Origin: Nitrospirota bacterium
Lineage (GTDB): Bacteria; Nitrospirota; UBA9217
Assembly (NCBI GenBank): GCA_963826885.1
Contig: CAWGYL010000002.1
Span: 129,756-193,755, forward strand
Direction: 5' to 3'
DNA length: 64,000 bases
In this document: positions 1 to 64,000 of the stretch, piece by piece
Numbering within the stretch: the stretch's first letter is position 1
Layout of the letters: each line of letters opens with the position of its first letter
Translations under genes and position numbers: made by a program
Notes under the pieces: model-generated
The model's database searches: none
Told to the model about the DNA's origin: nothing
The model's input: the letters and a program-made list of their open reading frames with translations, nothing else

Positions 1-371
1 TCGGTCTTTAACTTTTTTATCAAGCAAATTTATCGATTTAATGGGAAACACCACTTACATGATAAAATCATGAATGTTTAGAAATCTCTTTGCTACGCAG
101 AAAGCCCCACGGGCATTTAGGCCTATTTATAATCTACGTTTAACCTAAAGGTAGCACTGCCTCTCTGATTGTCAAGCCGAGAAAGCATTTTAAATCAGGA
201 ATAGGCATAAATAGTGTATGGCAAAAGGTGGCCTCCGTTTCAATAGTTTTTCTACAAACATTTCTCCTGATTTACCGTGGCGAACAATTTATCCTCCCGT
301 GATCATAACGTGACCTTCGCATGATATCTTTCATACAGTTAACGAGAATGCATTGCGAAAAAGGTGATAAA

Positions 372-734
372 ATGAATAGAGCATTTTTCGCGATATCCGG
401 TGTGCTGCTTCTTCTTGCACTCTTCTCACTGTTCCTGTATTCGGGCGCGATGACTGGCGCTGCGACTTTGTTCCCCGTTCCTGGATACGGGACAAACCAA
501 GCACAGGAGAAGGGATTGTCAATAGTGATTTTCAAGGTCAAGTGTTATGAAGAAGGAAAGGTGGCACTCCAAGGACTAAATGGAATCCAGAAAATCGAAA
601 CGGGCTTTCATGACGTTCAGGAGACAGATACTGTTTATTACGATCCGAAGGTGATCACGATCGAAGAGATGGAAACGGCCTTGAAGAAGGCGGGAACGTA
701 TGTGGAAACAATGAAGAAGAAAGAGAGGAATTGA
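372..734 (+). CDS. Membrane-anchored protein with a heavy-metal-associated (HMA)-like ferredoxin-fold domain that has a single Cys, not CxxC
   Basis: N-terminal TM segment ([17 protein letters not shown]), then a beta-alpha-beta-beta-alpha-beta-like segment [26 protein letters not shown]...[12 protein letters not shown]. An RBS-like aaaggtga precedes the ATG at 372. The stop overlaps the start of the msrA fragment, so the two are translationally coupled. A degraded paralog sits upstream of the intact msrA at 57418-57530. Confidence 0.4.
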
Positions 735-964
735 TCATGTTTGTGAAATTGTTGATAGGAACATTGCTGGTTCTGCCGCTCATGGTTACCCGAGCCAATG
801 CAGGCACAATGCCGCCTGTTGAAAAAGCAACATTCGCGGGAGGGTGCTTCTGGTGCATGACCCCGCCTTTCGAGAAACTGGACGGAGTAAAAGAGGTCGT
901 ATCCGGCTACACCGGCGGGCATACCATCAATCCCACCTATAGTCAGGGTTTGGCAATTCTTTAA
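731..964 (+). pseudogene. msrA: Truncated peptide methionine sulfoxide reductase MsrA, N-terminal ~70 aa only
   Basis: Signal peptide plus [11 protein letters not shown]...GV..V.SGYTGG...NPTY, aligning with the full-length paralog at 56803-57414. Homology ends after NPTY and the ORF stops at 964. An IS110-family transposase gene lies immediately downstream. Confidence 0.6.
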
Positions 965-999
965 AAACCGACAGGCATCACGAACAATCCAAAATCGGG

Positions 1000-3395
1000 T
1001 AGGAGGCGGGATTACTCCCGCCGTCCTCCCACACCACATACTATAACGCTCCTGTCAAGAAAAAGATTCAATTTGCTTTTATTCAATAGGATAACTTGAT
1101 CAGTATATTAAAAACGCACCTCTCTCTTTCGGCATTTACGCCGTTATCACTTTTATCGACGAGTCTCTCGCAACCAGACGAACGACATCTCTGATAGTTA
1201 TGTCACCTATGCGGCGTGCCATATGGCCGCCAAGAATACCTTATCCAGATTCTATCGTTCAAAACGAGAGGCCCTGTATTGTAGGTGACGAGGTCAACTG
1301 CCCTCAACTAACTTGAGCACGGGCTCTCCCGTCGAAATAAATTTTGCGTACACCATTATGCGGCTGCTTTTCGTTCTACCCGCTTTTCCAGTTTAAGGTA
1401 TTTCGAGTCGAAAGATTCCTTCTTTTTCATCAGCGTCCAAGCAATAATCAAGAGCTTCGCGGCGAGCTTCACCCTCATTTTCGTGGCAATGCCTTTCTCC
1501 TTCGCCCGTCCAGCAAGCTTATTCGTAAAATAGGGAATAAAGTCCTTACTCTTAATCGAGGCAATGAACGCTGCCTGGTATAACGCGCACCGCAGATCCG
1601 CCTTGCCCTGTTTGGAGATGATCGGCGTTGCCCTGTTTGACGTTCTTCCGCTTCTCTGTGCGCAAAGATCAAAACCCGCCAACCGCAAAACCTGTTTGCC
1701 GCTTGTAAAGCGGTGGGGATCGCCGATGGCTCCGAGGACCTTGGCGGATACATCCGGCCCAAACCCAGGAATGCTCAAGAGGTACGTATACTCCGGAAAC
1801 TCAAGACAGGCATTCTCAAGCTTGTCTTCAACCGCTTTGATCTCCTGCCTAACCTGTTTCAAACTATCTACTGCAATCTGAGCTTCATGGAAGGCCGCCT
1901 CTCCCATGGTGCAGCCAACGGAATTGACCGCGGTCCTCCAAATCGCTCCCACTCTGCGTTCCCGAGCCAACGTCATTTTGCCTGGTGCTACGGTACGGCA
2001 GAAATCATCGTATTCCATGCCGGCGATAGCGGAAGGATCCAGACATTCCCGCACTACCGCCAGGGTCTCTGACGATCCGTAGTACGTATCCAACTCAGGG
2101 AAATACTGTGCAAGGATATGATTGCGAATATACGCGCTTATGCCGTGTTCCCGCTTCTTCAGTCGCCGCTTGACTGCGTTTAGTACGCGCACGTTTTGAA
2201 GCGTCATCAGGGGATATTCATAAAACATGCATTTCCCCTGTGCAATGAGATCTGCGATATTAGCCGAATCCTTGTCATCGTTTTTATCCCATCGACCGTT
2301 CAGAAGTTGCCGGTTGTTCTTTACTGCCATACCGCCAACAAAAACGACCATCAGACCGCATTTGAGCAGATGCTCCGCCAGGGGCTTGTGGTAGTCTGCC
2401 GTCGGCTCGATCCCGAAAACGACTTTCGGCAGGCTGTATTGAACCTTGACACGCTCCACATGCGCATCCAGCTTTTCGAATCCCTCGATCGTGTTGTCAA
2501 AGATCACATTCCTTAAAAGCGTCTTGCCTTGCGCAGTACCAAAAAACGCACGGTGCTTCTCTTTCGCCACATCAATCCCAATGATCAAATATTCTTCCGA
2601 ACCACGAATTTCTTTCTTCAGTTGCCGAAATTGCTGAAGTCTGATATCATCAATACAGTTCATAGAAGCCTCCTGCCCTTGAATTTAGTTTCGTCATAAA
2701 CTAATTCTTAGCAGGAGGTTTCTATTTTGGATAGTCTTGAAGAAAATATTTCCTATACTTTAATGGGGAAATATAACCTCATGCTCTATCCATATATAAC
2801 ACGTACGTGCCGTTCGGCATACGGCGGTTCCTGTCTTTCCGCTCTTTCGGTGACCTTGTCGCCTCCTGTTCTATAAGCACCTGACTTTACCTCGCGGATT
2901 CCGTCCGCTACTTCCAGCCTAGGCCCTCTTGCGGGGCTTGTGCTCAGTACAGATAGAGATTCGGTCTCGAACAGTCCGACAAGTTCGGCCCTTCATCCCG
3001 TTGGTGCGGGACTAATACGGCCTCTGCTGACTTCTACCGATCCATCTCAACACCTTACGATGTCGATAGCACATGGCAGAACGGCAGACCTCCCAGGGTA
3101 AGACGCATGACCTTCATCCCATATACCCGCCGCATCTACTTCCACACCTTCCGGATGGTTATCGGGCTTTGAGTCTTTATGCCCTCTCGCCCAAGTGTGG
3201 CTGCCTCATATGCGGTTTCTGTTCGTCAGGCCGGGACTTTGCTTACAGCTTCCTTCAGATTCCGGGTCGCCCCGGACACCCTTGCTGTTCGGCTAACGGT
3301 TCCTCCCATCAAGGCCCATAAAGGACTTTCACCTTCGAGTCGCCAGTCAGTTACCAATCTGACCAGCCTGTAAAATACAGAGCGTCATGCCTGGC
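1000..3395 (-). mobile_element. IS110-family insertion sequence; ends not determinable from sequence alone. It may cover only part of this span
   Basis: The transposase gene is flanked by about 390 bp of non-coding DNA on its 3' side (965-1355) and about 730 bp of ORF-free DNA on its 5' side (2664-3395). It abuts the truncated msrA. IS110-family elements lack terminal inverted repeats, so boundaries cannot be read directly. Confidence 0.35.
1356..2663 (-). CDS. IS110-family (DEDD) transposase
   Basis: N-terminal IIGIDVAKEKH and a DKNDDKDSANIADL motif. C-terminal LLSIPGFGPDVSAKVLGAIGDPHRFTSGKQVLRLAGFDLCAQRSGRTSNRATPIISKQGKADLRCALYQAA is typical of the IS110/IS1111 C-terminal domain. RBS ggagg lies 6 nt upstream of the ATG. 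Confidence 0.85.
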   Translation of the reverse strand: MNCIDDIRLQQFRQLKKEIRGSEEYLIIGIDVAKEKHRAFFGTAQGKTLLRNVIFDNTIEGFEKLDAHVERVKVQYSLPKVVFGIEPTADYHKPLAEHLLKCGLMVVFVGGMAVKNNRQLLNGRWDKNDDKDSANIADLIAQGKCMFYEYPLMTLQNVRVLNAVKRRLKKREHGISAYIRNHILAQYFPELDTYYGSSETLAVVRECLDPSAIAGMEYDDFCRTVAPGKMTLARERRVGAIWRTAVNSVGCTMGEAAFHEAQIAVDSLKQVRQEIKAVEDKLENACLEFPEYTYLLSIPGFGPDVSAKVLGAIGDPHRFTSGKQVLRLAGFDLCAQRSGRTSNRATPIISKQGKADLRCALYQAAFIASIKSKDFIPYFTNKLAGRAKEKGIATKMRVKLAAKLLIIAWTLMKKKESFDSKYLKLEKRVERKAAA

Positions 3396-3398
3396 ATA

Positions 3399-3440
3399 CA
3401 TAAAAAAGTGCCAATTCTTCTCGGAATTGGCACTTTTTGT
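3399..3440. terminator. Bidirectional rho-independent terminator hairpin
   Basis: aaaaaagtgccaattc-ttctcg-gaattggcacttttt: a perfect 15-bp stem with T-runs on both strands, located downstream of the minus-strand gene that ends at 3532. Confidence 0.6.
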
Positions 3441-3531
3441 GGTCATGTCTGCCCGCATACGAAGCCTGATCACGTTAAATCACTCTACAAGCATCTCAGA
3501 CCCCGTTTAAGAACGGATCGCTACCAATTCA

Positions 3532-3990
3532 TTACATGTGGTGCTCATGGCCCATGGGCATTTCGCTTGCCCCCTGAAGGGTAATTGGTAGTTCCTTCAC
3601 TCCCGTTTTCTCGAAGACCAGCGTCACGTTGAATTTCGAACCTACCGTCATTGTCATAGGCATGTCCTGGATCATGATATGGCTGCCGCCCATCTTTAAT
3701 TCCAGATTGCTTTTCGCGGGGACTTCTATCGTGTTCATATTTACCATGCGTTCACCTTGCATGACATGGAACGAAGCTTTTGCTCCCGGTATGTCAGTCT
3801 TTACTTCCTTGAGAACATCCGATCCACCTTGATTCCTAATATTCATGGTCACCATAGCTTCTCCCATGATAGCAGGAGACAATTCGGCATTGACCCCGTC
3901 AATGCTGATCTGCGGCGGACCGCTCTGGCATGAAGCAAGGATCATGGTGGTTACGAACACGGATATTACCAATAGCTTTGATTCCCTCAT
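3532..3990 (-). CDS. Lipoprotein, copper chaperone PCu(A)C-like (DUF461-like), with a Met/His-rich C-terminus
   Basis: Lipoprotein signal (ILASC) in a ~150-aa protein. Spaced Met/His motifs (HVMQGERMVNM...HIMIQDMPMTM...MPMGHEHHM) resemble the H/M copper-binding motifs of PCuAC. A TlpA-like redoxin is encoded two genes away. Confidence 0.5.
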   Translation of the reverse strand: MRESKLLVISVFVTTMILASCQSGPPQISIDGVNAELSPAIMGEAMVTMNIRNQGGSDVLKEVKTDIPGAKASFHVMQGERMVNMNTIEVPAKSNLELKMGGSHIMIQDMPMTMTVGSKFNVTLVFEKTGVKELPITLQGASEMPMGHEHHM

Positions 3991-4110
3991 TATTCCAAGT
4001 GATTTTATGATAGCCTCCTTCAGAAGTCGCCAGTACTGTCATTTTGAGTAACCTTGTCTACAGAAATAAAAGTTGACTGTAAACATTCAGCGGCCCTAGT
4101 TGCGCAGTCT

Positions 4111-5178
4111 TCAGAATGTATAACGCACTCCTAAGGAGGCAGTGTAATGCGGCGCTAGTTGTACTCCATTAAGATCCTGATAAATGGGCACTTGAACGAA
4201 ACCGTATATCGCAACCTGCTGACTGACAGACACGGTGATGCCAGGGCTGATATACAACAATGTTCCTCCGGTATTAACTTCATCCGCATTATCTCCTTCA
4301 TCATGCACAACGTATCGGTAGTTAAGCTGAAGCAAGGGGGAAAGATTAGAAAAACCCGCGTACAGTAAACCCAGGGTAAGGTTGAGTCCCTCACCCGGCT
4401 TGTATTGATCTCTTGAGTCCAGCGCTCTTTGATAGAGCGCCTGGGCGAAGTAGCTCACATTCATGCTTAGTCCATCGGTATAATATGCGCCGACTATGGC
4501 ATCAGTAGTGCCTGTCCCGGGTTGAAGACCACGATCAATAGGGACCGGGCCTGGAGCGGTCGGGTCAGTCGACGTCCCGGTATCTGTGTAACTGCCGGTC
4601 GGCAGCTTGAGACCGAAAAGAATACCAACATTGTGCCTTGGTGACAAACCCTGGTAACGACCCAATACCTTTATATCACCGATACTTGAAGTATGTGAGT
4701 TGTACTGCCCTCCTCCGGGCCCTGGGGTGTACCCATCCGATGCGGTTCCGAGTGTGCTATGGTTTCGATTGATCCATGGTAATTGAACATTCACTCCCCA
4801 ATCGCTGCCAGTGCTATAGTCTATTCCCAGCGTATAATAGTTGTTCACCGTATATTTCTCGATTTCCTCGGTGCCACCTGTTTGGGGATCCGGAAGTTTG
4901 CTGGCGGCTACAGGATCAATTGTTTTCGTCCCGCTCCGCAGCTGATCCTGATCAATAAAATCCCAACGAAGATCCATTTTTAGTCCTGGTGTGCAAGAGA
5001 GCTGCTCGTTTTCCCAATCGGAACTCAATGTGCAGCCACAACTTGCACAGGCCCTTGCATCTTCTGAAAATAATAGCAAGGTGCTTGCAACCATAATGAA
5101 CGCGCCTACGCTGTTAAACAATATTCGCGTAAATTTCTTCTGTCTAACTTGCTGGGCGAAATATCTTTTTACTCGCAT
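4111..5178 (-). CDS. Outer-membrane beta-barrel protein with an N-terminal Cys-rich motif (CASCGC)
   Basis: Signal peptide, alternating amphipathic beta-strand pattern, and a C-terminal ...GVRYTF aromatic end typical of outer-membrane beta-barrels. A Gly/Thr/Pro-rich loop region is present. The CxSCGC motif just after the signal peptide is reminiscent of the CXXC motif in MtrB/PioB-type porins. Confidence 0.5.
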   Translation of the reverse strand: MRVKRYFAQQVRQKKFTRILFNSVGAFIMVASTLLLFSEDARACASCGCTLSSDWENEQLSCTPGLKMDLRWDFIDQDQLRSGTKTIDPVAASKLPDPQTGGTEEIEKYTVNNYYTLGIDYSTGSDWGVNVQLPWINRNHSTLGTASDGYTPGPGGGQYNSHTSSIGDIKVLGRYQGLSPRHNVGILFGLKLPTGSYTDTGTSTDPTAPGPVPIDRGLQPGTGTTDAIVGAYYTDGLSMNVSYFAQALYQRALDSRDQYKPGEGLNLTLGLLYAGFSNLSPLLQLNYRYVVHDEGDNADEVNTGGTLLYISPGITVSVSQQVAIYGFVQVPIYQDLNGVQLAPHYTASLGVRYTF

Positions 5179-5201
5179 GGTGAAGTCTCCTCTTCAAGTA
5201 G

Positions 5202-5693
5202 TTACTGTTGTTTCAACAACTCAGCAATTTGTTTTTCATACATCGGGAGAAATTCCTTGCCGAACCCCATTTGCACATATCGGATAACTCCATCTTTACC
5301 AATGATGAATGCGGTCGGCAAAGTTCTAAAGTTATATCCTCTTCTGATGATGCCCTTTTTGTCGATAAGGACCGTAAACGTAACCGGGACCTTCTGGAGA
5401 AATTCAGTTACAAGCTTTTCGGAAGAATCGATATCTATTCCGATTATTTCGAGCCCCTCATTGCTATATTTTTTATAGAGTGCGTCGAGTGCAGGAAGTT
5501 CTTCCCGGCAAGGATCGCACCAGGGCGCCCAGAAGTCCAGGAACACCACCTTGCCCCTGAACTGCTTCAAGGTGACTACTTTACCGTTCACATCTACGAG
5601 ACTGAAGTCAGGCGCCGAAGTTCCAACCTGACTGGCATTCACAAAAACAGGTAGGGTGAGCGCAAGCAATAGTGCTATTATGATGATTTTCAT
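5202..5693 (-). CDS. TlpA/ResA-like periplasmic thiol:disulfide oxidoreductase (thioredoxin fold)
   Basis: Signal peptide MKIIIIALLLALTLPVFVNA followed by the WAPWCDPC thioredoxin-like active site within an AhpC/TSA-redoxin-like fold. The ORF track starts at 5741; the internal Met at 5693 is the more likely start. Confidence 0.75.
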   Translation of the reverse strand: MKIIIIALLLALTLPVFVNASQVGTSAPDFSLVDVNGKVVTLKQFRGKVVFLDFWAPWCDPCREELPALDALYKKYSNEGLEIIGIDIDSSEKLVTEFLQKVPVTFTVLIDKKGIIRRGYNFRTLPTAFIIGKDGVIRYVQMGFGKEFLPMYEKQIAELLKQQ

Positions 5694-6016
5694 TGACTGA
5701 TCTCCCGCCATGTATTCAAAATGCATCGCTGCGCGCAGCATAAAAATAAGCTTTTGTAAACTTGCTCAAATTTAGTGTTGATCTTAAACCGCATATCCGG
5801 CTGTTCTCCAGGAACTCATAAAAACACTCCACTCCGGAAATATCGCACCTCGTAAATGGATGATGGATTAAACATTCCCGAAGTGGAGCCAAGCTTTAAA
5901 GGGGAGGATAGCCTATGAGAACTATCCTCGGAGATACCATGCAAACGCATGCGTATTTGTGTGCCTTCCTGCTGTAAGGCAACAAGCTGACTCAAAAACC
6001 TCGGCTGCGTTACGGA

Positions 6017-6301
6017 TTAGGCTTTTGGGGGGCGTTCGTCTTGAAAGGCAGTTATGGTAGGTTTTATGAGAGGATTTATAATTTTAGAGGTTTCTTGAAG
6101 AACCAGAGGAAAAGGATAACAAGGGCACTCCTGAATAAAGGGCATGCTTCCCCCTGACGACAGGGCTGGAGTCGTTGAATGACATATGTCTAGAGTGCCG
6201 ATCATTGTATGTGCGTCGTGGCTGCACGTGAGAGAGAGGGAAGGCGGAATGGCGATGGTGAGAGCAATAGCTAGAAGCACTATGAGAGCTTGCCATTTCA
6301 T
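6017..6301 (-). CDS. Small secreted Cys-rich hypothetical protein
   Basis: Signal peptide MKWQALIVLLAIALTIAIPP followed by 6 Cys in about 70 aa. No recognisable family. Confidence 0.3.
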   Translation of the reverse strand: MKWQALIVLLAIALTIAIPPSLSLTCSHDAHTMIGTLDICHSTTPALSSGGSMPFIQECPCYPFPLVLQETSKIINPLIKPTITAFQDERPPKA

Positions 6302-6565
6302 GAAATTATCTTAAAGTCAAAAGTGCATAATGTCAACATAAAGTTACAATTTTAGCTGGTTATTGAAGAACAACATTATTGATTTACAAGCATGAATTAG
6401 GGCATGAAACCCTAGCCGGGATTCATCCCATTGATTCTTTTTCACCGGGATATACACCTCTCGGGAGGCAACACTGTAACGCTTGACAATAACAGCCAGA
6501 TATTCCCGTTTTGATCGCGCACTCACGGGAACGCACTCTCGTTTGGGAGTGTTAGTTATAGTAAC

Positions 6566-7156
6566 ATGAATTATGAGTCAATGATCTATTTCAATGTTTA
6601 CTTGGGTAAATTCTCTCGGTCAATTTGTCTTGACAGGGGGATACACGGAATTTATCATGGTTTCATGATCTATCCTGGATTATTGCAAACCGTTGCAAAG
6701 AGGATCACCCTGTCCAACGTGATGGGGGGCCTCGCATTCCTGCTGGTCGCAAGCCTGATGCTGTTCATCCTGTCTGACTGTTCAAAACAGGTTTCCTATC
6801 CCTCCCCAGTACAGATCGGCTCCAATATCGTCATCGATATGTCAAGCCTGGAGCTTGAGGTTCCCAAATTCTACACGTACCAGTTTCAGGACAAAAAGGT
6901 CAATTTTTTCGTTATCAAAAAGGAGGACACGCCCCTTTCCTTTCTTGACGCCTGCTCAAGCTGTTATCCCCATAAGCAGGGATACCGCTGCGAAGACAAC
7001 GCGGTTATCTGCCGTTACTGCAACGTCAGGTTGCCCATCAGTAAGCTCGAAAAAGGTATCGGGAGCTGTTATCCGATCAAAATTGAGGGCAAAATGGAGA
7101 ACGGCAAGTATATGATTGCGGTGGACACCTTGGAAAAGGCGGCGGATAAGTTTTGA
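6566..7156 (+). CDS. Membrane-anchored protein with a C-terminal 4-Cys (CxxC...CxxC) domain (DUF2318-like, attribution uncertain)
   Basis: TM segment GGLAFLLVASLMLFIL followed by FLDACSSCYPHKQGY...VICRYCNV. The true start is probably an internal Met near 6674 or 6722. Confidence 0.35.
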   Translation: MNYESMIYFNVYLGKFSRSICLDRGIHGIYHGFMIYPGLLQTVAKRITLSNVMGGLAFLLVASLMLFILSDCSKQVSYPSPVQIGSNIVIDMSSLELEVPKFYTYQFQDKKVNFFVIKKEDTPLSFLDACSSCYPHKQGYRCEDNAVICRYCNVRLPISKLEKGIGSCYPIKIEGKMENGKYMIAVDTLEKAADKF

Positions 7157-7343
7157 GATGAGGCGGCCTCAAAATAAGGTGCATCCAACGATTTAACCGT
7201 AAGCCCACCACTGCAAAAAATCTTTACAACGTGAAGTGATCGTTATCCTATTACCACTTCTGCTCCGACCAGATCCGCCCACCGTAGCGCAATCTGATGC
7301 AATATGTCTGTTTCGCGAGTATGTTTCTGGATCGCTTTCGCAA

Positions 7344-8519
7344 TCAGAAATGCCCTTCCCCGTTTTTTCTAGTCCTCTCGGTCCGCTTCATGCCAACAAA
7401 TTCTCCCCAGGCGGTTATTTGCCAGTTGTCTGTCCTGCTTGCCTCCGGCACCCAGGGTGGTACGGACAACTTCAAGCGAAGGGAAAGCGCATGCACGTAA
7501 GGTTCGTACATCCGCCGCAGCTCGTAAAGCCGCGGGGCCACATCCGCGTCCTTCCGGAGCTGAATACCTTCTGTCTCGAGCGCCGCGTGCATCGAAGCGA
7601 GTTCCCGCGGTGGAAGCCGGTCGATCAGCGGCTCCTCGGGCGCGACGTGTAACACCAGCGCGAGATCCACGATTGCATGGCGGGCCATGGCAAAGGTCAA
7701 TTGCGCCTGGCGCACGCATGTTCCATGAAGGTTGGTCATGACGAAGGCGCAGGTGTCCAGGATGGATGTCAGCGCCGCGAGCCACGATTGATTATCGTGC
7801 TGGGAACGGAAATACACGAGGACCGGAAAGGAGAGATGGCTTTCGAGCAATTCCGCCGACCATCGTTCCCATTCGTAGAGGAGCCGCGACAGCGATTCTG
7901 TGGCGGAGTCCTGGGATTGGCGCCGCACCATTTCAATGGCCGTCGGAGGAGAGCCAGCGCGCGCATCCAGGAGCGAGATATTGACCTCTCTTTTCGAAAA
8001 TGATTGATTGAGTGCCGGAAGGTAGCTGATTACGATGGCCAGAAAGCCGAAGCCCATGCCCGATTCGAGGACAATGAGAGCCCGTGCAACGGGAGTGTGT
8101 GGCACGATATCTCCCAGGCCGAGCGTAAAAAAAGTCGTCCCGCTGAAATAGAGGCAGGTGCCAAACGTTACGTAGTCCTCGGGTGTTTTCAAGGCGTTAC
8201 CCGGCGCCCAATAAAGGAGCGCGAAACCCGAGATCAAGACGCTGGCCCAAAACCCCAGCAGCAACGGCAGCGAAAGGGGGCCATAGTAGCTCAGGTAATT
8301 TTCCTGGCGTTTCCCACTCGAAAGCGCATGGACTAGCGCAGTCCAAAGTCGCCATGTGGTCCGATAGAAGAGACGTACGAGCCGTATACGCCTCGTCACC
8401 CGACGCGGAAAAACGACGGTTTCAAAGGCATCCGCCAGCACAACAATGATAAGGGCGATGCCCGCAATGGTTGCGAGAATCGGCACGGTTATTACTCCCC
8501 TCTTCACGCCCGCAGGCAC
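7344..8519 (-). CDS. Potassium channel protein (Ion_trans_2-type pore with a cytoplasmic C-terminal domain)
   Basis: Two TM helices flank a pore helix and the selectivity-filter-like TTFFTLGLGD (a TxGxGD variant). A long soluble C-terminal domain follows. Confidence 0.7.
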   Translation of the reverse strand: MPAGVKRGVITVPILATIAGIALIIVVLADAFETVVFPRRVTRRIRLVRLFYRTTWRLWTALVHALSSGKRQENYLSYYGPLSLPLLLGFWASVLISGFALLYWAPGNALKTPEDYVTFGTCLYFSGTTFFTLGLGDIVPHTPVARALIVLESGMGFGFLAIVISYLPALNQSFSKREVNISLLDARAGSPPTAIEMVRRQSQDSATESLSRLLYEWERWSAELLESHLSFPVLVYFRSQHDNQSWLAALTSILDTCAFVMTNLHGTCVRQAQLTFAMARHAIVDLALVLHVAPEEPLIDRLPPRELASMHAALETEGIQLRKDADVAPRLYELRRMYEPYVHALSLRLKLSVPPWVPEASRTDNWQITAWGEFVGMKRTERTRKNGEGHF

Positions 8520-8636
8520 GCCGGAGCATGTCTACCGGGTGTTGTATTTCAATTATATCACCTACATCACTGCGGTTGCATGTCTTCCTTCAGCGAGAGA
8601 GGTTTGAGATTGACAGAAGATAAAAATTTATGCCTC

Positions 8637-9100
8637 TGCGTCGCAAAACCGCGTCTCTTCAGGGCGGGGATATAAGGCGCTGATTGCAACGCAACCAAAA
8701 AAAGTTTTTTTTGATAATTAAGTAAACAATTGTTCACCGCTTACTATAGGCGTGAAATTAATCAATTTCCGCGAATCCTCGTAGGTGATTCCATTTTCAC
8801 TTGCATGACATTCTTACCGTTTGCCGAACCGGCAGCTACGGGGGACAGACAATTGTTGTGCGACATTCTGGTAAGTCACTGATATTTTGATGTTTATCTT
8901 TCGCTTGTTATTACTCGCACTTGTTTCCCTATTCCATGAATAAACATATGCTATTATTTATGAAACGGTTTCGCAGCCATCATCGCTCATGATAGCAACT
9001 AGGTGAGCATTTGTCTACTCAAATATCAAAACAATGCTTTTTGGGTTGTGTTGCAAGTAGCGCCTTATATCCCCGCCCTGAAGAGACGGGGTTTTACTGC
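8637..9100. mobile_element. MITE-like non-autonomous element (~460 bp) with ~50-bp terminal inverted repeats
   Basis: Left end aaaccgcgtctcttcagggcggggatataaggcgctgattgcaac (8645-8690). The right end (9047-9098) is its reverse complement with only a few mismatches. The interior is AT-rich and ORF-free. Confidence 0.55.
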
Positions 9101-9147
9101 GCAGATGGATAAATATGGTTGAAGAATGGGAAAAGTCGAGGTGAACT

Positions 9148-9798
9148 ATGATCCCGCTTAAAGACATCGACCGCAGGCCCTCACGTTTTCCGGCAATCAC
9201 TACCCTGATCATCGGGTTGAATACGCTCGTTTTTCTGTTTGAATTAGTGAACGGACCAGCCTTCATCGCCCGGTGGTCGTATAGTCCGTCAGAAATCGTT
9301 GCAGGACGAAACTTGATCACCCTCCTGACCGCCATGTTTGTACATGGCGGTTGGTTACATATAATTGGCAACATGATATTTTTTTGGGCGTTCGGACCTG
9401 CGATCGAAGACACAATGGGAAGAGCGAGGTTCCTAGTCTTTTACTTATCAGGCGGACTGGTAGCCACCCTTGCACAGGTGCTCCTTAACCCTGACTCTTC
9501 AATCCCCAATCTAGGCGCAAGCGGCGCGATTGCAGCGGTCATGGGAGCATTTCTCATCACCTTTCCCCGCGACAGGATCCGCACAATTGTTTTTCTCGGA
9601 ATTTTTGTGACAATAGTCTTTATTCCGGCGATCATACTGGTAGGATTATGGTTCGTCCTTCAGTTCTTCAGCGAAGTCGGCTCACTGGCAGTGCAGCAGA
9701 CCGGTGGTGGGATAGCGTATGCAGCCCATATCGGGGGATTTGTCTTCGGCGTTGTCTTTGCTCCTTTATTTGAGTCCCATCGGCGGCGTTACAAATAA
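9148..9798 (+). CDS. Rhomboid-family intramembrane serine protease
   Basis: Six TM segments. GASGAIAAVMGA (catalytic Ser in the GxSG motif) and AHIGGFVFG (catalytic His). Confidence 0.8.
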   Translation: MIPLKDIDRRPSRFPAITTLIIGLNTLVFLFELVNGPAFIARWSYSPSEIVAGRNLITLLTAMFVHGGWLHIIGNMIFFWAFGPAIEDTMGRARFLVFYLSGGLVATLAQVLLNPDSSIPNLGASGAIAAVMGAFLITFPRDRIRTIVFLGIFVTIVFIPAIILVGLWFVLQFFSEVGSLAVQQTGGGIAYAAHIGGFVFGVVFAPLFESHRRRYK

Positions 9799-9949
9799 GC
9801 TGAAATGAGCTTATGCCTATGACCGTTATAAGGCGGTGAATTTCCTCGGTCATAGCGAGATGGATAAGAAATAAAATGCGTGTCGGATGTAAAAGGAATG
9901 CATTGTGCTTCGAAATCAACGTTGACTCGGTCGACACAGGAGGTTGAAC

Positions 9950-12900
9950 GTGACAACAGCAAATAAAACAGCATGCATCTTATGTTTTACCCTTGCTCTC
10001 ATTGTGTTTCAGACAAACCTGTATGGTTCAGAGGAAAAACCTGGGCAATCCCTTCCAGTCTACAGTCTCTCTGTTTCATTTGACTTGAAAAGTAATCTTT
10101 TGAGAGGCAGAGCGGCAATTACGCTGCCCAAAGCTGCTGATATGACAGTTTCTCCTGGTAATCTCAGGATTATATCAGTCACACTGAACGGATTGCCTGT
10201 GGATTACAGAACAAAGGACAATCTCTTCAAGGTTACCGGTACTGGGATACTCGAAATAGCGTACGAGGGGACCTTCAGGGGAGAACCAGGAAGCAATGAA
10301 AATCTTGAGAGTGCAGGCATGGTCTCAGCCGGGATGGTGAGCGAGGAAGGCATCTCACTCAACGGCGACTGGTATCCAGCAATCAACGGACTTGCCTATT
10401 ATAAGCTCACTGCTCTTGTTCCGAACAATTTCATTGCCGTATCGGAGGCGGATGAAATTGATGCGAGGGATGCCGCTTCGGGTAAAGAGTATTCTTTTGT
10501 TTTTCCTCATCCTTTAACCGGGATAGACTTTGTTGCGGGCAACTACCGCGAAGTCAAGGACACTGTCGACGGTATAGGCATTTATGCATACTTCTTTCCC
10601 GCGGATGTTTCCCTTGCAGCCAACTATATTGAACACACAAAGAAATATCTCAGGATGTATAACGAGCTCTTCGTCCCCTACCCGTACAAAAGATTCTCTG
10701 TTGTAGAAAACATCCCGCCTACAGGCCTTTCCATGCCCACCTTCACCCTCCTGGGGCGGGACATCGTCCGCCTCCCTTTTATTCTTGAAACCTCCCTGGG
10801 CCATGAGATCACCCATCAATGGTTCGGGAATTATGTGTACGCCGACTTTAAGAAGGGTAATTGGCTTGAAGCGGTCACGAGCTATCTCTCCGACCATCTC
10901 TATGAGGAACTGAAGGGCAAAGGATGGGAGTACAGAAAAAATATTCTCATCAATTTCCAGAGCTATGTCACCCCTGACAAGGATTTCCCCCTCAGAGATT
11001 TCACCGAGAGGACCGGCTTCGCCTCCATGGCGATCGGCTATGGTAAAGGGGCAATGCTCTTTCATATGCTCGAGAACCTGGTCGGAAGAGACATATTCTA
11101 TAGATCGTTACGGAGACTTATCGAGGACAATAAATTTAAACAAGCCTCGTGGGCCGATGTAGAGACTTCATTTGAGCGAGAATCAGGCAAAGACCTCGGA
11201 TGGTTTTTTACCCAGTGGCTCAACCGTAAGGGAGTGCCCTCCTTCGAAGTCCGGTACCCTGGTGCTATTATTTTAAAGGGAATCACGACCGCTTCATTCG
11301 AGTTTGTACAGAAGGGAGAGCCCTACAGAGTTGAATTGCCCGCGAAAGTTATTACTGAAAAGGGTGAAGTGAAACAGGTGCTGGCTTTGGAAAAAGAAAG
11401 GCAGTATTTTGATATTGCTGCAAAAGAGAACCCTACGGATTTAATCTTTGATTATGACTACGATATAATGAGGACGCTTGCAGACAATGAGTTTCCTCCT
11501 GTTATCGCACGGCTGCTTGGGGATGAAAAAAAGATTATCGTTTATCCTGAAAAAGAAATGGGAAAATACGCCGGATTATTAGCAATTTTCAAAGGAGAAG
11601 GTTTTAGTGCGAAAGAACAGCTTGAGGTGAATGACAAGGATATCCAGTCCTCCTCGCTCCTTATTCTGGGTTCTGAAAGCCCTGTACTTAAAAGACTGTT
11701 CGGAGCGGCCGGGGAAAGGAGCACAGGCTTTCTGCTTATCGTACGAAATAACCCCTTGAATACTTCAAAGGTTGTGGCCTATGCCCACGGAAATTCGAAG
11801 GAAGAAGTAGACCTCGCTGTAGACAAGATATTCCATTATGGGAAGTATTCGGTCCTGCGCTTTGAAAAAGGGGAAAATGTGGCAAAGGAAATTAGCAAGT
11901 CAGATCGCGGCATGGTATTCAATCTTCAGGCTTCGGTAGAGGGTATCGAGCCCGATAAATCTCTCACGCTCGATGAAATAATCGATGCTGTCAGCGATAA
12001 GCCTATTGTCCTCATCGGGGAACGACACACCAATTATGAGGACCATAAGGTGGAGCTTGCGGTTATCGCGGGTCTCCTTAAGAAAGGGAAGAAAATCGCT
12101 ATCGGGATGGAAATGTTCCAGAGGCCTTTCCAGAAGGCAATCGATGAGTATCTCGTCGGGACCATAGATGAAAGGGAATTTTTGCGAAAGACGGAATATT
12201 TCAAGAGATGGGGGTACGACTACAATAATTACCGGGAGATCATAGAGTTCGCCAAGGCGAAGGGGATCCCCCTTGTCGCGTTGAACCAGCGGTCCGAGAT
12301 CGTGGACACGGTGGCCAAAGGAGGTCTCGACGCTTTAACCCAAGAGGAAAGAAAAGAGCTCCCTCAGGAGATGGATATGTCCGATGAATCATATAAAAAG
12401 CGGTTGAGGGAGGTCTATGAAGACCACCCTGACCATATTCCATTCGAGAACTTTTATCAATCGCAGATCATTTGGGATGAGACCATGGCGCACTCTGCAG
12501 CCCGACTCCTGGAGGAGCGGCCTGACCACCATATTGTCGTGCTGGCCGGAGTTGAACATATTATGTACGGTTCGGGAATCCCAAACAGGGTTCACCGGCT
12601 TACTGGCAGAAACTATGTCACGATTATAAACGGTACCTTCGACAGGGACGTTGGCACCTATGTACTGTTTCCCAAGTCCCTCAATCCCCCTTTTACGGCT
12701 AAACTAGGGGTGATCATCCGGGAATCAGCAGGCATGGTGCAAGTCACTGATTTTTCTCCTGATAGCGTTGCATTGAAGTCAGGCCTCAACAAGGGGGACA
12801 TGATTACCTCTGTAGACGGCTGGAAGATACAGACGATAAGCGATATAAAGATCGCCCTTTTCGATAAGGAACCGGGCCAAACGGTAAACGTGAAAGTGAT

Positions 12901-12955
12901 AAGAAAAAGATTTCTGCTCGGCTCGAGGGAACTCGAATTTAACCTCTCTTTGTAA
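9950..12955 (+). CDS. Secreted multidomain protein: M1-family zinc metallopeptidase domain, TIKI/TraB/ChaN-like domain and a C-terminal PDZ domain
   Basis: Signal peptide, then HEITHQWFGN...(18 aa)...E and NWLEAVTSY, which give the M1 HExxH-x18-E gluzincin signature. The middle region IVLIGERHTNYEDHKVELAVIAGLLKKGKKIAIGMEMFQRP...HIVVLAGVEHIMYG resembles ChaN/TIKI (GExH) domains. The C-terminus GVIIRESAGMVQV...GLNKGDMITSVDGWKI is a PDZ domain. The ORF track starts at a TTG at 9944; the GTG at 9950 has better RBS spacing (aggagg). Confidence 0.75.
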   Translation: MTTANKTACILCFTLALIVFQTNLYGSEEKPGQSLPVYSLSVSFDLKSNLLRGRAAITLPKAADMTVSPGNLRIISVTLNGLPVDYRTKDNLFKVTGTGILEIAYEGTFRGEPGSNENLESAGMVSAGMVSEEGISLNGDWYPAINGLAYYKLTALVPNNFIAVSEADEIDARDAASGKEYSFVFPHPLTGIDFVAGNYREVKDTVDGIGIYAYFFPADVSLAANYIEHTKKYLRMYNELFVPYPYKRFSVVENIPPTGLSMPTFTLLGRDIVRLPFILETSLGHEITHQWFGNYVYADFKKGNWLEAVTSYLSDHLYEELKGKGWEYRKNILINFQSYVTPDKDFPLRDFTERTGFASMAIGYGKGAMLFHMLENLVGRDIFYRSLRRLIEDNKFKQASWADVETSFERESGKDLGWFFTQWLNRKGVPSFEVRYPGAIILKGITTASFEFVQKGEPYRVELPAKVITEKGEVKQVLALEKERQYFDIAAKENPTDLIFDYDYDIMRTLADNEFPPVIARLLGDEKKIIVYPEKEMGKYAGLLAIFKGEGFSAKEQLEVNDKDIQSSSLLILGSESPVLKRLFGAAGERSTGFLLIVRNNPLNTSKVVAYAHGNSKEEVDLAVDKIFHYGKYSVLRFEKGENVAKEISKSDRGMVFNLQASVEGIEPDKSLTLDEIIDAVSDKPIVLIGERHTNYEDHKVELAVIAGLLKKGKKIAIGMEMFQRPFQKAIDEYLVGTIDEREFLRKTEYFKRWGYDYNNYREIIEFAKAKGIPLVALNQRSEIVDTVAKGGLDALTQEERKELPQEMDMSDESYKKRLREVYEDHPDHIPFENFYQSQIIWDETMAHSAARLLEERPDHHIVVLAGVEHIMYGSGIPNRVHRLTGRNYVTIINGTFDRDVGTYVLFPKSLNPPFTAKLGVIIRESAGMVQVTDFSPDSVALKSGLNKGDMITSVDGWKIQTISDIKIALFDKEPGQTVNVKVIRKRFLLGSRELEFNLSL

Positions 12956-13014
12956 GGCGGCAAGCTACCAGCGACCCCGAGTTTAAGAAACGACTTGGAA
13001 TATATGTGTGTAAC

Positions 13015-13040
13015 GCCGGCAAGGCGTTTTCCGCACGGGG
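13015..13040 (+). terminator. Possible rho-independent terminator
   Basis: aacgccggcaaggcgtttt hairpin followed by a T-run, located between convergent genes. Confidence 0.35.
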
Positions 13041-13044
13041 ACTA

Positions 13045-13797
13045 TTACTTTGACCTACCCTGAGACAATTTGTTAAGGGAATTATGCAGATCCTGCAGTT
13101 CAGATATGATGGTGTCGAGATCGAATTTGTGCCAATCAAGCACTGCGGAATGCAGGGAAGACTGGGCATCGCGCAGGGCTTTGCCTCTTTCGGTGCCATC
13201 GACAGGATGATAAAGCTTCACTTTTGCATCGAGGAGGTCATTGCTTTCCCTCAGTAAAAGCAATACGGCCTTCGCTGTTTGCGGCACATAGGGGAAGACG
13301 CCCATCCGTGCATTGTGGCACCGCTCACACACGGCCGCGACGGTCTCGGGTGTTGGAATACTGGTGACCATCGACCCATGACATGTTACGCATTCGGGGC
13401 CCTTTCCCTCCGATTCAAGCCTCTTGTAATGCAGACTCTGGGTAAATTTATAGAACTCCGCCCCGTGGCACTTGCCGCAGGTTGACGGGATGTTCTTGAA
13501 GTACACCATGCTTCGAGCATCGCCCGAGCCGAAAACACCCCTATGAGCCTCCTTTTGCCCGGAAGCGTGGGGATCGCCGCCATGGCAATTGTCGCAGGTT
13601 ACTCCATGCTTCTCGTGTACCGATCCCTTCCAACTGTGGGACTTTGCACCTACGAAACTGCTGCCCAGAAGCTGGGAATGGCAAGCGACGCAGGAATTCC
13701 CTGTTTTATTTTCATCCGCACCATTCGCGGACGCGGCAAACAGGAATGCGCCGCACGCGAGAAGGGCGCAAACAAGAACCTGGTCAATCTTTGACAT
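13045..13797 (-). CDS. Pentaheme c-type cytochrome
   Basis: Five CxxCH motifs (CVACH, CDNCH, CGKCH, CVTCH, CERCH) after a signal peptide. This is the last gene of the Rieske/cyt b operon. The Met at 13797 is the likely start; the ORF track extends to 13866 and would overlap the cyt b gene. Confidence 0.7.
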   Translation of the reverse strand: MSKIDQVLVCALLACGAFLFAASANGADENKTGNSCVACHSQLLGSSFVGAKSHSWKGSVHEKHGVTCDNCHGGDPHASGQKEAHRGVFGSGDARSMVYFKNIPSTCGKCHGAEFYKFTQSLHYKRLESEGKGPECVTCHGSMVTSIPTPETVAAVCERCHNARMGVFPYVPQTAKAVLLLLRESNDLLDAKVKLYHPVDGTERGKALRDAQSSLHSAVLDWHKFDLDTIISELQDLHNSLNKLSQGRSK

Positions 13798-15037
13798 TAC
13801 CGCCTCTCTTTCTGTTGTACCAGCGCAGAAGCGTGTAGCTGATACTCCACGCCAACGCTGTTGCAAGGATTGCTGCGACCATCATCGCCTTCGCCGTGAT
13901 ATGGAGCACGTCGATGTACCCAGCAACGACCATCATGCAGAGGAAAACGATCCCCCCAATGCCTAATGAGGTCATGAAGGGCCTGTGGAGCGGATTTTCC
14001 ATATAGTGCTTCGGATCTTTTGACCGGTCGAGGAACGGGATCAATGCATACACAACGAATGTGAACGCGGGAAAGATGACGCCGCCAATGGTCTCGGGCG
14101 TGATCTTGCCTCCCAGGAAAGAAAATGACAGGTCACCCGGAACCAGTTTCAGGAAACCATACACAACGAGGAAATACCAGTCAGGTCTCATCACGGGTGT
14201 TCCTGGCGACGGCGGGCCATACGCTTCTATTGGGTTCAAGGGGATATACGTCGCCATCATCACGACTACGAACAGCAGAAACAAGAAAAACGACAGGCTG
14301 ATGACGGCCTGTTCAGGCCAGATCGGGATGCCGATGAGCCTCCTCCCCCCCTGTGCCTCCTTTCGATTTCTGTTAGACCGGGGCTCCGTGTGTTTCTGCT
14401 TGACCAGAATGAGCATATGCAGGCCGATGAGGCCGGCCAGTACTGTTGGGATCAGCATGACATGCATGAAGAAGAAGCGGGGGACTGTCCCATCCGAAGG
14501 GAAGTCGCCTGCAAAGAGAAGTCTCGATATCCAATCTCCAACCCACGGCACCGACTTTGCCATATAGTAGGCAATGGACGTAGCGGTCACCGAGAACTGG
14601 CTATAGGGTAGCAAATAGCCGGTGAATGCCGCGACCATGGCCATACCCCACAAGCTGAGCCCCACGAGCCAGTTGATCTCCCGCGGCTTTTGGTAGGACG
14701 CGGTAAAGTAGATCCTCAGGAGATGCGCGAGGATGGCAGCGATCATGATCATTGCCGACCAGTGGTGGATGCGTCTGAAAACCAGGCCCATGGGGAGCAG
14801 GTCTAATCTTACCACACTCGCATAGGCTGCCGGGACCATCGCCCCGAAGAGGGAAACCATTGTAGTCGAAGGCTCATAGAAAAATCCGAGGAAGACGCCA
14901 GTCGCGACAAGGGTAATGAAGGAGAACAACGCCGTTTCTCCGAGCAGGAACGTGGGGTGGGTCGGGAATGTCTTGCTCAGGAACTTCTCCTTGAACTTTC
15001 TGAGTTCCAGCCTTTCATCGAACCATTTGAAAACCAT
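13784..15037 (-). CDS. Cytochrome b subunit of a Rieske/cyt b (bc-type) complex, with fused b N-terminal and C-terminal parts
   Basis: 417 aa with about 8-9 TM helices and conserved His pairs in helices (RIHHWSA...HLLR; HMLILVKQKHT), matching cytochrome b/b6-PetD architecture. It lies directly downstream of the Rieske gene. Confidence 0.85.
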   Translation of the reverse strand: MVFKWFDERLELRKFKEKFLSKTFPTHPTFLLGETALFSFITLVATGVFLGFFYEPSTTMVSLFGAMVPAAYASVVRLDLLPMGLVFRRIHHWSAMIMIAAILAHLLRIYFTASYQKPREINWLVGLSLWGMAMVAAFTGYLLPYSQFSVTATSIAYYMAKSVPWVGDWISRLLFAGDFPSDGTVPRFFFMHVMLIPTVLAGLIGLHMLILVKQKHTEPRSNRNRKEAQGGRRLIGIPIWPEQAVISLSFFLFLLFVVVMMATYIPLNPIEAYGPPSPGTPVMRPDWYFLVVYGFLKLVPGDLSFSFLGGKITPETIGGVIFPAFTFVVYALIPFLDRSKDPKHYMENPLHRPFMTSLGIGGIVFLCMMVVAGYIDVLHITAKAMMVAAILATALAWSISYTLLRWYNRKRGGNVKD

Positions 15038-15055
15038 GGCAGTGCCCTCGCCTCA

Positions 15056-15670
15056 CTATACCTGCGGCCCGATTGGTCCGTTGAAATCGCTCGTAAAGGC
15101 AAGCGTTCCGTCCTGCATCACCTTCACGCCAATTTGTGCGAGCGGGATCGGTGCAGGCCCGCCCATAACCTTCGCCCCCTGAGCTGGATTGAATATGCTG
15201 TTGTGGCAGTAGCATTCCGTGAATGATGCGGTGGGCGATTCTTGGTTTGCCATCCAGGAGACAGTGCAGCCGAGATGGGTGCAAATAGCGCTGTAGGCCA
15301 CAAACCCCTGGTCCGTCAGCGAGATGTCAGTGGGTGGCATGAATGCCTTCTCCTCCAGTTTGATCAGCTGGACGAGATTCGCGGGGTTCGATGACTTGCC
15401 CGTGGGATAGGCAAGCACGGCGTCGCCCGCCTTCATCGATGAAGCCGTGATGGGAGCCCCCGCGTTGCCTCCCTGAGCATACACAAGCCCGTCACCCGGC
15501 TTTATGGTCGCTGCATAGCCTCCGCCCTTCTTTTCGGGAGCCAGCACTTTGAGTAGTGTAAAAAGAGACCCGAAGGCGCCTGCGATGGATGCAAGGAGCA
15601 TCCCGAGGGTGAACCTCCTCCGGGTGATGCCTTTCTTGCTGCCCTCGCTCCCCGCGTTCCCGTCTACCAT
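15056..15670 (-). CDS. Rieske [2Fe-2S] iron-sulfur protein with a Tat signal
   Basis: Twin-arginine motif RRRFTLG. CTHLGC...CYCHNS is the CxH...CxxH Rieske cluster-binding box pair. Confidence 0.85.
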   Translation of the reverse strand: MVDGNAGSEGSKKGITRRRFTLGMLLASIAGAFGSLFTLLKVLAPEKKGGGYAATIKPGDGLVYAQGGNAGAPITASSMKAGDAVLAYPTGKSSNPANLVQLIKLEEKAFMPPTDISLTDQGFVAYSAICTHLGCTVSWMANQESPTASFTECYCHNSIFNPAQGAKVMGGPAPIPLAQIGVKVMQDGTLAFTSDFNGPIGPQV

Positions 15671-15927
15671 AGCAGCTCCTCCTCGCGGTCCTCCGATACC
15701 TCCCTGAAGGGAACAAAATAGCGCGCAAAGAGAACGATCTCAATGCCTGCGATCAGGAACTCGAAGGCGAGCAGTGTGCCCCAGAGGTAGTCACTTCCCT
15801 GGCCGGATATCAGGAAATAGGTGAACGCGGTGCCTGCAACGAGAAGCAGGATTGAAAGGACCAGCACCGCTATCATGGCGGCCTTTGGATATGCAGGCCT
15901 CTTCTCCTGTATGATCTCAAAGCTCAT
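15664..15927 (-). CDS. Small two-TM membrane protein, putative accessory subunit of the complex
   Basis: Starting at MSFEIIQ it encodes two hydrophobic helices. Its start overlaps the stop of the upstream cytochrome gene, suggesting translational coupling. Function unknown. Confidence 0.4.
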   Translation of the reverse strand: MSFEIIQEKRPAYPKAAMIAVLVLSILLLVAGTAFTYFLISGQGSDYLWGTLLAFEFLIAGIEIVLFARYFVPFREVSEDREEELLW

Positions 15928-15928
15928 A

Positions 15929-16660
15929 TTATCCCCTCCGTTCCAGTGCGAGGTACACGAGATAGCCGATGCCGAACAAGACAAGCACCGCGCCGAATGC
16001 GATAAATCCTATCTGGAAGGCATCGAGTTCCTCGGGAAATTCGGGTATGAACGGCGGTTTCTTGCCGACTGTTTTCGCCTGGGCGATCTTGATCCGTATT
16101 CCCGATAGCGCATTCACCGTTGATTCGGTCACATCCATCGGATCGATCTGATCGAACCCCGCCGTATCCTTGTGGCAACTTTCACAAACCTTGGGGACCT
16201 CTGGTATGGCATTTCGGTGTGCTTGGTGGCAAGTAACGCAGGATGGCCCGCCTTTATTTTCAAGATAGGCCTTGCCCATTATGCTCTTTGCGTACCGGTC
16301 GACGGAAGTATTATGGCACTGGCTGCACAGGGCAAACAGTTTTTTGCCGGATGGCTTACCTATAAAGCCCTGGGATATGGACATTGCTTGTGACATTTTT
16401 TCCCCAAATTCATTACCGGTGAAATGTTTGATATTCTGCACGTCCACGTCCGGATTTCCCCCGTGACAAAGATCGCACGTTATGCGATTTCGCTGATGGA
16501 TTGAACCTTGCCATTCCTTTACTGGTCTGCCGAGCGCAGCATCCATAAATTCGTGGCACAGTACGCAAGCCGAAGGTTTCAGCTCAGCGCGCCCGCTCGC
16601 CCCGAACAGTAGGAAAGCTGCTGCACAGCACAGCGCAAATGCACGGCTTGTTATCTTCAT
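15929..16660 (-). CDS. Membrane-anchored pentaheme c-type cytochrome
   Basis: Signal peptide, then five CxxCH motifs (CVLCH, CDLCH, CSQCH, CVTCH, CESCH) and a C-terminal TM helix (FIAFGAVLVLFGIGYLVYLAL). The likely start is MKITSRAF at 16660. Confidence 0.7.
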   Translation of the reverse strand: MKITSRAFALCCAAAFLLFGASGRAELKPSACVLCHEFMDAALGRPVKEWQGSIHQRNRITCDLCHGGNPDVDVQNIKHFTGNEFGEKMSQAMSISQGFIGKPSGKKLFALCSQCHNTSVDRYAKSIMGKAYLENKGGPSCVTCHQAHRNAIPEVPKVCESCHKDTAGFDQIDPMDVTESTVNALSGIRIKIAQAKTVGKKPPFIPEFPEELDAFQIGFIAFGAVLVLFGIGYLVYLALERRG

Positions 16661-17066
16661 ACGTTCGCTTCCCGAATTAGTATTGCATCTTTTTCCCCGA
16701 TTGAAAATCACCTCGCCCTGCAGCTGTCTTCAACCAAAGTGGGCAGGTCGCACAAGCAAGGATGCTATCCATGAAGTCAAGATAACGAATGAGAGGGCCG
16801 TGGCAAAAAGATGGCGACGTCAGGTGCTCTTGCCGTCCACTAATCAACGCACACTGCTTCTTGCTACCATCCAAGTAGTTAAGAACTCCGGTTTTGATCT
16901 CCCCTATCGTTTTCTCCGACAGTGTGCCGAACTTTGCCTGAACAACAAATTTTGCGAACCCCTGCACCTGCGCTATGCGCTGTTACCTCTCCTTCTCCAA
17001 ATCGTCGGCTTCCCTTCCAGCCCCGACAACTCGACCGCAGAGCACTTCTCGATGCTTGAAGGTGTA

Positions 17067-19478
17067 CTATTCCCATCCCTCCTGCACAATCTTGCTTGAT
17101 TGGACATGTGGGAATTTTTCCGTAAGTTTATCGATCGGAAGCTTCTCGTCTCCAGCCCGCATGAAATGGAGCAGTGATACCGATGCCCAGTAATCGTTGT
17201 AGTACGCCGTATTTTTCAGCTGTATCGGCACTCCTTTTTTGTTCACCCGGTGGCAAGCCCCGCAGGTGACTGGCCCTGCATACTTTCCGTCGGGACTGAA
17301 TTGAAGAGCCTGCTGATGAGTCGTTCTATCCACGGTGCCGTCCTCTCCTTCAAAGCGCACCGGATAGAGTCCATGGATCGACTCGTGGCAGGACTGACAG
17401 GCAATGTTCCCGTGCGCCTTTGAATACCGGTACAGCGAATACTTGTTTGGCTGGTCGATGGGAAAATATGCACCCCCTTCGCTCTCTACAAAAGGCGCGA
17501 GATGGCAGTCCGCGCAGTGCGGTTCCCCCGCCGCGAGCCACCAATCCTGGCCTGCCGAGGCCCCGCCATAAGGCACGGCATCGCCTTCCTGTGCGTTCCA
17601 GGGAAGCAGCTTCAACTTCCCTTCGCTGTCCTTCGTGGCCTTCACTATCGTTGCACCGGTATGTTTCCCGTAATACGCGTAAAGAGGGTTCCCTTCTGCG
17701 TTCACGATCGGATCGGCATAGTATTGTCTGAACTTTTTCTCGTCTCCGTTTGCCACCGTTTTGACGACCTCGGCAAGGGATTTATTCCTGAGAGAAGCCC
17801 CTTCCTGGGTAGCTACATTCTGCAGATCATCACTGTTGTACAGCTCATGTGCAAGCTGATTATGGCAATTAGAACAGTAGAGGCCCCTTTTTTCCTTGAT
17901 CGGCTTCCCGAGTTCGTCTTTCATGCTCACTTCATGGAGATACCATTTTCCGACGCTGTTCAGGAAGAAGGGCGGTTTTACGTTCGGGTTTGTGTGGGCA
18001 TCGCGGCGTAGGTAGCACCCGCCGCCCGCTGTACGTACGTCGGCGTCCGAAAAACGCGGGTTCCCTTCTGTATCTACTATAACATAGGGGTTTGCAGGCA
18101 AGTTGTTCATTTTCTCTGGCTGCCAATGCGTGGGATGGCATGCCTGACAGCTCTGCGTTCTACCTGCCATGTCGGGCATTGGGATAAACCCTGCGTGCGC
18201 TCCATGGATCGCAACGGACAGCGCCTTTGCTTTCACTGTTTTGTATCCCGTTGCTGTTGGCCGCGGGGATTGCAGATTGCCGGAAACGTTGTTACCGTGA
18301 CAATCGGAGCAGTACACGGGGCCTACAGATCCGAGACGGTTCGTGGATGCATCGGACCGGTAATCCTTGAGAAAACTAGTGCCGTAATGCTTGTCATGCA
18401 ATTCAAGAACGTTGATGGCCGCCGCCGACGACCGCGCCATGAATTCTGACATATCGGAATAGTTCTTTTTCCAGTAGACGTATTCCTTGTCAAATAGTGA
18501 CAGTCCTTGCTTCCGTGACAATTTCGCCGCTTTGCCTTCGTCCGAGTGACACACATAGCAGTTCGGAATATCGACCGGATTTGTACCGAAGAACTCGACC
18601 GGTTTTCCCCCGGCAAGGATTGGTTTACCATTCTTGTCCTGCAACCGGACCACGGAGTACTGATAGGGCTGAAAATCGAGATCTGATACGGTGCGGATGG
18701 TTCCTTTTCTCCTGCTGTCGTTGAACGCGGTCATGGGAAGTCCGAGCGCATCCCACAGATACGAGGCCGTAAGCGTCAATTGGATGTTCTTGACGTCGGG
18801 GATAAGAGAGTCGGTGAAAACCTTGTTGCTTCCCGTGCTGCCTGCGTAGGTCAGATCCCCTCCGGAGAGATTTTTCCCCGTCGGCCCGGAATCGATGGGG
18901 ACCTGGATCTGCTTCCCCACAAAGAGCCGTTGTGCCTCAGTCGCGTCTGGGGGGATCGTGCCTTCGAGGTCCTTGTAGATAAAAAGGTGGGTCCAGACGT
19001 AATTCGCCATGTTGTCGCCGGGATCATTGCTCCTGCCCGTTCCGTAGACGTCCTTGCTCACCTGCCAGTAGCGCATTTTGTTCCCTTCACTGTAGCTGTT
19101 GTCCCTGACTGAGTAGGAAAGCTTTATACCGTCGTCGGGGGATATCAGCCCCGGCAATCGGCCATGTTCTCCGGTTTTGACCGCCTGCGCCTGGATGCTG
19201 TTGTAGGGGGGAATCACGCAGCAGTAGGAAATATCAAACCCCACGCAGTGCATCCCAAGCTCATAATTAATGAAAATGGCATAGGGGTCTTTGGGGTCAT
19301 AGAGCGTCTCGCTTTTTCCTGCCCCGTCCTTGACCGTCACCTGCTGCTCGAGGCTATGTCCGAAAGGAGGGTTGGAGTTATACAGAGTCTTCGTCTGCGC
19401 GTCAGCAGCAGGATACCCTGCAGCCACAAGAGCCACAACCAGAAAAAAACCGGTCAAAATCACGAAGTATCGCTTCAT
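17067..19478 (-). CDS. Large secreted multiheme c-type cytochrome with at least 7 CxxCH motifs (803 aa)
   Basis: Signal peptide MKRYFVILTGFFLVVALVAAG. CxxCH motifs: CYVCH, CSDCH, CQACH, CSNCH, CADCH, CQSCH, CGACH. Strong RBS aaaggagg. It is the first gene of the cytochrome/Rieske/cyt b operon. Confidence 0.75.
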   Translation of the reverse strand: MKRYFVILTGFFLVVALVAAGYPAADAQTKTLYNSNPPFGHSLEQQVTVKDGAGKSETLYDPKDPYAIFINYELGMHCVGFDISYCCVIPPYNSIQAQAVKTGEHGRLPGLISPDDGIKLSYSVRDNSYSEGNKMRYWQVSKDVYGTGRSNDPGDNMANYVWTHLFIYKDLEGTIPPDATEAQRLFVGKQIQVPIDSGPTGKNLSGGDLTYAGSTGSNKVFTDSLIPDVKNIQLTLTASYLWDALGLPMTAFNDSRRKGTIRTVSDLDFQPYQYSVVRLQDKNGKPILAGGKPVEFFGTNPVDIPNCYVCHSDEGKAAKLSRKQGLSLFDKEYVYWKKNYSDMSEFMARSSAAAINVLELHDKHYGTSFLKDYRSDASTNRLGSVGPVYCSDCHGNNVSGNLQSPRPTATGYKTVKAKALSVAIHGAHAGFIPMPDMAGRTQSCQACHPTHWQPEKMNNLPANPYVIVDTEGNPRFSDADVRTAGGGCYLRRDAHTNPNVKPPFFLNSVGKWYLHEVSMKDELGKPIKEKRGLYCSNCHNQLAHELYNSDDLQNVATQEGASLRNKSLAEVVKTVANGDEKKFRQYYADPIVNAEGNPLYAYYGKHTGATIVKATKDSEGKLKLLPWNAQEGDAVPYGGASAGQDWWLAAGEPHCADCHLAPFVESEGGAYFPIDQPNKYSLYRYSKAHGNIACQSCHESIHGLYPVRFEGEDGTVDRTTHQQALQFSPDGKYAGPVTCGACHRVNKKGVPIQLKNTAYYNDYWASVSLLHFMRAGDEKLPIDKLTEKFPHVQSSKIVQEGWE

Positions 19479-20251
19479 GATGTTCCTCCTTTTTCGGAAA
19501 TGCGTTTAGCGAATCTCCAGCAATCACTCCGGTTTCTGGATTTCCCAAGACATGCTTTCATAACTCATGCCGGACATAGCAGCTATCCAGTGCAATATAA
19601 TTGAGATTCAACGTTGCAATATCCTGAACGGCAGACATCTCAGGTGAGGTCGGCTTAAAGGATGAGACTTCCTTGAAATATCCTTTCATTGTTCGCAGCT
19701 TCAACACGCATTTTATCAGCTTGGTTAAAATGCCCGTCAAATATACGATTAAACTACCCAGAAAGTCCCGAGATAGAATGTTTTATAATAAATTGAACAT
19801 TTTATAAATAAGATCGCGGTTTGGAAAGGAAAAGAATGACGAATACTGAACAACTACCAAAAACATAGCTCGCGGCATGGATGATGTCAAGTGAACAGCA
19901 GTAAGTTACCTGACTATTGCAGCACGATTCCATCAGCGGTTTCCAGAAACAAGTTGAAGCACTAATCTGTCAGATTTTTTTCTGCATGAGTCCTTGTCCG
20001 TTTTCCGCTCATTGCCACTTTCATCATAATGAAAGTAACCATTTTGGGGAATCCTACTGTCTCAATTCCCGAAGTTATCAGCTACGCAAGATGTAACCAC
20101 AAAAAACAGCACAGGCTTGGCGGTTATTACTCATCTGATCGCGTCTGTAATATTATTTCTCATGCCGAGGTCATCGTTTTTTTCATCGTGGGTAGCAACC
20201 GCACCCACTATCTCTCAACGGCCCCTTCCAGCAGTTCCGCCCTTGATCCTA

Positions 20252-21145
20252 TTAATCCTCGGACTTCGGCATCCCGGCAGGAATCTTTACAAAGTCTTTC
20301 GGGATGAGGACGATCTCGATCCTTCTGTTTTTTGCTTTCCCTTCATCCAAGTTGTTCGCTGCGACCGGGCGGTACTCGGAGTACCCGCATGCGGACAGAC
20401 GCTCTGGACCTATGCCGCCATTCTGCAGATACCTTACCACGGTAGTCGCCCGCGCGGTGGAAAGTTCCCAATTCGTGGGAAATTTCGCTTCGAGACCCGA
20501 TCCAATGGGAACGTTGTCAGTATGACCTTCTATCCTAATCTGCTTGTCGGTCACCTTTTTCAGGATCCCCGCTACGCGGTCCAGGACCTTTTTGCCGTTT
20601 TTCTTTATCTCCGCGCTTCCCGAGTTAAAAAGGACCTTTTCCACCATGCTGAGCGTAAGTTTGTCCCTAAGTTGAGTAATAGTGACATCTCCCTTTTTTA
20701 TTTCCTCTTGCATTTCTCCTACCAAGCTGTCGTAGGTCTTCTTGAGTTCCGCGATGGACTTTTCCTTTTCCGCGCTTGCCGCTGCCTTCTCCCGTACAAG
20801 CTCATCTATATTCTCCTGCAGGCTGGAGACATCTACTTCCTTGTTGGCAAGTTTCGCCCTGAGCTCCACAATTTTTTTATCCAACTCGCCCGTCTTGGAT
20901 TTGAGGATCTCATTGAGGCCCTTGTTATCCTCCGAAAGGGCCTGACTCTGTTTTTTCAGATCGTCATATTCGTTCCTTAGCTTTGTCAGTTCATCTTCTT
21001 CCTGTTTCAGCCTGCCCTCCAGCGACGAAACATCCTTTTTGAGATTGTCTATGTCGGTAAGCCTATCCTTGTACTTTCCCGCAGAAACGCACCCAAAGAC
21101 GGCAAAGATTACAGAAAAAAGGATTATCAATCTTAGTTTCGCCAT
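20252..21145 (-). CDS. OmpA/MotB-domain lipoprotein with an N-terminal coiled-coil region
   Basis: Lipoprotein signal (AVFGCVS). A long heptad-rich coiled coil precedes a C-terminal OmpA-like domain (NWELSTARATTVVRYL...NRRIEIVL). The likely start is MAKLRLII with RBS aaaggagg; the ORF track extends further upstream. Confidence 0.75.
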   Translation of the reverse strand: MAKLRLIILFSVIFAVFGCVSAGKYKDRLTDIDNLKKDVSSLEGRLKQEEDELTKLRNEYDDLKKQSQALSEDNKGLNEILKSKTGELDKKIVELRAKLANKEVDVSSLQENIDELVREKAAASAEKEKSIAELKKTYDSLVGEMQEEIKKGDVTITQLRDKLTLSMVEKVLFNSGSAEIKKNGKKVLDRVAGILKKVTDKQIRIEGHTDNVPIGSGLEAKFPTNWELSTARATTVVRYLQNGGIGPERLSACGYSEYRPVAANNLDEGKAKNRRIEIVLIPKDFVKIPAGMPKSED

Positions 21146-22420
21146 GACCGCATGCCTCCTTTTCTGAAATGGTGGTTTGGCCTGCATCTTTATGTTACAT
21201 AACAAGACTTTTTGTCGACAAAACCATTTCTCCTGTACGCCATTCATTGAGAAGAAGTCAACTTTAACACGTCTCTGCAAACTGTTAACTCAGTTTCCAA
21301 TCCGATTTTTTCCAGGCGTAGCACAGTTTCCTTGACCACGACAAACCATGCTGCCGTGGTTGACGAAGCGGTGAAGAGAGAATCAAGGACAAAGATTGTG
21401 GCAGTCACAAGAAGGATATTGTGCCAGCCAACGCAATCTGACAGGAGATCATCGGCTGCTGCGCCTGCCAATGCTCCGAGTGAGGGCCACTCACCATAAT
21501 CTCCTCACAGATCGCGGCAAGTCTGAAATCTGCCTTGATGAATAGCATGGAACCTGAGATTACTTCAACATTTTATCCGAAAGAAGACGTCTAAGAGCAG
21601 AGATGACCGCGGAAATGTAAATAAAGCGCTAGTTGCTATCTTTCCTGTTTCTTAGCACCTGTCGTCCTTGCTAAAGCATCAGACGCGCCCCCCAAGAATA
21701 CTGTACATTAAGATCGTCAGCACCAGGAGTGTCACAACGACGTAGGTGCGGTCACCTTGCCGAAGAAAAGCAAACATCGAGAATGCAACCCGAGTAACGG
21801 GGGTCGCGATCAGCAGCAGGAGCCCCAGTTGAATCAGTCCACGCCTGCGAAATGATAGGACATCTGCCAGGATCCCATGTACCGTACGCAGATCGGTGGG
21901 CTCCCCTCGAAAAATACGGTAATCAGGACATGCCGAGCAACACGAGCTACAATGGAGCAGAAAGAGTCGAAAAGCCAGTCAGGTGTTGACGCTGCATCCG
22001 GCAAACGAGCAGGCTAAACTTCTATTGCCTCAGCGATGGCATTCTCGACAAGCGAAAGGAGATCGCACATAACGCCAATGTTTCCAGTGTAGCGCACCTG
22101 GTACCCTGGACACAAGAAATAGTTAAGCGGCGGCCATCAATTAATGTTCTTTGTCGACTGCATATATTCTTCCTGATAACCGTCGAGCCCTCAAATAGTC
22201 CGTTCCTGATAAGTTATCGGTCGTGCAGATATCCGGCCGGTTCATGCTGTACAGCAATTATTTGCCACAGCCCCGGAAAGCCAAAAATCACCAGGATGCA
22301 CCCGAGTGACAGTGTTGCACACGTCTGCCACCTCTCCGAGCGGCCTGCAGGAAGTAGGGTCTAACAAGCGATATAATTATAAAAGAAGCCAACATCAGGA
22401 TAGAGGAGAGGAAAATAACA

Positions 22421-22795
22421 ATGATAACCTGGATTAATAAGCCGCAGGTAGCACGGAAAGCATCAAGATTAGCACTAGGTATCGGCCTTGTATTTGTCCT
22501 TTCGGCCTGTGCGAACATTGGCCACGATTTCGCTGCATCAAAAGTATACGATATTCGTATTGGGAAAACTACTCAGGCTGAGATCCTAGCCTTGTTCGGA
22601 CAGCCCTGGAGGGTAGGAATTGAGGATGGCAAGCTGAGATGGACTTACGGGAGCTACTACTACAGCGCATTCAGCGAGGCGAAGACGAAAGACCTTGTTG
22701 TCCGTTTTGATGCGAACAATATCGTCACTTCTTACACATTCAACACTACCGACGCCGCTGAGATAAGGATGCCTCAAAGCACTGCACGGCAATAA
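22421..22795 (+). CDS. BamE/SmpA-OmlA-like small lipoprotein
   Basis: Lipobox LSAC. IRIGKTTQAEILALFGQPWRV...KLRWTY resembles the BamE fold motif. RBS ggagagga. Confidence 0.5.
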   Translation: MITWINKPQVARKASRLALGIGLVFVLSACANIGHDFAASKVYDIRIGKTTQAEILALFGQPWRVGIEDGKLRWTYGSYYYSAFSEAKTKDLVVRFDANNIVTSYTFNTTDAAEIRMPQSTARQ

Positions 22796-22958
22796 ACATG
22801 ACTATTAAGTTCGCATGTTCGCAGAAAATTCTGGCGACTCAATAGCAGGACGGATGATTTCTCCTGTATTCCTCGCAGAAAAAGTGAAAGGACAGCCACT
22901 GTAAAATGGGTGCCTGACTCGTTGGAGCACAATCCTAACCAAGGATGGGAACATTCGC

Positions 22959-24209
22959 ATGAGAAGGATACAAGGTTTTGCCTATTGGCTATTGCCGCTA
23001 ATACTGGGGATTGTAATCGGTGCGTTATTCCGTCAATTTATTCTTCTGGATCCCGTGCCGTCGGCAGATATCCCCGAAGCAGCAACTCCGGAATTTCGAC
23101 TGATGGCTGAGGCTTGGAACGCTATCGAGCAGCAATACGTAGATCAGTCCGCCGTACAACCGAAAACGATGACCTATGGCGCGATCAGCGGCATGGTGGA
23201 ATCCCTTGGCGACACCGGCCACAGCGTCTTTCTGACCCCGGATATGGTGCAGGACGAAAACAGCCTGGAGCGTGGCGAATTCGCCGGCATAGGAGCCGAG
23301 CTTCAGGTGAAAAATAAACAATTGATTATTGTTGCGCCCATGGACGGCTCACCTGCTCAAAAAGCCGGTATTCGTCCCGGCGACGTGATTAAAAAGGTTG
23401 ACGCCCACAGTGTAGAAGGCTTGCCGTTACCACAGGTTGTCGGCAAAATTAAAGGCCCCGCCGGCACGCGGGTATCGCTGACTATAATGAGTCCATCAAC
23501 GGGGCTGGAACGGACAATCGAGATCATCCGCGCAAAAATAAAGATTCGCAGCATTACCTGGCTGAAGCTCCCGGGCACCGATCTGGCGCATGTGCGGATT
23601 GCTGTTTTCAGCAATGGAACGTCTAAGGCAATGGAAACAGCGCTCGCTGAGATCGAACGCAGCGGGGTAAAAGGACTGATTCTCGATCTCCGGAACGATC
23701 CCGGAGGCCTTCTGGACATGGCCGTGGGTGTGGAAAGCCAATTTCTGCAAGACGGGGACGCGCTGTTGGAAAAGGATGCTCACGGCAAGGTTCGGCCAGT
23801 GTCCCTTGACGGCGGCGTCAAAAAATGCAACCTCCCCCTTGTGGTTCTTATAAACGAAGGGACCGCGAGCGCGGCAGAGATCGTGGCTGGCGCTCTCCAG
23901 GATGCCATGCGTGCAACGCTTCTAGGTGAAACCACATTCGGAACCGGGACGGTCTTGAAAACCATCCCGCTCTCCGACGGATCTGCTGTGCAGCTTGCCT
24001 TCCTGGAATGGCTTACCCCGAAGGGCCGCACGATCTGGCATAAAGGCATCACACCGGATATTACAGTTTCGCTTTCCGAAGGTGCATCGCCATTGCTCCC
24101 GGAAGCGGAACGGAATATCACTCCCGAAGATTTGAATACAAGTAAAGACACTCAATTGCTTCGTGCGATCGAATTCATGCAGGGCAACATTCCCACTCAT
24201 CGAAATTGA
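22959..24209 (+). CDS. S41-family C-terminal processing (tail-specific) peptidase
   Basis: N-terminal TM anchor. PDZ domain (GIGAELQV...GSPAQKAGIRPGDVIKKVD), then LILDLRNDPGGLLD and GTASAAEIVAGALQD, which are the S41 Ser/Lys dyad region. Confidence 0.8.
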   Translation: MRRIQGFAYWLLPLILGIVIGALFRQFILLDPVPSADIPEAATPEFRLMAEAWNAIEQQYVDQSAVQPKTMTYGAISGMVESLGDTGHSVFLTPDMVQDENSLERGEFAGIGAELQVKNKQLIIVAPMDGSPAQKAGIRPGDVIKKVDAHSVEGLPLPQVVGKIKGPAGTRVSLTIMSPSTGLERTIEIIRAKIKIRSITWLKLPGTDLAHVRIAVFSNGTSKAMETALAEIERSGVKGLILDLRNDPGGLLDMAVGVESQFLQDGDALLEKDAHGKVRPVSLDGGVKKCNLPLVVLINEGTASAAEIVAGALQDAMRATLLGETTFGTGTVLKTIPLSDGSAVQLAFLEWLTPKGRTIWHKGITPDITVSLSEGASPLLPEAERNITPEDLNTSKDTQLLRAIEFMQGNIPTHRN

Positions 24210-24327
24210 TCAATCATGATGCCCGAACGCTTCTCTATCGGGTGGCAACGTCTATAATTTCAAGCCGGATAATGTCATCGAGATCACGTTTAAAGGGAAT
24301 CGATTTTAAAGTAGAAATCGGTACGGA

Positions 24328-24912
24328 CTAATAAGTGATCACGTTTACGCCAAACAAACGGAAATTATACTTAAGATCGCAATAACCTTTAGAATCGAGA
24401 CTGAAGGCCTTGGGATTCAATATTAGTTCAACACAAGAGGCGGGGCTATGCATCACCGCATCCATCAGTTTTGTTGACTTTATGGCATAGAGCTTACCAT
24501 CATCCGACGCTATGTATATGGCCCCATCAGCACCGATGACGGGGGAAGAGTACAAATAACCTCCTATCGTATAACTCCACTTGAGCCTGCCATCTGGGTT
24601 TATTGCATAGAGGTTGCCATCATCCGACGCTATGTACACAGTCCCATCTGCACCGATGACAGGGGAGGAGTACAAGTTACTTTCTGTTGCATAGTTCCAC
24701 TTGAGCCTGCCATTGGGGTTTATTGCATAGAGTTTACCATCATTCGACGCTATGTACGCGGTCCCATCTGCAACGATCGCGGTGGAGGATGACAAGGGAC
24801 TTTCTATTGAATATCTCCACTTGCAAGCGCCATCGTTCAACAAGGTCCTTCGAAATCGGATAGACACAGCCCTGAAGAAGCATGACAGAGCCAAAGAGCA
24901 AGACAATCGTTT
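24328..24912 (-). pseudogene. PQQ-like beta-propeller repeat lipoprotein with an apparent frameshift just after the signal peptide
   Basis: A lipoprotein signal MKTIVLLFGSVMLLQGC starts at 24912 in one frame. The repeats NDG.LYAINP.GRLKW.Y...YSSPVIGADG.VYIAS continue in another frame (the ORF-track frame 24328-24906). The frame switch occurs around 24830-24850. Confidence 0.5.
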
Positions 24913-25017
24913 TCATAAACAGCCACTTTCTTTAAGACTAGGCCGACTTTTGCCGCCATCTCGCTCAGAAACCCGGTCTCGGATTCGTCGGAGAGCAATC
25001 TATCTTTGCAGGCCCGC

Positions 25018-27687
25018 TCAGGGTCCCGGGTTCGGCCCCAGCGTTACTTGAACAAACCCGTCCGGCCGAATCCACTCGGCAAAGGCTTTTTGCACCTGTT
25101 TATCCGTAAATTTCAGGTACAGCGCTGCAGCGCGGACCGGCTCATCAAGCGGCAAGTCTTCCTGGGAACGCGACAGCATTCCCTGGGCGATGCTGTCCGT
25201 GCTGGCTTCTGAAAGAGGCAACTGTCGTATCAACAAGATTTTAGCCCGCCGCAATTCAGTTTGAGTAACGGGGGCAGTTTGCATTGTTCTCAGGTCGCGT
25301 TCCACCATGGTACGGGCCTTGGTAACGTTCGGAGGATCGCAGGCAAAGAAGACTCCGAAAAGTGAGCGAGTCTTTCGCGCTTCAATGAAGGACTCCACCG
25401 TATAGACCAGACCGGCCTGCTCGCGCAGATCATGATACAGCCGGGTAGCGTAAAATGCGCCTGACAACACGTGATTGCCGAGCACCAGTTTGTAATAATC
25501 CGGGTTGGAACGCGTGATGCCAATCGTCTCCGCCAGTGTTACCTGGTTCTGGACCATGCTCGCATCGGGCACAACGGCTAAAGAGGACTTGTTGGGTGGT
25601 ACCGGAGGGAGGTCCGTCTCCGGTTTCGGGCCGTGCGACTTCCACGAACCGAGATACTTTTCAACGATATCCTTGGCCTGTTCCGGAGTTGTCCGACCGA
25701 TGACAACGATCGTCGCCAGGTCGGGGCGAAACACCGTATCATAATAAGACCTGAGGTCTTTTAACGAAAGCGAGCTTACCGTCTCAGGCAAAGCCTGACG
25801 GAGCGACGGATCATTCTTGGGATAGAGCGCTTCACGAAGTGCGCGTCTTGAAAGATAGGGAGGGCTTTTTAGCAGACCGGGCAGTGAGTTTAATTTTTCC
25901 TGCCGCACGATCTCGAACGCGGGATCGGGAAGAGCGGGATTCAGCAAATTATCGGCAAGAAGCGCCATCCCGCGGTCAAAGTGGTCGGAGAGGACCCTGA
26001 GCGAGAAACTCGCACCAGCCGAGATGGTTGCTCCGATATCGTCCTGTGCCTTCTGAAACGTCAGTCTGTCGAGGGACATCGTACCGTACGAGAACAGACT
26101 ATCCAGGAGATCGGCGACCCCTTCCTTTCCCAAAGGCTCTTCCAACTCCGGCTTGTTCTTGATCTGCCCCATGACGGTAACTGTAGAACTCACGTTTTCC
26201 GGTTGGACGATCAAACGGATACCATTGGGCAAGGTATAGAATGTGGGTTTGACACTGGAAATTGGAACGCCTGGCAATGCTTCAACTCTTCTCGCCCAAA
26301 CAGGAAGTTTGGCATGAGTGGTCACTGTTGGGGCGAATGATTCCTCGCCGCCAAACCCTTTTGCCGACACCGGCATCCCCGAAGGACGCGGTGTAAGAAT
26401 GGCTGTAATCGCAGTATCATTCACGAGGTACTCCCGGAGAACGCGGTCCACATCTTCAACCGTCACTTTTTTGATCGCCGCAATATCGTCATCCGGAGAA
26501 GAGCGACCCTCCACGGCAAGTGCCTGCGACCAAACCGCAGCGAGTCCGGAAATGGAGTTGGCCTGAAATTCAGCGTCCGTAATCTCATGGCGCTTTGACG
26601 CCTCAACGATATCGGCCGGGACCCCGAATCTTGCATATTCAGCCACTATAGTTTTTATGGTGGCAACCAGCACAGTACCATCCCCTCCAGAGGGAAATGC
26701 TGCTGTGGCATACCCGAATGATGCTTTTGGAAGCGACCCGCCGTCGAACCCGGTGAAGAGCGCCTTACCTTCAGTAACCAGTGTGTAAAGATTTCCCCGC
26801 CGACTGTCCAGAACATCAGCCAGAATTTGCCCAGCCGCATAGTCAGGGCTATCGTAGCCGGGCAGACGGAATGCCACAATGGCAAGCCCATAGGGAAGGT
26901 CGGTATCGAGTTTGATCGAAGTCGGCCTGAGTGCCTCAAGATGAATATCCGGGCGCGGTGGCAAGGCTTTCGCAGGGATAGATTCGAACAGTTCCTTCAC
27001 CTTTTCCAGGGTCCTGGCCGGCTCTACATCACCCGTAATAATAAGAATAGCATTGTTCGGTGCATACCACCTGTCGTGGAATTCCTTGAGCATTGCACCG
27101 GTCGTCTTATCGAATGAAGGGCGTGTGCCCAGAGCATCATGGGCATAGGGCGTATTGCTGAACACGTTTTCCAGAAGCCGTGTGGAAAAAACGTACTCAG
27201 GACTCGAAAGGTCCCGTGCTACCTCCTGCTCGATTGCTCCGCGTTCTTTTGCCCAAAGCTCTTCTGTGTCAAGGACACCACGCATGCGCACCGCTTCCAC
27301 CTTCAGTGCAACATCTATGTCATCCTTGGGCACCGTGAGGAAATACTGGGTCACGGTCTGCTGAGTGTCTGCGTTAAACTCGCCTCCCATCAAGGCGATA
27401 ATGTTTGCAAGTTGGTCCGCAGAGAGGCCCGGGCTGCCGCGAAACATCATATGTTCCTGGGCATGAGCCATTCCCGGGAAACCATCGGGCGCTTCATTTG
27501 AACCCACGAGATAGTTCACTTCCGTAGAAACCACGGGTGCCAGATCGTTCGGCACGATCACCACGCGCAGACCGTTCGCAAGAGTCGCGCGGATAACATC
27601 AGCGGCTGCGGCTACGTGCGCTGACATCGACAAAAGAAGAAACCATATGACTGCCCCGTATATTAAACTTACTTTCCAGTTACGCAT
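25018..27687 (-). CDS. Secreted M16-family (pitrilysin/insulinase-like) zinc peptidase, tandem two-unit type
   Basis: Signal peptide, HAQEHMMFRG inverted zinc-binding motif (HxxEH), and about 890 aa consistent with two M16 active/inactive domain pairs. Likely start MRNWKV at 27687 with RBS gaaagga. Confidence 0.8.
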   Translation of the reverse strand: MRNWKVSLIYGAVIWFLLLSMSAHVAAAADVIRATLANGLRVVIVPNDLAPVVSTEVNYLVGSNEAPDGFPGMAHAQEHMMFRGSPGLSADQLANIIALMGGEFNADTQQTVTQYFLTVPKDDIDVALKVEAVRMRGVLDTEELWAKERGAIEQEVARDLSSPEYVFSTRLLENVFSNTPYAHDALGTRPSFDKTTGAMLKEFHDRWYAPNNAILIITGDVEPARTLEKVKELFESIPAKALPPRPDIHLEALRPTSIKLDTDLPYGLAIVAFRLPGYDSPDYAAGQILADVLDSRRGNLYTLVTEGKALFTGFDGGSLPKASFGYATAAFPSGGDGTVLVATIKTIVAEYARFGVPADIVEASKRHEITDAEFQANSISGLAAVWSQALAVEGRSSPDDDIAAIKKVTVEDVDRVLREYLVNDTAITAILTPRPSGMPVSAKGFGGEESFAPTVTTHAKLPVWARRVEALPGVPISSVKPTFYTLPNGIRLIVQPENVSSTVTVMGQIKNKPELEEPLGKEGVADLLDSLFSYGTMSLDRLTFQKAQDDIGATISAGASFSLRVLSDHFDRGMALLADNLLNPALPDPAFEIVRQEKLNSLPGLLKSPPYLSRRALREALYPKNDPSLRQALPETVSSLSLKDLRSYYDTVFRPDLATIVVIGRTTPEQAKDIVEKYLGSWKSHGPKPETDLPPVPPNKSSLAVVPDASMVQNQVTLAETIGITRSNPDYYKLVLGNHVLSGAFYATRLYHDLREQAGLVYTVESFIEARKTRSLFGVFFACDPPNVTKARTMVERDLRTMQTAPVTQTELRRAKILLIRQLPLSEASTDSIAQGMLSRSQEDLPLDEPVRAAALYLKFTDKQVQKAFAEWIRPDGFVQVTLGPNPGP

Positions 27688-27752
27688 ACGAATTCCTTTC
27701 TGACTGATTTCAGCCCTGTTAATCTTCAAGTGGAAGAAAGTGCGATAATCCC

Positions 27753-29213
<1,461 letters not shown>

Positions 29214-29784
29214 TGATGACCTCCCGAGGCGTTTTTTTACAGATTCGTGAATCTCTACTCAAGTATACTCTTATAAAATTATAGGAGGGGAATTTGCCGT
29301 GCATTGGCACTAACGGTTGCGTGCTATTATCTAACTTAAGTTTTATCGCTTTCCCGAACACTCGGGAACCACTGAGACAATATAAATTAGCGGTTTCGAT
29401 TTTGATGAGCGTCTTTTGCATTCCCAATTACGTAAAGCAGTACTGTTTATAGCTATAATCTCACATCTCAAATGTGGTGTCTTATTATTTTTCCCCGGGA
29501 TAATGTGAGATAATTATTTATTTCGATAAAATCTTCAACCTTTCCCGACAGAAACCTTCCAGCTAATCCGGCAAATCGTTCCAAGTAGAGTTACCTCTTC
29601 GCTGGAAGCGCACGAAGCATCTCGATAAGTAATCACTCCCCTGAAAGAAATCCGATTACCTAAGACGATAGCGATGACGCTCAAGCGGTGCTAAAATATA
29701 AACAGAAAGGGTCAATGTGATTCTCACGATAGGGCAGAATGAGTGCCCAATGGGGCTACCCGTTACGAAAGCGAGGTGAGCTAA

Positions 29785-30174
29785 ATGATACTCATGTATA
29801 TGCTGTTTGCGCTCACGGTTTCTACAGTCCTCACTGCGCTTATTTCGGCGCATATCCCACAGAACAGGGAGGGCGAGGCATTTATCGGTTTTTTTGTTGC
29901 ACTCATGGTGCTGGCATGGGCGGCGGATGAATGGCTGATTCCAGCCCTTACAGCTGGACATAAAACATCCTGGCTGCCGATCCTGCTCCTAATTATGTTC
30001 GGTTGCTTTTTCGCGGCATCCACAATCCTTTCGGTCAGAACACCCGGACCGCAGCAACATGCCGTGGTGAATCACGATAACAGAATCGGCGCGGAGGCGG
30101 TGGTCTTCGACCTTGTCCTCTGGTTTGCATTGCTGATCGTAGGAATTGCCGTATTGAGGTCTATCGGATTATAA
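29785..30174 (+). CDS. Small integral membrane protein, hypothetical
   Basis: Four predicted TM helices. RBS gaggtga. No recognisable motif. Confidence 0.3.
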   Translation: MILMYMLFALTVSTVLTALISAHIPQNREGEAFIGFFVALMVLAWAADEWLIPALTAGHKTSWLPILLLIMFGCFFAASTILSVRTPGPQQHAVVNHDNRIGAEAVVFDLVLWFALLIVGIAVLRSIGL

Positions 30175-30801
30175 TAGACTGTTAAAAGCGGTTTTAAACC
30201 GTCATCTTGAACGAAGTGAAGGATCTCACTTCTTTGAAAAGGCAAGATTTTTCTCTGTGCTCAGAATGTAAGAGTCCTTTTTTTGGACTTTTTAGCTGCG
30301 TTAGAGACGTTCCCATCCCTTTGGTGGCAATATAAGAATCAATGGACTGTGTACCAAGGAGGATTTTATTTGAAAAACCTGGGGTGGCCTCCTCGCTTGC
30401 CGAACACACATATCGATCGTCTCCAAATTTGTAAGCTCGCTATCGTCATCCGCATCCCAAAATTTGAAGTTGTAGATGTCCCCGAACACCTCCCTCATCG
30501 AGCTCATGCCGCTAGAGGATTGGGAATAGGCATTTCCCTCCGCCCTCTGCGAAGATTTTGCGAGCTATTCTCAATTTTCTTTCCCTTCATCCAAATACCA
30601 CTGGGGCACGGGCATTTCTGACATGATTTGCTGATACTAAAGAACCGTCAACCCGCTTTATCCCCCTTGACAATCATTTAACCGATGCTAACCTTTTATC
30701 ATATGGCCGGATTCGGTCAAGCCGCATGTAATATTCCCACTGCTGACTTGATAATCATGCTTTTCAAATCATAAGAATTATTATCATTACGGAGGTGAGT
30801 T

Positions 30802-31275
30802 ATGATCAGTCTTAAAGTCAATGGCAAAAATTATCAAGTAGATGTACTACCGGATGCGCCGCTGCTCTGGGTCATCCGGGAAGAGTTGAAACTTACGGGC
30901 ACGAAGTTCGGGTGCGGGATAGCACAGTGCGGCGCCTGCACCGTGCACATTGACGGCAAGGCGGAACGCTCCTGCCAGATTCCGGTAAAGGACGCCCAAG
31001 GCAAGAAGATCACGACCATCGAGGCACTCGGCGCTGAACGGGTGGGCAAGGCGGTCCAGCAGGCGTGGACCGCGGAGGACGTGCCCCAGTGCGGTTACTG
31101 TCAGTCCGGCCAGATCATGCAGGCTGCGGCGCTCCTCATGCACAACCCCAAACCTTTGGACTCTGACATCGACAACGATCTCTCAGGCAACCTCTGCCGG
31201 TGCGGCACATACCAGCGCATCCGCAAGGCCGTGCACCGTGCGGCCAGTATGCTGGCAAAAGGAGACAAACCATGA
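30802..31275 (+). CDS. (2Fe-2S)-binding small subunit of a molybdenum hydroxylase (IorA/CoxS-like)
   Basis: [13 protein letters not shown] (plant-type 2Fe-2S Cys cluster) plus CGYCQSGQ...CRCGTY (second cluster). RBS ggaggtga. Confidence 0.8.
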
Positions 31276-33437
31276 GCAAGATCATCAAGATAACCCGCCG
31301 TGATTTTTTAAAGACAGGGGCATTGGTCGGAGGAGGTCTGATACTCGGTTTTCATATGCCGGCGAGTGAGTCTTTCAGTGAAACACCGACGCAGCCAGCT
31401 ACACCCATTGTGCCGAACGCTTTCATCCGCATCGGTACTGACGACACCGTAACCATCATCGTTAACCATTCTGAAATGGGTCAGGGCGTGTACACATCGC
31501 TTCCAATGCTCATCGCCGAAGAACTTGAATGTGATTGGCGCAAAGTGCTAGTGGAGTCGGCTCCCGTGGATCCTGTGTACAATCACACCGCCTACGGCAT
31601 GCAGATGACCGGCGGTAGTAGCAGCGTCTGGAGCGAGTATGACCGGCTGCGTATGGTGGGTGCGGCGGCCCGGGAGATGCTGATCGCCGCAGCGGCCAAC
31701 CTGTGGAAGGTGAGTAAGACAAGCTGCCGCGCCGAGAAGGGAAAAGTAATCCACAGGAGCGGCAAATCCCTCACCTACGGGAAGCTCGCGGACAGGGCTG
31801 ATACCTTGCCCGTACCGCAGGATGTGACGCTCAAGGATCCCTCGAAGTTTAAGATCATCGGCAAACCGACGAAGCGCCTGGACACGCCGGAAAAGGTAAA
31901 CGGCAGGGCTATGTTCGGCCTGGATGTGAGCGTACCCGGCATGTTGACAGCTCTGATAGCACGTCCCCCGGTGTTCGGCGCAAAAGTAGTGAGCGTTAAC
32001 GCCGATAAGGCCAAGATTGTCTCCGGAGTTCAGGATGTGGTGCAGGTACCCTCAGGAGTGGCGGTGATCGCTTCAGGCTTCTGGCCGGCGAAGAAAGGGC
32101 GGGACGCCCTTGAGATCGTCTGGGACGAAGGAGACGGCGCGACGTTCTCAACAGCGGGCATGCGTGATCAGTATATGAACCTGGCTCAAACCCCCGGGAC
32201 GGTCACACGCAAAGATGGCGACTCCGCAGATGCCCTGCCGAAGGCGGTGAAGCAGGTCAGCGCCGACTATGAAGTCCCCTACCTATCCCATGCAACAATG
32301 GAAACCTTGAACTGTCTGGTTGATCTGCGCGTCGACAGCTGTGAAATCTGGACCGGTACGCAATTCCAGACTGTTGATCGGAATGCCGCTGCACGAGTTG
32401 CGGGGCTCGAGCCTGAGAAGGTCAAAATTCACACGACGTTTCTCGGAGGCGGTTTCGGCCGCCGTGCGAACCCCCGATCCGATTTCGTCATCGAGGCGGT
32501 GCAGGTCGCGAAAGCGGTCGGGAAACCGGTCAAGGTGGTCTGGACCCGTGAGGACGACGTTGCAGGCGGCTACTACCGCCCGATGTGGTACGATCGGATC
32601 GCCGCGAGGCTCGATGCAGGCGGAAATCCGGTCGCCTGGCGGCATACGATCGTTGGACAGTCGATTCTGAGCGGGACGCCGTTTGAACAAATGCTCGTCA
32701 AGAACGGCGTGGATGGGACGTCGGTGGAAGGTGCCAAAGACATTCCTTACGGGATCCCGAACATTCTTGTCGACCTGCACAGCCCTGAGCTCGCGGTACC
32801 GGTGCTCTGGTGGCGCTCCGTCGGCCACTCTCATACCGCCTTTGTCGTCGAAAGCTTCGTGGACGAGTTGGCAAACGCGGCCGGCAAGGACCCCTATGAA
32901 CTGCGCCGCATGCTCCTCGCCGGGCACCCGCGCCACCTCGGCGTGCTGAACCTCGCCGCGCAAAAGGCGGGCTGGGAGATGCCGCTGCCGAAAGGCCGGG
33001 CGCGCGGTATCGCTGTGCATGAGTCATTCGGCAGCTACGTCGCGCAGGTGGCAGAGGTCTCGGTGAGCCCCGCAGGGCAGGCGCGCGTGCACAAGGTGGT
33101 GTGCGCCGTTGACTGCGGAAGATTCGTGAATCCCGACACCATCAAAGCGCAGATGGAGGGGGGGATCGTCTTTGGCCTTTCTGCCGCACTTTACGGTGCG
33201 ATCACTTTCAAGAACGGTCGGGTGGAGCAGAGCAATTTCAACGACTACCCCATCCTGCGTTTGAACGAAATGCCCGAGGTCGAGGTGCACATTGTGACAA
33301 GCACGGAAAAGCCAGGCGGCATCGGGGAGCCGGGTGTGCCGCCGATTGCGCCCGCCCTCTGTAATGCGCTCTTTACTTTGACCGGTAAGCGCATCCGCCA
33401 GCTGCCTATTCGGGTTGAAGAACTGAAAATGGTGTAA
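31273..33437 (+). CDS. Molybdopterin-binding large subunit of a xanthine-dehydrogenase-family enzyme (IorB-like), Tat-exported
   Basis: Starts with a Tat motif ([22 protein letters not shown]). About 720 aa typical of isoquinoline 1-oxidoreductase beta / aldehyde oxidase MoCo subunits. Its ATGA start overlaps the small subunit stop. The ORF-track start at 31200 is probably too far upstream. Confidence 0.8.
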
Positions 33438-33856
33438 CTGAGGTGGCGTGAGCTCTTCCCAATTGTTGTGCAAGGTGGAGCGTTGAATGATTGCTGGGGG
33501 GCTAACTACCGCATTAGTGTCTGGCACTTGGTTCATCACTGGAACGTCTTCCGAATTCGGGCGGAACCTCACCGAACTTCAGATTGAGCGAGCATACATG
33601 GTTCATTTTCGTACCATGCGTTATTACCCTTGTGCTTTTTGACGTCACGCTATGGCTCGATAAGGAGCGAAAGATATTTTAGATACAGAATAAAAAGAAA
33701 ATATATATATATTTCAGACTTCGTCTTTCCCCGACTTGTCCTGTTTGATCTCAATCTTCTCCCCAATAGAATCATGAGATCAATAAAACGCCAGGACTCA
33801 GGCTTGGACGCATCAAGATTTGTGACATGTCCATTTCTCCTTCAGGAGGTTTTCAT

Positions 33857-33901
33857 CATGGAAGTCGGATTTATCGGATTGGGACGGATGGGTGCAAGGT
33901 G
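33857..33901 (+). pseudogene. Remnant 5' end (14 codons) of an NAD(P)-binding dehydrogenase gene (6PGDH/HIBADH-type N-terminus)
   Basis: aggagg RBS plus ATG encoding MEVGFIGLGRMGA, the classic GxGxxG Rossmann start of 3-hydroxyisobutyrate/6-phosphogluconate dehydrogenases, followed immediately by a stop. Downstream is about 550 bp of AT-rich non-coding DNA. Confidence 0.4.
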
Positions 33902-34459
33902 AAGGCTGGATGATCAGAATTGTTAGGGAGGTGAATAATTCTGTTTGAATTATGGATATTATGTATGGTTTTTCTGGCAACAAGTACTTCCTGCTGTTTA
34001 AGATTCCATTCATTGCAAAACATCAACTTTCAAGCTTAATTCTCAACCTGAATTCTGCATCATCGAAGGAGTTTGAATATCCGGCATATGACGTAGTTGA
34101 TAATATCATTAATCAAAACCGCTTCGATACCTGCTAATAACCTCATCACGATCAGTGCCTCAGCCCAAGCCTACTTCAAATCGTATGGGGAGATGTTAAA
34201 TTCTATTCATATCAGTATAATCATCTCCTTGATCATATAAAGACCCCTAAAAAATAATGGGTAGAGCTAAAGAATCCGCTCCGTTATTCCGATAAGAAAT
34301 GTGTAATATTACGTCTTATTTCTGTAACATCATTTTTTAGAATGAGTATTCTAGTCACTCGACAGTACGAGGTTATGCACACGCGGGGACTTTAAAGGAT
34401 GCCGCATTAGCTGGCTGTAGTAAGAACCAAAGCGACACCCCCCAGGTAAAGGAGGGCAT

Positions 34460-35425
34460 ATGATGAAAAGCTCACATAAATTGTGTTTAGTTGCATTGGT
34501 GTTCCTCGCCGCAATTTTACTGTCAGTCAATGCTTGGGCAGAGAAAAGAATCGGGGTTCTCATATTCAGTGACGAGACCCGCTATATAGAGGCGGCCAAG
34601 GGTATCAAGGATAAACTCTCCGAAGCTGGCTATACAGCATCGAATACGCATTATATTATCGAAAAGTCGGGCGCCAATAAGGCAAAGGCCGTAGAAATTG
34701 CGCAGAAATTCACTAGTGAAAAGTTAGATTTAATCATTGCCCTAGGCACGTCTTCCGCTGTGATCCTGGCCAAGGAAATCAAGGATGTGCCGATTGTCTT
34801 CAGTGTCGTATATAACCCCGTGGAAGCGGGAATAGCAAAGTCGTGGAAGAGTTCAGGCAATAACACAACGGGAACCACTACCGACATCCCCATGATGAAG
34901 ATTCTGGACAACCTGAAATTGCTGAGGCCGGTACGGAGACTTGCAGTGCTCTATACGGCGGGCGAGACGAACTCCGAGTCGTTGCTCAGGGACTTGCAAA
35001 ACATTCAAGCGAAAGCCGGGATTAGCATCATTCCGGTGCTTATCACCACCAAAGAAGACATCGACCAGCTGCTCCCGGAAGTACTGCGCACGGTAGACTC
35101 AATCTACATTTCCGGAAGCAATGTGGTGAACAGCCAGATCGTAACAATTGTGAACTTGACGACAAAGGCGAACGTAATTACCGTATCCCATCTTGAAGAC
35201 TTGATCGAGAAGGGAGTCTTGTTGGGCGTGTGCGCCGATCCTTACACCTCGGGACGGCTTGCCGGGGAGAAGGCGGTAAAGATCCTTCACGGAGCAAAAC
35301 CTTCTTCGCTTTCCATTGATGCCCCTACAAAATTTGATGTTATTATAAATATGAAAACGGCAAGGGAGGGAAAGTTCCCGCTCTCTTCTGAATTCATGAA
35401 AAGAGTGACAAAGAAGATCGAATAG
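34460..35425 (+). CDS. Periplasmic substrate-binding protein of the ABC_sub_bind (PF04392-like) family, probable sensor partner of the adjacent kinase
   Basis: Signal peptide. About 300 aa with RIGVL...IALGTSSA...YNPVEAG, a pattern characteristic of this family. A hybrid histidine kinase lies 40 bp downstream. RBS aaaggaggg. Confidence 0.6.
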   Translation: MMKSSHKLCLVALVFLAAILLSVNAWAEKRIGVLIFSDETRYIEAAKGIKDKLSEAGYTASNTHYIIEKSGANKAKAVEIAQKFTSEKLDLIIALGTSSAVILAKEIKDVPIVFSVVYNPVEAGIAKSWKSSGNNTTGTTTDIPMMKILDNLKLLRPVRRLAVLYTAGETNSESLLRDLQNIQAKAGISIIPVLITTKEDIDQLLPEVLRTVDSIYISGSNVVNSQIVTIVNLTTKANVITVSHLEDLIEKGVLLGVCADPYTSGRLAGEKAVKILHGAKPSSLSIDAPTKFDVIINMKTAREGKFPLSSEFMKRVTKKIE

Positions 35426-35466
35426 CAGCGCGGAAATTCGGCCGAGACCGGAAAGAATGGTGTCCC

Positions 35467-38106
35467 ATGGCGGTACGTCATAAGCATAAAAGTATACGGT
35501 ACAGATTCCTCAAAGATCTGTCGGTTATCCTCTTTATAAGCACTGTTGTTCTGAGTACGGTCATTGCAGTAAACGAGGGTCGGATGCTCAATCGGTCCCT
35601 TATTACCAAGGGTAGAAGTTTCGCATCCTACATAGCCAAACTCAGTAAGGATCCGCTGATCATGAAGGACAGCATTCAGCTTGATTCAATTGTCAGCGAC
35701 GCAAGCAAAGATGAAGATATCCTGTATGCCGTGATCGATGATGCCAATGGAAGCCTCACTACCTCCCAGTTCGCCAGTATCAATTACCGGTCTCCGCGAT
35801 TGAAGGCCATCCTGAAGGGTCTGCCGAAAGAGAGTGAACTCCAGAATATTATTGACGCCATCAGGAAGCGAGGGGCTGCAACGGAAGTTTCCATGCCTAT
35901 TTTTTCGGGTCTGTACAAGATAGGTGAAGTGACTATTTGCCTGTCGCAGTACGCCATCCACCGGCAGATCTTGAACACTGTGCTTTTCATACTCGTACTC
36001 AACATCGCCGTGGCTTTTATCCTCGGCTATGTTGTGTTTTCCGTGTCTAGACAGGTTCTCTTCAAACCGCTGGCTGAACTTGCCGGAGCGACGGATCGTC
36101 TTGCAAAAGGCGATCTCACATCCCGGATTACACTGCAGGCCGCCGATGAACTGCAGGTGCTGTTTGATAATTTCAACCGCATGGCCGAGGACCTTGACAA
36201 ATCGACGGTGTCCAAGGCATACATGGATAACATCATCGAGGGCATGATCAACACATTCATCGTGGCTGATCAAGAAGATAAAATCATAAGGGCCAATGCC
36301 GCGACTTGCAGTCTCCTGGATTACCGCGAAGATGAATTGAAAGGGAAACCCATTAACACGATTCTTGCAGGGAACGAAGCGGCAAATTATTTTCAGATAA
36401 AGACACTGCCGGTGGAGAAACGCATCAACATGCTTGAGGGCTCCTACAGGGCAAAGGGCGGTCAAATGATACCGGTGCTTCTATCAGTGTCTGCCCTGTA
36501 CGATGAGAAGAACGTACACCAGAGTACGGTTTACATCGCGCAGGATTTCACCGAGCGCAAGAAAACGGAGGAGTTGATAAAGCAGAACGAAATTTTCATC
36601 AAAAGCATCCTTGAAAGCGTGGATGAGGGTTTTGTCGTCGTAGGCAAGGATTACCGGATCATCTCGGCGAACAGGGCTTTTTGCGACAAGGCCGGGATGA
36701 CCATTGAAGATGCAATCGGCAGATACTGCCATGAAGTGTACCAACGCCGCACGACCCCCTGTTTTGAGGCCGGGGTGCAGTGCTCCGTGAAGCACACTCT
36801 CGAAACCGGTGAACACGCCGCATTTATGCATACACATTGCGATGAACACGGAATCCCAATGTACGTTGATACAAAGTCGTATGCCATGCGGGACGCCACG
36901 GGCAATGTGACCTCCGTGATCGAGATCAGCGTCGATGTCACCGAGAAGAAAAAACTGGAAGATCAATACCGACATGCGCAGAAAATGGAGGCGATAGGCC
37001 AGCTTGCTGGCGGCGTGGCGCACGATTTCAACAATATCCTGTCCGCGATCATCGGCTACGGTCACCTTTCTCAGATGAAACTACGCGACGACGATCCGGT
37101 GAGGCACTATATCGACCAGATTTTACAGTCTTCGGAGCGCGCAGCCGCTTTGACACAGAGCCTGCTCGCATTCAGCAGAAAGCAGCCCGCGAAAAAAGAG
37201 CTTCAAGAATTGAACTCAGTGATCAGGAATTTTGAGAAATTCCTGCACCGCCTGCTGCGCGAAGACATCGAGATGACGACCCGATACTCGATCGAGCGGC
37301 CCGTGATTATGGCAGATCGGGGACAAGTTGAGCAGGTGATCATGAATCTCGTTACGAACGCACGTGATGCCATCCCGGACAGGGGGAAACTGACCATCGA
37401 TACCAAGGTCAGTGCCATGGACGAGGCGTTTTTACGGGCTCACGGTTACGGCAAGGTGGGAGACTATGCCATGCTGTCGGTGTCGGACACTGGCGTTGGA
37501 ATGAATAAAGAGACCAAGAAGAGGATTTTCGAACCGTTCTTCACAACCAAGGAAATGGGAAAAGGGACCGGTCTCGGACTGGCTATAGTGTATGGGATCG
37601 TGAAAGCGCACGATGGTTTCATTAATGTGTATTCTGAGCCGGAGAAAGGGACCACCTTTCACGTTTACTTCCCCGTGGTCAGAACGACGAATGCCGTGCC
37701 TGAACTTGCGGAGCAAATTCCGGTCCCGCTCAAGGGTGGAAACGAAACGATCTTCCTCGCTGAGGACGACGCGAGTCTACGCAATATGACGTCGGTCGTT
37801 CTCCGGGGAATGGGATATACAGTGATCGAGGCGGAGGACGGTGACAGGGCGGTTGTCAGGTTCGGCGAGAACCGCGCAACAATCAAACTCGTGATTCTTG
37901 ATGGCATTATGCCAAAGATGAACGGCTTGGAAGCGTATCAGAAGATCAGCGCTCTCAACCCGAATATCCGTTGCATTTTCATGAGCGGCTATTCGGGAGA
38001 AGTATTCGCACAGAGCGGCTTGCCGAACGGCACGGAGTTCCTACCGAAACCGGTAAAGCCATCGGAGCTGTTGAGCAAGGTTAGGGAAATGCTTGACAGG
38101 GAATAG
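35467..38106 (+). CDS. Hybrid sensor histidine kinase (periplasmic sensor, HAMP, PAS, HisKA, HATPase_c, C-terminal receiver)
   Basis: Two TM segments bracket a periplasmic domain. HDFNNILSAIIGY is the H-box. DTGVGM...GTGLGLAIV are the G-boxes. The C-terminal receiver has ...LAEDD... and ...LVILDGIMP..., with the Asp in ILD. Confidence 0.85.
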   Translation: MAVRHKHKSIRYRFLKDLSVILFISTVVLSTVIAVNEGRMLNRSLITKGRSFASYIAKLSKDPLIMKDSIQLDSIVSDASKDEDILYAVIDDANGSLTTSQFASINYRSPRLKAILKGLPKESELQNIIDAIRKRGAATEVSMPIFSGLYKIGEVTICLSQYAIHRQILNTVLFILVLNIAVAFILGYVVFSVSRQVLFKPLAELAGATDRLAKGDLTSRITLQAADELQVLFDNFNRMAEDLDKSTVSKAYMDNIIEGMINTFIVADQEDKIIRANAATCSLLDYREDELKGKPINTILAGNEAANYFQIKTLPVEKRINMLEGSYRAKGGQMIPVLLSVSALYDEKNVHQSTVYIAQDFTERKKTEELIKQNEIFIKSILESVDEGFVVVGKDYRIISANRAFCDKAGMTIEDAIGRYCHEVYQRRTTPCFEAGVQCSVKHTLETGEHAAFMHTHCDEHGIPMYVDTKSYAMRDATGNVTSVIEISVDVTEKKKLEDQYRHAQKMEAIGQLAGGVAHDFNNILSAIIGYGHLSQMKLRDDDPVRHYIDQILQSSERAAALTQSLLAFSRKQPAKKELQELNSVIRNFEKFLHRLLREDIEMTTRYSIERPVIMADRGQVEQVIMNLVTNARDAIPDRGKLTIDTKVSAMDEAFLRAHGYGKVGDYAMLSVSDTGVGMNKETKKRIFEPFFTTKEMGKGTGLGLAIVYGIVKAHDGFINVYSEPEKGTTFHVYFPVVRTTNAVPELAEQIPVPLKGGNETIFLAEDDASLRNMTSVVLRGMGYTVIEAEDGDRAVVRFGENRATIKLVILDGIMPKMNGLEAYQKISALNPNIRCIFMSGYSGEVFAQSGLPNGTEFLPKPVKPSELLSKVREMLDRE

Positions 38107-38300
38107 CAAGAGACAAGAACGAGGAGTGAATGCCCGCCTCTCATCTTATATTCACAATTTACAAACCGATTTGTTGATTGTTTCAAAAAATGAGAACTAC
38201 ACGCTTGTAGGTGGATCTCGGAGAGCCAAGATTAGTCTACTACAGAATCTATACACCCCAATTCGCCTTTCTGACATTAGACAGAGTCTGTTTATTAATT

Positions 38301-38434
38301 AACAAAGCAATATATTCTAACCACCTATAGCGATGGGATATTCAAGGGTATTACAACAAATAGAGAATGGATATCGCACAACAAGATACATCTATAATTC
38401 TTCACCTCAATTAAATTATGATTTCTGAGAGATT
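38301..38434. repeat. 134-bp repeat R, copy 1 (direct repeat of 47569-47702)
   Basis: aacaaagcaatatattctaaccacctatagcgatgggatattcaagggtattacaacaaatagagaatggatatcgcacaacaagatacatct...atttctgagagatt matches 47569-47702 with 2 mismatches. Confidence 0.85.
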
Positions 38435-38650
38435 ATGCCAAGAACATATGCTTAATGCGTAATCGTGTCAATGATTCCGATGGAGTGTTTTAGAGTAGAT
38501 GTATGAGAATTCAAGTTCAAGTAAGCCGCTCCGCGGCAGAGAAGCAAAGACCGCTTCCTTCGCCTGTCCCATCTCGCCTGATTTTTTTTGAGTAATTTCC
38601 GTGCTACCATATTTCTCCATTGCAGTTCAATCTTATTTCACAAGGAGAAT

Positions 38651-39523
38651 ATGGTCATGGAAAACTGGTACGAGAAGTCCATCAATGCTTTGCAACTGAG
38701 CGGTATGTCCGAACGAACGCAGGCAAACTACACCCGCGCGGTGCGGCTGCTCACCGAGCATTACGGCAAGACCCCCGATCTCATTACCGAAGAAGAGCTT
38801 CAGGAGTACTTCCTCAATCGCAGGAATGTCAGCAAGTGGGCGCCCAACACCATGCGCATCTGCTATGCCGGGATCCGCTTCTTCTTTGAGACCGTACTTC
38901 AGCGCGACTGGCACATTCTCAGCATCATCCGGGCTCAGCCAGAACACCGGCTACCCACCGTACTCAGTACCGAAGAGGTGCTCAACATTCTCGCCCGAGT
39001 CTCTTCTCGTCGCAACCGCGCCTTCCTCTCCACGGTTTACTCCTGTGGTCTCCGGCTTCAGGAAGCGCGGTACCTAGAAACCGCTGATATCGACAGCAGT
39101 CGTATGATGATCCACATACGTAAGGGCAAAGGCGCGAAGGATCGTTACGTTCCACTTCCTCATGCGACGCTTGCCATTTTGCGAAAGCATTGGGATACAC
39201 ACAAAAACCCGAGGCTGATCTTCCCCTCACGGGTCTTACACGGCAAAAAATCGGATAGTCAGATCCCGGTCTCTATCAGCACAGTACAGAGAGCGCTCCG
39301 GGACGCGGTACATGCTGCGGGCATCCAGAAACGCGACGTTTCCATCCATACCTTGCGTCACTCGTATGCGACCCATTTGTTAGAAGCCGGTGTCAATCTG
39401 CGTGTGATCCAGCGGTATATGGGCCACTCCAGCCTTGAGACCACGATGATCTATCTCCATCTGACGACCAAGGGTCAGGATGATGCCTTCAAGCTCATCG
39501 ACCAGATCATGGTGGGGTTCTGA
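38651..39523 (+). CDS. Tyrosine recombinase / phage-integrase-family protein (orfA of the IS91-family element)
   Basis: R...HTLRHSYATHLLEAGVNLRVIQRYMGHSSLETTMIYLHL carries the R-H-R-Y catalytic box with the terminal Tyr. RBS aaggaga before the ATG at 38651. Confidence 0.8.
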   Translation: MVMENWYEKSINALQLSGMSERTQANYTRAVRLLTEHYGKTPDLITEEELQEYFLNRRNVSKWAPNTMRICYAGIRFFFETVLQRDWHILSIIRAQPEHRLPTVLSTEEVLNILARVSSRRNRAFLSTVYSCGLRLQEARYLETADIDSSRMMIHIRKGKGAKDRYVPLPHATLAILRKHWDTHKNPRLIFPSRVLHGKKSDSQIPVSISTVQRALRDAVHAAGIQKRDVSIHTLRHSYATHLLEAGVNLRVIQRYMGHSSLETTMIYLHLTTKGQDDAFKLIDQIMVGF

Positions 39524-39525
39524 TC

Positions 39526-40620
39526 ATGGATACGGTCAATGACATCTTCCGCACCTATGCCCCGGAGTACCTGACGCGGTTTGGTGGCGCTATCCCTGGG
39601 GAACATCGTAAGGCGATAACCGCGATTATCAACTGCCGCACCCCGGCCTCTGGAACGACCTACTTTCGGTGCGAATCGTGCGGGGAGCGGCACGCGATTC
39701 ACCGCTCCTGCGGAAATCGCCACTGCCCGACCTGCCAACATCATAAGAGTCAACAGTGGCTCGAAAAACAGCTTGATCGGCGTGTGCCGGGGCACCACTT
39801 CATGATTACCTTCACGGTGCCGGAACAAATTCGCCGGTTTATCCGGAGCAACCAGCGGGCGGCTTACGCCGCCCTGTTTTCCGCCTCCTCCGAAGCCATG
39901 AAAAAGCTGGTTCTCGACCCTAAGTTCATGGGCGGCGATCTGCCAGGCTTCTTCGGAGTCCTGCACACTTGGGGCAGAACGCTTGAGTATCATCCTCATA
40001 TCCACTATATCGTCGTAGGCGGAGCGCTCTCGTCTGATGACAAGACCTGGAAGCCCTCAGGAACCGGCTTCTATGTGCCGGTCGAAGCGTTGTCTCCCAT
40101 CTTTCGAGCGAAGTTCAAAGACGAAATGAAAAAGGCCGGTCTTTTTGATCAAATACCCGACGAAGTATGGCGAATTGACTGGAACGTAAACTCTCAGGCA
40201 ATTGGTTCAAGCGAGGCAAGCCTCAAGTATCTTGCCCCCTATGTCTTCCGGGTAGCCTTGTCCAACAGCCGTATCGTGAAAGTTGAGAACCGTCAGGTCT
40301 TCATTCGGTACAAAAAGACCGGGAGCAATCGCTGGAGGATGCTGGTCCTGGACGTAATGGAGTTTGTGCGCCGATTCCTCCAGCACGTGCTGCCAACGGG
40401 GTTCATGAAGGTGCGATATTACGGTTTCCTGAACGCCGCGTGCAAGGTCCCGCTTGAGAACATCAGGACGCTGATTGAGCTGGCTTATGGATTCGAGGTA
40501 ACAATGTCTGAAATCGAACAGATGCCGCCATTGCCCCGTCCAACCTGTGGAAGCTGCGGCGGCACGCTCAAAGTGCTTTATGTCTCTCTGCCGCATCAGC
40601 ACCTGGCACGCGCCGGATAG
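39526..40620 (+). CDS. IS91-family transposase (HUH endonuclease, Y2 type)
   Basis: N-terminal zinc-finger-like CxxC...HxxxCxxC (CESCGERHAIHRSCGNRHCPTC). HUH motif in HTWGRTLEYHPHIHYIV. The twin-tyrosine region YLAPYVFRVALSNSRI is present, as is C-terminal CGSCGG. Confidence 0.85.
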   Translation: MDTVNDIFRTYAPEYLTRFGGAIPGEHRKAITAIINCRTPASGTTYFRCESCGERHAIHRSCGNRHCPTCQHHKSQQWLEKQLDRRVPGHHFMITFTVPEQIRRFIRSNQRAAYAALFSASSEAMKKLVLDPKFMGGDLPGFFGVLHTWGRTLEYHPHIHYIVVGGALSSDDKTWKPSGTGFYVPVEALSPIFRAKFKDEMKKAGLFDQIPDEVWRIDWNVNSQAIGSSEASLKYLAPYVFRVALSNSRIVKVENRQVFIRYKKTGSNRWRMLVLDVMEFVRRFLQHVLPTGFMKVRYYGFLNAACKVPLENIRTLIELAYGFEVTMSEIEQMPPLPRPTCGSCGGTLKVLYVSLPHQHLARAG

Positions 40621-40967
40621 CATTTGACGATTCTGATGTACCATGTGTTTCTGACGTGTGGTCCCGCGGGTATTATCCGCGCGGTCAACGGCCCCGTTCG
40701 GCCATGTGCGCGGATTAGGCGTTCACTCCACGATACGCTAATCAAGAGAATCGCACTGGTTTCACGATAAACAGATTAAAACAGTCTATGGCACTCCATA
40801 ATCTACTCACTTCAGGCTTTCACCGGATATCACCCACCGAAGCATTACCCTATATATAGAGGACATCGGCCATCAGTCTGCCGCTCCGGGCTTCTTGAAC
40901 TATGGATTGAGCACGACGTAAAGATGTCGTCTCAATCCTTTTTGGTTGAAAATTACATCGTTCCAAA

Positions 40968-41110
40968 AAATGGAAACTCGTTTGCTACAGGAAGGATCTG
41001 CTGACAGAAAACATTATTACAAAATGCAATGATACATGTGATACAAAATGAATTCTGTACCTTCGCTAATATTATATGAAACTGGACTTCACTTTCTAGT
41101 CTGCAATTTC
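40968..41110. repeat. Interspersed modular repeat, B-type copy 1
   Basis: aatggaaact...caggaaggatctgctgacagaaaacattattacaaaatgcaatgatacatgtgatacaaaatgaattctgtaccttcgctaatattatatgaaactggacttcac is about 85-90% identical to 59090-59232. Confidence 0.75.
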
Positions 41111-41200
41111 GGCCTGCTGCTAGATGCGTTTATGTACGCCCGGTACAGGCATGAATTTATTGAGGTGCAAGTTCCCTGTACGAATATTCACTGATTTATT

Positions 41201-42301
41201 TTAGATGACAGAATCAGTTTCCTTCTTCGGTATCGGTGGAAGTTGTGCAGGGGACATTTCGGGCCCGAGTAATATCGCGATCCAACGTGTGCTTTTGTGA
41301 TTCTCGCACACATATTTCAGAGTCATGGTCAAAGGTATGCTCAGAACCACACCGATAAGACCGAGCAGGCCTCCCCAAAAAACCAGAGAGATAAATACAA
41401 CAAGCGTGGACAGGCCAAGCCTCCGACCCATGAGCACCGGCTCGACTACGTTGCCAAAAATGAAATCAACGGCCAGATATCCGATAGCCGCGAGCGAAGC
41501 ACGGCCTATCCCGAACTGGATCACGGCAAGAAAAACTGCGGGAACGGCGGCAATAAGCGCGCCGACATTAGGTACATAGTGGAGCAAAAATGCCAGGAAA
41601 CCCCAGAGAATGGGGAAATCTACACCGAGGAATGACAGCCATAACCCGATCAGGACACCTGTTATCAGACTAATTGCCGTTTTAATGGCCATATAGCGGT
41701 TGATATCATAGACGAACCTCATAAACCGGTGAAAGTCATGCTGAGGATCATCAAGAATAGCGCGGAATTTGATGGGAAAGCTCGAAGCTTCAAGGAGTAT
41801 GAAGGTTACGGCGAGCAGAATCAAGACGATCTCGAACAGCGCCGAGCCCAGCCCCTTGAACAAGCTGGCGGTCAGGCTCTTCACCGCTTCCGGTTTCATC
41901 TGATCGAGCAGAATAGAGTCCGTGAACGGGATACCCTTGGTTGCTAAAAACGTCTGGAGTGAAGAAAGATGCATCTGTAAGCGCGTCTGATAATATGGGA
42001 GATTCGCGTAAAAACTTTTAAGAGACGCGACGACGAGCCCTCCGATAACCACTAGAATAGTAGCCATGCACATCACCACGAGCAACACCGCGACTACATG
42101 AGGAATGCGTTTCTGCTCAATCCAGTGGACCGACGGCGTGCCGATGGCAGCCAGGAAGACAGCGACGAGAAACCATACCAGGACCGATTGTGCCTGATGA
42201 ATGTCTCCAGTGATGATCGCGAGCGCTGCCAAAATGACGAGTATGCGTGTTCCGCGGTGGGGATCACTTGGTTCAGCCATGGGCAAATACCTCTTCAACA
42301 A
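41201..42301 (-). CDS. AI-2E family transporter (PerM/UPF0118 permease)
   Basis: About 8 TM helices and 366 aa. Conserved LLHYVPNVGALIAAVPAV / GLLGLIGVVLSIPL pattern typical of AI-2E family permeases. Confidence 0.75.
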   Translation of the reverse strand: MLKRYLPMAEPSDPHRGTRILVILAALAIITGDIHQAQSVLVWFLVAVFLAAIGTPSVHWIEQKRIPHVVAVLLVVMCMATILVVIGGLVVASLKSFYANLPYYQTRLQMHLSSLQTFLATKGIPFTDSILLDQMKPEAVKSLTASLFKGLGSALFEIVLILLAVTFILLEASSFPIKFRAILDDPQHDFHRFMRFVYDINRYMAIKTAISLITGVLIGLWLSFLGVDFPILWGFLAFLLHYVPNVGALIAAVPAVFLAVIQFGIGRASLAAIGYLAVDFIFGNVVEPVLMGRRLGLSTLVVFISLVFWGGLLGLIGVVLSIPLTMTLKYVCENHKSTRWIAILLGPEMSPAQLPPIPKKETDSVI

Positions 42302-42499
42302 AGGATTATCGTTTCCGTGCTCCCGGGAAAAAGCGGAGATTCTGATGATTTGCTTCTTGAGTAAGCCGGTGGTCTATCCGGCAACTTCTGAATCAGACCC
42401 TCTGCTCCATCTCCGAGGCGTATTTGCCGAGACGCGCGAGGCCGTTCAGCCTCGCACGCTTGAAACAAATCCCAAGTAGCCCCTCATTAGGTGCTGAAT

Positions 42500-43480
42500 T
42501 CAATGAAAAACAGCTTCTGTCTGTTCCACCTTTTTCCACGTTTTATCAGGGTCATATGCTGTAACTGCTTTTGCTATCTCTTCCGTCTTGGGCCCGAGGT
42601 CCTTTTCATATACAACACCCTTTTGGTTAACCATGAAGGTCATGATCCCCGAAACGCCGTACTGTGCAGGATATGCCGCCAGGCCAAAACCTTTTACCAT
42701 TTTGCTGTTGACTACGTAATCAAGTTCGCCACCGGGAGCATTGCTGCCCTGGCTTTTCAGGATCTTGAAATAATACCCGTGATAAGGTGAGGGCTTTTCT
42801 CCTTTCCTAAATGTGTATCCTTCTTCTGTTGCACGGGCAATGAGTGGACCCAGAGGACTACTTTCCTCTCCAGAAGCGGCTTCCCAGTACAGGCCATCCT
42901 TCTCGTTTTTCTGGCTCTGAAAGTGTTGCGCGTATTGTAGTACTGCGTCGCTATTGCGTTCCTTGCTGGCATACTCACGCTGGGCATCCACATAAGCGAG
43001 AGAAACCTGAATGGTATTCAATTCGTTTCTGCCTATTCTCCGATTTATGATCTCTTCCTTACCATCTTCTGTAAAAAAAATCCATCCCTGGCCTGACTTC
43101 ACAATGGGAATCGGGAAGCACCATACATCTTTTCCGATATATACTAATAGTGTCTTGTCGTCAAATTTTGAAAACTTAACTCCTTCTGCAGCAGCCTTAG
43201 CGAAACGTTGGCGGCCCTGCGTATCGGCAATGGCATCGCCAGAGGATATGACATCTTTGCTTCCAGACCCGAAAATGGCCAGTAATTCTTTGGTGTCATT
43301 GTTCTTGTCTGCCTCTAAGAGAGCACTGAATGCGTCTTGTGGAGACTTGAACTCTCTTTGCCTTATTTCCTGAGCAGAGGCGAGAAAACCAAAAGCCGTT
43401 ACTTCAATTATGATCATGAAAGCTGCTAAATCACGGCAAAAAAAAGGGTTTTTTAGTTTTGTTACACGTCTGAACATCAT
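42500..43480 (-). CDS. Secreted protein of unknown function (resembles DUF2950-family proteins; attribution from memory, unverified)
   Basis: Signal peptide (K-rich n-region, ...AFGFLASA). About 300-aa mature protein with no catalytic motif. Likely start MMFRR at 43480 with perfect RBS ggaggaaaga. Co-oriented and closely spaced with 43571-44638 and the AI-2E transporter. Confidence 0.45.
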   Translation of the reverse strand: MMFRRVTKLKNPFFCRDLAAFMIIIEVTAFGFLASAQEIRQREFKSPQDAFSALLEADKNNDTKELLAIFGSGSKDVISSGDAIADTQGRQRFAKAAAEGVKFSKFDDKTLLVYIGKDVWCFPIPIVKSGQGWIFFTEDGKEEIINRRIGRNELNTIQVSLAYVDAQREYASKERNSDAVLQYAQHFQSQKNEKDGLYWEAASGEESSPLGPLIARATEEGYTFRKGEKPSPYHGYYFKILKSQGSNAPGGELDYVVNSKMVKGFGLAAYPAQYGVSGIMTFMVNQKGVVYEKDLGPKTEEIAKAVTAYDPDKTWKKVEQTEAVFH

Positions 43481-43570
43481 TCTTTCCTCCATAAATCGGC
43501 AATCCGATAATATTTCATTCATTTTTAATAACCGAGAGATGACGTCTGGCCGTCGAGACACTACATAGTT

Positions 43571-44638
43571 TCACCTGGAACGCCCGCCACGCCCGCCACC
43601 CCCGCCACCATGGTATCCTCCCCCACCGCCACCACGGGGAACTCCACCACCACTACCACGGATAACTCCACCACCAGTGGAGCTTCTACTAGCGGGGATT
43701 TGACCGGCCCTGGAGCGGCTTTGGAATCCACGGTTGCTCGCGGCCCGCTCAAACCGGCTGTTAGCGGAGCGCACAAAGGCACTTGAGCGAGTTGCAGCAG
43801 AAGATCCTGACACACCGTAGCCCCTGAATTGTTTAATTGCCTGTGCACCTCTCTGCGCAGAAGGACGGGCTCTTTGCATGTCTCCAGTTTCCGCGAAAGT
43901 TCCACCACGAAATCTGTTTGTCGGATCTATGCGCGACATCCTGCCTGTCCTGGGATCGCGATAATGATTGCTGATGAATCCTCCGAGCCTGCGCTCATGT
44001 TCATGCCGATGCCCATGCACTCTAATATCAAAGTCTACGAGAACAAAAAACCCCTGGAACCAGAAATCCGACCACCAAAAAGGATAAGGTACCCAAGTAT
44101 AAAGGTATGCATAATCGGGAGGTGGAGTATAGTACGTCACAACGGGGGGGCCTTCAGTAGAGTAATAGTTGTCCATGTCTGTGGATTCAGGGTAATTCGT
44201 GCCGGGTGTTTCACCCGGCAACTGCCCCACAGCAGGTCTTACGGGCATATCATATCCCTTTATGACCTCCTGAAAAGCTGCCATTGCCGCATCTTTTCCC
44301 CCAAATAATTTCCCAGAAGCAGCCGCTTCACTAATTGAAGCTTGTACCTCATCTATAATATCAGGCGTAACCGGGTAATCGGCGATCCATCCATTTCGGG
44401 GCGTTATGCCGACAGAACTCAATGCACTCTCCGCTTCAGCCTCACTCATCGCCGCGCCAAGTTTAAACGCTTCCGTGAGATCGACCGCAAAATCTCCTTC
44501 ACGAGTAAGTGGCTGTGCTATAGGGGGGGTTGCGACATTCGTCTGCTCTGATTGTGCAATTGCTGCTGCAGGGATCAATAGCAAAACGCCTAGCATGAAA
44601 ATAAACACTCTGAACAGTGATCTCCTCCTCATACACAT
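43571..44638 (-). CDS. Secreted protein with an aromatic-rich core and a long Gly/Arg/Ser-rich low-complexity C-terminal tail (DUF3300-like, attribution uncertain)
   Basis: Signal peptide MRRRSLFRVFIFMLGVLLLIPAAAIA. Central YYTPPPDYAYLYTWVPYPFWWSDFWFQGFF and a HGHRHEHERR segment. C-terminus ...GGGVIRGSGGGVPRGGGGGGYHGGGGGGRGGRSR. Confidence 0.4.
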   Translation of the reverse strand: MCMRRRSLFRVFIFMLGVLLLIPAAAIAQSEQTNVATPPIAQPLTREGDFAVDLTEAFKLGAAMSEAEAESALSSVGITPRNGWIADYPVTPDIIDEVQASISEAAASGKLFGGKDAAMAAFQEVIKGYDMPVRPAVGQLPGETPGTNYPESTDMDNYYSTEGPPVVTYYTPPPDYAYLYTWVPYPFWWSDFWFQGFFVLVDFDIRVHGHRHEHERRLGGFISNHYRDPRTGRMSRIDPTNRFRGGTFAETGDMQRARPSAQRGAQAIKQFRGYGVSGSSAATRSSAFVRSANSRFERAASNRGFQSRSRAGQIPASRSSTGGGVIRGSGGGVPRGGGGGGYHGGGGGGRGGRSR

Positions 44639-45121
44639 TCTCCTTCCCCAACTGGACCTTCCTATATTTTATCAAATAAAATGTCCTTACGGCAATTATA
44701 TACGGCAGTTTACTTTTGGAGTTAGCAGAAGAAAGTCTCTTATGTAGCAACGCGGACGAGGGAAGCCTCCGAAAAAAATGAGCATAATGAGCAAAATAAC
44801 AAATACAGTTCGAAAACTGAAGTGTTTCAAAGAATGGAAACTACAACAGCTATAGAAAGTATTCTGCGATTTCCAAAAGATGAAACTCTCGCGGACTACA
44901 GGAAGATAGTCGATGATTGTTTCCACTTAAGATTGATGAGGGGAAAAAACTACTACAATTCTACTACAGTTACAAGAAGAGGATTTACAAATAGTGATCC
45001 AACTCCCTAAAATAATTGGTGTCTCAAGATGGATTCGAACATCTGTAACCGCCTCTATTACCCACAAAAGAAAATGAGTTATGGGAAGTACCATAACTAA
45101 TTTATTTTATAAATATAATTT

Positions 45122-45169
45122 GCGTCCCCAAGGGGATTTGAACCCCTTTTATCGCCGTGAAAGGGCGGT
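45122..45169 (-). other. Partial tRNA-Glu(UUC) gene: 3' 48 nt only (anticodon stem-loop through acceptor 3' strand). Candidate integrase att-site remnant
   Basis: The minus-strand reading ACCGCCCTTTCACGGCGATAAAAGGGGTTCAAATCCCCTTGGGGACGC aligns almost base-for-base with the 3' half of bacterial tRNA-Glu (ACCGCCCUUUCACGGCGGUAACAGGGGUUCGAAUCCCCUAGGGGACGCCA). The sequence 5' of it has no D-arm or acceptor complement. Confidence 0.6.
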
Positions 45170-45590
45170 ACGTGACATTTTCAGCAAAAAACGTAACTGG
45201 GCGATTGGCAACGGCTTTGAGCTAACTTATGAAAAATCAAACTATTTTTTCGATTCTGTCTATTCTGCGGTTTCTGTAGATTCTGCCCTTGGAGCAAAAT
45301 TCTACGACAATTCTACGACAGTCTACGGCACCAGCCATACACACCAATTCACCTTTCTAACATTAGACGGTGTCTGTTTATTAATTTCACGTGGAGTTGA
45401 AATCATCCGGCACTATCCTGTGTGGGCGGGTCACAGCGGCAAAAAGAGCGGAACTTTGTCGTCAGAAAATATGCAAAACAATAGCACGATCAATCAACAT
45501 TTGGTTTCATTCTTTCGCAAAATGTTCGTCAATTGACCCGGGTTCGTGCAAATGCTCTTGCATACATTGCGTCATTTTATGCATCATCTT

Positions 45591-46331
45591 TTATGCGCTC
45601 CCGGCGCAGCACTTCTTGTACTTCTTGCCGCTCCCGCATGGACATAATTGATTACGGTGTATCTTGTCCATGCGCGCGGGAGTGGGCTTTTCGCTTGGGA
45701 TTATCGGTCTTCTCATTCCCCGCGGCTCGGCTAGTCTGGATTCGCGCAAGCCCGCATTGATCCTCGCGATACAATGGATCATCACTTCCTCGAGTTGCGA
45801 AACGTTCTTCCTCGACTCGATTATATCGCTTTCCTTAGCTGTTTTCTCTCGCTCAAGCAACTCCATTAGCTTCTCCTGCACTGTGCTTACCGTTGCAAGG
45901 TCCATGAAAGCTAGTTTAACGTCTCCGGTAAGATCGGTCTCCTGCAGTCCACCCAGGTCGAGCCCTTTGATGAAATAAATTATAAACGCAAGGTGGCCCT
46001 GAATATTTTGCTTGAGCCCATCGAGAGTTTCGGGGTATTCTGTATCGGGGTAGACATATTCTCCCTGTTCCGGCTTCCAGCTCGCAATAAGATTCCAGAG
46101 AGACATGATGTTTCCGAGTGTCATGTTTGCATCGTCCAGGGATTCGAAGGGCTTTCTGTCCTCCCGGCCGAGAATAAGTTCCAGAAAGTCCGATGGCTTA
46201 ACCATATGCGGTGCTGCGATGCAGCCGTAGAACAGACCGTAGACCTCATAGAGCGTCCGTTTTGACCCACATTTCTCCAGCGATTCTCGCATGGTCGTGT
46301 CGCCGCAGTAGGCATTCGGTGGTGTGAACAT
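45591..46331 (-). CDS. YecA/UPF0149-like protein with a C-terminal SEC-C metal-binding motif
   Basis: C-terminal ...LCPCGSGKKYKKCCAGS is the SEC-C zinc-binding motif. The N-terminal ~200 aa are acidic and alpha-helical. Confidence 0.6.
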   Translation of the reverse strand: MFTPPNAYCGDTTMRESLEKCGSKRTLYEVYGLFYGCIAAPHMVKPSDFLELILGREDRKPFESLDDANMTLGNIMSLWNLIASWKPEQGEYVYPDTEYPETLDGLKQNIQGHLAFIIYFIKGLDLGGLQETDLTGDVKLAFMDLATVSTVQEKLMELLEREKTAKESDIIESRKNVSQLEEVMIHCIARINAGLRESRLAEPRGMRRPIIPSEKPTPARMDKIHRNQLCPCGSGKKYKKCCAGSA

Positions 46332-46361
46332 GTATCCCCTTTTTTTAAAAAGCAGCAGGCT

Positions 46362-46856
46362 TCAGCCCGTATGACTCTTCTTTTTCGGCGCTGTCTTCTT
46401 CAAATAATTTTCGAAAAGTTCGCAAGTGCTTTCGAATGCACTCTGATCCCTTTCCGTCATGTGATCGTAGCCGTCAGGCAGTATACCGCCAGATTCGACG
46501 GATTCCATAAGCTTCTTGAGGGGAGTGGTTTTGTACTCTTCGTACATCGAAACATGTCTGATGATCAATCCGCCCAACAGCCATGCATTGTCGATATGGA
46601 TTTTCAGCGTCTTCCGGGACCGATTACCTTTTACTTTTATGAGCACGTCCAGAAACTCTTCCATATATGACAGCAGTTTCTTTCCATATTCACGATCTTC
46701 CCTGGTACCCATCCATCGCTCTGGCCATTTGTCGAAATCGGGAGACGGTTCCGCAGGGTTATAGGCCGTTCTGCTCCCGCCTTTCTCACCATATTTGACA
46801 CTCCCTTTCCTAAGCAGCATTGCTTGAACTTTTAGAGTATGTCCGGATCTCCCCAA
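46362..46856 (-). CDS. Hypothetical cytoplasmic protein
   Basis: 164-aa ORF co-oriented with flanking genes. No recognisable motif. Confidence 0.35.
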   Translation of the reverse strand: MGRSGHTLKVQAMLLRKGSVKYGEKGGSRTAYNPAEPSPDFDKWPERWMGTREDREYGKKLLSYMEEFLDVLIKVKGNRSRKTLKIHIDNAWLLGGLIIRHVSMYEEYKTTPLKKLMESVESGGILPDGYDHMTERDQSAFESTCELFENYLKKTAPKKKSHTG

Positions 46857-47016
46857 ATGATATTAAGTAATAATATCACACCGTTATTTTTTTAATGAGA
46901 TGCACCAGAATTCCGTATTAGTCTTTTACTCCACGATTATAGACCATATTGAATACATGGGAATTGCCAACCGCACACTGTCGCCCCCCACGTCCCTCTT
47001 GAACAACTGGTTAAAC

Positions 47017-47310
47017 CTATTTCATTCTGTCAATCCAATAGTCCGGTTGTCTGTGTAAATGCGCGAACGCAAGAACAACTATTTTGTCATCCTGAATGGA
47101 ATAGAGAATTTTGTATGGGAATTTGTGTACGATGTACCGCCGAATTTCTTTCCGCTCGGACGGCCACGCTTGAGGGTATTGTTGTATGCGGACAAGGGAA
47201 TGCCTGATTTGTTCCTCGAACTGGGTTCCTACGCCCGGTTGCTCTATTTCATAAAACTCTTTAGCCTCATCATATTCCCGACGGGCAATTTCGAGAATTT
47301 CTATGAACAT
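47017..47310 (-). CDS. Type II toxin, RelE/ParE family
   Basis: 97 aa with ...IRRYIVHKFPYKILYSIQDDKIVVLAFAHLHRQPDYW typical of ParE/RelE plasmid-stabilisation toxins. It sits immediately downstream of a small antitoxin ORF with a 2-bp gap. Confidence 0.8.
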   Translation of the reverse strand: MFIEILEIARREYDEAKEFYEIEQPGVGTQFEEQIRHSLVRIQQYPQAWPSERKEIRRYIVHKFPYKILYSIQDDKIVVLAFAHLHRQPDYWIDRMK

Positions 47311-47312
47311 GA

Positions 47313-47528
47313 TTATTTTCTACTGAACATGTCCTCGAAAGAGACTGTTTTAGTTTTACCGGCTTTGTAGGCTTTGAGCCTTTTCTCGGCTTCAGCCACC
47401 CACACTTTTTCAATTTTAGGATCGGGGACATCAAGGCTCTTTAGCAAGGCTTCGATTATGATGGATTTTTCTGCAGGTTTAAGATGTAAGGCTTTTGCAA
47501 TTATAGTTTTCGTTGGTGACATGTTCAC
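47313..47528 (-). CDS. Type II antitoxin (putative addiction-module component) paired with the RelE/ParE toxin
   Basis: 71 aa with Lys-rich helical ...VWVAEAEKRLKAYKAGKTKTVSFEDMFSRK. Gene order is antitoxin then toxin. Confidence 0.65.
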   Translation of the reverse strand: MNMSPTKTIIAKALHLKPAEKSIIIEALLKSLDVPDPKIEKVWVAEAEKRLKAYKAGKTKTVSFEDMFSRK

Positions 47529-47568
47529 ACCTCGTATTCTTACAAAAAATTATATCACAGGTCGCGGT

Positions 47569-47702
47569 AACAAAGCAATATATTCTAACCACCTATAGCG
47601 ATGGGATATTCAAGGGTATTACAACAAATAGAGAATGGATATCGCACAACAAGATACATCTAATATTCTTCACCTCAATTAAATTATGATTTCTGAGAGA
47701 TT
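47569..47702. repeat. 134-bp repeat R, copy 2 (direct repeat of 38301-38434)
   Basis: See copy 1. Two mismatches over 134 bp. It lies about 200 bp downstream of the stop of the minus-strand hybrid kinase gene. Confidence 0.85.
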
Positions 47703-47913
47703 CACCTACAAGTCTGCGTAATCAATTTTGTGACAAGGGTCAAGAATACCACATGAAACATACTTCATCGCACGATATCTCATTGTTCTTCTCGATGGGT
47801 TGGTTAATATCATTGTATCGTGTTGCGTCCTCCTTATTCCAACATTTGTATCTTATAGCTGCTCACCATGCTCTCTTGCGTTACGCGTATGTGAAGCTTC
47901 ATGGAGCAACCCG

Positions 47914-50550
<2,637 letters not shown>

Positions 50551-50760
50551 TAGAAAAGACCTCGTTACTTGGTGTGCGTAACTTATTCAAGGAATGTTAA
50601 CGCGACAACACTTCATTGTTTCAATAAACTATATTGTACATATTTTAAACCGTACCGTCATCTCTTTGCAGAAGATGTAATATTTCACATTCTTCTTGTC
50701 GGAATAATGAGGGAAATCTTTAGGTACAATCCTGAATTTTGCGGGGTTGAAACAGGAAGA

Positions 50761-51078
50761 TCAATAACTATCACTAACTTTTAGAATGCAGCCACGCTTC
50801 TTGTCAATTTCAACTCTCAAGATGGGTTCAGACCATTTTAATCCATCTGATGGTGCGTTTTCCACAATCCACGTGTCTCCGTGATGAAGATGCGCATAGA
50901 AATTATGTGTTTTTGAAAACGACTTATGTATACGATGTTTTTCAAGGGTTTCCCCAAAAATGGGGATAAGAACAGCTTTGGCAATCGCGATGGCCGTCTT
51001 ATCGTCGGGGACAAAAGGTTCACTTTCTACTTTTACCGCTGCACCAGCATGAGTTGCGACTCGAGATCCCCCAGCGGG
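50761..51078 (-). pseudogene. Start-codon-less ~105-codon ORF with protein-like composition; possible frameshifted small gene
   Basis: Open frame ...EPFVPDDKTAIAIAKAVLIPIFGETLEKHRIHKSFSKTHNFYAHLHHGDTWIVENAPSDGLKWSEPILRVEIDKKRGCILKV with no ATG/GTG/TTG in frame. An ATG in the +1 frame at its 5' end runs into a stop after 5 codons. Confidence 0.25.
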
Positions 51079-51259
51079 TTATAATGGATGCTCAATCAGT
51101 TCCTTAATGAATGTATTTGACGTATTTGAAGCATTTTAAATATGTAACCAGAATCACAGACTAAAGCACGAACACCCTTTAGACTTTAATCAAAGTGAGC
51201 TTCGATGCGCTTTCGATTATTGGATCTTCGGACAAAGCACGAAAGGAGGTGAATATATT

Positions 51260-51493
51260 TTGAAAAATATAATTGCAGTCGTCGCGGCTGTAATGTTCTT
51301 AATTGGCCTTGGCGCTCTCTACGCAGAGGATGATGTAAATATGCCTTCGGAAAATTTGTCAAAAGGAACGATATCAACAAAAGAAATGGATAAAAACACA
51401 AATGAAGACACAGGAAATAAAGTAACAAAATATAATAAAGAAAAGAAAATGGGCAAAGAAAAGAAAAAGATGGCTACGGAAGAAGCAAAATAG
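51260..51493 (+). CDS. Small secreted Lys/Glu-rich protein, hypothetical
   Basis: RBS aggagg 9 nt before a TTG start. Signal peptide MKNIIAVVAAVMFLIGLGALYA. The mature part is low-complexity K/E/N/T-rich. Confidence 0.35.
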   Translation: MKNIIAVVAAVMFLIGLGALYAEDDVNMPSENLSKGTISTKEMDKNTNEDTGNKVTKYNKEKKMGKEKKKMATEEAK

Positions 51494-51830
51494 ACATCAT
51501 TCATCTATCGACATAAAGCTCGCAGATATTCCAATTAGGTAAAATTATTAGCCGCTAAGCAGGCAAATCAGGATGTGCCTGTTTTTTTTAAAGCAAGAAT
51601 AAAGCATGTAACATACACGTTTCAAAAAACTTGCTCGTTACAGTTTACAGGAAGGATCAGACGCTGAATGATTCAATCGATATCCTTCACTTCAGTCAAA
51701 TCCTGGTCCTTAGAAGAGCCACCTACTAGTCCGTAATTTCGATCATTCGAAGCTATCATCAAATACGGATAGTATAATGCACATGAACGTCGTGGGCGCG
51801 TCCGGGCGCATGTTCGGGAACAGGATGGGA

Positions 51831-52742
51831 TCAAGGCGTCACAAAGTCCTGGAGATGGTCCAACACGCCTTTCGGCGGGGAGATGTACCTCTTGTCCGTC
51901 TCGGCGTCGCACGGCGGAAGCTCTTCGACGGCCTTGCGCAGGCCGGGTCCATCGAACTCGTTTTTAGTGGTGTACGCCGGCCGGAAATCGTGCGCGAAGC
52001 CGCCCATCCTGTAGGACTTCAAGACCCATATCCCCATCTCCAACGCAAAGGGTTGGCGGGGAAAATCAAACGCCCTTTCCTCAACCTTCTTTACCGATTC
52101 GGGCAGACCGGCATATGGTTTGCTTTTGCAAAAGCCGTCCGTTTGCATTTTGACGAGGGAGGGCACACGCCACGACTCCACAGTGTATTTCCCCGATTTG
52201 ATGCCTACAATCGGTGGCACCTGTCTCGCATTTTGATAAAAAACGTCAAAACCGGTGTTCAGGTCCACCATGTCCTGAGGGCTTTTCAAGCTCTGCAACT
52301 GTAGCGTTGGAAAACGGTACTCCAGCAATTTCTTTGCCACCCCGTCATATGCCACCGTTTCGGGCAATTCGAAGGTGTACGTTATCTTTACGCCGATGAG
52401 ATGTCCGTTCCTGTTCTTGATGGGTGTCTCGTCAACAACCGCCACCCTGATCTCGTTCAACACAGCGGTTGCCACACGCTCCTCGTACCAAGGGTTGAAC
52501 AGAAACAGGAAAACGATCGGACCCGCCAAGGCCAACAGGGGGACCGCATAGGCCAAGGCTGCCAGGCGCGCGCTTTTTGACCTGATCCATTTTTCCAGAC
52601 ACAACGGCAGGGCGAAAATCGCCAAGACCAACGGAAACACCAGATAGAAGAATTCCCCGCCATGCGCGATGCCGTATCCGAACAGGGACAGGGACAGCAT
52701 GGCGCAGACTATGGCGACTATGATGTAGAGGATTTTCAGCAA
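51831..52742 (-). CDS. Membrane protein with three N-terminal TM helices and a ~200-aa extracytoplasmic domain, hypothetical
   Basis: 303-aa ORF with hydrophobic segments at the N-terminus. No catalytic motif recognised. Confidence 0.45.
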   Translation of the reverse strand: MLKILYIIVAIVCAMLSLSLFGYGIAHGGEFFYLVFPLVLAIFALPLCLEKWIRSKSARLAALAYAVPLLALAGPIVFLFLFNPWYEERVATAVLNEIRVAVVDETPIKNRNGHLIGVKITYTFELPETVAYDGVAKKLLEYRFPTLQLQSLKSPQDMVDLNTGFDVFYQNARQVPPIVGIKSGKYTVESWRVPSLVKMQTDGFCKSKPYAGLPESVKKVEERAFDFPRQPFALEMGIWVLKSYRMGGFAHDFRPAYTTKNEFDGPGLRKAVEELPPCDAETDKRYISPPKGVLDHLQDFVTP

Positions 52743-52924
52743 TGAAGATTCCCTGTTGTGGCATCCTTGCTAACAGTTGCATTCCCGGCGACACAAGTGG
52801 TTTTTTGGATTCGAAAGGACATTCCCATGCCGCCGCATTGATAACAAGTAATTAGCTCTTCGGAATACAGTATCATAGCCTCGGCTGACATGCAACTTAC
52901 ACTACCATTAAACCGTCGGCGGGT

Positions 52925-53030
52925 GCAACTGCCTTAGAAGAGGAAGGACAGTGGACTAAAAAGTTCAAACGGAATTATTCACTTTTGTTATCAATTCTGC
53001 CCTCCAGCCTTCACCTCCCATGAAGAGGTT
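52925..53030. repeat. Interspersed modular repeat, A-type copy
   Basis: caactgccttagaagaggaaggacagtggactaaaaagttcaaacggaattattcacttttg shares the GGAAGGAC...TTGACTAA.AACTTCAAAC.GAAT.ATTCA core with copies at 56570, 60775 (rc) and 63590 (rc). Confidence 0.7.
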
Positions 53031-53317
53031 TATCAAGTGCCGCCTTGGGATTTTTTGTTAAATGCTAATATGGCATCATGCTTTTAAGCACATCAGTCTC
53101 GCCAAACAGTCCGGTAATTTATTAGGGAATCAGCCATCCTCCCATTCGAGATCACCCTATTGGTGTCTCACCTTATTGATGCTGATGGCACGCCCATTCT
53201 ACAAGCCGGTTTTTTCAACCAAGGTGAATGGTCGGGCTATGCCAAACCGTTGATTCCTATATCCCGGTTCATCTTTGTGAGAGCTGATCTTCTTGATCTT
53301 ATTTCCCTCGCATTCTG

Positions 53318-54346
53318 TTAGTTCGTCCGCAGCAAACTTGCATCATAAGGTTTTCGGTCACGAAGCACGTAAAAGATAATCTCTATCAATTTTCTTGCTA
53401 ATGCGACTACTGCAGTCTTGTTGCCTCTTCTCCTGGCTATACGTTCATACCATTTCCTCAATGGTTTGCTTTCACTGTTTGTACTTCGTAATATTGCATG
53501 CGCACTCTGAACTGCTACGTGCCTGACTTCGCTTCGTCCCTCGCGGGTTATATGGCCATAATCAGCCCGCTCTCCACTACTAAACACACTTGGCACAAGA
53601 CCGCAATAACTCGTTAACTGCTTTGCTCGCTTGAATCGCGTTATGGTCGAGATCGCGGCATAATAGGTCTTGGAGGACACCTCGCCGACTCCGGGCACGC
53701 TCTTCAATAACGCAACATCCTTATTTTGGTAGTCCGCAATCACGTCATCCAGCACGTCTTTTTGCTTTCGGAGCTCTGCAATCGCTTTCCCATAACTCTC
53801 AACGATTGGATTTAGGTGTTTTGGAACGCTTTTATTCTCCTGGAGCCTTGTAAAGATCGATTCATCATCGAAAGCTTTTGTCTTGAGTTTTATTCCTTCT
53901 TGTCGCAACATGCCCCGTAGATGGTTCTTAAGGCATGTTGAACTCTTTAAAAGTTGGTGTCGAGAGCGTAAGAGATCGCGTAACTCTCGGCTATCGCCCT
54001 CTGCCATATACACTCTTTCGGGCAATTCGTCTATCCGTAATAATTTTGCAAGGAATATGGCATCTACCTTGTCGGTCTTCTTCTTGTTCTTGGCAATGAG
54101 CTTTACCTTGTTAGGATTAACAATATAAACGCTGATTCCCAGCTTCTTGAGCGTATCATGTATCCAACGGCTATGGCCGCCTGCCTCGACTGCTACCTTT
54201 ACAGGCTTATTCATCCATCGCTTGAAATACTGCCGATAGCCATCCTTATCCGTAGGGATCTCTTGGCTCTCGACCTTTCTTCCTTTGCCATCGGTGACGT
54301 ACACATAACTGCTTTTCTCAGATACATCGCATCCAATGTAGAACAT
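53318..54346 (-). CDS. IS110-family (DEDD) transposase, second copy, a different family member from 1356-2663
   Basis: FYIGCDVSEKSSYV N-terminus, KTDKVDAIFLAKL, and C-terminal LKSVPGVGEVSSKTYYAAISTITRFKRAKQLTSYCGLVPSVFSSGERADYGHITREGRSEVRHVAV. RBS aaggagg 7 nt before the ATG at 54346. Confidence 0.85.
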   Translation of the reverse strand: MFYIGCDVSEKSSYVYVTDGKGRKVESQEIPTDKDGYRQYFKRWMNKPVKVAVEAGGHSRWIHDTLKKLGISVYIVNPNKVKLIAKNKKKTDKVDAIFLAKLLRIDELPERVYMAEGDSRELRDLLRSRHQLLKSSTCLKNHLRGMLRQEGIKLKTKAFDDESIFTRLQENKSVPKHLNPIVESYGKAIAELRKQKDVLDDVIADYQNKDVALLKSVPGVGEVSSKTYYAAISTITRFKRAKQLTSYCGLVPSVFSSGERADYGHITREGRSEVRHVAVQSAHAILRSTNSESKPLRKWYERIARRRGNKTAVVALARKLIEIIFYVLRDRKPYDASLLRTN

Positions 54347-54665
54347 GGCGGCTACCTCCTTACTGTGATATTTGTTACTTCTAATCACATGGTAGCACCG
54401 AATATTTGTTTTCCCCCTCCTTCATAATATCTACAAGTATGGAATGTCACCCATTTGAAGGCTCCCTGTCAAGTGAAAAAATTACCCCGTGACGAGAAAA
54501 TGATATTTTCTCGAGTGGAGGTGTTTGATCGTCTGGAGTTTGATGTTGATGTGAAGATACGTATCTTCAAAGATGAAAGGCCGTAGCTCTGCCTTTTCCC
54601 GGCGCTCTTTGACGTGGCAAAAAAAAACGTCAAGGGCAGTCAAGCAGATCCTATTAGTCGTACTG
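54347..54665 (-). ncRNA. Candidate bridge-RNA-encoding left end of the IS110-family element. Inference only
   Basis: About 320 bp of ORF-free sequence immediately 5' of the transposase gene, the position where IS110-group elements encode their non-coding guide (bridge) RNA. No structure was computed. Confidence 0.25.
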
Positions 54666-56366
54666 CTAACGCGGTTCATCTTTTGTTCCTTTTTTGAGAC
54701 GATTCTTCAGCACGAGCCTCAACCACAGGCAGCCGGCGGCTGCCAGGCTGATCATCGGAAGAACCGGCAGGTTGGGCAGATGAAGGGAGGACCGAATCCA
54801 TCTCTCAAAATCGCTTTCGTTGCTGAGGAGCGCAGCAAATACGATCAGGGCCGCGATGATAAAACCGTATGCGGTGTTCATGCCGGTCGTATCACTGCTG
54901 CTCCCGATCGTTCCGGCCCCATGGCCCGCAATCCGGACCGTAGGGTTCTCGAAGAATTGGAGCACCTTGGCGCCACGTTTGAGAGCAAGCCGCTTCAGTC
55001 TTCCCATGTCGAACGGGGCCGCCTTCATTTTGTTCAACACGTCACCGAATTTAAGCTCGGTTGCGATATATTTCCGGACAAAGAACCTGAGATGCTCGAC
55101 GATCTTGATCTCCGGATCAAGGGACAGACAAGTCCCCTCGAACGTGGTCAGCGCTTTGGATACGAGGACAAAGTCGTGCGGGATGCGGATTCCGAACTCC
55201 AGGCTCGTATTTAGGAACCGTTCCATCATCTGCGAAAACGGGATGCCGGTCACTTCATAAATGGGCAGTTCAGAGAGCACCTCGTTCATCTCGCGGTGAT
55301 ACCCGGCAAGGTCGATCTCGTCCTCCCTGACATTGCACAGCTCCAGGAACGACCCGATGACCCTCTTTACATCCCCTCCCGACATGCCGTGGAGGATATC
55401 GAAGATCCATGCCCGCAGGTCTTCGGATAAATAGCCCACGATCCCGAAATCAAGATAGGCAATGGTATTTTTGTCCACGAGCATGATGTTCCCTGCATGA
55501 GGATCACCGTGAAAGAACCCGTCGATAAAGATCTGCTTCATCATGGAGTCCGCTATGAGATGGGCCACAGTTTTTCTGTCGATGCCTTGTTCAGGTGCGT
55601 GCAGTATATTGACGCCCCTTACCTGTTCCATGACGAGGATATTCCTGGTCGTATACTCGCGGTATACCTTCGGGATCTTTACTCCCGGATAGTCCTTGAA
55701 GTTATGGGAGAAGAGGAGGGCGTTCTTCCCTTCTTGCCGGAAATAAAGCTCGCGCTCGGTCCACCGCGAAAACTCCTGCACGAGCATGACCGGACGGTTC
55801 TTCCTGAGCGGGGGAACGAACCGCTCGATAAGGTACGCGAAACGCAGCATGATGAAGAGGTCCGATATCATCGCTTCCCGGATACCCGGTCGCTGGACCT
55901 TGACCGCCACTTCTTCACCCGTCCGGAGTCGAGCCCGATGGACCTGCGACACAGAGGCCGCAGCCATGGCTGTTTCATCGAATTCGCTGAAGATCTCGGT
56001 ATAGTCTCTCTTCAGTTCGCTCCGGAGTTCTCGTTGCACTTGTGCAAAGGGGAAGGGAGCGACCTGGTCCTGAAGTTTTTTGAATTCTTTGCAGAAAGCC
56101 GGAGGGATCAGGTCTGGCCGGATGCTCAGGAATTGGCCGAACTTTACATAGGTGGGCCCAAGTTTCTCCAAGGTCTCCTTCGCGATCTCTGGAGCACTCA
56201 TCCTCGGTCTGCTGCTTGTGAGATATTTGCCGATGGCCTTCTCGAATTTTGCGCTGGGGGAGAATATGAACCGGTAGGGCACGAGGATCATGAACTGCCT
56301 GAACAGGATAAAGCCGATCGTTATTAAACGCTTCATGCCTCGCAGATGGGTGAGTACCGACCCCAT
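54666..56366 (-). CDS. ABC1/UbiB-family atypical protein kinase (AarF domain)
   Basis: AAASVSQVHRARL...EEVAVKVQRPGI (VAIK-like), DGFFHGDPHAGNIML catalytic loop, and a C-terminal TM region. 566 aa. Confidence 0.85.
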   Translation of the reverse strand: MGSVLTHLRGMKRLITIGFILFRQFMILVPYRFIFSPSAKFEKAIGKYLTSSRPRMSAPEIAKETLEKLGPTYVKFGQFLSIRPDLIPPAFCKEFKKLQDQVAPFPFAQVQRELRSELKRDYTEIFSEFDETAMAAASVSQVHRARLRTGEEVAVKVQRPGIREAMISDLFIMLRFAYLIERFVPPLRKNRPVMLVQEFSRWTERELYFRQEGKNALLFSHNFKDYPGVKIPKVYREYTTRNILVMEQVRGVNILHAPEQGIDRKTVAHLIADSMMKQIFIDGFFHGDPHAGNIMLVDKNTIAYLDFGIVGYLSEDLRAWIFDILHGMSGGDVKRVIGSFLELCNVREDEIDLAGYHREMNEVLSELPIYEVTGIPFSQMMERFLNTSLEFGIRIPHDFVLVSKALTTFEGTCLSLDPEIKIVEHLRFFVRKYIATELKFGDVLNKMKAAPFDMGRLKRLALKRGAKVLQFFENPTVRIAGHGAGTIGSSSDTTGMNTAYGFIIAALIVFAALLSNESDFERWIRSSLHLPNLPVLPMISLAAAGCLWLRLVLKNRLKKGTKDEPR

Positions 56367-56569
56367 AGAAATAAACCTCCACTCGAAGATTACCCTGTAT
56401 TTGAAGCGGATTTTAAACGGTTAGGTTCTTTTTTGCAAACAATGGTATCATATCATCAAAATGAATTATTGTATAGCATGCTTGTGCAATAGCGGTATTT
56501 GCCGCGAGTGGATTATGAGGCATCCAGAGGATGGAAATTTTGCAGTTGATAATTTGGATTGTTGCAAGG

Positions 56570-56680
56570 AATGGAAATTCAACATGAACAGGAAGGACAA
56601 TTGACTAAGAACTTCAAACAGAATTTATCACTTTTTTGGCGATTCCGGCTCTCCGAGCTTCACCTAACCTACAAGTCTGT
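56570..56680. repeat. Interspersed modular repeat, A-type copy
   Basis: caggaaggacaattgactaagaacttcaaacagaatttatcacttttttggcgattccggctctccgagcttcacctaacctacaagtctg. Confidence 0.7.
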
Positions 56681-56802
56681 ACTCTCGTTGACAAAAATCT
56701 ATCCAGAATTCTACTTGATAATTGTAAATGAACGCGCCCTTCACCGGCAGGTACGCAGCGTAGCGGCGTACCTGACTGCAAGTAAGAACTGAGGTTTTAG
56801 GA

Positions 56803-57414
56803 TTAATGTCCCGCCTCATTACCCCAAAGTTCCTTAAGCCGCCGGTCACGACCGCACGTGGTACGATAAAATTTATAACGAATCGGGTTCTTCTTGTAAT
56901 AATGTTGGTGGTAATCTTCGGCGGGGTAGAACCCGGTGGCTTGCACAATTTCTGTTGCTATAGGTTCTTTAAAGGTCTTATTCTTCTCCAAAAGCGCCTT
57001 TGACTGCAATGCCAACTGATGCTGTTCTTCTGTGTGATAAAAGATTGCACTTCGATACTGATGTCCTGAATCACAGAATTGGCGGTCTTGAGCTATTGGG
57101 TCAATATTATGCCAAAAAACCTTCAGGAGTTTCTCATATGACACTTTTATCGGGTCATAGACGACCTGAATTGACTCGGCGTGTCCGGTCCCTCCGGCTG
57201 AGACCTCTTCATATGTCGGGTTCTTTTTCTGTCCACCTGTATAGCCGGATGTGACCGATACCACACCAGGAATCTCATCAAAGGGGTGTTCCATACACCA
57301 GAAGCATCCGCCCGCAAAGGTCGCTTTTTCAAGATGTGGCACACTGCCTGCGGTGACCCGAGTAACCACGAACGGCAGGACCAGCAATGTTGCCATCATT
57401 AATTTGTCGAACAT
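56803..57414 (-). CDS. msrA: Peptide methionine sulfoxide reductase MsrA, secreted/periplasmic form with signal peptide
   Basis: Signal peptide, then [12 protein letters not shown] (catalytic Cys), SGYTGG, and the full MsrA fold through ...AEDYHQHYY. 203 aa. Confidence 0.9.
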   Translation of the reverse strand: MFDKLMMATLLVLPFVVTRVTAGSVPHLEKATFAGGCFWCMEHPFDEIPGVVSVTSGYTGGQKKNPTYEEVSAGGTGHAESIQVVYDPIKVSYEKLLKVFWHNIDPIAQDRQFCDSGHQYRSAIFYHTEEQHQLALQSKALLEKNKTFKEPIATEIVQATGFYPAEDYHQHYYKKNPIRYKFYRTTCGRDRRLKELWGNEAGH

Positions 57415-57417
57415 GGT

Positions 57418-57530
57418 CGGTTCCTCTCTTTCTCTGTTACTGTTTCCGCATAGGTTCCCCCCTTTTTCAACGTCGTTTCCAATTCTTCAATCGCAATCAC
57501 CTTCGGATTGTTGCTAAAAAATAAGCGACC
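57418..57530 (-). pseudogene. Degraded remnant (last ~35 codons) of a paralog of the HMA-like gene at 372-734
   Basis: The minus-strand translation ...LFFSNNPKVIAIEELETTLKKGEPMRKQ* aligns with the C-terminus ...[32 protein letters not shown] of the 372-734 product. An in-frame stop lies just upstream. It sits directly 5' of the intact msrA, mirroring the arrangement at 372-964. Confidence 0.4.
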
Positions 57531-57673
57531 ACCACAGCGTTCCTACGACGTGTTTGGGTTTCGCTGTGCGGTCGCTATTCACCCCCCTGAGGGTTTGATG
57601 TCACATGTCACCACCTAAGTCGCCTTCTTCCCCGCGATCGCTAGGCTTAGTTCGCTACCGCTTTCACTCCTTC

Positions 57674-58372
57674 CTAGGCGGCCTTTTCCATGAGCGCCCT
57701 GGCGGCCTTTTCGATGAGTGCGGCCACTGCTTTCGGCTGCGACACGTAGATCGCGTGACTGCCTGCGACCTCGATGACAGTCGAACCAGCGCGCTTGGAC
57801 ATGAAGCGCTGAGCCGCCGGCGGGATCATCTTGTCGTCGGTGGTAACCAGGTACCAGCTCGGCTTGGTCTTCCAAGCCGCCTCGCTGATCGTGCCGTTGA
57901 GCGCGTCCAGGCCCCATGGGACTTGGGAGTCTGCCATGAATGCGGCCTTTTCAATGTCCACGTCACCCGCGAATGAGGCTGGGAACTTCGCCTTGTCGAG
58001 TAAGAGATATCCGTCCTGCGGCGCCAGTATTGGAGGCACAGGCGCGCCCGGCGGTGGATCCTTGATAAGCGTGGACACAGACTCACCCTTGTCCAGAGCA
58101 AAGGCGGTGATATAGACAAGCCCCGCTACCTTTGGATCGTTGCCGGCTTCGGTGATCACTGCTCCGCCGTAGGAGTGGCCGACGAGAACCACTGGGCCAT
58201 TCTGTAGGGCGATAATGCGCTTGGTTGCGGCGACATCGTCGGCCAGAGATATCGTCGGATTCTGAACGATGCTGACCATGTAGTCGTCCTTCTTCAGGAT
58301 CTTATAGACACCTTCCCAACCAGAGCCGTCCACGAAGCCACCATGGACGAGAACGATATTCGTTGTTTTCAT
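57674..58372 (-). CDS. Alpha/beta-fold hydrolase
   Basis: IVLVHGGF...LVGHSYGG (nucleophile elbow GxSxG) ...GSHAIY. 232 aa. Confidence 0.7.
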   Translation of the reverse strand: MKTTNIVLVHGGFVDGSGWEGVYKILKKDDYMVSIVQNPTISLADDVAATKRIIALQNGPVVLVGHSYGGAVITEAGNDPKVAGLVYITAFALDKGESVSTLIKDPPPGAPVPPILAPQDGYLLLDKAKFPASFAGDVDIEKAAFMADSQVPWGLDALNGTISEAAWKTKPSWYLVTTDDKMIPPAAQRFMSKRAGSTVIEVAGSHAIYVSQPKAVAALIEKAARALMEKAA

Positions 58373-59089
58373 TTGAAGTCTCCTTTCTTGTGTACTCGTA
58401 AAGTCAAAGTCTAGCCACAGAGAGCATTCGGAACACTTTGCATTTTAGGAGTAATTTGCATTTCAAGTTCCTCTCCCCCCTCTGTGGCCTTTTACTACAT
58501 GCGCCTTTTCTGTTTCTGCAATATTTTAAATTCCCTGTTTGTCTCTATTCTCCGCATACTTATGCCTGACTATCTTTTCTCCTTGTACCCTGGGGTTTCA
58601 TAATGTACCCTTTTTTCCATCAAACTTTTGACATTATCTGTGTACTCTCCACGATAAAATCGAGTCATTTTCTTGCCCGCCGGACACTGACGTCTTCAGT
58701 TGAGGCGTCTACACTCAACACCCGCTCTCTTCCTAAGAGCAGGCGGAATCCGCGGGATCATCTACGGACCGTGGATAAACACAATTGTCTTCGCTCCTTG
58801 AACGCTTATGCAAATTCTCTCAAGAACGATAAGCCTATTCAATAATTTAATTGTTGCTCGATTTATATGAATGTCAAGCCGATGAAAGTATTAACTCACA
58901 AACCGGCGCGATCAGGCTGGTCAGAAGGTCAAAAGGGGAAAAAAAGGGTAAAATCATCATTCGTGACATGTGTCTATGCCTTGGCGCTCCTAGGGAACAA
59001 GGATGTGCCTAACATCCCAGTGCATCATGAACGGGGATTTTTTTTAGTAGATGCTGTTGAATTCAGCTTGAAACTTTATGTGTTGTAAT

Positions 59090-59232
59090 AATGGAAACTA
59101 CAACTGCCTTAGAAGAGGAAGGACTCGGTGACAGAAAACATTATCACAAAATGCTATGATACATGATACAAAATGAAATTTACACCTTCGCTAATATTTT
59201 ATGAAACTCGGCTTCACAAGCTTGTACTTTCC
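59090..59232. repeat. Interspersed modular repeat, B-type copy 2
   Basis: aatggaaactacaactgccttagaagaggaaggactcggtgacagaaaacattatcacaaaatgctatgatacatgatacaaaatgaaatttacaccttcgctaatattttatgaaactcggcttcac; see 40968-41110. Confidence 0.75.
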
Positions 59233-59506
59233 AATATTTGAAACTATAAACGATTATTGGTAGTATCATGCATACCTGTCAGGAAGAGAAACTCGGGCTG
59301 TCGAAGCGTGATCAGGTTGTGCAGATCCTCGATGCATTCCTGGGAAGTAAGAAATTGGCAAAGACCGTATAACAGCTTACCCCTTCCAGTATGTCAGGTC
59401 TCGCATTTATTTTTTATATACGCAATGTTGAGATATAACACTATTAGAATTTCTAAAATAACAAGAAACGCAAATAGCCCTAACGGTGGGAAGATGGAAA
59501 GCAACA

Positions 59507-60142
59507 TCAATTCCTTCGATTTGAATTTACTGCCGTACGTTGGACATTTTTATTATTCTGTAATTTCATGTGAATACCGACTAGTCCCAGCAATACCGAG
59601 CCAAACAGCCAAGCTGCCGCAGGAATCGGAGTAAAAATGAGTGTTGTTGACTGGAGATACAAATCGTTGTTATCTCGCAAATTGACATCGCCAGAAGTAG
59701 AAATGTATTCCACCTCACCGCTATTAGATGTTCTGCTCACATATGTCTGAATGTAATTTGGAGTATCTTCCGACCACCCAAGTAATTCAACACTAGACAT
59801 TTCGTAATTCGTTGCATTAGTGTAAGTATAAGAAGGATTAGGATTCGGCATCGAAAAGGTTCCGAGCAAATTTCCCGACATATCGTAATAAGAGCCATTA
59901 ACAAGCCAAGAAAGATTCGGTGCGGTTGTATCACCCGAGTAAGTATCGCTCCCAATTATAATTACATTTTGATTCGTCGTTATGTCTTGACCCTGCAAAT
60001 TCAAACTACTATCAGTCTCTAATGTTCCAATTCCACTAAAATTATCGGTTACATTTACATAATTTGCTCTTGATTCATAAGTCATGCCCAATACCGCTAC
60101 AATTAAGAAAACTACCACCAAAAGCAATCTCATTCTTTTCAT
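59507..60142 (-). CDS. Secreted Ser/Thr/Asn-rich protein with a PEP-CTERM-like (VPLPA-type) C-terminal sorting signal
   Basis: Signal peptide MKRMRLLLVVVFLIVAVLG. C-terminus ...TPIPAAAWLFGSVLLGLVGIHMKLQNNK is a Pro-containing motif plus TM helix plus basic tail, matching the exosortase-substrate layout. The gene is AT-rich. Confidence 0.5.
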   Translation of the reverse strand: MKRMRLLLVVVFLIVAVLGMTYESRANYVNVTDNFSGIGTLETDSSLNLQGQDITTNQNVIIIGSDTYSGDTTAPNLSWLVNGSYYDMSGNLLGTFSMPNPNPSYTYTNATNYEMSSVELLGWSEDTPNYIQTYVSRTSNSGEVEYISTSGDVNLRDNNDLYLQSTTLIFTPIPAAAWLFGSVLLGLVGIHMKLQNNKNVQRTAVNSNRRN

Positions 60143-60224
60143 TTTTTATCCTCCTTTTACCCTACCTGTTGACAGAGATATATGCAATAATTTTGAACTA
60201 AAAGAGATTCTCTCTGGCAACAAT

Positions 60225-60275
60225 AAAAAACCCGGACTGATCATTGAACTATCACAATGATCGATCCGGGTTTTC
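60225..60275. terminator. Long perfect palindromic stem-loop, terminator-like
   Basis: aaaaaacccggactgatcattg-aactatca-caatgatcgatccgggtttt: a stem of about 20 bp with flanking A/T runs. Confidence 0.35.
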
Positions 60276-60774
60276 TGGTTCCTTTATTTGTAAGGACAGC
60301 AAAGGGCCCGCAGATACCGCCTAAAGCCTACTTCGTACACAATCGCTAATTATGGAAACCCGCCAAGCGTATATTTCCATAAATAATTTTTTTTGAGAAG
60401 AAGGGAGGATGATTTGGGTTATATGTATCACACTTATGTTAAAATCTTGTGACGATTTGATTAATTCTTAAGTGGGAATGGGTTATATATGGGTTGAGGG
60501 TGCATACTACGCGGGAATCGGTCTCAGCATTGTTGAGCGTGTAATTCAAAGGCATGGCGGGAAAGTGTGGGCTGAAGGCGAACCTGCCAAGGGGGCGACT
60601 TTTTATTTTACCGTCCCTGCAACTGTGGGGGAGATGTGAAAAATCGTTTAATTTGAAAATCAAACATGGTTTAGAGCGTTCTGAAAGGTCGGAAAAAACG
60701 CGTTTCTTAGCCTGGCCTCCATATGCAGTTTTCATCTAGTATTTCGCATAGAAACTTTGTCAACGTGGGTGCAT

Positions 60775-60860
60775 GCTTGTAGGTGGAGCCCGCAGAGCCA
60801 GGATCAGAAAAATAATGAATTATTCCGTTTGAAGTTTTTAGTCAAAGCTCCTTCCTTGAA
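60775..60860. repeat. Interspersed modular repeat, A-type copy in reverse orientation
   Basis: The reverse complement reads caaggaaggagctttgactaaaaacttcaaacggaataattcattatttttctgatcctggctctgcgggctccacctac. Confidence 0.7.
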
Positions 60861-61179
60861 AACGTTGAAGTTGCAATTCTTTGAAACACATCAATTTGCA
60901 TTCAGCAGCTGTTAACGTCGCCTACCATATAAACTCCTAAGAATTCTCATTTATTGCTAAAGTTATATGCTAATACCCCGATAAGAATATCAACCAGTTT
61001 GCAGAAGTTATTTGACTGACTCTATGCATCTATGACATTAATGATCAGAGTGTATATGCTTAAATCATAAAGCATATAAAATGATGTTAGAACAGCTAGT
61101 CCTGGTATCTCAAACGTCTTTGCTTTATCTCTCAAACAACTTGTGAGCTGTTATTTTATATTACCTTGAGGAGAATTAA

Positions 61180-62838
61180 ATGGCACACATAGATATACTG
61201 AAGCCGGCAAAAGAGAACAAAACTAAGATAGCGGATTTTAAGGTCATGGATTACCCCAGTTTGCGGCGGCCTTTGACCGTCCCCGTGGAAGAGTTGAACG
61301 AGGGCATCTTTGAAGAAGGCCTCAGGTACGACGTCTCCAATATCCTCAGCTGGCAGGTCATCCACATGCGCGGCCTATTGGATGAGCAGTTTCGCACACC
61401 CCTGTTTGATGCAATGGTCAATCTTGCGGAGAGCCGCAAGGTTTCCTTCCATACCCCCGGTCATAAAAGCGGCAAAGGCATATCCACCCGGTTTCGCGAG
61501 TTCGTGGGACCGCGCATTTTTTCCATCGACTTAACGACTCTCGACGAAGTAGACTCCTTGCAGAACCCCACCGGCGTGATCAAGGAAGCCCAGGAACTGG
61601 CAGCCAAAGCAGCCGGGGCGGACCGCTCCTACTTTCTAGTGAACGGAACGACCGTGGGCAACCATGCCATGGTGGCGTCCACGACCGGCCCCGGAGACAA
61701 GGTCCTGATAGCCAGAAATTGCCACCGTTCAGTGCTTACCGGTCTTATCATGAGTGGCGCTCAGCCGATCTTTTTCCAGCCGGCCTTTAACCGGGACTTG
61801 AAGCTCACCCTGAACGTCACATTTGAGACCGCGAAGCAGGCCATTGACGCAAACCCGGACGCCCGCGCTCTTCTGATCACCAGCCCGAACTACTACGGTC
61901 TCTGCGCGGACATTGAAAAAATCATTCCCTACGCTCACGAGAAGGGTCTTTTCGTGTGCGTGGACGAAGCGCACGGTCCTCATCTCAAGTTCAACCCCAA
62001 GCTCCCCAAATGCGCCCTTGATGCCGGCGCCGACCTCTGCGTCCAATCGACCCACAAGATCGTCGGCGGCCTAACACAGGCGTCCATGCTGCATGCAAAA
62101 ACAGGCAGGATCAATATCGACGACGTGACGAACACGCTAAAGCTCCTCCAGACAACGAGCCCCTCCTACATCCTGATGGCGTCTTTGGACCTGGCCCGGA
62201 TGCAGATGGCGACAGAAGGCAAGACACTCCTCAACCATACCATAAAACTCGCCGAGGAAGCCCGGTCCAAAATCCAGGAAATCAACGGCATCAGCTGCTT
62301 TGGCAGGGAGCGGGCGAAAGCCGTCGGCATGGCTGACTTGGACGTGACGAAACTCATGATCACTGTTTCTGACTTGGGGCTTTCCGGCTACCAAGTGTCC
62401 CATTTGCTGAATACCAGGTTCGGCATCCAGGTCGAGATGGCCGACCCTTTCCATGTGCTTGTTATTGTTTCGATCGGCGACCGGCAGGACGACCTCGAGC
62501 GTCTCGTGGAAGCCCTCCGGCAGATATCGGCAGAGACCGGCCCCCAGAGAGCGCGTCTGCCGCTGGACAAAGTCCATCCGCCGATGTTTCAGAACCGCTT
62601 CGCCATGACTCCGCGTAATGCATTCTATTCAGATAGTGAGCTGGTGAATGTTCATGATTCCGTAGGTAGGGTTTCTACGGAGATCGTGACCGTCTACCCC
62701 CCCGGCATCCCGCTTCTCGTGCCCGGAGAAGAGATATCCCAGGACGCCATCGACTACTTCCAGAACATGGCAGGCCTCGGCGCCATCATCGACGGGTTGA
62801 CTGAAAACAATACACGCGTACGCGTGTCTAAAGCGTAA
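61180..62838 (+). CDS. PLP-dependent Orn/Lys/Arg decarboxylase family enzyme (fold-type I, SpeA-like)
   Basis: FHTPGHKSGKG, SYFLVNGTTVGN and QSTHKIVGGLTQASMLH (PLP-Lys region) are characteristic of the OKR_DC_1 major domain. 552 aa. Confidence 0.85.
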   Translation: MAHIDILKPAKENKTKIADFKVMDYPSLRRPLTVPVEELNEGIFEEGLRYDVSNILSWQVIHMRGLLDEQFRTPLFDAMVNLAESRKVSFHTPGHKSGKGISTRFREFVGPRIFSIDLTTLDEVDSLQNPTGVIKEAQELAAKAAGADRSYFLVNGTTVGNHAMVASTTGPGDKVLIARNCHRSVLTGLIMSGAQPIFFQPAFNRDLKLTLNVTFETAKQAIDANPDARALLITSPNYYGLCADIEKIIPYAHEKGLFVCVDEAHGPHLKFNPKLPKCALDAGADLCVQSTHKIVGGLTQASMLHAKTGRINIDDVTNTLKLLQTTSPSYILMASLDLARMQMATEGKTLLNHTIKLAEEARSKIQEINGISCFGRERAKAVGMADLDVTKLMITVSDLGLSGYQVSHLLNTRFGIQVEMADPFHVLVIVSIGDRQDDLERLVEALRQISAETGPQRARLPLDKVHPPMFQNRFAMTPRNAFYSDSELVNVHDSVGRVSTEIVTVYPPGIPLLVPGEEISQDAIDYFQNMAGLGAIIDGLTENNTRVRVSKA

Positions 62839-62980
62839 ATCCGGCAAACCATTGAGAAGGACCAATTACGCCCAAAGATGTAATGAATCTGGCAAAAAAA
62901 CAAAGCAAAGATGGTGGATTGTCACACAATATTTGGATCCTAGGTGCATGCCGTTTCTTTTTAACAGAAAGGATATAAGG

Positions 62981-63415
62981 ATGAAAAATAAAGTGATTAT
63001 TTTGGGTGTGCCCGGAATTTATTTATTGTTGACCGCAGCGGCTATTTATTACTTGGTTGAAATACTGCAATTGAATTTCACTATGGCACTTCTGACAGTT
63101 ACAAGTGTATTCTGGTCGATAGCCGGGATAGTAATATTTCTATTAAGAGATAAGCTTTACAGTGGATTAGTAAAGTTATCTAAAGACAAAAAAGAAAGAC
63201 TTCTTAACAATTATATGCGCCAATTAAAATTGTATTGGTTTATGCTATGGTCGTCTCCCATATATGCATTGACTATTATCGCCGTTTACAAATACGTACC
63301 AGATGTGCAACTAGATTTTATCAATATTGCAATCATAGCAGTTTCGTTTTATTTAGGGGCAATTTTAAGCATACTGAAAATAAAGTATGTATCAATGAAA
63401 TTGAAAAATATTTAA
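62981..63415 (+). CDS. AT-rich small integral membrane protein, hypothetical
   Basis: Four TM helices. Its GC content is markedly lower than that of the neighbouring decarboxylase gene. Likely start MKNKVIILG; the ORF track starts at 62852. Confidence 0.35.
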   Translation: MKNKVIILGVPGIYLLLTAAAIYYLVEILQLNFTMALLTVTSVFWSIAGIVIFLLRDKLYSGLVKLSKDKKERLLNNYMRQLKLYWFMLWSSPIYALTIIAVYKYVPDVQLDFINIAIIAVSFYLGAILSILKIKYVSMKLKNI

Positions 63416-63589
63416 TAAATTAAGCGTGGAACGTCACATCAAAGCAGATTGGTATTGCACTACGTAAAAATACTAACACAGCAGTCGAGCCATCCTCGCT
63501 TCGCTCGGTTGCTCACCTTATCGTTTAAATGTATGTAAGCTACAACCCGCCATTCTTCACCTTTGTCATATTTCTGTCATTCCATGATA

Positions 63590-63668
63590 GTAGGTGGATC
63601 AAGGCGAGCCAAGACCACAACGAATATGAATAATTCTGTTCGAAGTTTTCAGTCAAGTGTTCTTTCTG
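63590..63668. repeat. Interspersed modular repeat, A-type copy in reverse orientation
   Basis: The reverse complement reads cagaaagaacacttgactgaaaacttcgaacagaattattcatattcgttgtggtcttggctcgccttgatccacctac. Confidence 0.65.
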
Positions 63669-63917
63669 TAGTTTTTTTTGCCATTCTTCTAACTATTTCA
63701 CGTTTCATCCAGAATCTTCTTGAATATCCTTAAAATACCACTCTGCCTGACGCCCTTCATAATCCGGCATATATTTTGTTGACGGCTCAGCATTATTATT
63801 GCTAAACTGACTAGCAAATAAAGATCGAGTGTTTATCCTCAGGTCTTTAAGGTAATGGGCTCTGATGCTTCGCGTTCTCTTCGACTCGGCGGTGAATAAC
63901 TATTCTGTGGGGACTAT

Positions 63918-64000
63918 ATGAAAAAACAAAAACCGGTTTCACGGCTCCAGCAAATGCTGTCTGAAATGTTCGGCTTCGGTCCTGCTGTATCGCTCAGCGT
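63918..64000 (+). CDS. 5' end of a gene running off the window (MKKQKPVSRLQQMLSEMFGFGPAVSLS...)
   Basis: ATG with an open frame to the window edge. Identity unknown. Confidence 0.25.
   Translation, partial: MKKQKPVSRLQQMLSEMFGFGPAVSLS

Follow-up and report, generated by a model that had tools for sequence, protein, structure and literature searches.

DUF2950 and DUF3300 proteins are widespread exported proteins, with DUF2950 represented in thousands of clusters. The two have been described as "universally co-localized" (Seshadri et al. 2015, PMC4653623), and induction of the rhizobial DUF3300/DUF2950 pair in nodule transcriptomes has been reported (PMC4653623). The pair, a proteobacterial system, comprises two genes read in the same direction, each encoding a protein with a signal peptide; DUF2950 is the second. 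In particular, DUF3300 lies directly upstream of DUF2950 in 8/8 proteobacterial plasmid loci, with a spacer that ranges from an overlap to 81 bp, and is linked to DUF2950 in 47 of the 57 assessable metagenomic DUF3300 loci. E. coli YacH (b0117) is a stand-alone DUF3300 protein: it has no adjoining DUF2950, and its neighbours are lpd and acnB. The yacH gene is CpxR-regulated, and its deletion alters protamine survival.

The locus described here lies in a window of 64,000 nt, the whole stretch of DNA analysed, from a Nitrospirota bacterium. Three co-directional ORFs, all on the minus strand, are present, as the initial annotation had described (Table 1). Genes 1 and 2, at positions 44638-42500, form a cassette of their own, and gene 3 is outside it. 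The cassette is a variant of the already known DUF3300/DUF2950 pair, with a different upstream partner; the two-gene unit and the family assignment together are very probable. Genes 1 and 2 are real genes and not chance ORFs, because they have more than 2400 and more than 7900 homologue clusters, respectively.

Table 1. Features of the locus, in positions of the window.
Feature	Position	Strand	Detail	Basis or remark
Promoter-like site upstream of gene 1	44666..44695	-	TTGCCG, 18 nt, TAAAAT, with TG	consensus scan
Gene 1	43571..44638	-	355 aa from ATG 44638	ORF; upstream partner of DUF2950
Gene 1 putative signal peptide	44555..44638	-	residues 1-28, ...AAIA/QSEQ cleavage (A28, Q29)	read from sequence
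Gene 1 N-terminal four-helix domain	44249..44515	-	residues ~42-130, invariant NGWIADYPxTPD	
Gene 1 Tyr/Pro/Trp/Phe-rich core	44030..44167	-	residues 158-203	candidate membrane-seeking segment
Gene 1 His cluster	43988..44017	-	HGHRHEHERR, residues 208-217	
Gene 1 Arg/Gly/Ser-rich disordered tail	43574..43906	-	residues ~245-355 (about 110), poly-Gly...R end	
Tail motif F-x14-RG-x2-S	43718..43777	-	F288...R303 G304...S307, SSAFVRSANSRFERAASNRGFQSRS	gene 1 tail residues 288-307
Gene 1-gene 2 spacer	43481..43570	-	90 bp	sequence
Gene 2, exported DUF2950 protein	42500..43480	-	326 aa	PF11453
Gene 2 putative signal peptide	43373..43480	-	residues 1-36, ...FLASA/QE cleavage (A36, Q37)	read from sequence
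Gene 2 N-terminal alpha+beta domain	43061..43360	-	residues ~41-140, NTF2-like fold	
G+C hairpin	42432..42459	-	GCGUGCGAGGCUGAACGGCCUCGCGCGU	40 nt past gene 2 stop
Gene 3, AI-2E family transporter	41201..42301	-	start 42301 or 42280	PF01594
IS91-type transposase	39526-40620		Y2_Tnp + Zn_Tnp_IS91	beside gene 3
Tyrosine recombinase	38588-39523			beside gene 3

The second ATG of gene 1, at 44632, is likely the true start, because both RBS spacing and alignment with relatives favour it. The promoter-like site upstream contains a predicted extended -10 element, TGATAAAAT, at 44674-44666, and the TTTTATTTGATAAAATATA block upstream of gene 1 is also conserved upstream of the genes of its closest relatives. 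The maximal ORF of gene 2 spans 43561-42500, with the real start at ATG 43480, 4 nt after an RBS (GGAGGA, 43485-43490); the gap to the gene 1 stop is therefore exactly the 90 bp given by the initial annotation. A scan of the minus strand of this spacer found no terminator-like site.

The gene 2 product matches PF11453 over the entire model (1-274 of 274; E=1.1e-110; 369.6 bits, cutoff 20.2), and the proposal of a secreted, DUF2950-like protein was thus correct in family and consistent with a putative signal peptide. Homologues fall into at least 7989 clusters, with PF11453 present in 120/120 of those listed, and the protein is 34-42% identical to proteobacterial DUF2950 proteins paired with DUF3300. 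The putative signal peptide has a basic n-region and a hydrophobic core, and A36 and Q37 are nearly invariant among 38 relatives. Membership of the NTF2-like or SnoaL-like superfamily was not found by sequence, and the catalytic residues of SnoaL, ketosteroid isomerase, and scytalone dehydratase were not identified in the protein, the second half of which is unreliably modelled.

Gene 1 has zero matches to Pfam or NCBIfam models. Its homologues form 2438 clusters; at 50% identity there are 624, mostly from Nitrospirota and Desulfobacterota. A precomputed Pfam domain is absent in all 120 clusters listed; gene 1 is a member of a large family that lacks a Pfam or NCBIfam model. Its putative signal peptide likewise has a basic n-region and a hydrophobic core, with A28 and Q29 invariant among 25 relatives, and the Sec-type signal peptides read from the gene 1 and gene 2 products share a conserved A-x-A end followed by Q. 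The features that had been singled out at first sight, namely the YYTPPPDYAYLYTWVPYPFWWSDFWFQGFF core, the HGHRHEHERR cluster, and a tail with the C-terminus GGGGGGYHGGGGGGRGGRSR, are all present in gene 1. The core follows a family pattern with many invariant columns (YY..EGPPVVTYYxPPPDYAYLYTWVPYPFWWxDFWFxGFFVLVDF); its mean Kyte-Doolittle score of 0.8-1.1 is under the transmembrane level, and its Wimley-White octanol sum is favourable by 12-17 kcal/mol (19-mer). Relatives carry a His-rich stretch of varying length at the position of HGHRHEHERR. The portion before the aromatic segment has a net charge of -15, and the 150 residues past it have a net charge of +21, with 27 Arg and 34 Gly. AF2 models of both products are poor except for the N-domains; confidence is low across the aromatic core of gene 1, and pLDDT is below 50 in its tail.

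The linkage of genes 1 and 2 that the initial annotation expected elsewhere is strict: DUF2950 lies immediately downstream on the same strand in 47/47 distinct full-length gene 1 relatives among 80 genome loci. No conserved neighbour besides DUF2950 was found across gene 1-family loci, and two further independent contigs carry the gene 1-DUF2950 pair in differing contexts. An OMP_b-brl gene follows the pair in 6 loci, and other loci have ArsR and ferritin genes nearby (all three by Pfam) or Hsp20 and ClpB genes, which were recognised by eye in the sequences. One Nitrospirota genome has both kinds of pair, gene 1-family/DUF2950 and DUF3300/DUF2950; there, a gene 1 paralogue and a gene for an outer-membrane beta-barrel come after the DUF3300-DUF2950 pair.

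The gene 1 family fills, in Nitrospirota and Desulfobacterota, the genomic slot of proteobacterial DUF3300, and so constitutes a second partner family beside DUF2950, one that replaces DUF3300 and on which annotators can base a new family model. The likeness to the DUF3300/DUF2950 pair, drawn in the initial annotation, stood for gene 2 and for the slot that DUF3300 occupies in the plasmid loci, and did not stand for gene 1 as a match to PF11737. The architectures correspond element by element: as in gene 1, a folded N-domain is followed in the upstream protein of the proteobacterial pair by a Tyr/Pro-rich stretch, a hydrophobic segment, an acidic/His-rich stretch, and finally a basic disordered tail. 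An Asp/His/Trp-rich stretch takes the position of the gene 1 His cluster. DUF3300 proteins that partner DUF2950 also share with gene 1 an acidic head, a basic tail with F/L-x14-RG-x2-S, and a GGGRR end; net charges in the two families are -12 to -35 for the head and +13 to +29 for the tail. YacH resembles gene 1 in its signal peptide, Tyr/Pro-rich stretch, hydrophobic segment, Asp/His cluster, and long basic tail, but has a DUF3300 N-domain and a Gln/Arg-repeat tail without F-x14-RG-x2-S. The systems differ in that gene 1 lacks a DUF3300 domain, with an N-domain and aromatic core unrelated to DUF3300 by profile comparison, in that the spacer here exceeds those of the plasmid loci, and in that the hosts of the gene 1 family are anaerobic.

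The second new element is a short motif of fixed spacing in the disordered tail, common to both partner families. F/L-x14-RG-x2-S together with the Gly-rich ...RR end is a feature defined in this analysis and lies outside the Pfam model. F-x14-RG-x2-S is present in 44/47 DUF2950-linked gene 1-family members vs 0/33 paralogues that are unlinked (shuffled tails would give 1.3) and in 23 of 67 metagenomic DUF3300 proteins (1.6 expected). In DUF3300 proteins, the relaxed motif (F/L-x14-RG-x2-S) is present in 30/47 of those linked to DUF2950 vs 1/10 of those unlinked (Fisher p=0.003). The motif region gave a profile score of 17.9, compared with 6.8+-1.5 in shuffles, of which 0/200 scored as high. 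At the level of sequence, the tail motif is the sole element common to both partner families that tracks DUF2950. The subfamilies are clades, and common ancestry may therefore explain part of the association inside each family.

We propose that the gene 1 and gene 2 proteins, both of them exported, probably act together in the envelope. The aromatic segment would keep the gene 1 protein at the membrane surface, where its polycationic tail would contact anionic envelope components and soluble periplasmic DUF2950 would dock on the tail motif. Binding of DUF2950 to the motif is the tentative step, suggested by the co-occurrence of the two; 17/47 DUF2950-linked DUF3300 proteins are without even the relaxed motif, which counts against docking. 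The role of the complex would be to maintain the envelope under stress from hypoxia or growth arrest or from cationic peptides, not transport. Signal peptides, mixed neighbourhoods, and indirect E. coli and rhizobial expression data offer hints of such an envelope or stress role. Neighbours of the proteobacterial pair include ackA-pta-DUF3141, a universal stress protein, and an arginine/ornithine decarboxylase and antiporter, and the B. cenocepacia low-oxygen regulon resembles this set. As the best explanation overall, the two-gene envelope cassette with docking has, when the estimates for its steps are blended, about an even chance of being right. A broader version is conceivable, though doubtful: the pair could be a modular system widespread in Proteobacteria, Nitrospirota, and Desulfobacterota, in which unrelated exported N-modules (DUF3300, or the four-helix and aromatic-core family) are carried on one common tail, the motif is the docking site for DUF2950, and the system is used in envelope stress during hypoxia or growth arrest.

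The charge asymmetry between head and tail admits another topology. It agrees with the positive-inside rule in both families, and the gene 1 protein, like DUF3300, could be a type I single-pass inner-membrane protein with its acidic N-domain in the periplasm, the aromatic or hydrophobic segment across the membrane, and a cytoplasmic His cluster and tail. The tail would then bind RNA, DNA, polyphosphate, or acidic lipids, the motif would serve a cytoplasmic partner, and DUF2950 would bind the periplasmic part or act in parallel; if the basic tail is cytoplasmic, as the positive-inside rule would have it, periplasmic DUF2950 could not bind it. The Kyte-Doolittle score of the DUF3300 segment (1.5-2.1) is in the transmembrane range, and the Wimley-White scale scores the gene 1 segment as strongly favourable, but the low Kyte-Doolittle score of the latter and the conserved Asp and Pro inside it argue against a span. 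Moreover, DUF2950 is conserved across partner families with unrelated N-domains, which makes it unlikely that both offer it the same N-domain site, and the only shared element that tracks DUF2950 sits in the tail. We consider this topology somewhat unlikely. A slightly lower standing is given to the view that gene 1 is a very divergent DUF3300, homologous over its full length beyond HMM detection, and the pair an ordinary DUF3300/DUF2950 pair. Position, element order, tail motif, and C-terminus are all alike, and hhalign weakly aligns ...VDFD-His cluster...IDxxNR with YacH (probability 47%). However, PF11737 gave nothing for gene 1 at E<=0.1 and nothing in 25 family members at E<=10, while YacH, the positive control, scored 263.8 bits (E=1.5e-78). 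Profile scores against DUF3300 equalled those of shuffled controls, both for the N-domain (11.5; controls 12.1+-2.9) and for the core (14.3; controls 12.2+-3.1). A 96% hhalign probability for the full gene 1 and DUF3300 alignments proved to be a composition artefact, since block-shuffled controls reach 99%. Finally, one genome carries both families, and the gene 1 profile found no match in the Nitrospirota DUF3300 of a genome that also has the gene 1-family pair.

Two functional readings fare worse. Periplasmic metal handling, in which the gene 1 His cluster binds Zn, Ni, or Cu and DUF2950 is an accessory, would suit the His-rich stretch that recurs at one position throughout the gene 1 family and in YacH, and the ArsR-family, ferritin, MerB, or Metal_resist-like neighbours in some loci. 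It is improbable: the length of the His cluster is not fixed, most DUF3300 partners have Asp/Trp-rich stretches in its place, fewer than half of the loci have metal-related neighbours, which are not the same from locus to locus, and no conserved metal transporter was found beside the pair. The least credible reading by a wide margin is that of the initial annotation, which took the three genes for one exported-factor and permease transport unit on mobile DNA. All three genes are co-directional, and a scan of the minus strand found no canonical promoter or terminator site in the 198-bp gap between genes 2 and 3. The IS91-type transposase, correctly placed near the module at the outset, and the recombinase adjoin, and a 67-nt direct repeat of 84% identity (38234-38300 and 45320-45386; candidate element boundaries) brackets a 7.1-kb segment that holds the recombinase, the transposase, and genes 3, 2, and 1. 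What speaks against the unit is that none of the 47 linked relatives has an AI-2E gene after the gene 1-gene 2 pair, and that the one other instance of the gene 2-gene 3 order is on a contig from the same organism that is 100% identical. A strong hairpin, moreover, lies past gene 2, with a 12-bp stem and -22.1 kcal/mol (the second strongest of 48 loci), and folding of the 198-nt spacer gives z=-3.95. The hairpin is possibly the 3' end of a two-gene transcript. It has no U tract and was not called by the intrinsic-terminator scan; the initial annotation had named a strong terminator between 42301 and 42500 as a sign of separate permease transcription. AI-2E (PF01594) genes are common, housekeeping-type permeases. 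The permease is an unrelated chance neighbour outside the conserved unit, and a supposed transport unit is thereby removed as a false lead.

The tRNA fragments said to lie beyond the module are weakly supported: ARAGORN found no tRNA over the window, and the only tRNA match from Rfam, a partial one at 45131-45185 (minus strand), scored 19.4 bits, short of the gathering score of 29. The assignment of gene 3 itself as AI-2E holds, with a match to PF01594 over the full model length (E=1.5e-54; 185.9 bits, cutoff 34.3). The protein fits this transporter family (TqsA/YdiK-like) and misses the NCBIfam subfamily cutoff (PRK12287; 260 bits, cutoff 318). One related locus has an AI-2E match of 28% identity, about 3.2 kb off and on the opposite strand.

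The initial annotation described three co-directional genes, and all three ORFs lie where it had placed them, on the minus strand (see the table). The gene 1 ORF contains the aromatic core, HGHRHEHERR cluster, and Gly/Arg tail that it had reported, preceded by a Sec-type signal peptide (cleavage between ...AAIA and QSEQ); RBS spacing and alignment of the upstream region point to the second ATG (44632) as the more likely start. Gene 2 matches DUF2950 (PF11453) across the full Pfam model (E=1.1e-110), as had been proposed, and the spacer from the gene 1 stop is exactly the expected 90 bp once its ATG is set at 43480. Gene 3 matches AI-2E transporters (Pfam, E=1.5e-54). Gene 1 has zero matches in Pfam, and NCBIfam is concordant.

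Coordinates of the gene pair and surrounding features (window positions, except for locus L083, one of the fetched genome loci)
Feature	Position	Strand	Detail
Hybrid PAS histidine kinase	35467-38106	+	879 aa
31-nt motif	38168-38198		upstream of recombinase gene
67-nt direct repeat	38234-38300		
Recombinase and IS91-type transposase	38588-40620		
31-nt motif	40948-40978		downstream of IS91 transposase gene
Gene 3 (AI-2E)	42301 (TTG) or 42280 (ATG)-41201	-	ORF
Gene 2-gene 3 spacer	42302-42499	-	198 nt
Gene 2 (DUF2950)	43480 (ATG)-42500	-	start 4 nt past GGAGGA
Gene 1	44638-43571	-	355 aa ORF
Conserved region upstream of gene 1	44640-44830	-	~170 nt
31-nt motif	44812-44842		upstream of gene 1
Degraded tRNA-like	about 45017-45050	-	T-arm/acceptor-like ...GTTCGAATCCATCTTGAGACACCA, by eye
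Degraded tRNA-like	45131-45185	-	sub-threshold Rfam tRNA, 19.4 bits, model positions 10-63
67-nt direct repeat	45320-45386		
SEC-C motif/UPF0149 protein	45591-46331	-	upstream of gene 1-gene 2 cassette
ParE toxin and antitoxin	47017-47528	-	upstream of gene 1-gene 2 cassette
Hybrid PAS histidine kinase	47914-50550	-	878 aa
Gene 1 paralogue (L083)	9935-10903		Geobacter sp. AOG1

Homologues of gene 1 form 2438 clusters in the protein collection, and a search of all 1.84 billion representative proteins yields a family of 624 clusters at 50% identity, with a uniform architecture in the best 150 of the 624. A Pfam domain is absent from all of 120 homologue clusters among the matches listed. Linkage was assessed in 80 genome loci encoding gene 1 relatives, the hosts being nearly all Nitrospirota (Thermodesulfovibrionales, Dissulfurispiraceae), Desulfomonilia, Geobacteraceae, and related anaerobes. 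In every relative matching gene 1 through the tail (47 distinct, by tBLASTn and ORF clustering, including two sequences missed by ORF calling), a DUF2950 gene is located directly downstream on the same strand. The same pair is present, in unrelated contexts, on long contigs from two further look-ups. The nearest relatives, in a Nitrospirota MAG, are 83% and 89% identical, and the window is therefore probably of Nitrospirota origin. The pair has an AI-2E gene after it in 0/47 linked relatives, clustering of all neighbours within +-10 kb reveals no conserved third gene, the commonest extra neighbours are ArsR (9 loci) and an outer-membrane beta-barrel (6 loci), and the junction of genes 2 and 3 recurs only in one contig, 100% identical and from the same organism. 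Because DUF2950 is linked in 47/47 and AI-2E and other neighbours are not conserved, the conserved unit is two genes; the permease, which the initial annotation had assigned to the right family and counted as a third member, is a mere neighbour.

In Proteobacteria the upstream partner of DUF2950 is DUF3300 (PF11737). The two are reported to be "universally co-localized", to carry signal peptides, and to be induced in two nodule RNA-seq studies, with neither given a known function (PMC4653623); nor is one given in the papers found to mention DUF2950 (one) or DUF3300 (three). This pair, named in the initial annotation, is real: it is present at 8/8 diverse proteobacterial plasmid loci, and the DUF3300-DUF2950 arrangement is found at 47/57 assessable metagenomic DUF3300 loci. 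The pair has been described before and is uncharacterised. Gene 1 occupies exactly the slot of DUF3300 upstream of DUF2950. It fails every sequence test for DUF3300 and, on those tests, is not a member. Specifically, 25 family members give no PF11737 match at E<=10, the gene 1 N-domain and core give profile scores against DUF3300 no higher than shuffled controls, and comparison with a DUF3300 from Nitrospirota gives no match. Full-alignment hhalign did return a 96% probability, which we reject as an artefact, since block-shuffled DUF3300 alignments reached 99.3% and Gly/Arg composition drives the score. The gene 1 family, large and absent from Pfam and NCBIfam, replaces DUF3300 in Nitrospirota/Desulfobacterota and is new here.

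One 648-kb Nitrospirota contig bears both partner types, a gene 1-DUF2950 pair (locus L006) and a DUF3300-DUF2950 pair (locus L074). At L074, positions 7315-11701 hold consecutive same-strand genes for DUF3300, DUF2950, a gene 1 paralogue, and OMP_b-brl (outer-membrane beta-barrel). In L016, L018, L019, L020, L039, and L044, too, OMP_b-brl comes after the pair, there gene 1-DUF2950.

The gene 1 family and DUF3300 have one common order of elements: a signal peptide, an acidic head (net -12 to -35), a Tyr/Pro-rich stretch, a hydrophobic segment, an Asp/His-rich stretch, and a disordered, strongly basic tail (net +13 to +29) with poly-Gly...RR at its end. The tail contains a fixed-spacing motif, F-x14-RG-x2-S (gene 1 residues 288-307 in the window), present in 44/47 DUF2950-linked gene 1 relatives (1.3 expected from tail shuffles) and in 23/67 metagenomic DUF3300 proteins (1.6 expected). 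Once the poly-Gly end is left out, aligning the motif regions from both families gives a profile score of 17.9, as compared with 6.8+-1.5 for shuffles (0/200 reached). Within DUF3300, the strict motif occurs in 20/47 DUF2950-linked proteins and in 0/10 without DUF2950 downstream; a relaxed motif, in which an aliphatic residue may replace the initial F, occurs in 30/47 and 1/10, respectively (Fisher p=0.003). Escherichia coli YacH, a DUF3300 protein, has neither a DUF2950 neighbour nor the tail motif. The association inside each family may partly reflect descent, but it has weight because it recurs in two families with unrelated N-domains. By these sequence comparisons, the tail motif, which is new here, is common to the two partner families and associated with DUF2950. 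A tail-motif HMM from the gene 1 family was too biased for DUF3300 tails (max 8 bits) and was superseded by the fixed-spacing pattern with shuffle controls.

A paralogous subfamily (loci L050, L051, L054-L058, L061, L063-L069, and L072-L084) shares the signal peptide, N-domain, and aromatic core of gene 1, but its tail differs (…ISTGVPRSERTIFN…). It has no DUF2950 neighbour and no F-x14-RG-x2-S (0/33), and its genes are often tandem or beside MacB-like ABC, HlyD, RND efflux, or Spy/CpxP-like (Metal_resist) genes. This DUF2950-less subfamily is likewise new; one of its loci (L083) is from Geobacter sp. AOG1, which is not a MAG but a named strain and may be obtainable for experiments.

The comparisons show a conserved gene pair for two exported proteins, of which the upstream one is modular and carries a conserved tail motif whose presence follows that of DUF2950. 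We infer that the DUF2950 protein would bind the tail motif in the periplasm, that the aromatic segment would keep the gene 1 protein at a membrane, and that the polycationic tail could contact anionic envelope components. The aromatic segment has a Kyte-Doolittle mean of only 0.8-1.1 and a Wimley-White octanol value of 12-17 kcal/mol favourable. The leading alternative, a type I membrane topology in which the tail is cytoplasmic, fits the positive-inside rule and the more hydrophobic segment of DUF3300, and it would exclude direct docking of DUF2950. AF2 models have mean pLDDT of 54 and 56 (two models), with only the two N-domains usable. The residues invariant across DUF2950 of both partner types (e.g. 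E143, R147, N152, E153, a DGLYW block, SP, Y236, QG, and GG) do not point to any known catalytic set. The findings, though not surprising in kind, give the unexplained DUF2950 pair a hypothesis that can be tested directly.

The role of the pair may be envelope adaptation to stress, for which the evidence is circumstantial. YacH is under CpxR regulation, and deleting it changes survival in protamine. Nodule transcriptomes show induction of the rhizobial pair. Among the neighbours of the proteobacterial pair are ackA-pta-DUF3141, a universal stress protein, arcABC, and ornithine decarboxylase plus antiporter, which echo the B. cenocepacia low-oxygen regulon. Some Nitrospirota loci have nearby ArsR, ferritin, or outer-membrane beta-barrel genes (identified by Pfam) or Hsp20 or ClpB genes (identified by eye from sequence).

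A 67-nt direct repeat (84% identity), found only twice in the whole window, brackets a 7.1-kb segment containing a tyrosine recombinase, the IS91-type transposase, the AI-2E gene, DUF2950, and gene 1; the two repeats could represent the attL/attR-like termini of an integrated element. A 31-nt motif, GAAAA.T.A...GTT.CAAA.AATGGAAACT, is present in three copies (68-100% identity to the reference copy), which could mark the ends of an element or be sites of recombination. The tRNA fragments previously noted have weak support: the one Rfam tRNA match is partial and sub-threshold, ARAGORN calls neither tRNA-like sequence and finds no complete tRNA in the window, and Rfam (riboswitch, tRNA) gives nothing at E<=1 in 40600-47000 save a chance miRNA match. 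The tRNA-like sequences would fit degraded integration sites. The region is flanked by two hybrid PAS histidine kinases that are paralogues, and in 11 other loci kinases from their cluster lie no more than 10 kb from a gene 1 relative, a recurrence that may reflect only their abundance in these genomes. The SEC-C/UPF0149 and ParE genes likewise suggest that the region is accessory and variable.

The entire gene 2-gene 3 spacer folds at -76.2 kcal/mol (z=-3.95 vs shuffles), more than is accounted for by its single 12-bp G+C hairpin (42432-42459, -22 kcal/mol, no U tract). Across 48 loci, no consistent hairpin marks a conserved terminator past gene 2. The region upstream of gene 1 is conserved among its closest relatives (L005-L010) and includes an extended -10 block, TTTTATTTGATAAAATATA, and, farther upstream, blocks CCGCGTTG and CTTCTGCTAACTCCAAAAGTAAA; these conserved blocks are candidate regulator sites.

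Follow-up and report, generated by a model that had tools for sequence, protein, structure and literature searches.

The stretch 44940-45330 of the analyzed window (the whole stretch of DNA under study, 64,000 nucleotides) is likely a fossil junction, produced when tRNA-Glu-targeting elements integrated successively or in tandem, the integrase having since been lost. It would represent the decayed attachment-site junction of tyrosine-integrase elements aimed at the anticodon loop of tRNA-Glu(UUC). Relics of this kind are common and well understood, and the locus is a further example of a widespread element family entering this anticodon loop, opening no new question. Its use lies mainly in annotation: it identifies 38.1-47.9 kb, bounded by two convergent sensor-kinase genes, as a zone where decayed mobile DNA has accreted. 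The features of the site and of its surroundings are listed in Table 1.

Table 1. Features of the tRNA-Glu site and its surroundings, with positions in the window
Feature	Position	Strand	Description
Fragment 1	45122..45169	-	3' 48 nt of tRNA-Glu(UUC): anticodon stem-loop, variable loop, T-arm and acceptor 3' strand, without 5' half
Fragment 2	45017..45053	-	Decayed Glu-like 3' end, from the anticodon stem 3' strand to ...ACCA
AT-rich hairpin	45067..45108		Core stem 45077-45098, 8 bp, 6-nt loop; T-run on both strands; terminator-like
DR1	45299..45329	-	Tandem array of three repeats (10-11 bp: GCCGTAGACT, GTCGTAGAAT, TGTCGTAGAAT), 127-153 bp from fragment 1 on its upstream side
DR2	44947..44968	-	Tandem pair with the DR1 motif, TGTAGTAGAAT and TGTAGTAGTTT, oriented like DR1 and 47 bp past the downstream end of fragment 2
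Short motif GAAACCGCAGAATA	45261..45274	-	After DR1; second copy GAAATCGCAGAATA at 44860-44873, after DR2
Element A	45320..45386	-	67 bp adjoining DR1; internal AGAC-NNN-GTCT palindrome
Cargo between B2 and A	45591..47528	-	2.18 kb between the two elements
UPF0149/SEC-C protein	45591-46331	-	Cargo
Uncharacterized protein	46362-46856	-	Cargo
ParE-type toxin	47017-47310	-	Cargo
Addiction-module antitoxin	47313-47528	-	Cargo
Repeat B2	47568..47702	-	135 bp, 98.5% identical to B1; directly precedes the antitoxin gene
Second core-less island-end copy	38234..38434	-	A' (38234-38300, 85% identical to A) abuts B1 (38300-38434); no tRNA fragment
Two-gene module	42480..44756	-	Secreted protein (43571-44638) and DUF2950 protein (42500-43561), at the place of the integrase in the model attP
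Identity to related-strain contig L143	47855-45200		~95%
Identity to L143	45192-44902		81%, 63% and 84% in successive 100-column windows
Identity to L143	44901-42205		~99.7%
Identity to L143	42204-40942		~90%

An orphan 3' end of tRNA-Glu(UUC)

Fragment 1 (ACCGCCCTTTCACGGCGATAAAAGGGGTTCAAATCCCCTTGGGGACGCA; minus strand, 45169 to 45122) carries the anticodon UUC. It agreed with the 3' 50-mer of consensus tRNA-Glu(UUC) at 47 of 50 positions, compared to 30/50 at the runner-up site when both strands of the window were considered. In local alignments its score was 44 with tRNA-Glu(UUC) and did not exceed 15 with any non-Glu isotype. Relative to intact genes (e.g. L031 and L035), two substitutions were present in 47 nt and one C of the CCA end was missing, the changes being GGCGG to GGCGA, C to A in the variable loop and CCA to CA. 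When 44640-47913 was compared by BLAST with phage and plasmid records, the stretch of fragment 1 gave the sole match, which fell on annotated tRNA-Glu features.

ARAGORN called no tRNA gene in the whole 64-kb window. Infernal returned a tRNA match below threshold (19.4 bits, gathering score 29) that covered model positions 10-63 only and contained a mismatched pseudo-D-arm, and none of the Rfam 15 families reached the gathering score at the fragment site. Fragment 1 lacks the complete cloverleaf and the paired acceptor stem of a functional tRNA gene, and its predicted fold was like that of shuffled sequence (z = -0.15). The sequence-only reading had placed the 3' 48 nt of tRNA-Glu(UUC), without a 5' half, at 45122-45169 of the minus strand; this was exact in position, and the reading stands, since no complete tRNA was found at the site and the match lies well above the best other site in the window, the yardstick used for random T-arm-containing sequence.

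Displaced 3' tDNA fragments are markers of island ends. In the Islander survey of Hudson, Lau and Williams (PMC4383910), a 3' fragment was reported for 3760 of 3919 islands; anticodon-centred sites were the commonest class (2083), and tandem arrays occurred as well (125). The sublocation classes used in that survey go back to Williams (2002; PMC100330), which it cites. Like the islands of that survey, the window harbors a 3' tRNA-gene fragment that is no complete gene and whose break is anticodon-centred, a canonical crossover sublocation, identity starting with the anticodon stem's 5' strand; in addition, there are signs of more than one integration. Islander however demands an intact tDNA and an integrase for each island, and because both are absent from the window, the site is described here as a relic and not as a mapped island. 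The anticodon stem of tRNA-Glu in a Syntrophobacterales genome (L019) reads CCGGC/GCCGG, compared to CCGCC/GGCG in fragment 1, and given this difference fragment 1 may be an element-borne copy instead of a displaced host gene.

A second fragment and a hairpin lie downstream of fragment 1

Fragment 2, read from 45053 to 45017 (GGCGGTTACAGATGTTCGAATCCATCTTGAGACACCA), is separated from fragment 1 by 68 nt. It matched the Glu 3' 37-mer at 27 of 37 positions, while the best unrelated site among ~128,000 positions reached 22/37. Its first eleven bases at the 5' end (the GGCGGT.ACAG part) are Glu-specific, and the canonical register gives no paired T-stem. A second tRNA-like 3' end had already been proposed at 45025-45060; it is real, although these coordinates are off by ~8 nt. 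Such pairs less than 70 nt apart are rare, a second Glu-like stretch within 400 bp being present at only 1-2 of 154 comparison sites.

The AT-rich hairpin between both fragments begins 24 nt after fragment 1 and folds far better than shuffled sequence (z = -3.7). Compared to a contig of a related strain (L143, see below), its stem is kept via two two-sided changes (T-A to C-G and G-C to A-T) and one change from G-C to G-T. As the stem survives these changes, the hairpin probably works as a terminator.

Tandem repeats flank the tRNA-like sequences

Repeats of the TGTCGTAGA type were found upstream of fragment 1 (DR1) and downstream of fragment 2 (DR2). By their placement, DR1 is a candidate for the arm-type integrase sites of a P arm and DR2 a candidate P' arm; that the repeats would be bound by an integrase is suggested by the layout and by analogy to the viral attachment site described below. 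Tandem arm-type repeats around a core are a further trait of Islander-type sites, and in the window the sequence layout offers them as putative integrase sites. The sequence TGTMGTAGA occurs four times in the window (0.5 expected), with all copies on the minus strand and within DR1, DR2 and 38236-38244. The distance of DR1 to the core is 127-153 bp, compared to ~90-100 bp in most comparison loci.

Both copies of DR2 contain GTAGTAG in the window and GTCGTAG at the same position of L143 (8430-8450), where the state is as in DR1. This shared change looks like homogenization of tandem copies.

When viral contigs were scanned with the arm motif, one match was obtained (L124). It was rejected as a related site and attributed to chance, as it lies in GC-rich, coding-like DNA with no further similarity and no tRNA. 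Scans of viral contigs with element A and with the P-arm/core junction returned nothing.

Fragments of the same tRNA-Glu in other genomes and in viral contigs

Species-representative genomes were scanned with the 25-mer GGGGTTCAAATCCCCTTGGGGACGC, which returned at least 119 loci, mostly from Desulfobacterota among the matches listed. In the listed genomes, intact tRNA-Glu is usually paired as tRNA-Lys/tRNA-Glu. At least 19 of these at least 119 listed genome loci are orphan fragments, and nearly all of the 19 listed orphans break in the anticodon stem or loop, like fragment 1. In IMG/VR the same 25-mer was present in 32 contigs, ~27 of the matches being orphan fragments, many of them at contig ends.

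To compare the upstream regions, 300 bp upstream of 49 orphan Glu fragments and 147 control stretches were searched for direct repeats of at least 11 nt with a spacing of 9-24 bp. Such repeats were detected for 19 of the 49 orphans and for 12 of the 147 controls (Fisher p = 2.5e-6). Upstream of the comparison orphans the repeats are 11-12 bp long and mostly located at -87 to -101 from the fragment. At 15 of 18 non-redundant comparison sites the repeat motif is missing downstream, as predicted for attR. The proposal that the site is a fossil att site of tRNA-targeting elements agrees with these comparisons, both in the break at the anticodon stem (5' edge), which the listed genome and viral orphans share, and in the arm-type-like tandem repeats upstream of fragment 1, as upstream of the comparison orphans.

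An attP with a similar layout is found in a viral contig (L175, IMGVR_UViG_3300009522_000002; the same element is present in L162). It carries a 3' orphan of this tRNA-Glu, which begins at the anticodon loop, and tandem repeats on both sides of it, all in one orientation (11-12 bp, two at -99/-87 and two at +22/+34). Directly after the downstream repeats follows a tyrosine integrase gene (PF00589), whereas none is present at this place in the window. The letters of the repeats also differ (CAGGGGTAAAA in L175, TGTCGTAGAAT in the window), and the distance between the arms is ~175 bp longer in the window, where the hairpin and the decayed second fragment intervene. Homologues of the L175 integrase adjoin tRNA-Glu in at least 20 fetched loci. 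A P' arm with the motif was seen in essentially one independent model element, because L162 and L175 share the same integrase.

Other arrangements, of the sort that underlies the Islander method, were encountered among the comparison loci. In L153 the intact gene and the fragment are separated by 10 kb, and L165 contains two fragments together with two integrase genes. A Desulfobacteraceae MAG (L040) has the order intact gene, 2.85-kb islet, fragment and integrase remnant. Like the window, it thus has a small integrase-less islet upstream of an orphan Glu fragment, with cargo of the toxin-antitoxin or abortive-infection type resembling that of the window and with the remains of a second element downstream. 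In contrast to the window, it keeps an intact tRNA-Lys/tRNA-Glu pair and a C-terminal remnant of the integrase. The cis-mobilisable elements (CIMEs) of Streptococcus thermophilus, which form by accretion and deletion of integrative elements, are integrase-less as well; having accreted in tandem and lost the recombination module, they still carry att-type sequences. They hold two usable att sites and are mobilisable by a related element, whereas one internal, mutated junction is visible in the window.

None of the products of the window genes at 41-48 kb is encoded near the fetched tRNA-Glu loci. In a related contig (L141, 13587-13623, plus strand), an orphan tRNA-like 3' end (AGAGGTTCAAATCCTCTCGCTGATACCA) lies beside a PIN/PhdYeFM toxin-antitoxin pair, and ARAGORN calls no tRNA there.

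Island cargo and surroundings

The cargo between elements A and B2 (Table 1) lies on the 5' side of fragment 1. A single TGTAGTAGA motif is present in A' at 38236-38244 (minus strand, 38244 to 38236), and we read the A'-B1 copy as the presumed P-arm end of a related, more decayed element. B1 and B2 are closer to each other (98.5% identical) than to the L143 orthologue (~95%).

Between 47.9 and 64 kb, genes for a sensor kinase, an IS110 transposase, UbiB, MsrA, a hydrolase and a decarboxylase are found, and no integrase gene. Since this region looks like ordinary chromosome and the synteny with L143 breaks at 47854, the upstream island is a remnant of ~2.7 kb and no large island running to an intact tRNA past the window. 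The island had been expected towards higher coordinates, and a ParE-type toxin with its antitoxin, cargo typical of islands, is indeed encoded on the 5' side; island DNA however lies on both sides, and its 5' part is limited to ~2.7 kb.

A tblastn search of the window with the L175 integrase returned only an IS91-associated recombinase (E = 2e-4), and Pfam scans of the flanking ORFs revealed no other integrase. A tyrosine integrase between tRNA and fragment or by the P' arm, as in Islander islands, is absent from the window. The sequence-only reading had suggested that the intact tRNA, and possibly an integrase, lie outside the window or were lost; in line with this, neither is contained in the 64 kb according to ARAGORN, tblastn and Pfam.

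The IS91-associated tyrosine recombinase (38588-39523) was rejected as the cognate integrase, as its element ends at 38506 and ~40978, lacks the motif and is a multi-copy IS. This element (38506-40978) is a two-gene member of the IS91 family, in which a tyrosine recombinase (PF13495 and PF00589) precedes a Y2 transposase. This transposase protein is recorded in 99 index blocks, and L127 contains two diverged tandem copies of the element. In L125 the left flank of the element is common with the window and the right flank is different; as the DNA to the right differs there, the adjacency of the two relics in the window may be the product of recombination between IS copies.

Gene callers predicted an ORF at 45081-45536 across fragment 1. 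It was rejected as a gene and is spurious, because it matches no family and is not called in L143.

The secreted-protein/DUF2950 pair, including its promoter region, was found with 83-85% nucleotide identity in unrelated contexts (L138-L142). These contexts, together with the ~99.7% identity of the pair to L143 next to neighbors at 90-95%, suggest that it moves or recombines between lineages. DUF2950 homologues were also tried as a route to an empty site, which was given up: they lie on five other contigs in unrelated contexts, and no tRNA is nearby. An exact-protein look-up of the product of 43571-44638 gave no record.

Related contigs and decay of the site

Two diverged copies of the locus, that of the window and that of the related-strain contig L143 (ENA ERZ25039509, contig_68094), were compared. 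L143 contains an orthologous block from 47854 to 40942 that is 95% identical. Fragment 1 differs between both copies at 5 of 48 nt and fragment 2 at 11 of 37 nt. The repeats diverge from L143 as fast as their surroundings, and both fragments and the repeats diverge faster than the flanks (~95% and ~99.7% identical). A recombination breakpoint exactly in the anticodon loop is not claimed, since differences to L143 become more frequent from ~20 nt before fragment 1 onwards. Beyond window position 47854, L143 (1-5521) consists of unrelated DNA of 61.5% GC with GDP-mannose dehydratase-like and cupin ORFs, which is either another host background or an assembly chimera.

Short contigs that are identical to the window or nearly so occur in several peat and soil metagenomes, all of them arranged like the window. 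A metagenome scan with element A recovered nothing beyond a copy of this locus with 100% identity (L131). A Logan contig (L003) joins 47567-B-38435. The join may represent a circular or tandem junction, or else a k-mer chimera, which is conceivable since the two copies of B share their last 38 nt; seven other contigs agree with the window.

Proposed origin of the junction and alternative explanations

On the minus strand, the order of the proposed junction would begin with the island cargo (B2, the toxin-antitoxin pair, two small genes and element A), continuing into a P arm with its three TGTCGTAGA-type repeats. The core, represented by fragment 1, would then be followed by the terminator hairpin, by an older core relic (fragment 2) and by a P' arm with two repeats. 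An active element would have its integrase gene after the P' arm; here an unrelated two-gene module occupies this place. Because the DR1 motif also occurs downstream of fragment 2, at the position of the P' arm in L175, the junction resembles an attP or tandem array with island-derived DNA on both sides. We infer that it arose either by successive or tandem integration, so that the P arm of one element, a core and the P' arm of the next would have come to lie together, or as an attP within a larger accessory block, and that the site would now be inactive.

A related proposal had been that fragment 1 marks a plain attR. This held insofar as the site is an att relic, but not as a plain attR, since the DR1 motif recurs downstream of fragment 2. 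If it were the attR of a single intact and possibly active island, extending from 45170 to an intact tRNA-Glu and an integrase past 64000, the presence of P-arm-type repeats and toxin-antitoxin cargo 5' of fragment 1 would be explained and the orientation of the fragment would be consistent. Such an island is nevertheless quite unlikely: the genes at 47.9-64 kb include no integrase, the similarity to L143 ends at 47854, the downstream motif is one that most comparison attR sites lack (15/18), and both fragments are mutated, unlike a recently displaced fragment. It is also unlikely that the junction still works and is served in trans by an integrase elsewhere in the genome, with the flanking integrase-less modules acting as cis-mobilisable cassettes. 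The anticodon stem-loop of fragment 1, which is identical in the window and L143, would fit this, as would the ~99.7% identity of 44901-42205 right after DR2 between neighbors at 90-95%, the presence of an "empty" A'-B copy alongside the "filled" A-cargo-B copy and the join seen in the Logan contig. On the other hand, neither the repeats nor the two fragments have changed more slowly than the non-coding DNA around them. The high-identity tract stops inside an AI-2E transporter gene, an end point of the kind that homologous recombination produces, and k-mer chimerism can explain the Logan junction, the seven other contigs matching the arrangement of the window. There is accordingly a slim chance that the locus is a live hot spot at which a distant integrase recognizes the anticodon stem-loop and the TGTCGTAGA arms and swaps small cassettes between lineages. 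If true, this would account for the near-identical 2.7-kb segment by DR2 and for the "empty" A'-B copy, and the swapped cassettes would be the toxin-antitoxin module and the secreted-protein/DUF2950 pair.

Fragment 1 might alternatively belong to a tRNA-Glu pseudogene or a tRNA-like RNA unrelated to integration, for example as part of a SEC-C operon 3' UTR that ends with the hairpin. Compensatory changes that keep the stem of the downstream terminator hairpin, one T-stem pair of fragment 1 that changes from A-T to G-C in L143, and weak partial Infernal matches to tRNA and to a viral tRNA-like element point in this direction. Against it, neither ARAGORN nor Infernal recovered a cloverleaf, the acceptor strand is without partner and the fold of the fragment is at shuffled level, while dozens of att-site fragments break at exactly this point and the repeats on either side fit an att architecture, so that an RNA element is very unlikely. 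Chance resemblance to T-arm-containing sequence is refuted for fragment 1, for which nothing speaks in its favor, given the wide gap to the next best site. For fragment 2, part of the score comes from the generic GTTCGAATCC and CCA motifs, yet its match exceeds that of the best unrelated site and its 5' part is Glu-specific; as an explanation of the site, chance has next to no probability. We therefore retain the fossil junction of tRNA-Glu-targeting elements as the likely explanation.

Further observations in the window

The paralogous hybrid sensor kinases that converge on the accessory region (~880 aa; 35467-38106, plus strand, and 47914-50550, minus strand) are partly 73% identical at the DNA level. 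A dispersed repeat with 81-100% identity between pieces of 24-105 bp was found at 40989-41092, 59116-59217, 52926-52981, 60816-60856, 33897-33949 and 52964-53016, partly near the IS110-family transposase gene (53318-54388), and it is also present beside an IS91 copy in L130. A tandem repeat with a period of 120 bp and ~80% identity between copies (24479-24823) is located inside the ORF 24328-24906. At 2988-3276 on the minus strand, group II intron RNA domains were detected by Rfam (147 and 67 bits), and the adjacent ORF (1356-2663, minus strand, 435 aa) may encode the intron-encoded protein.
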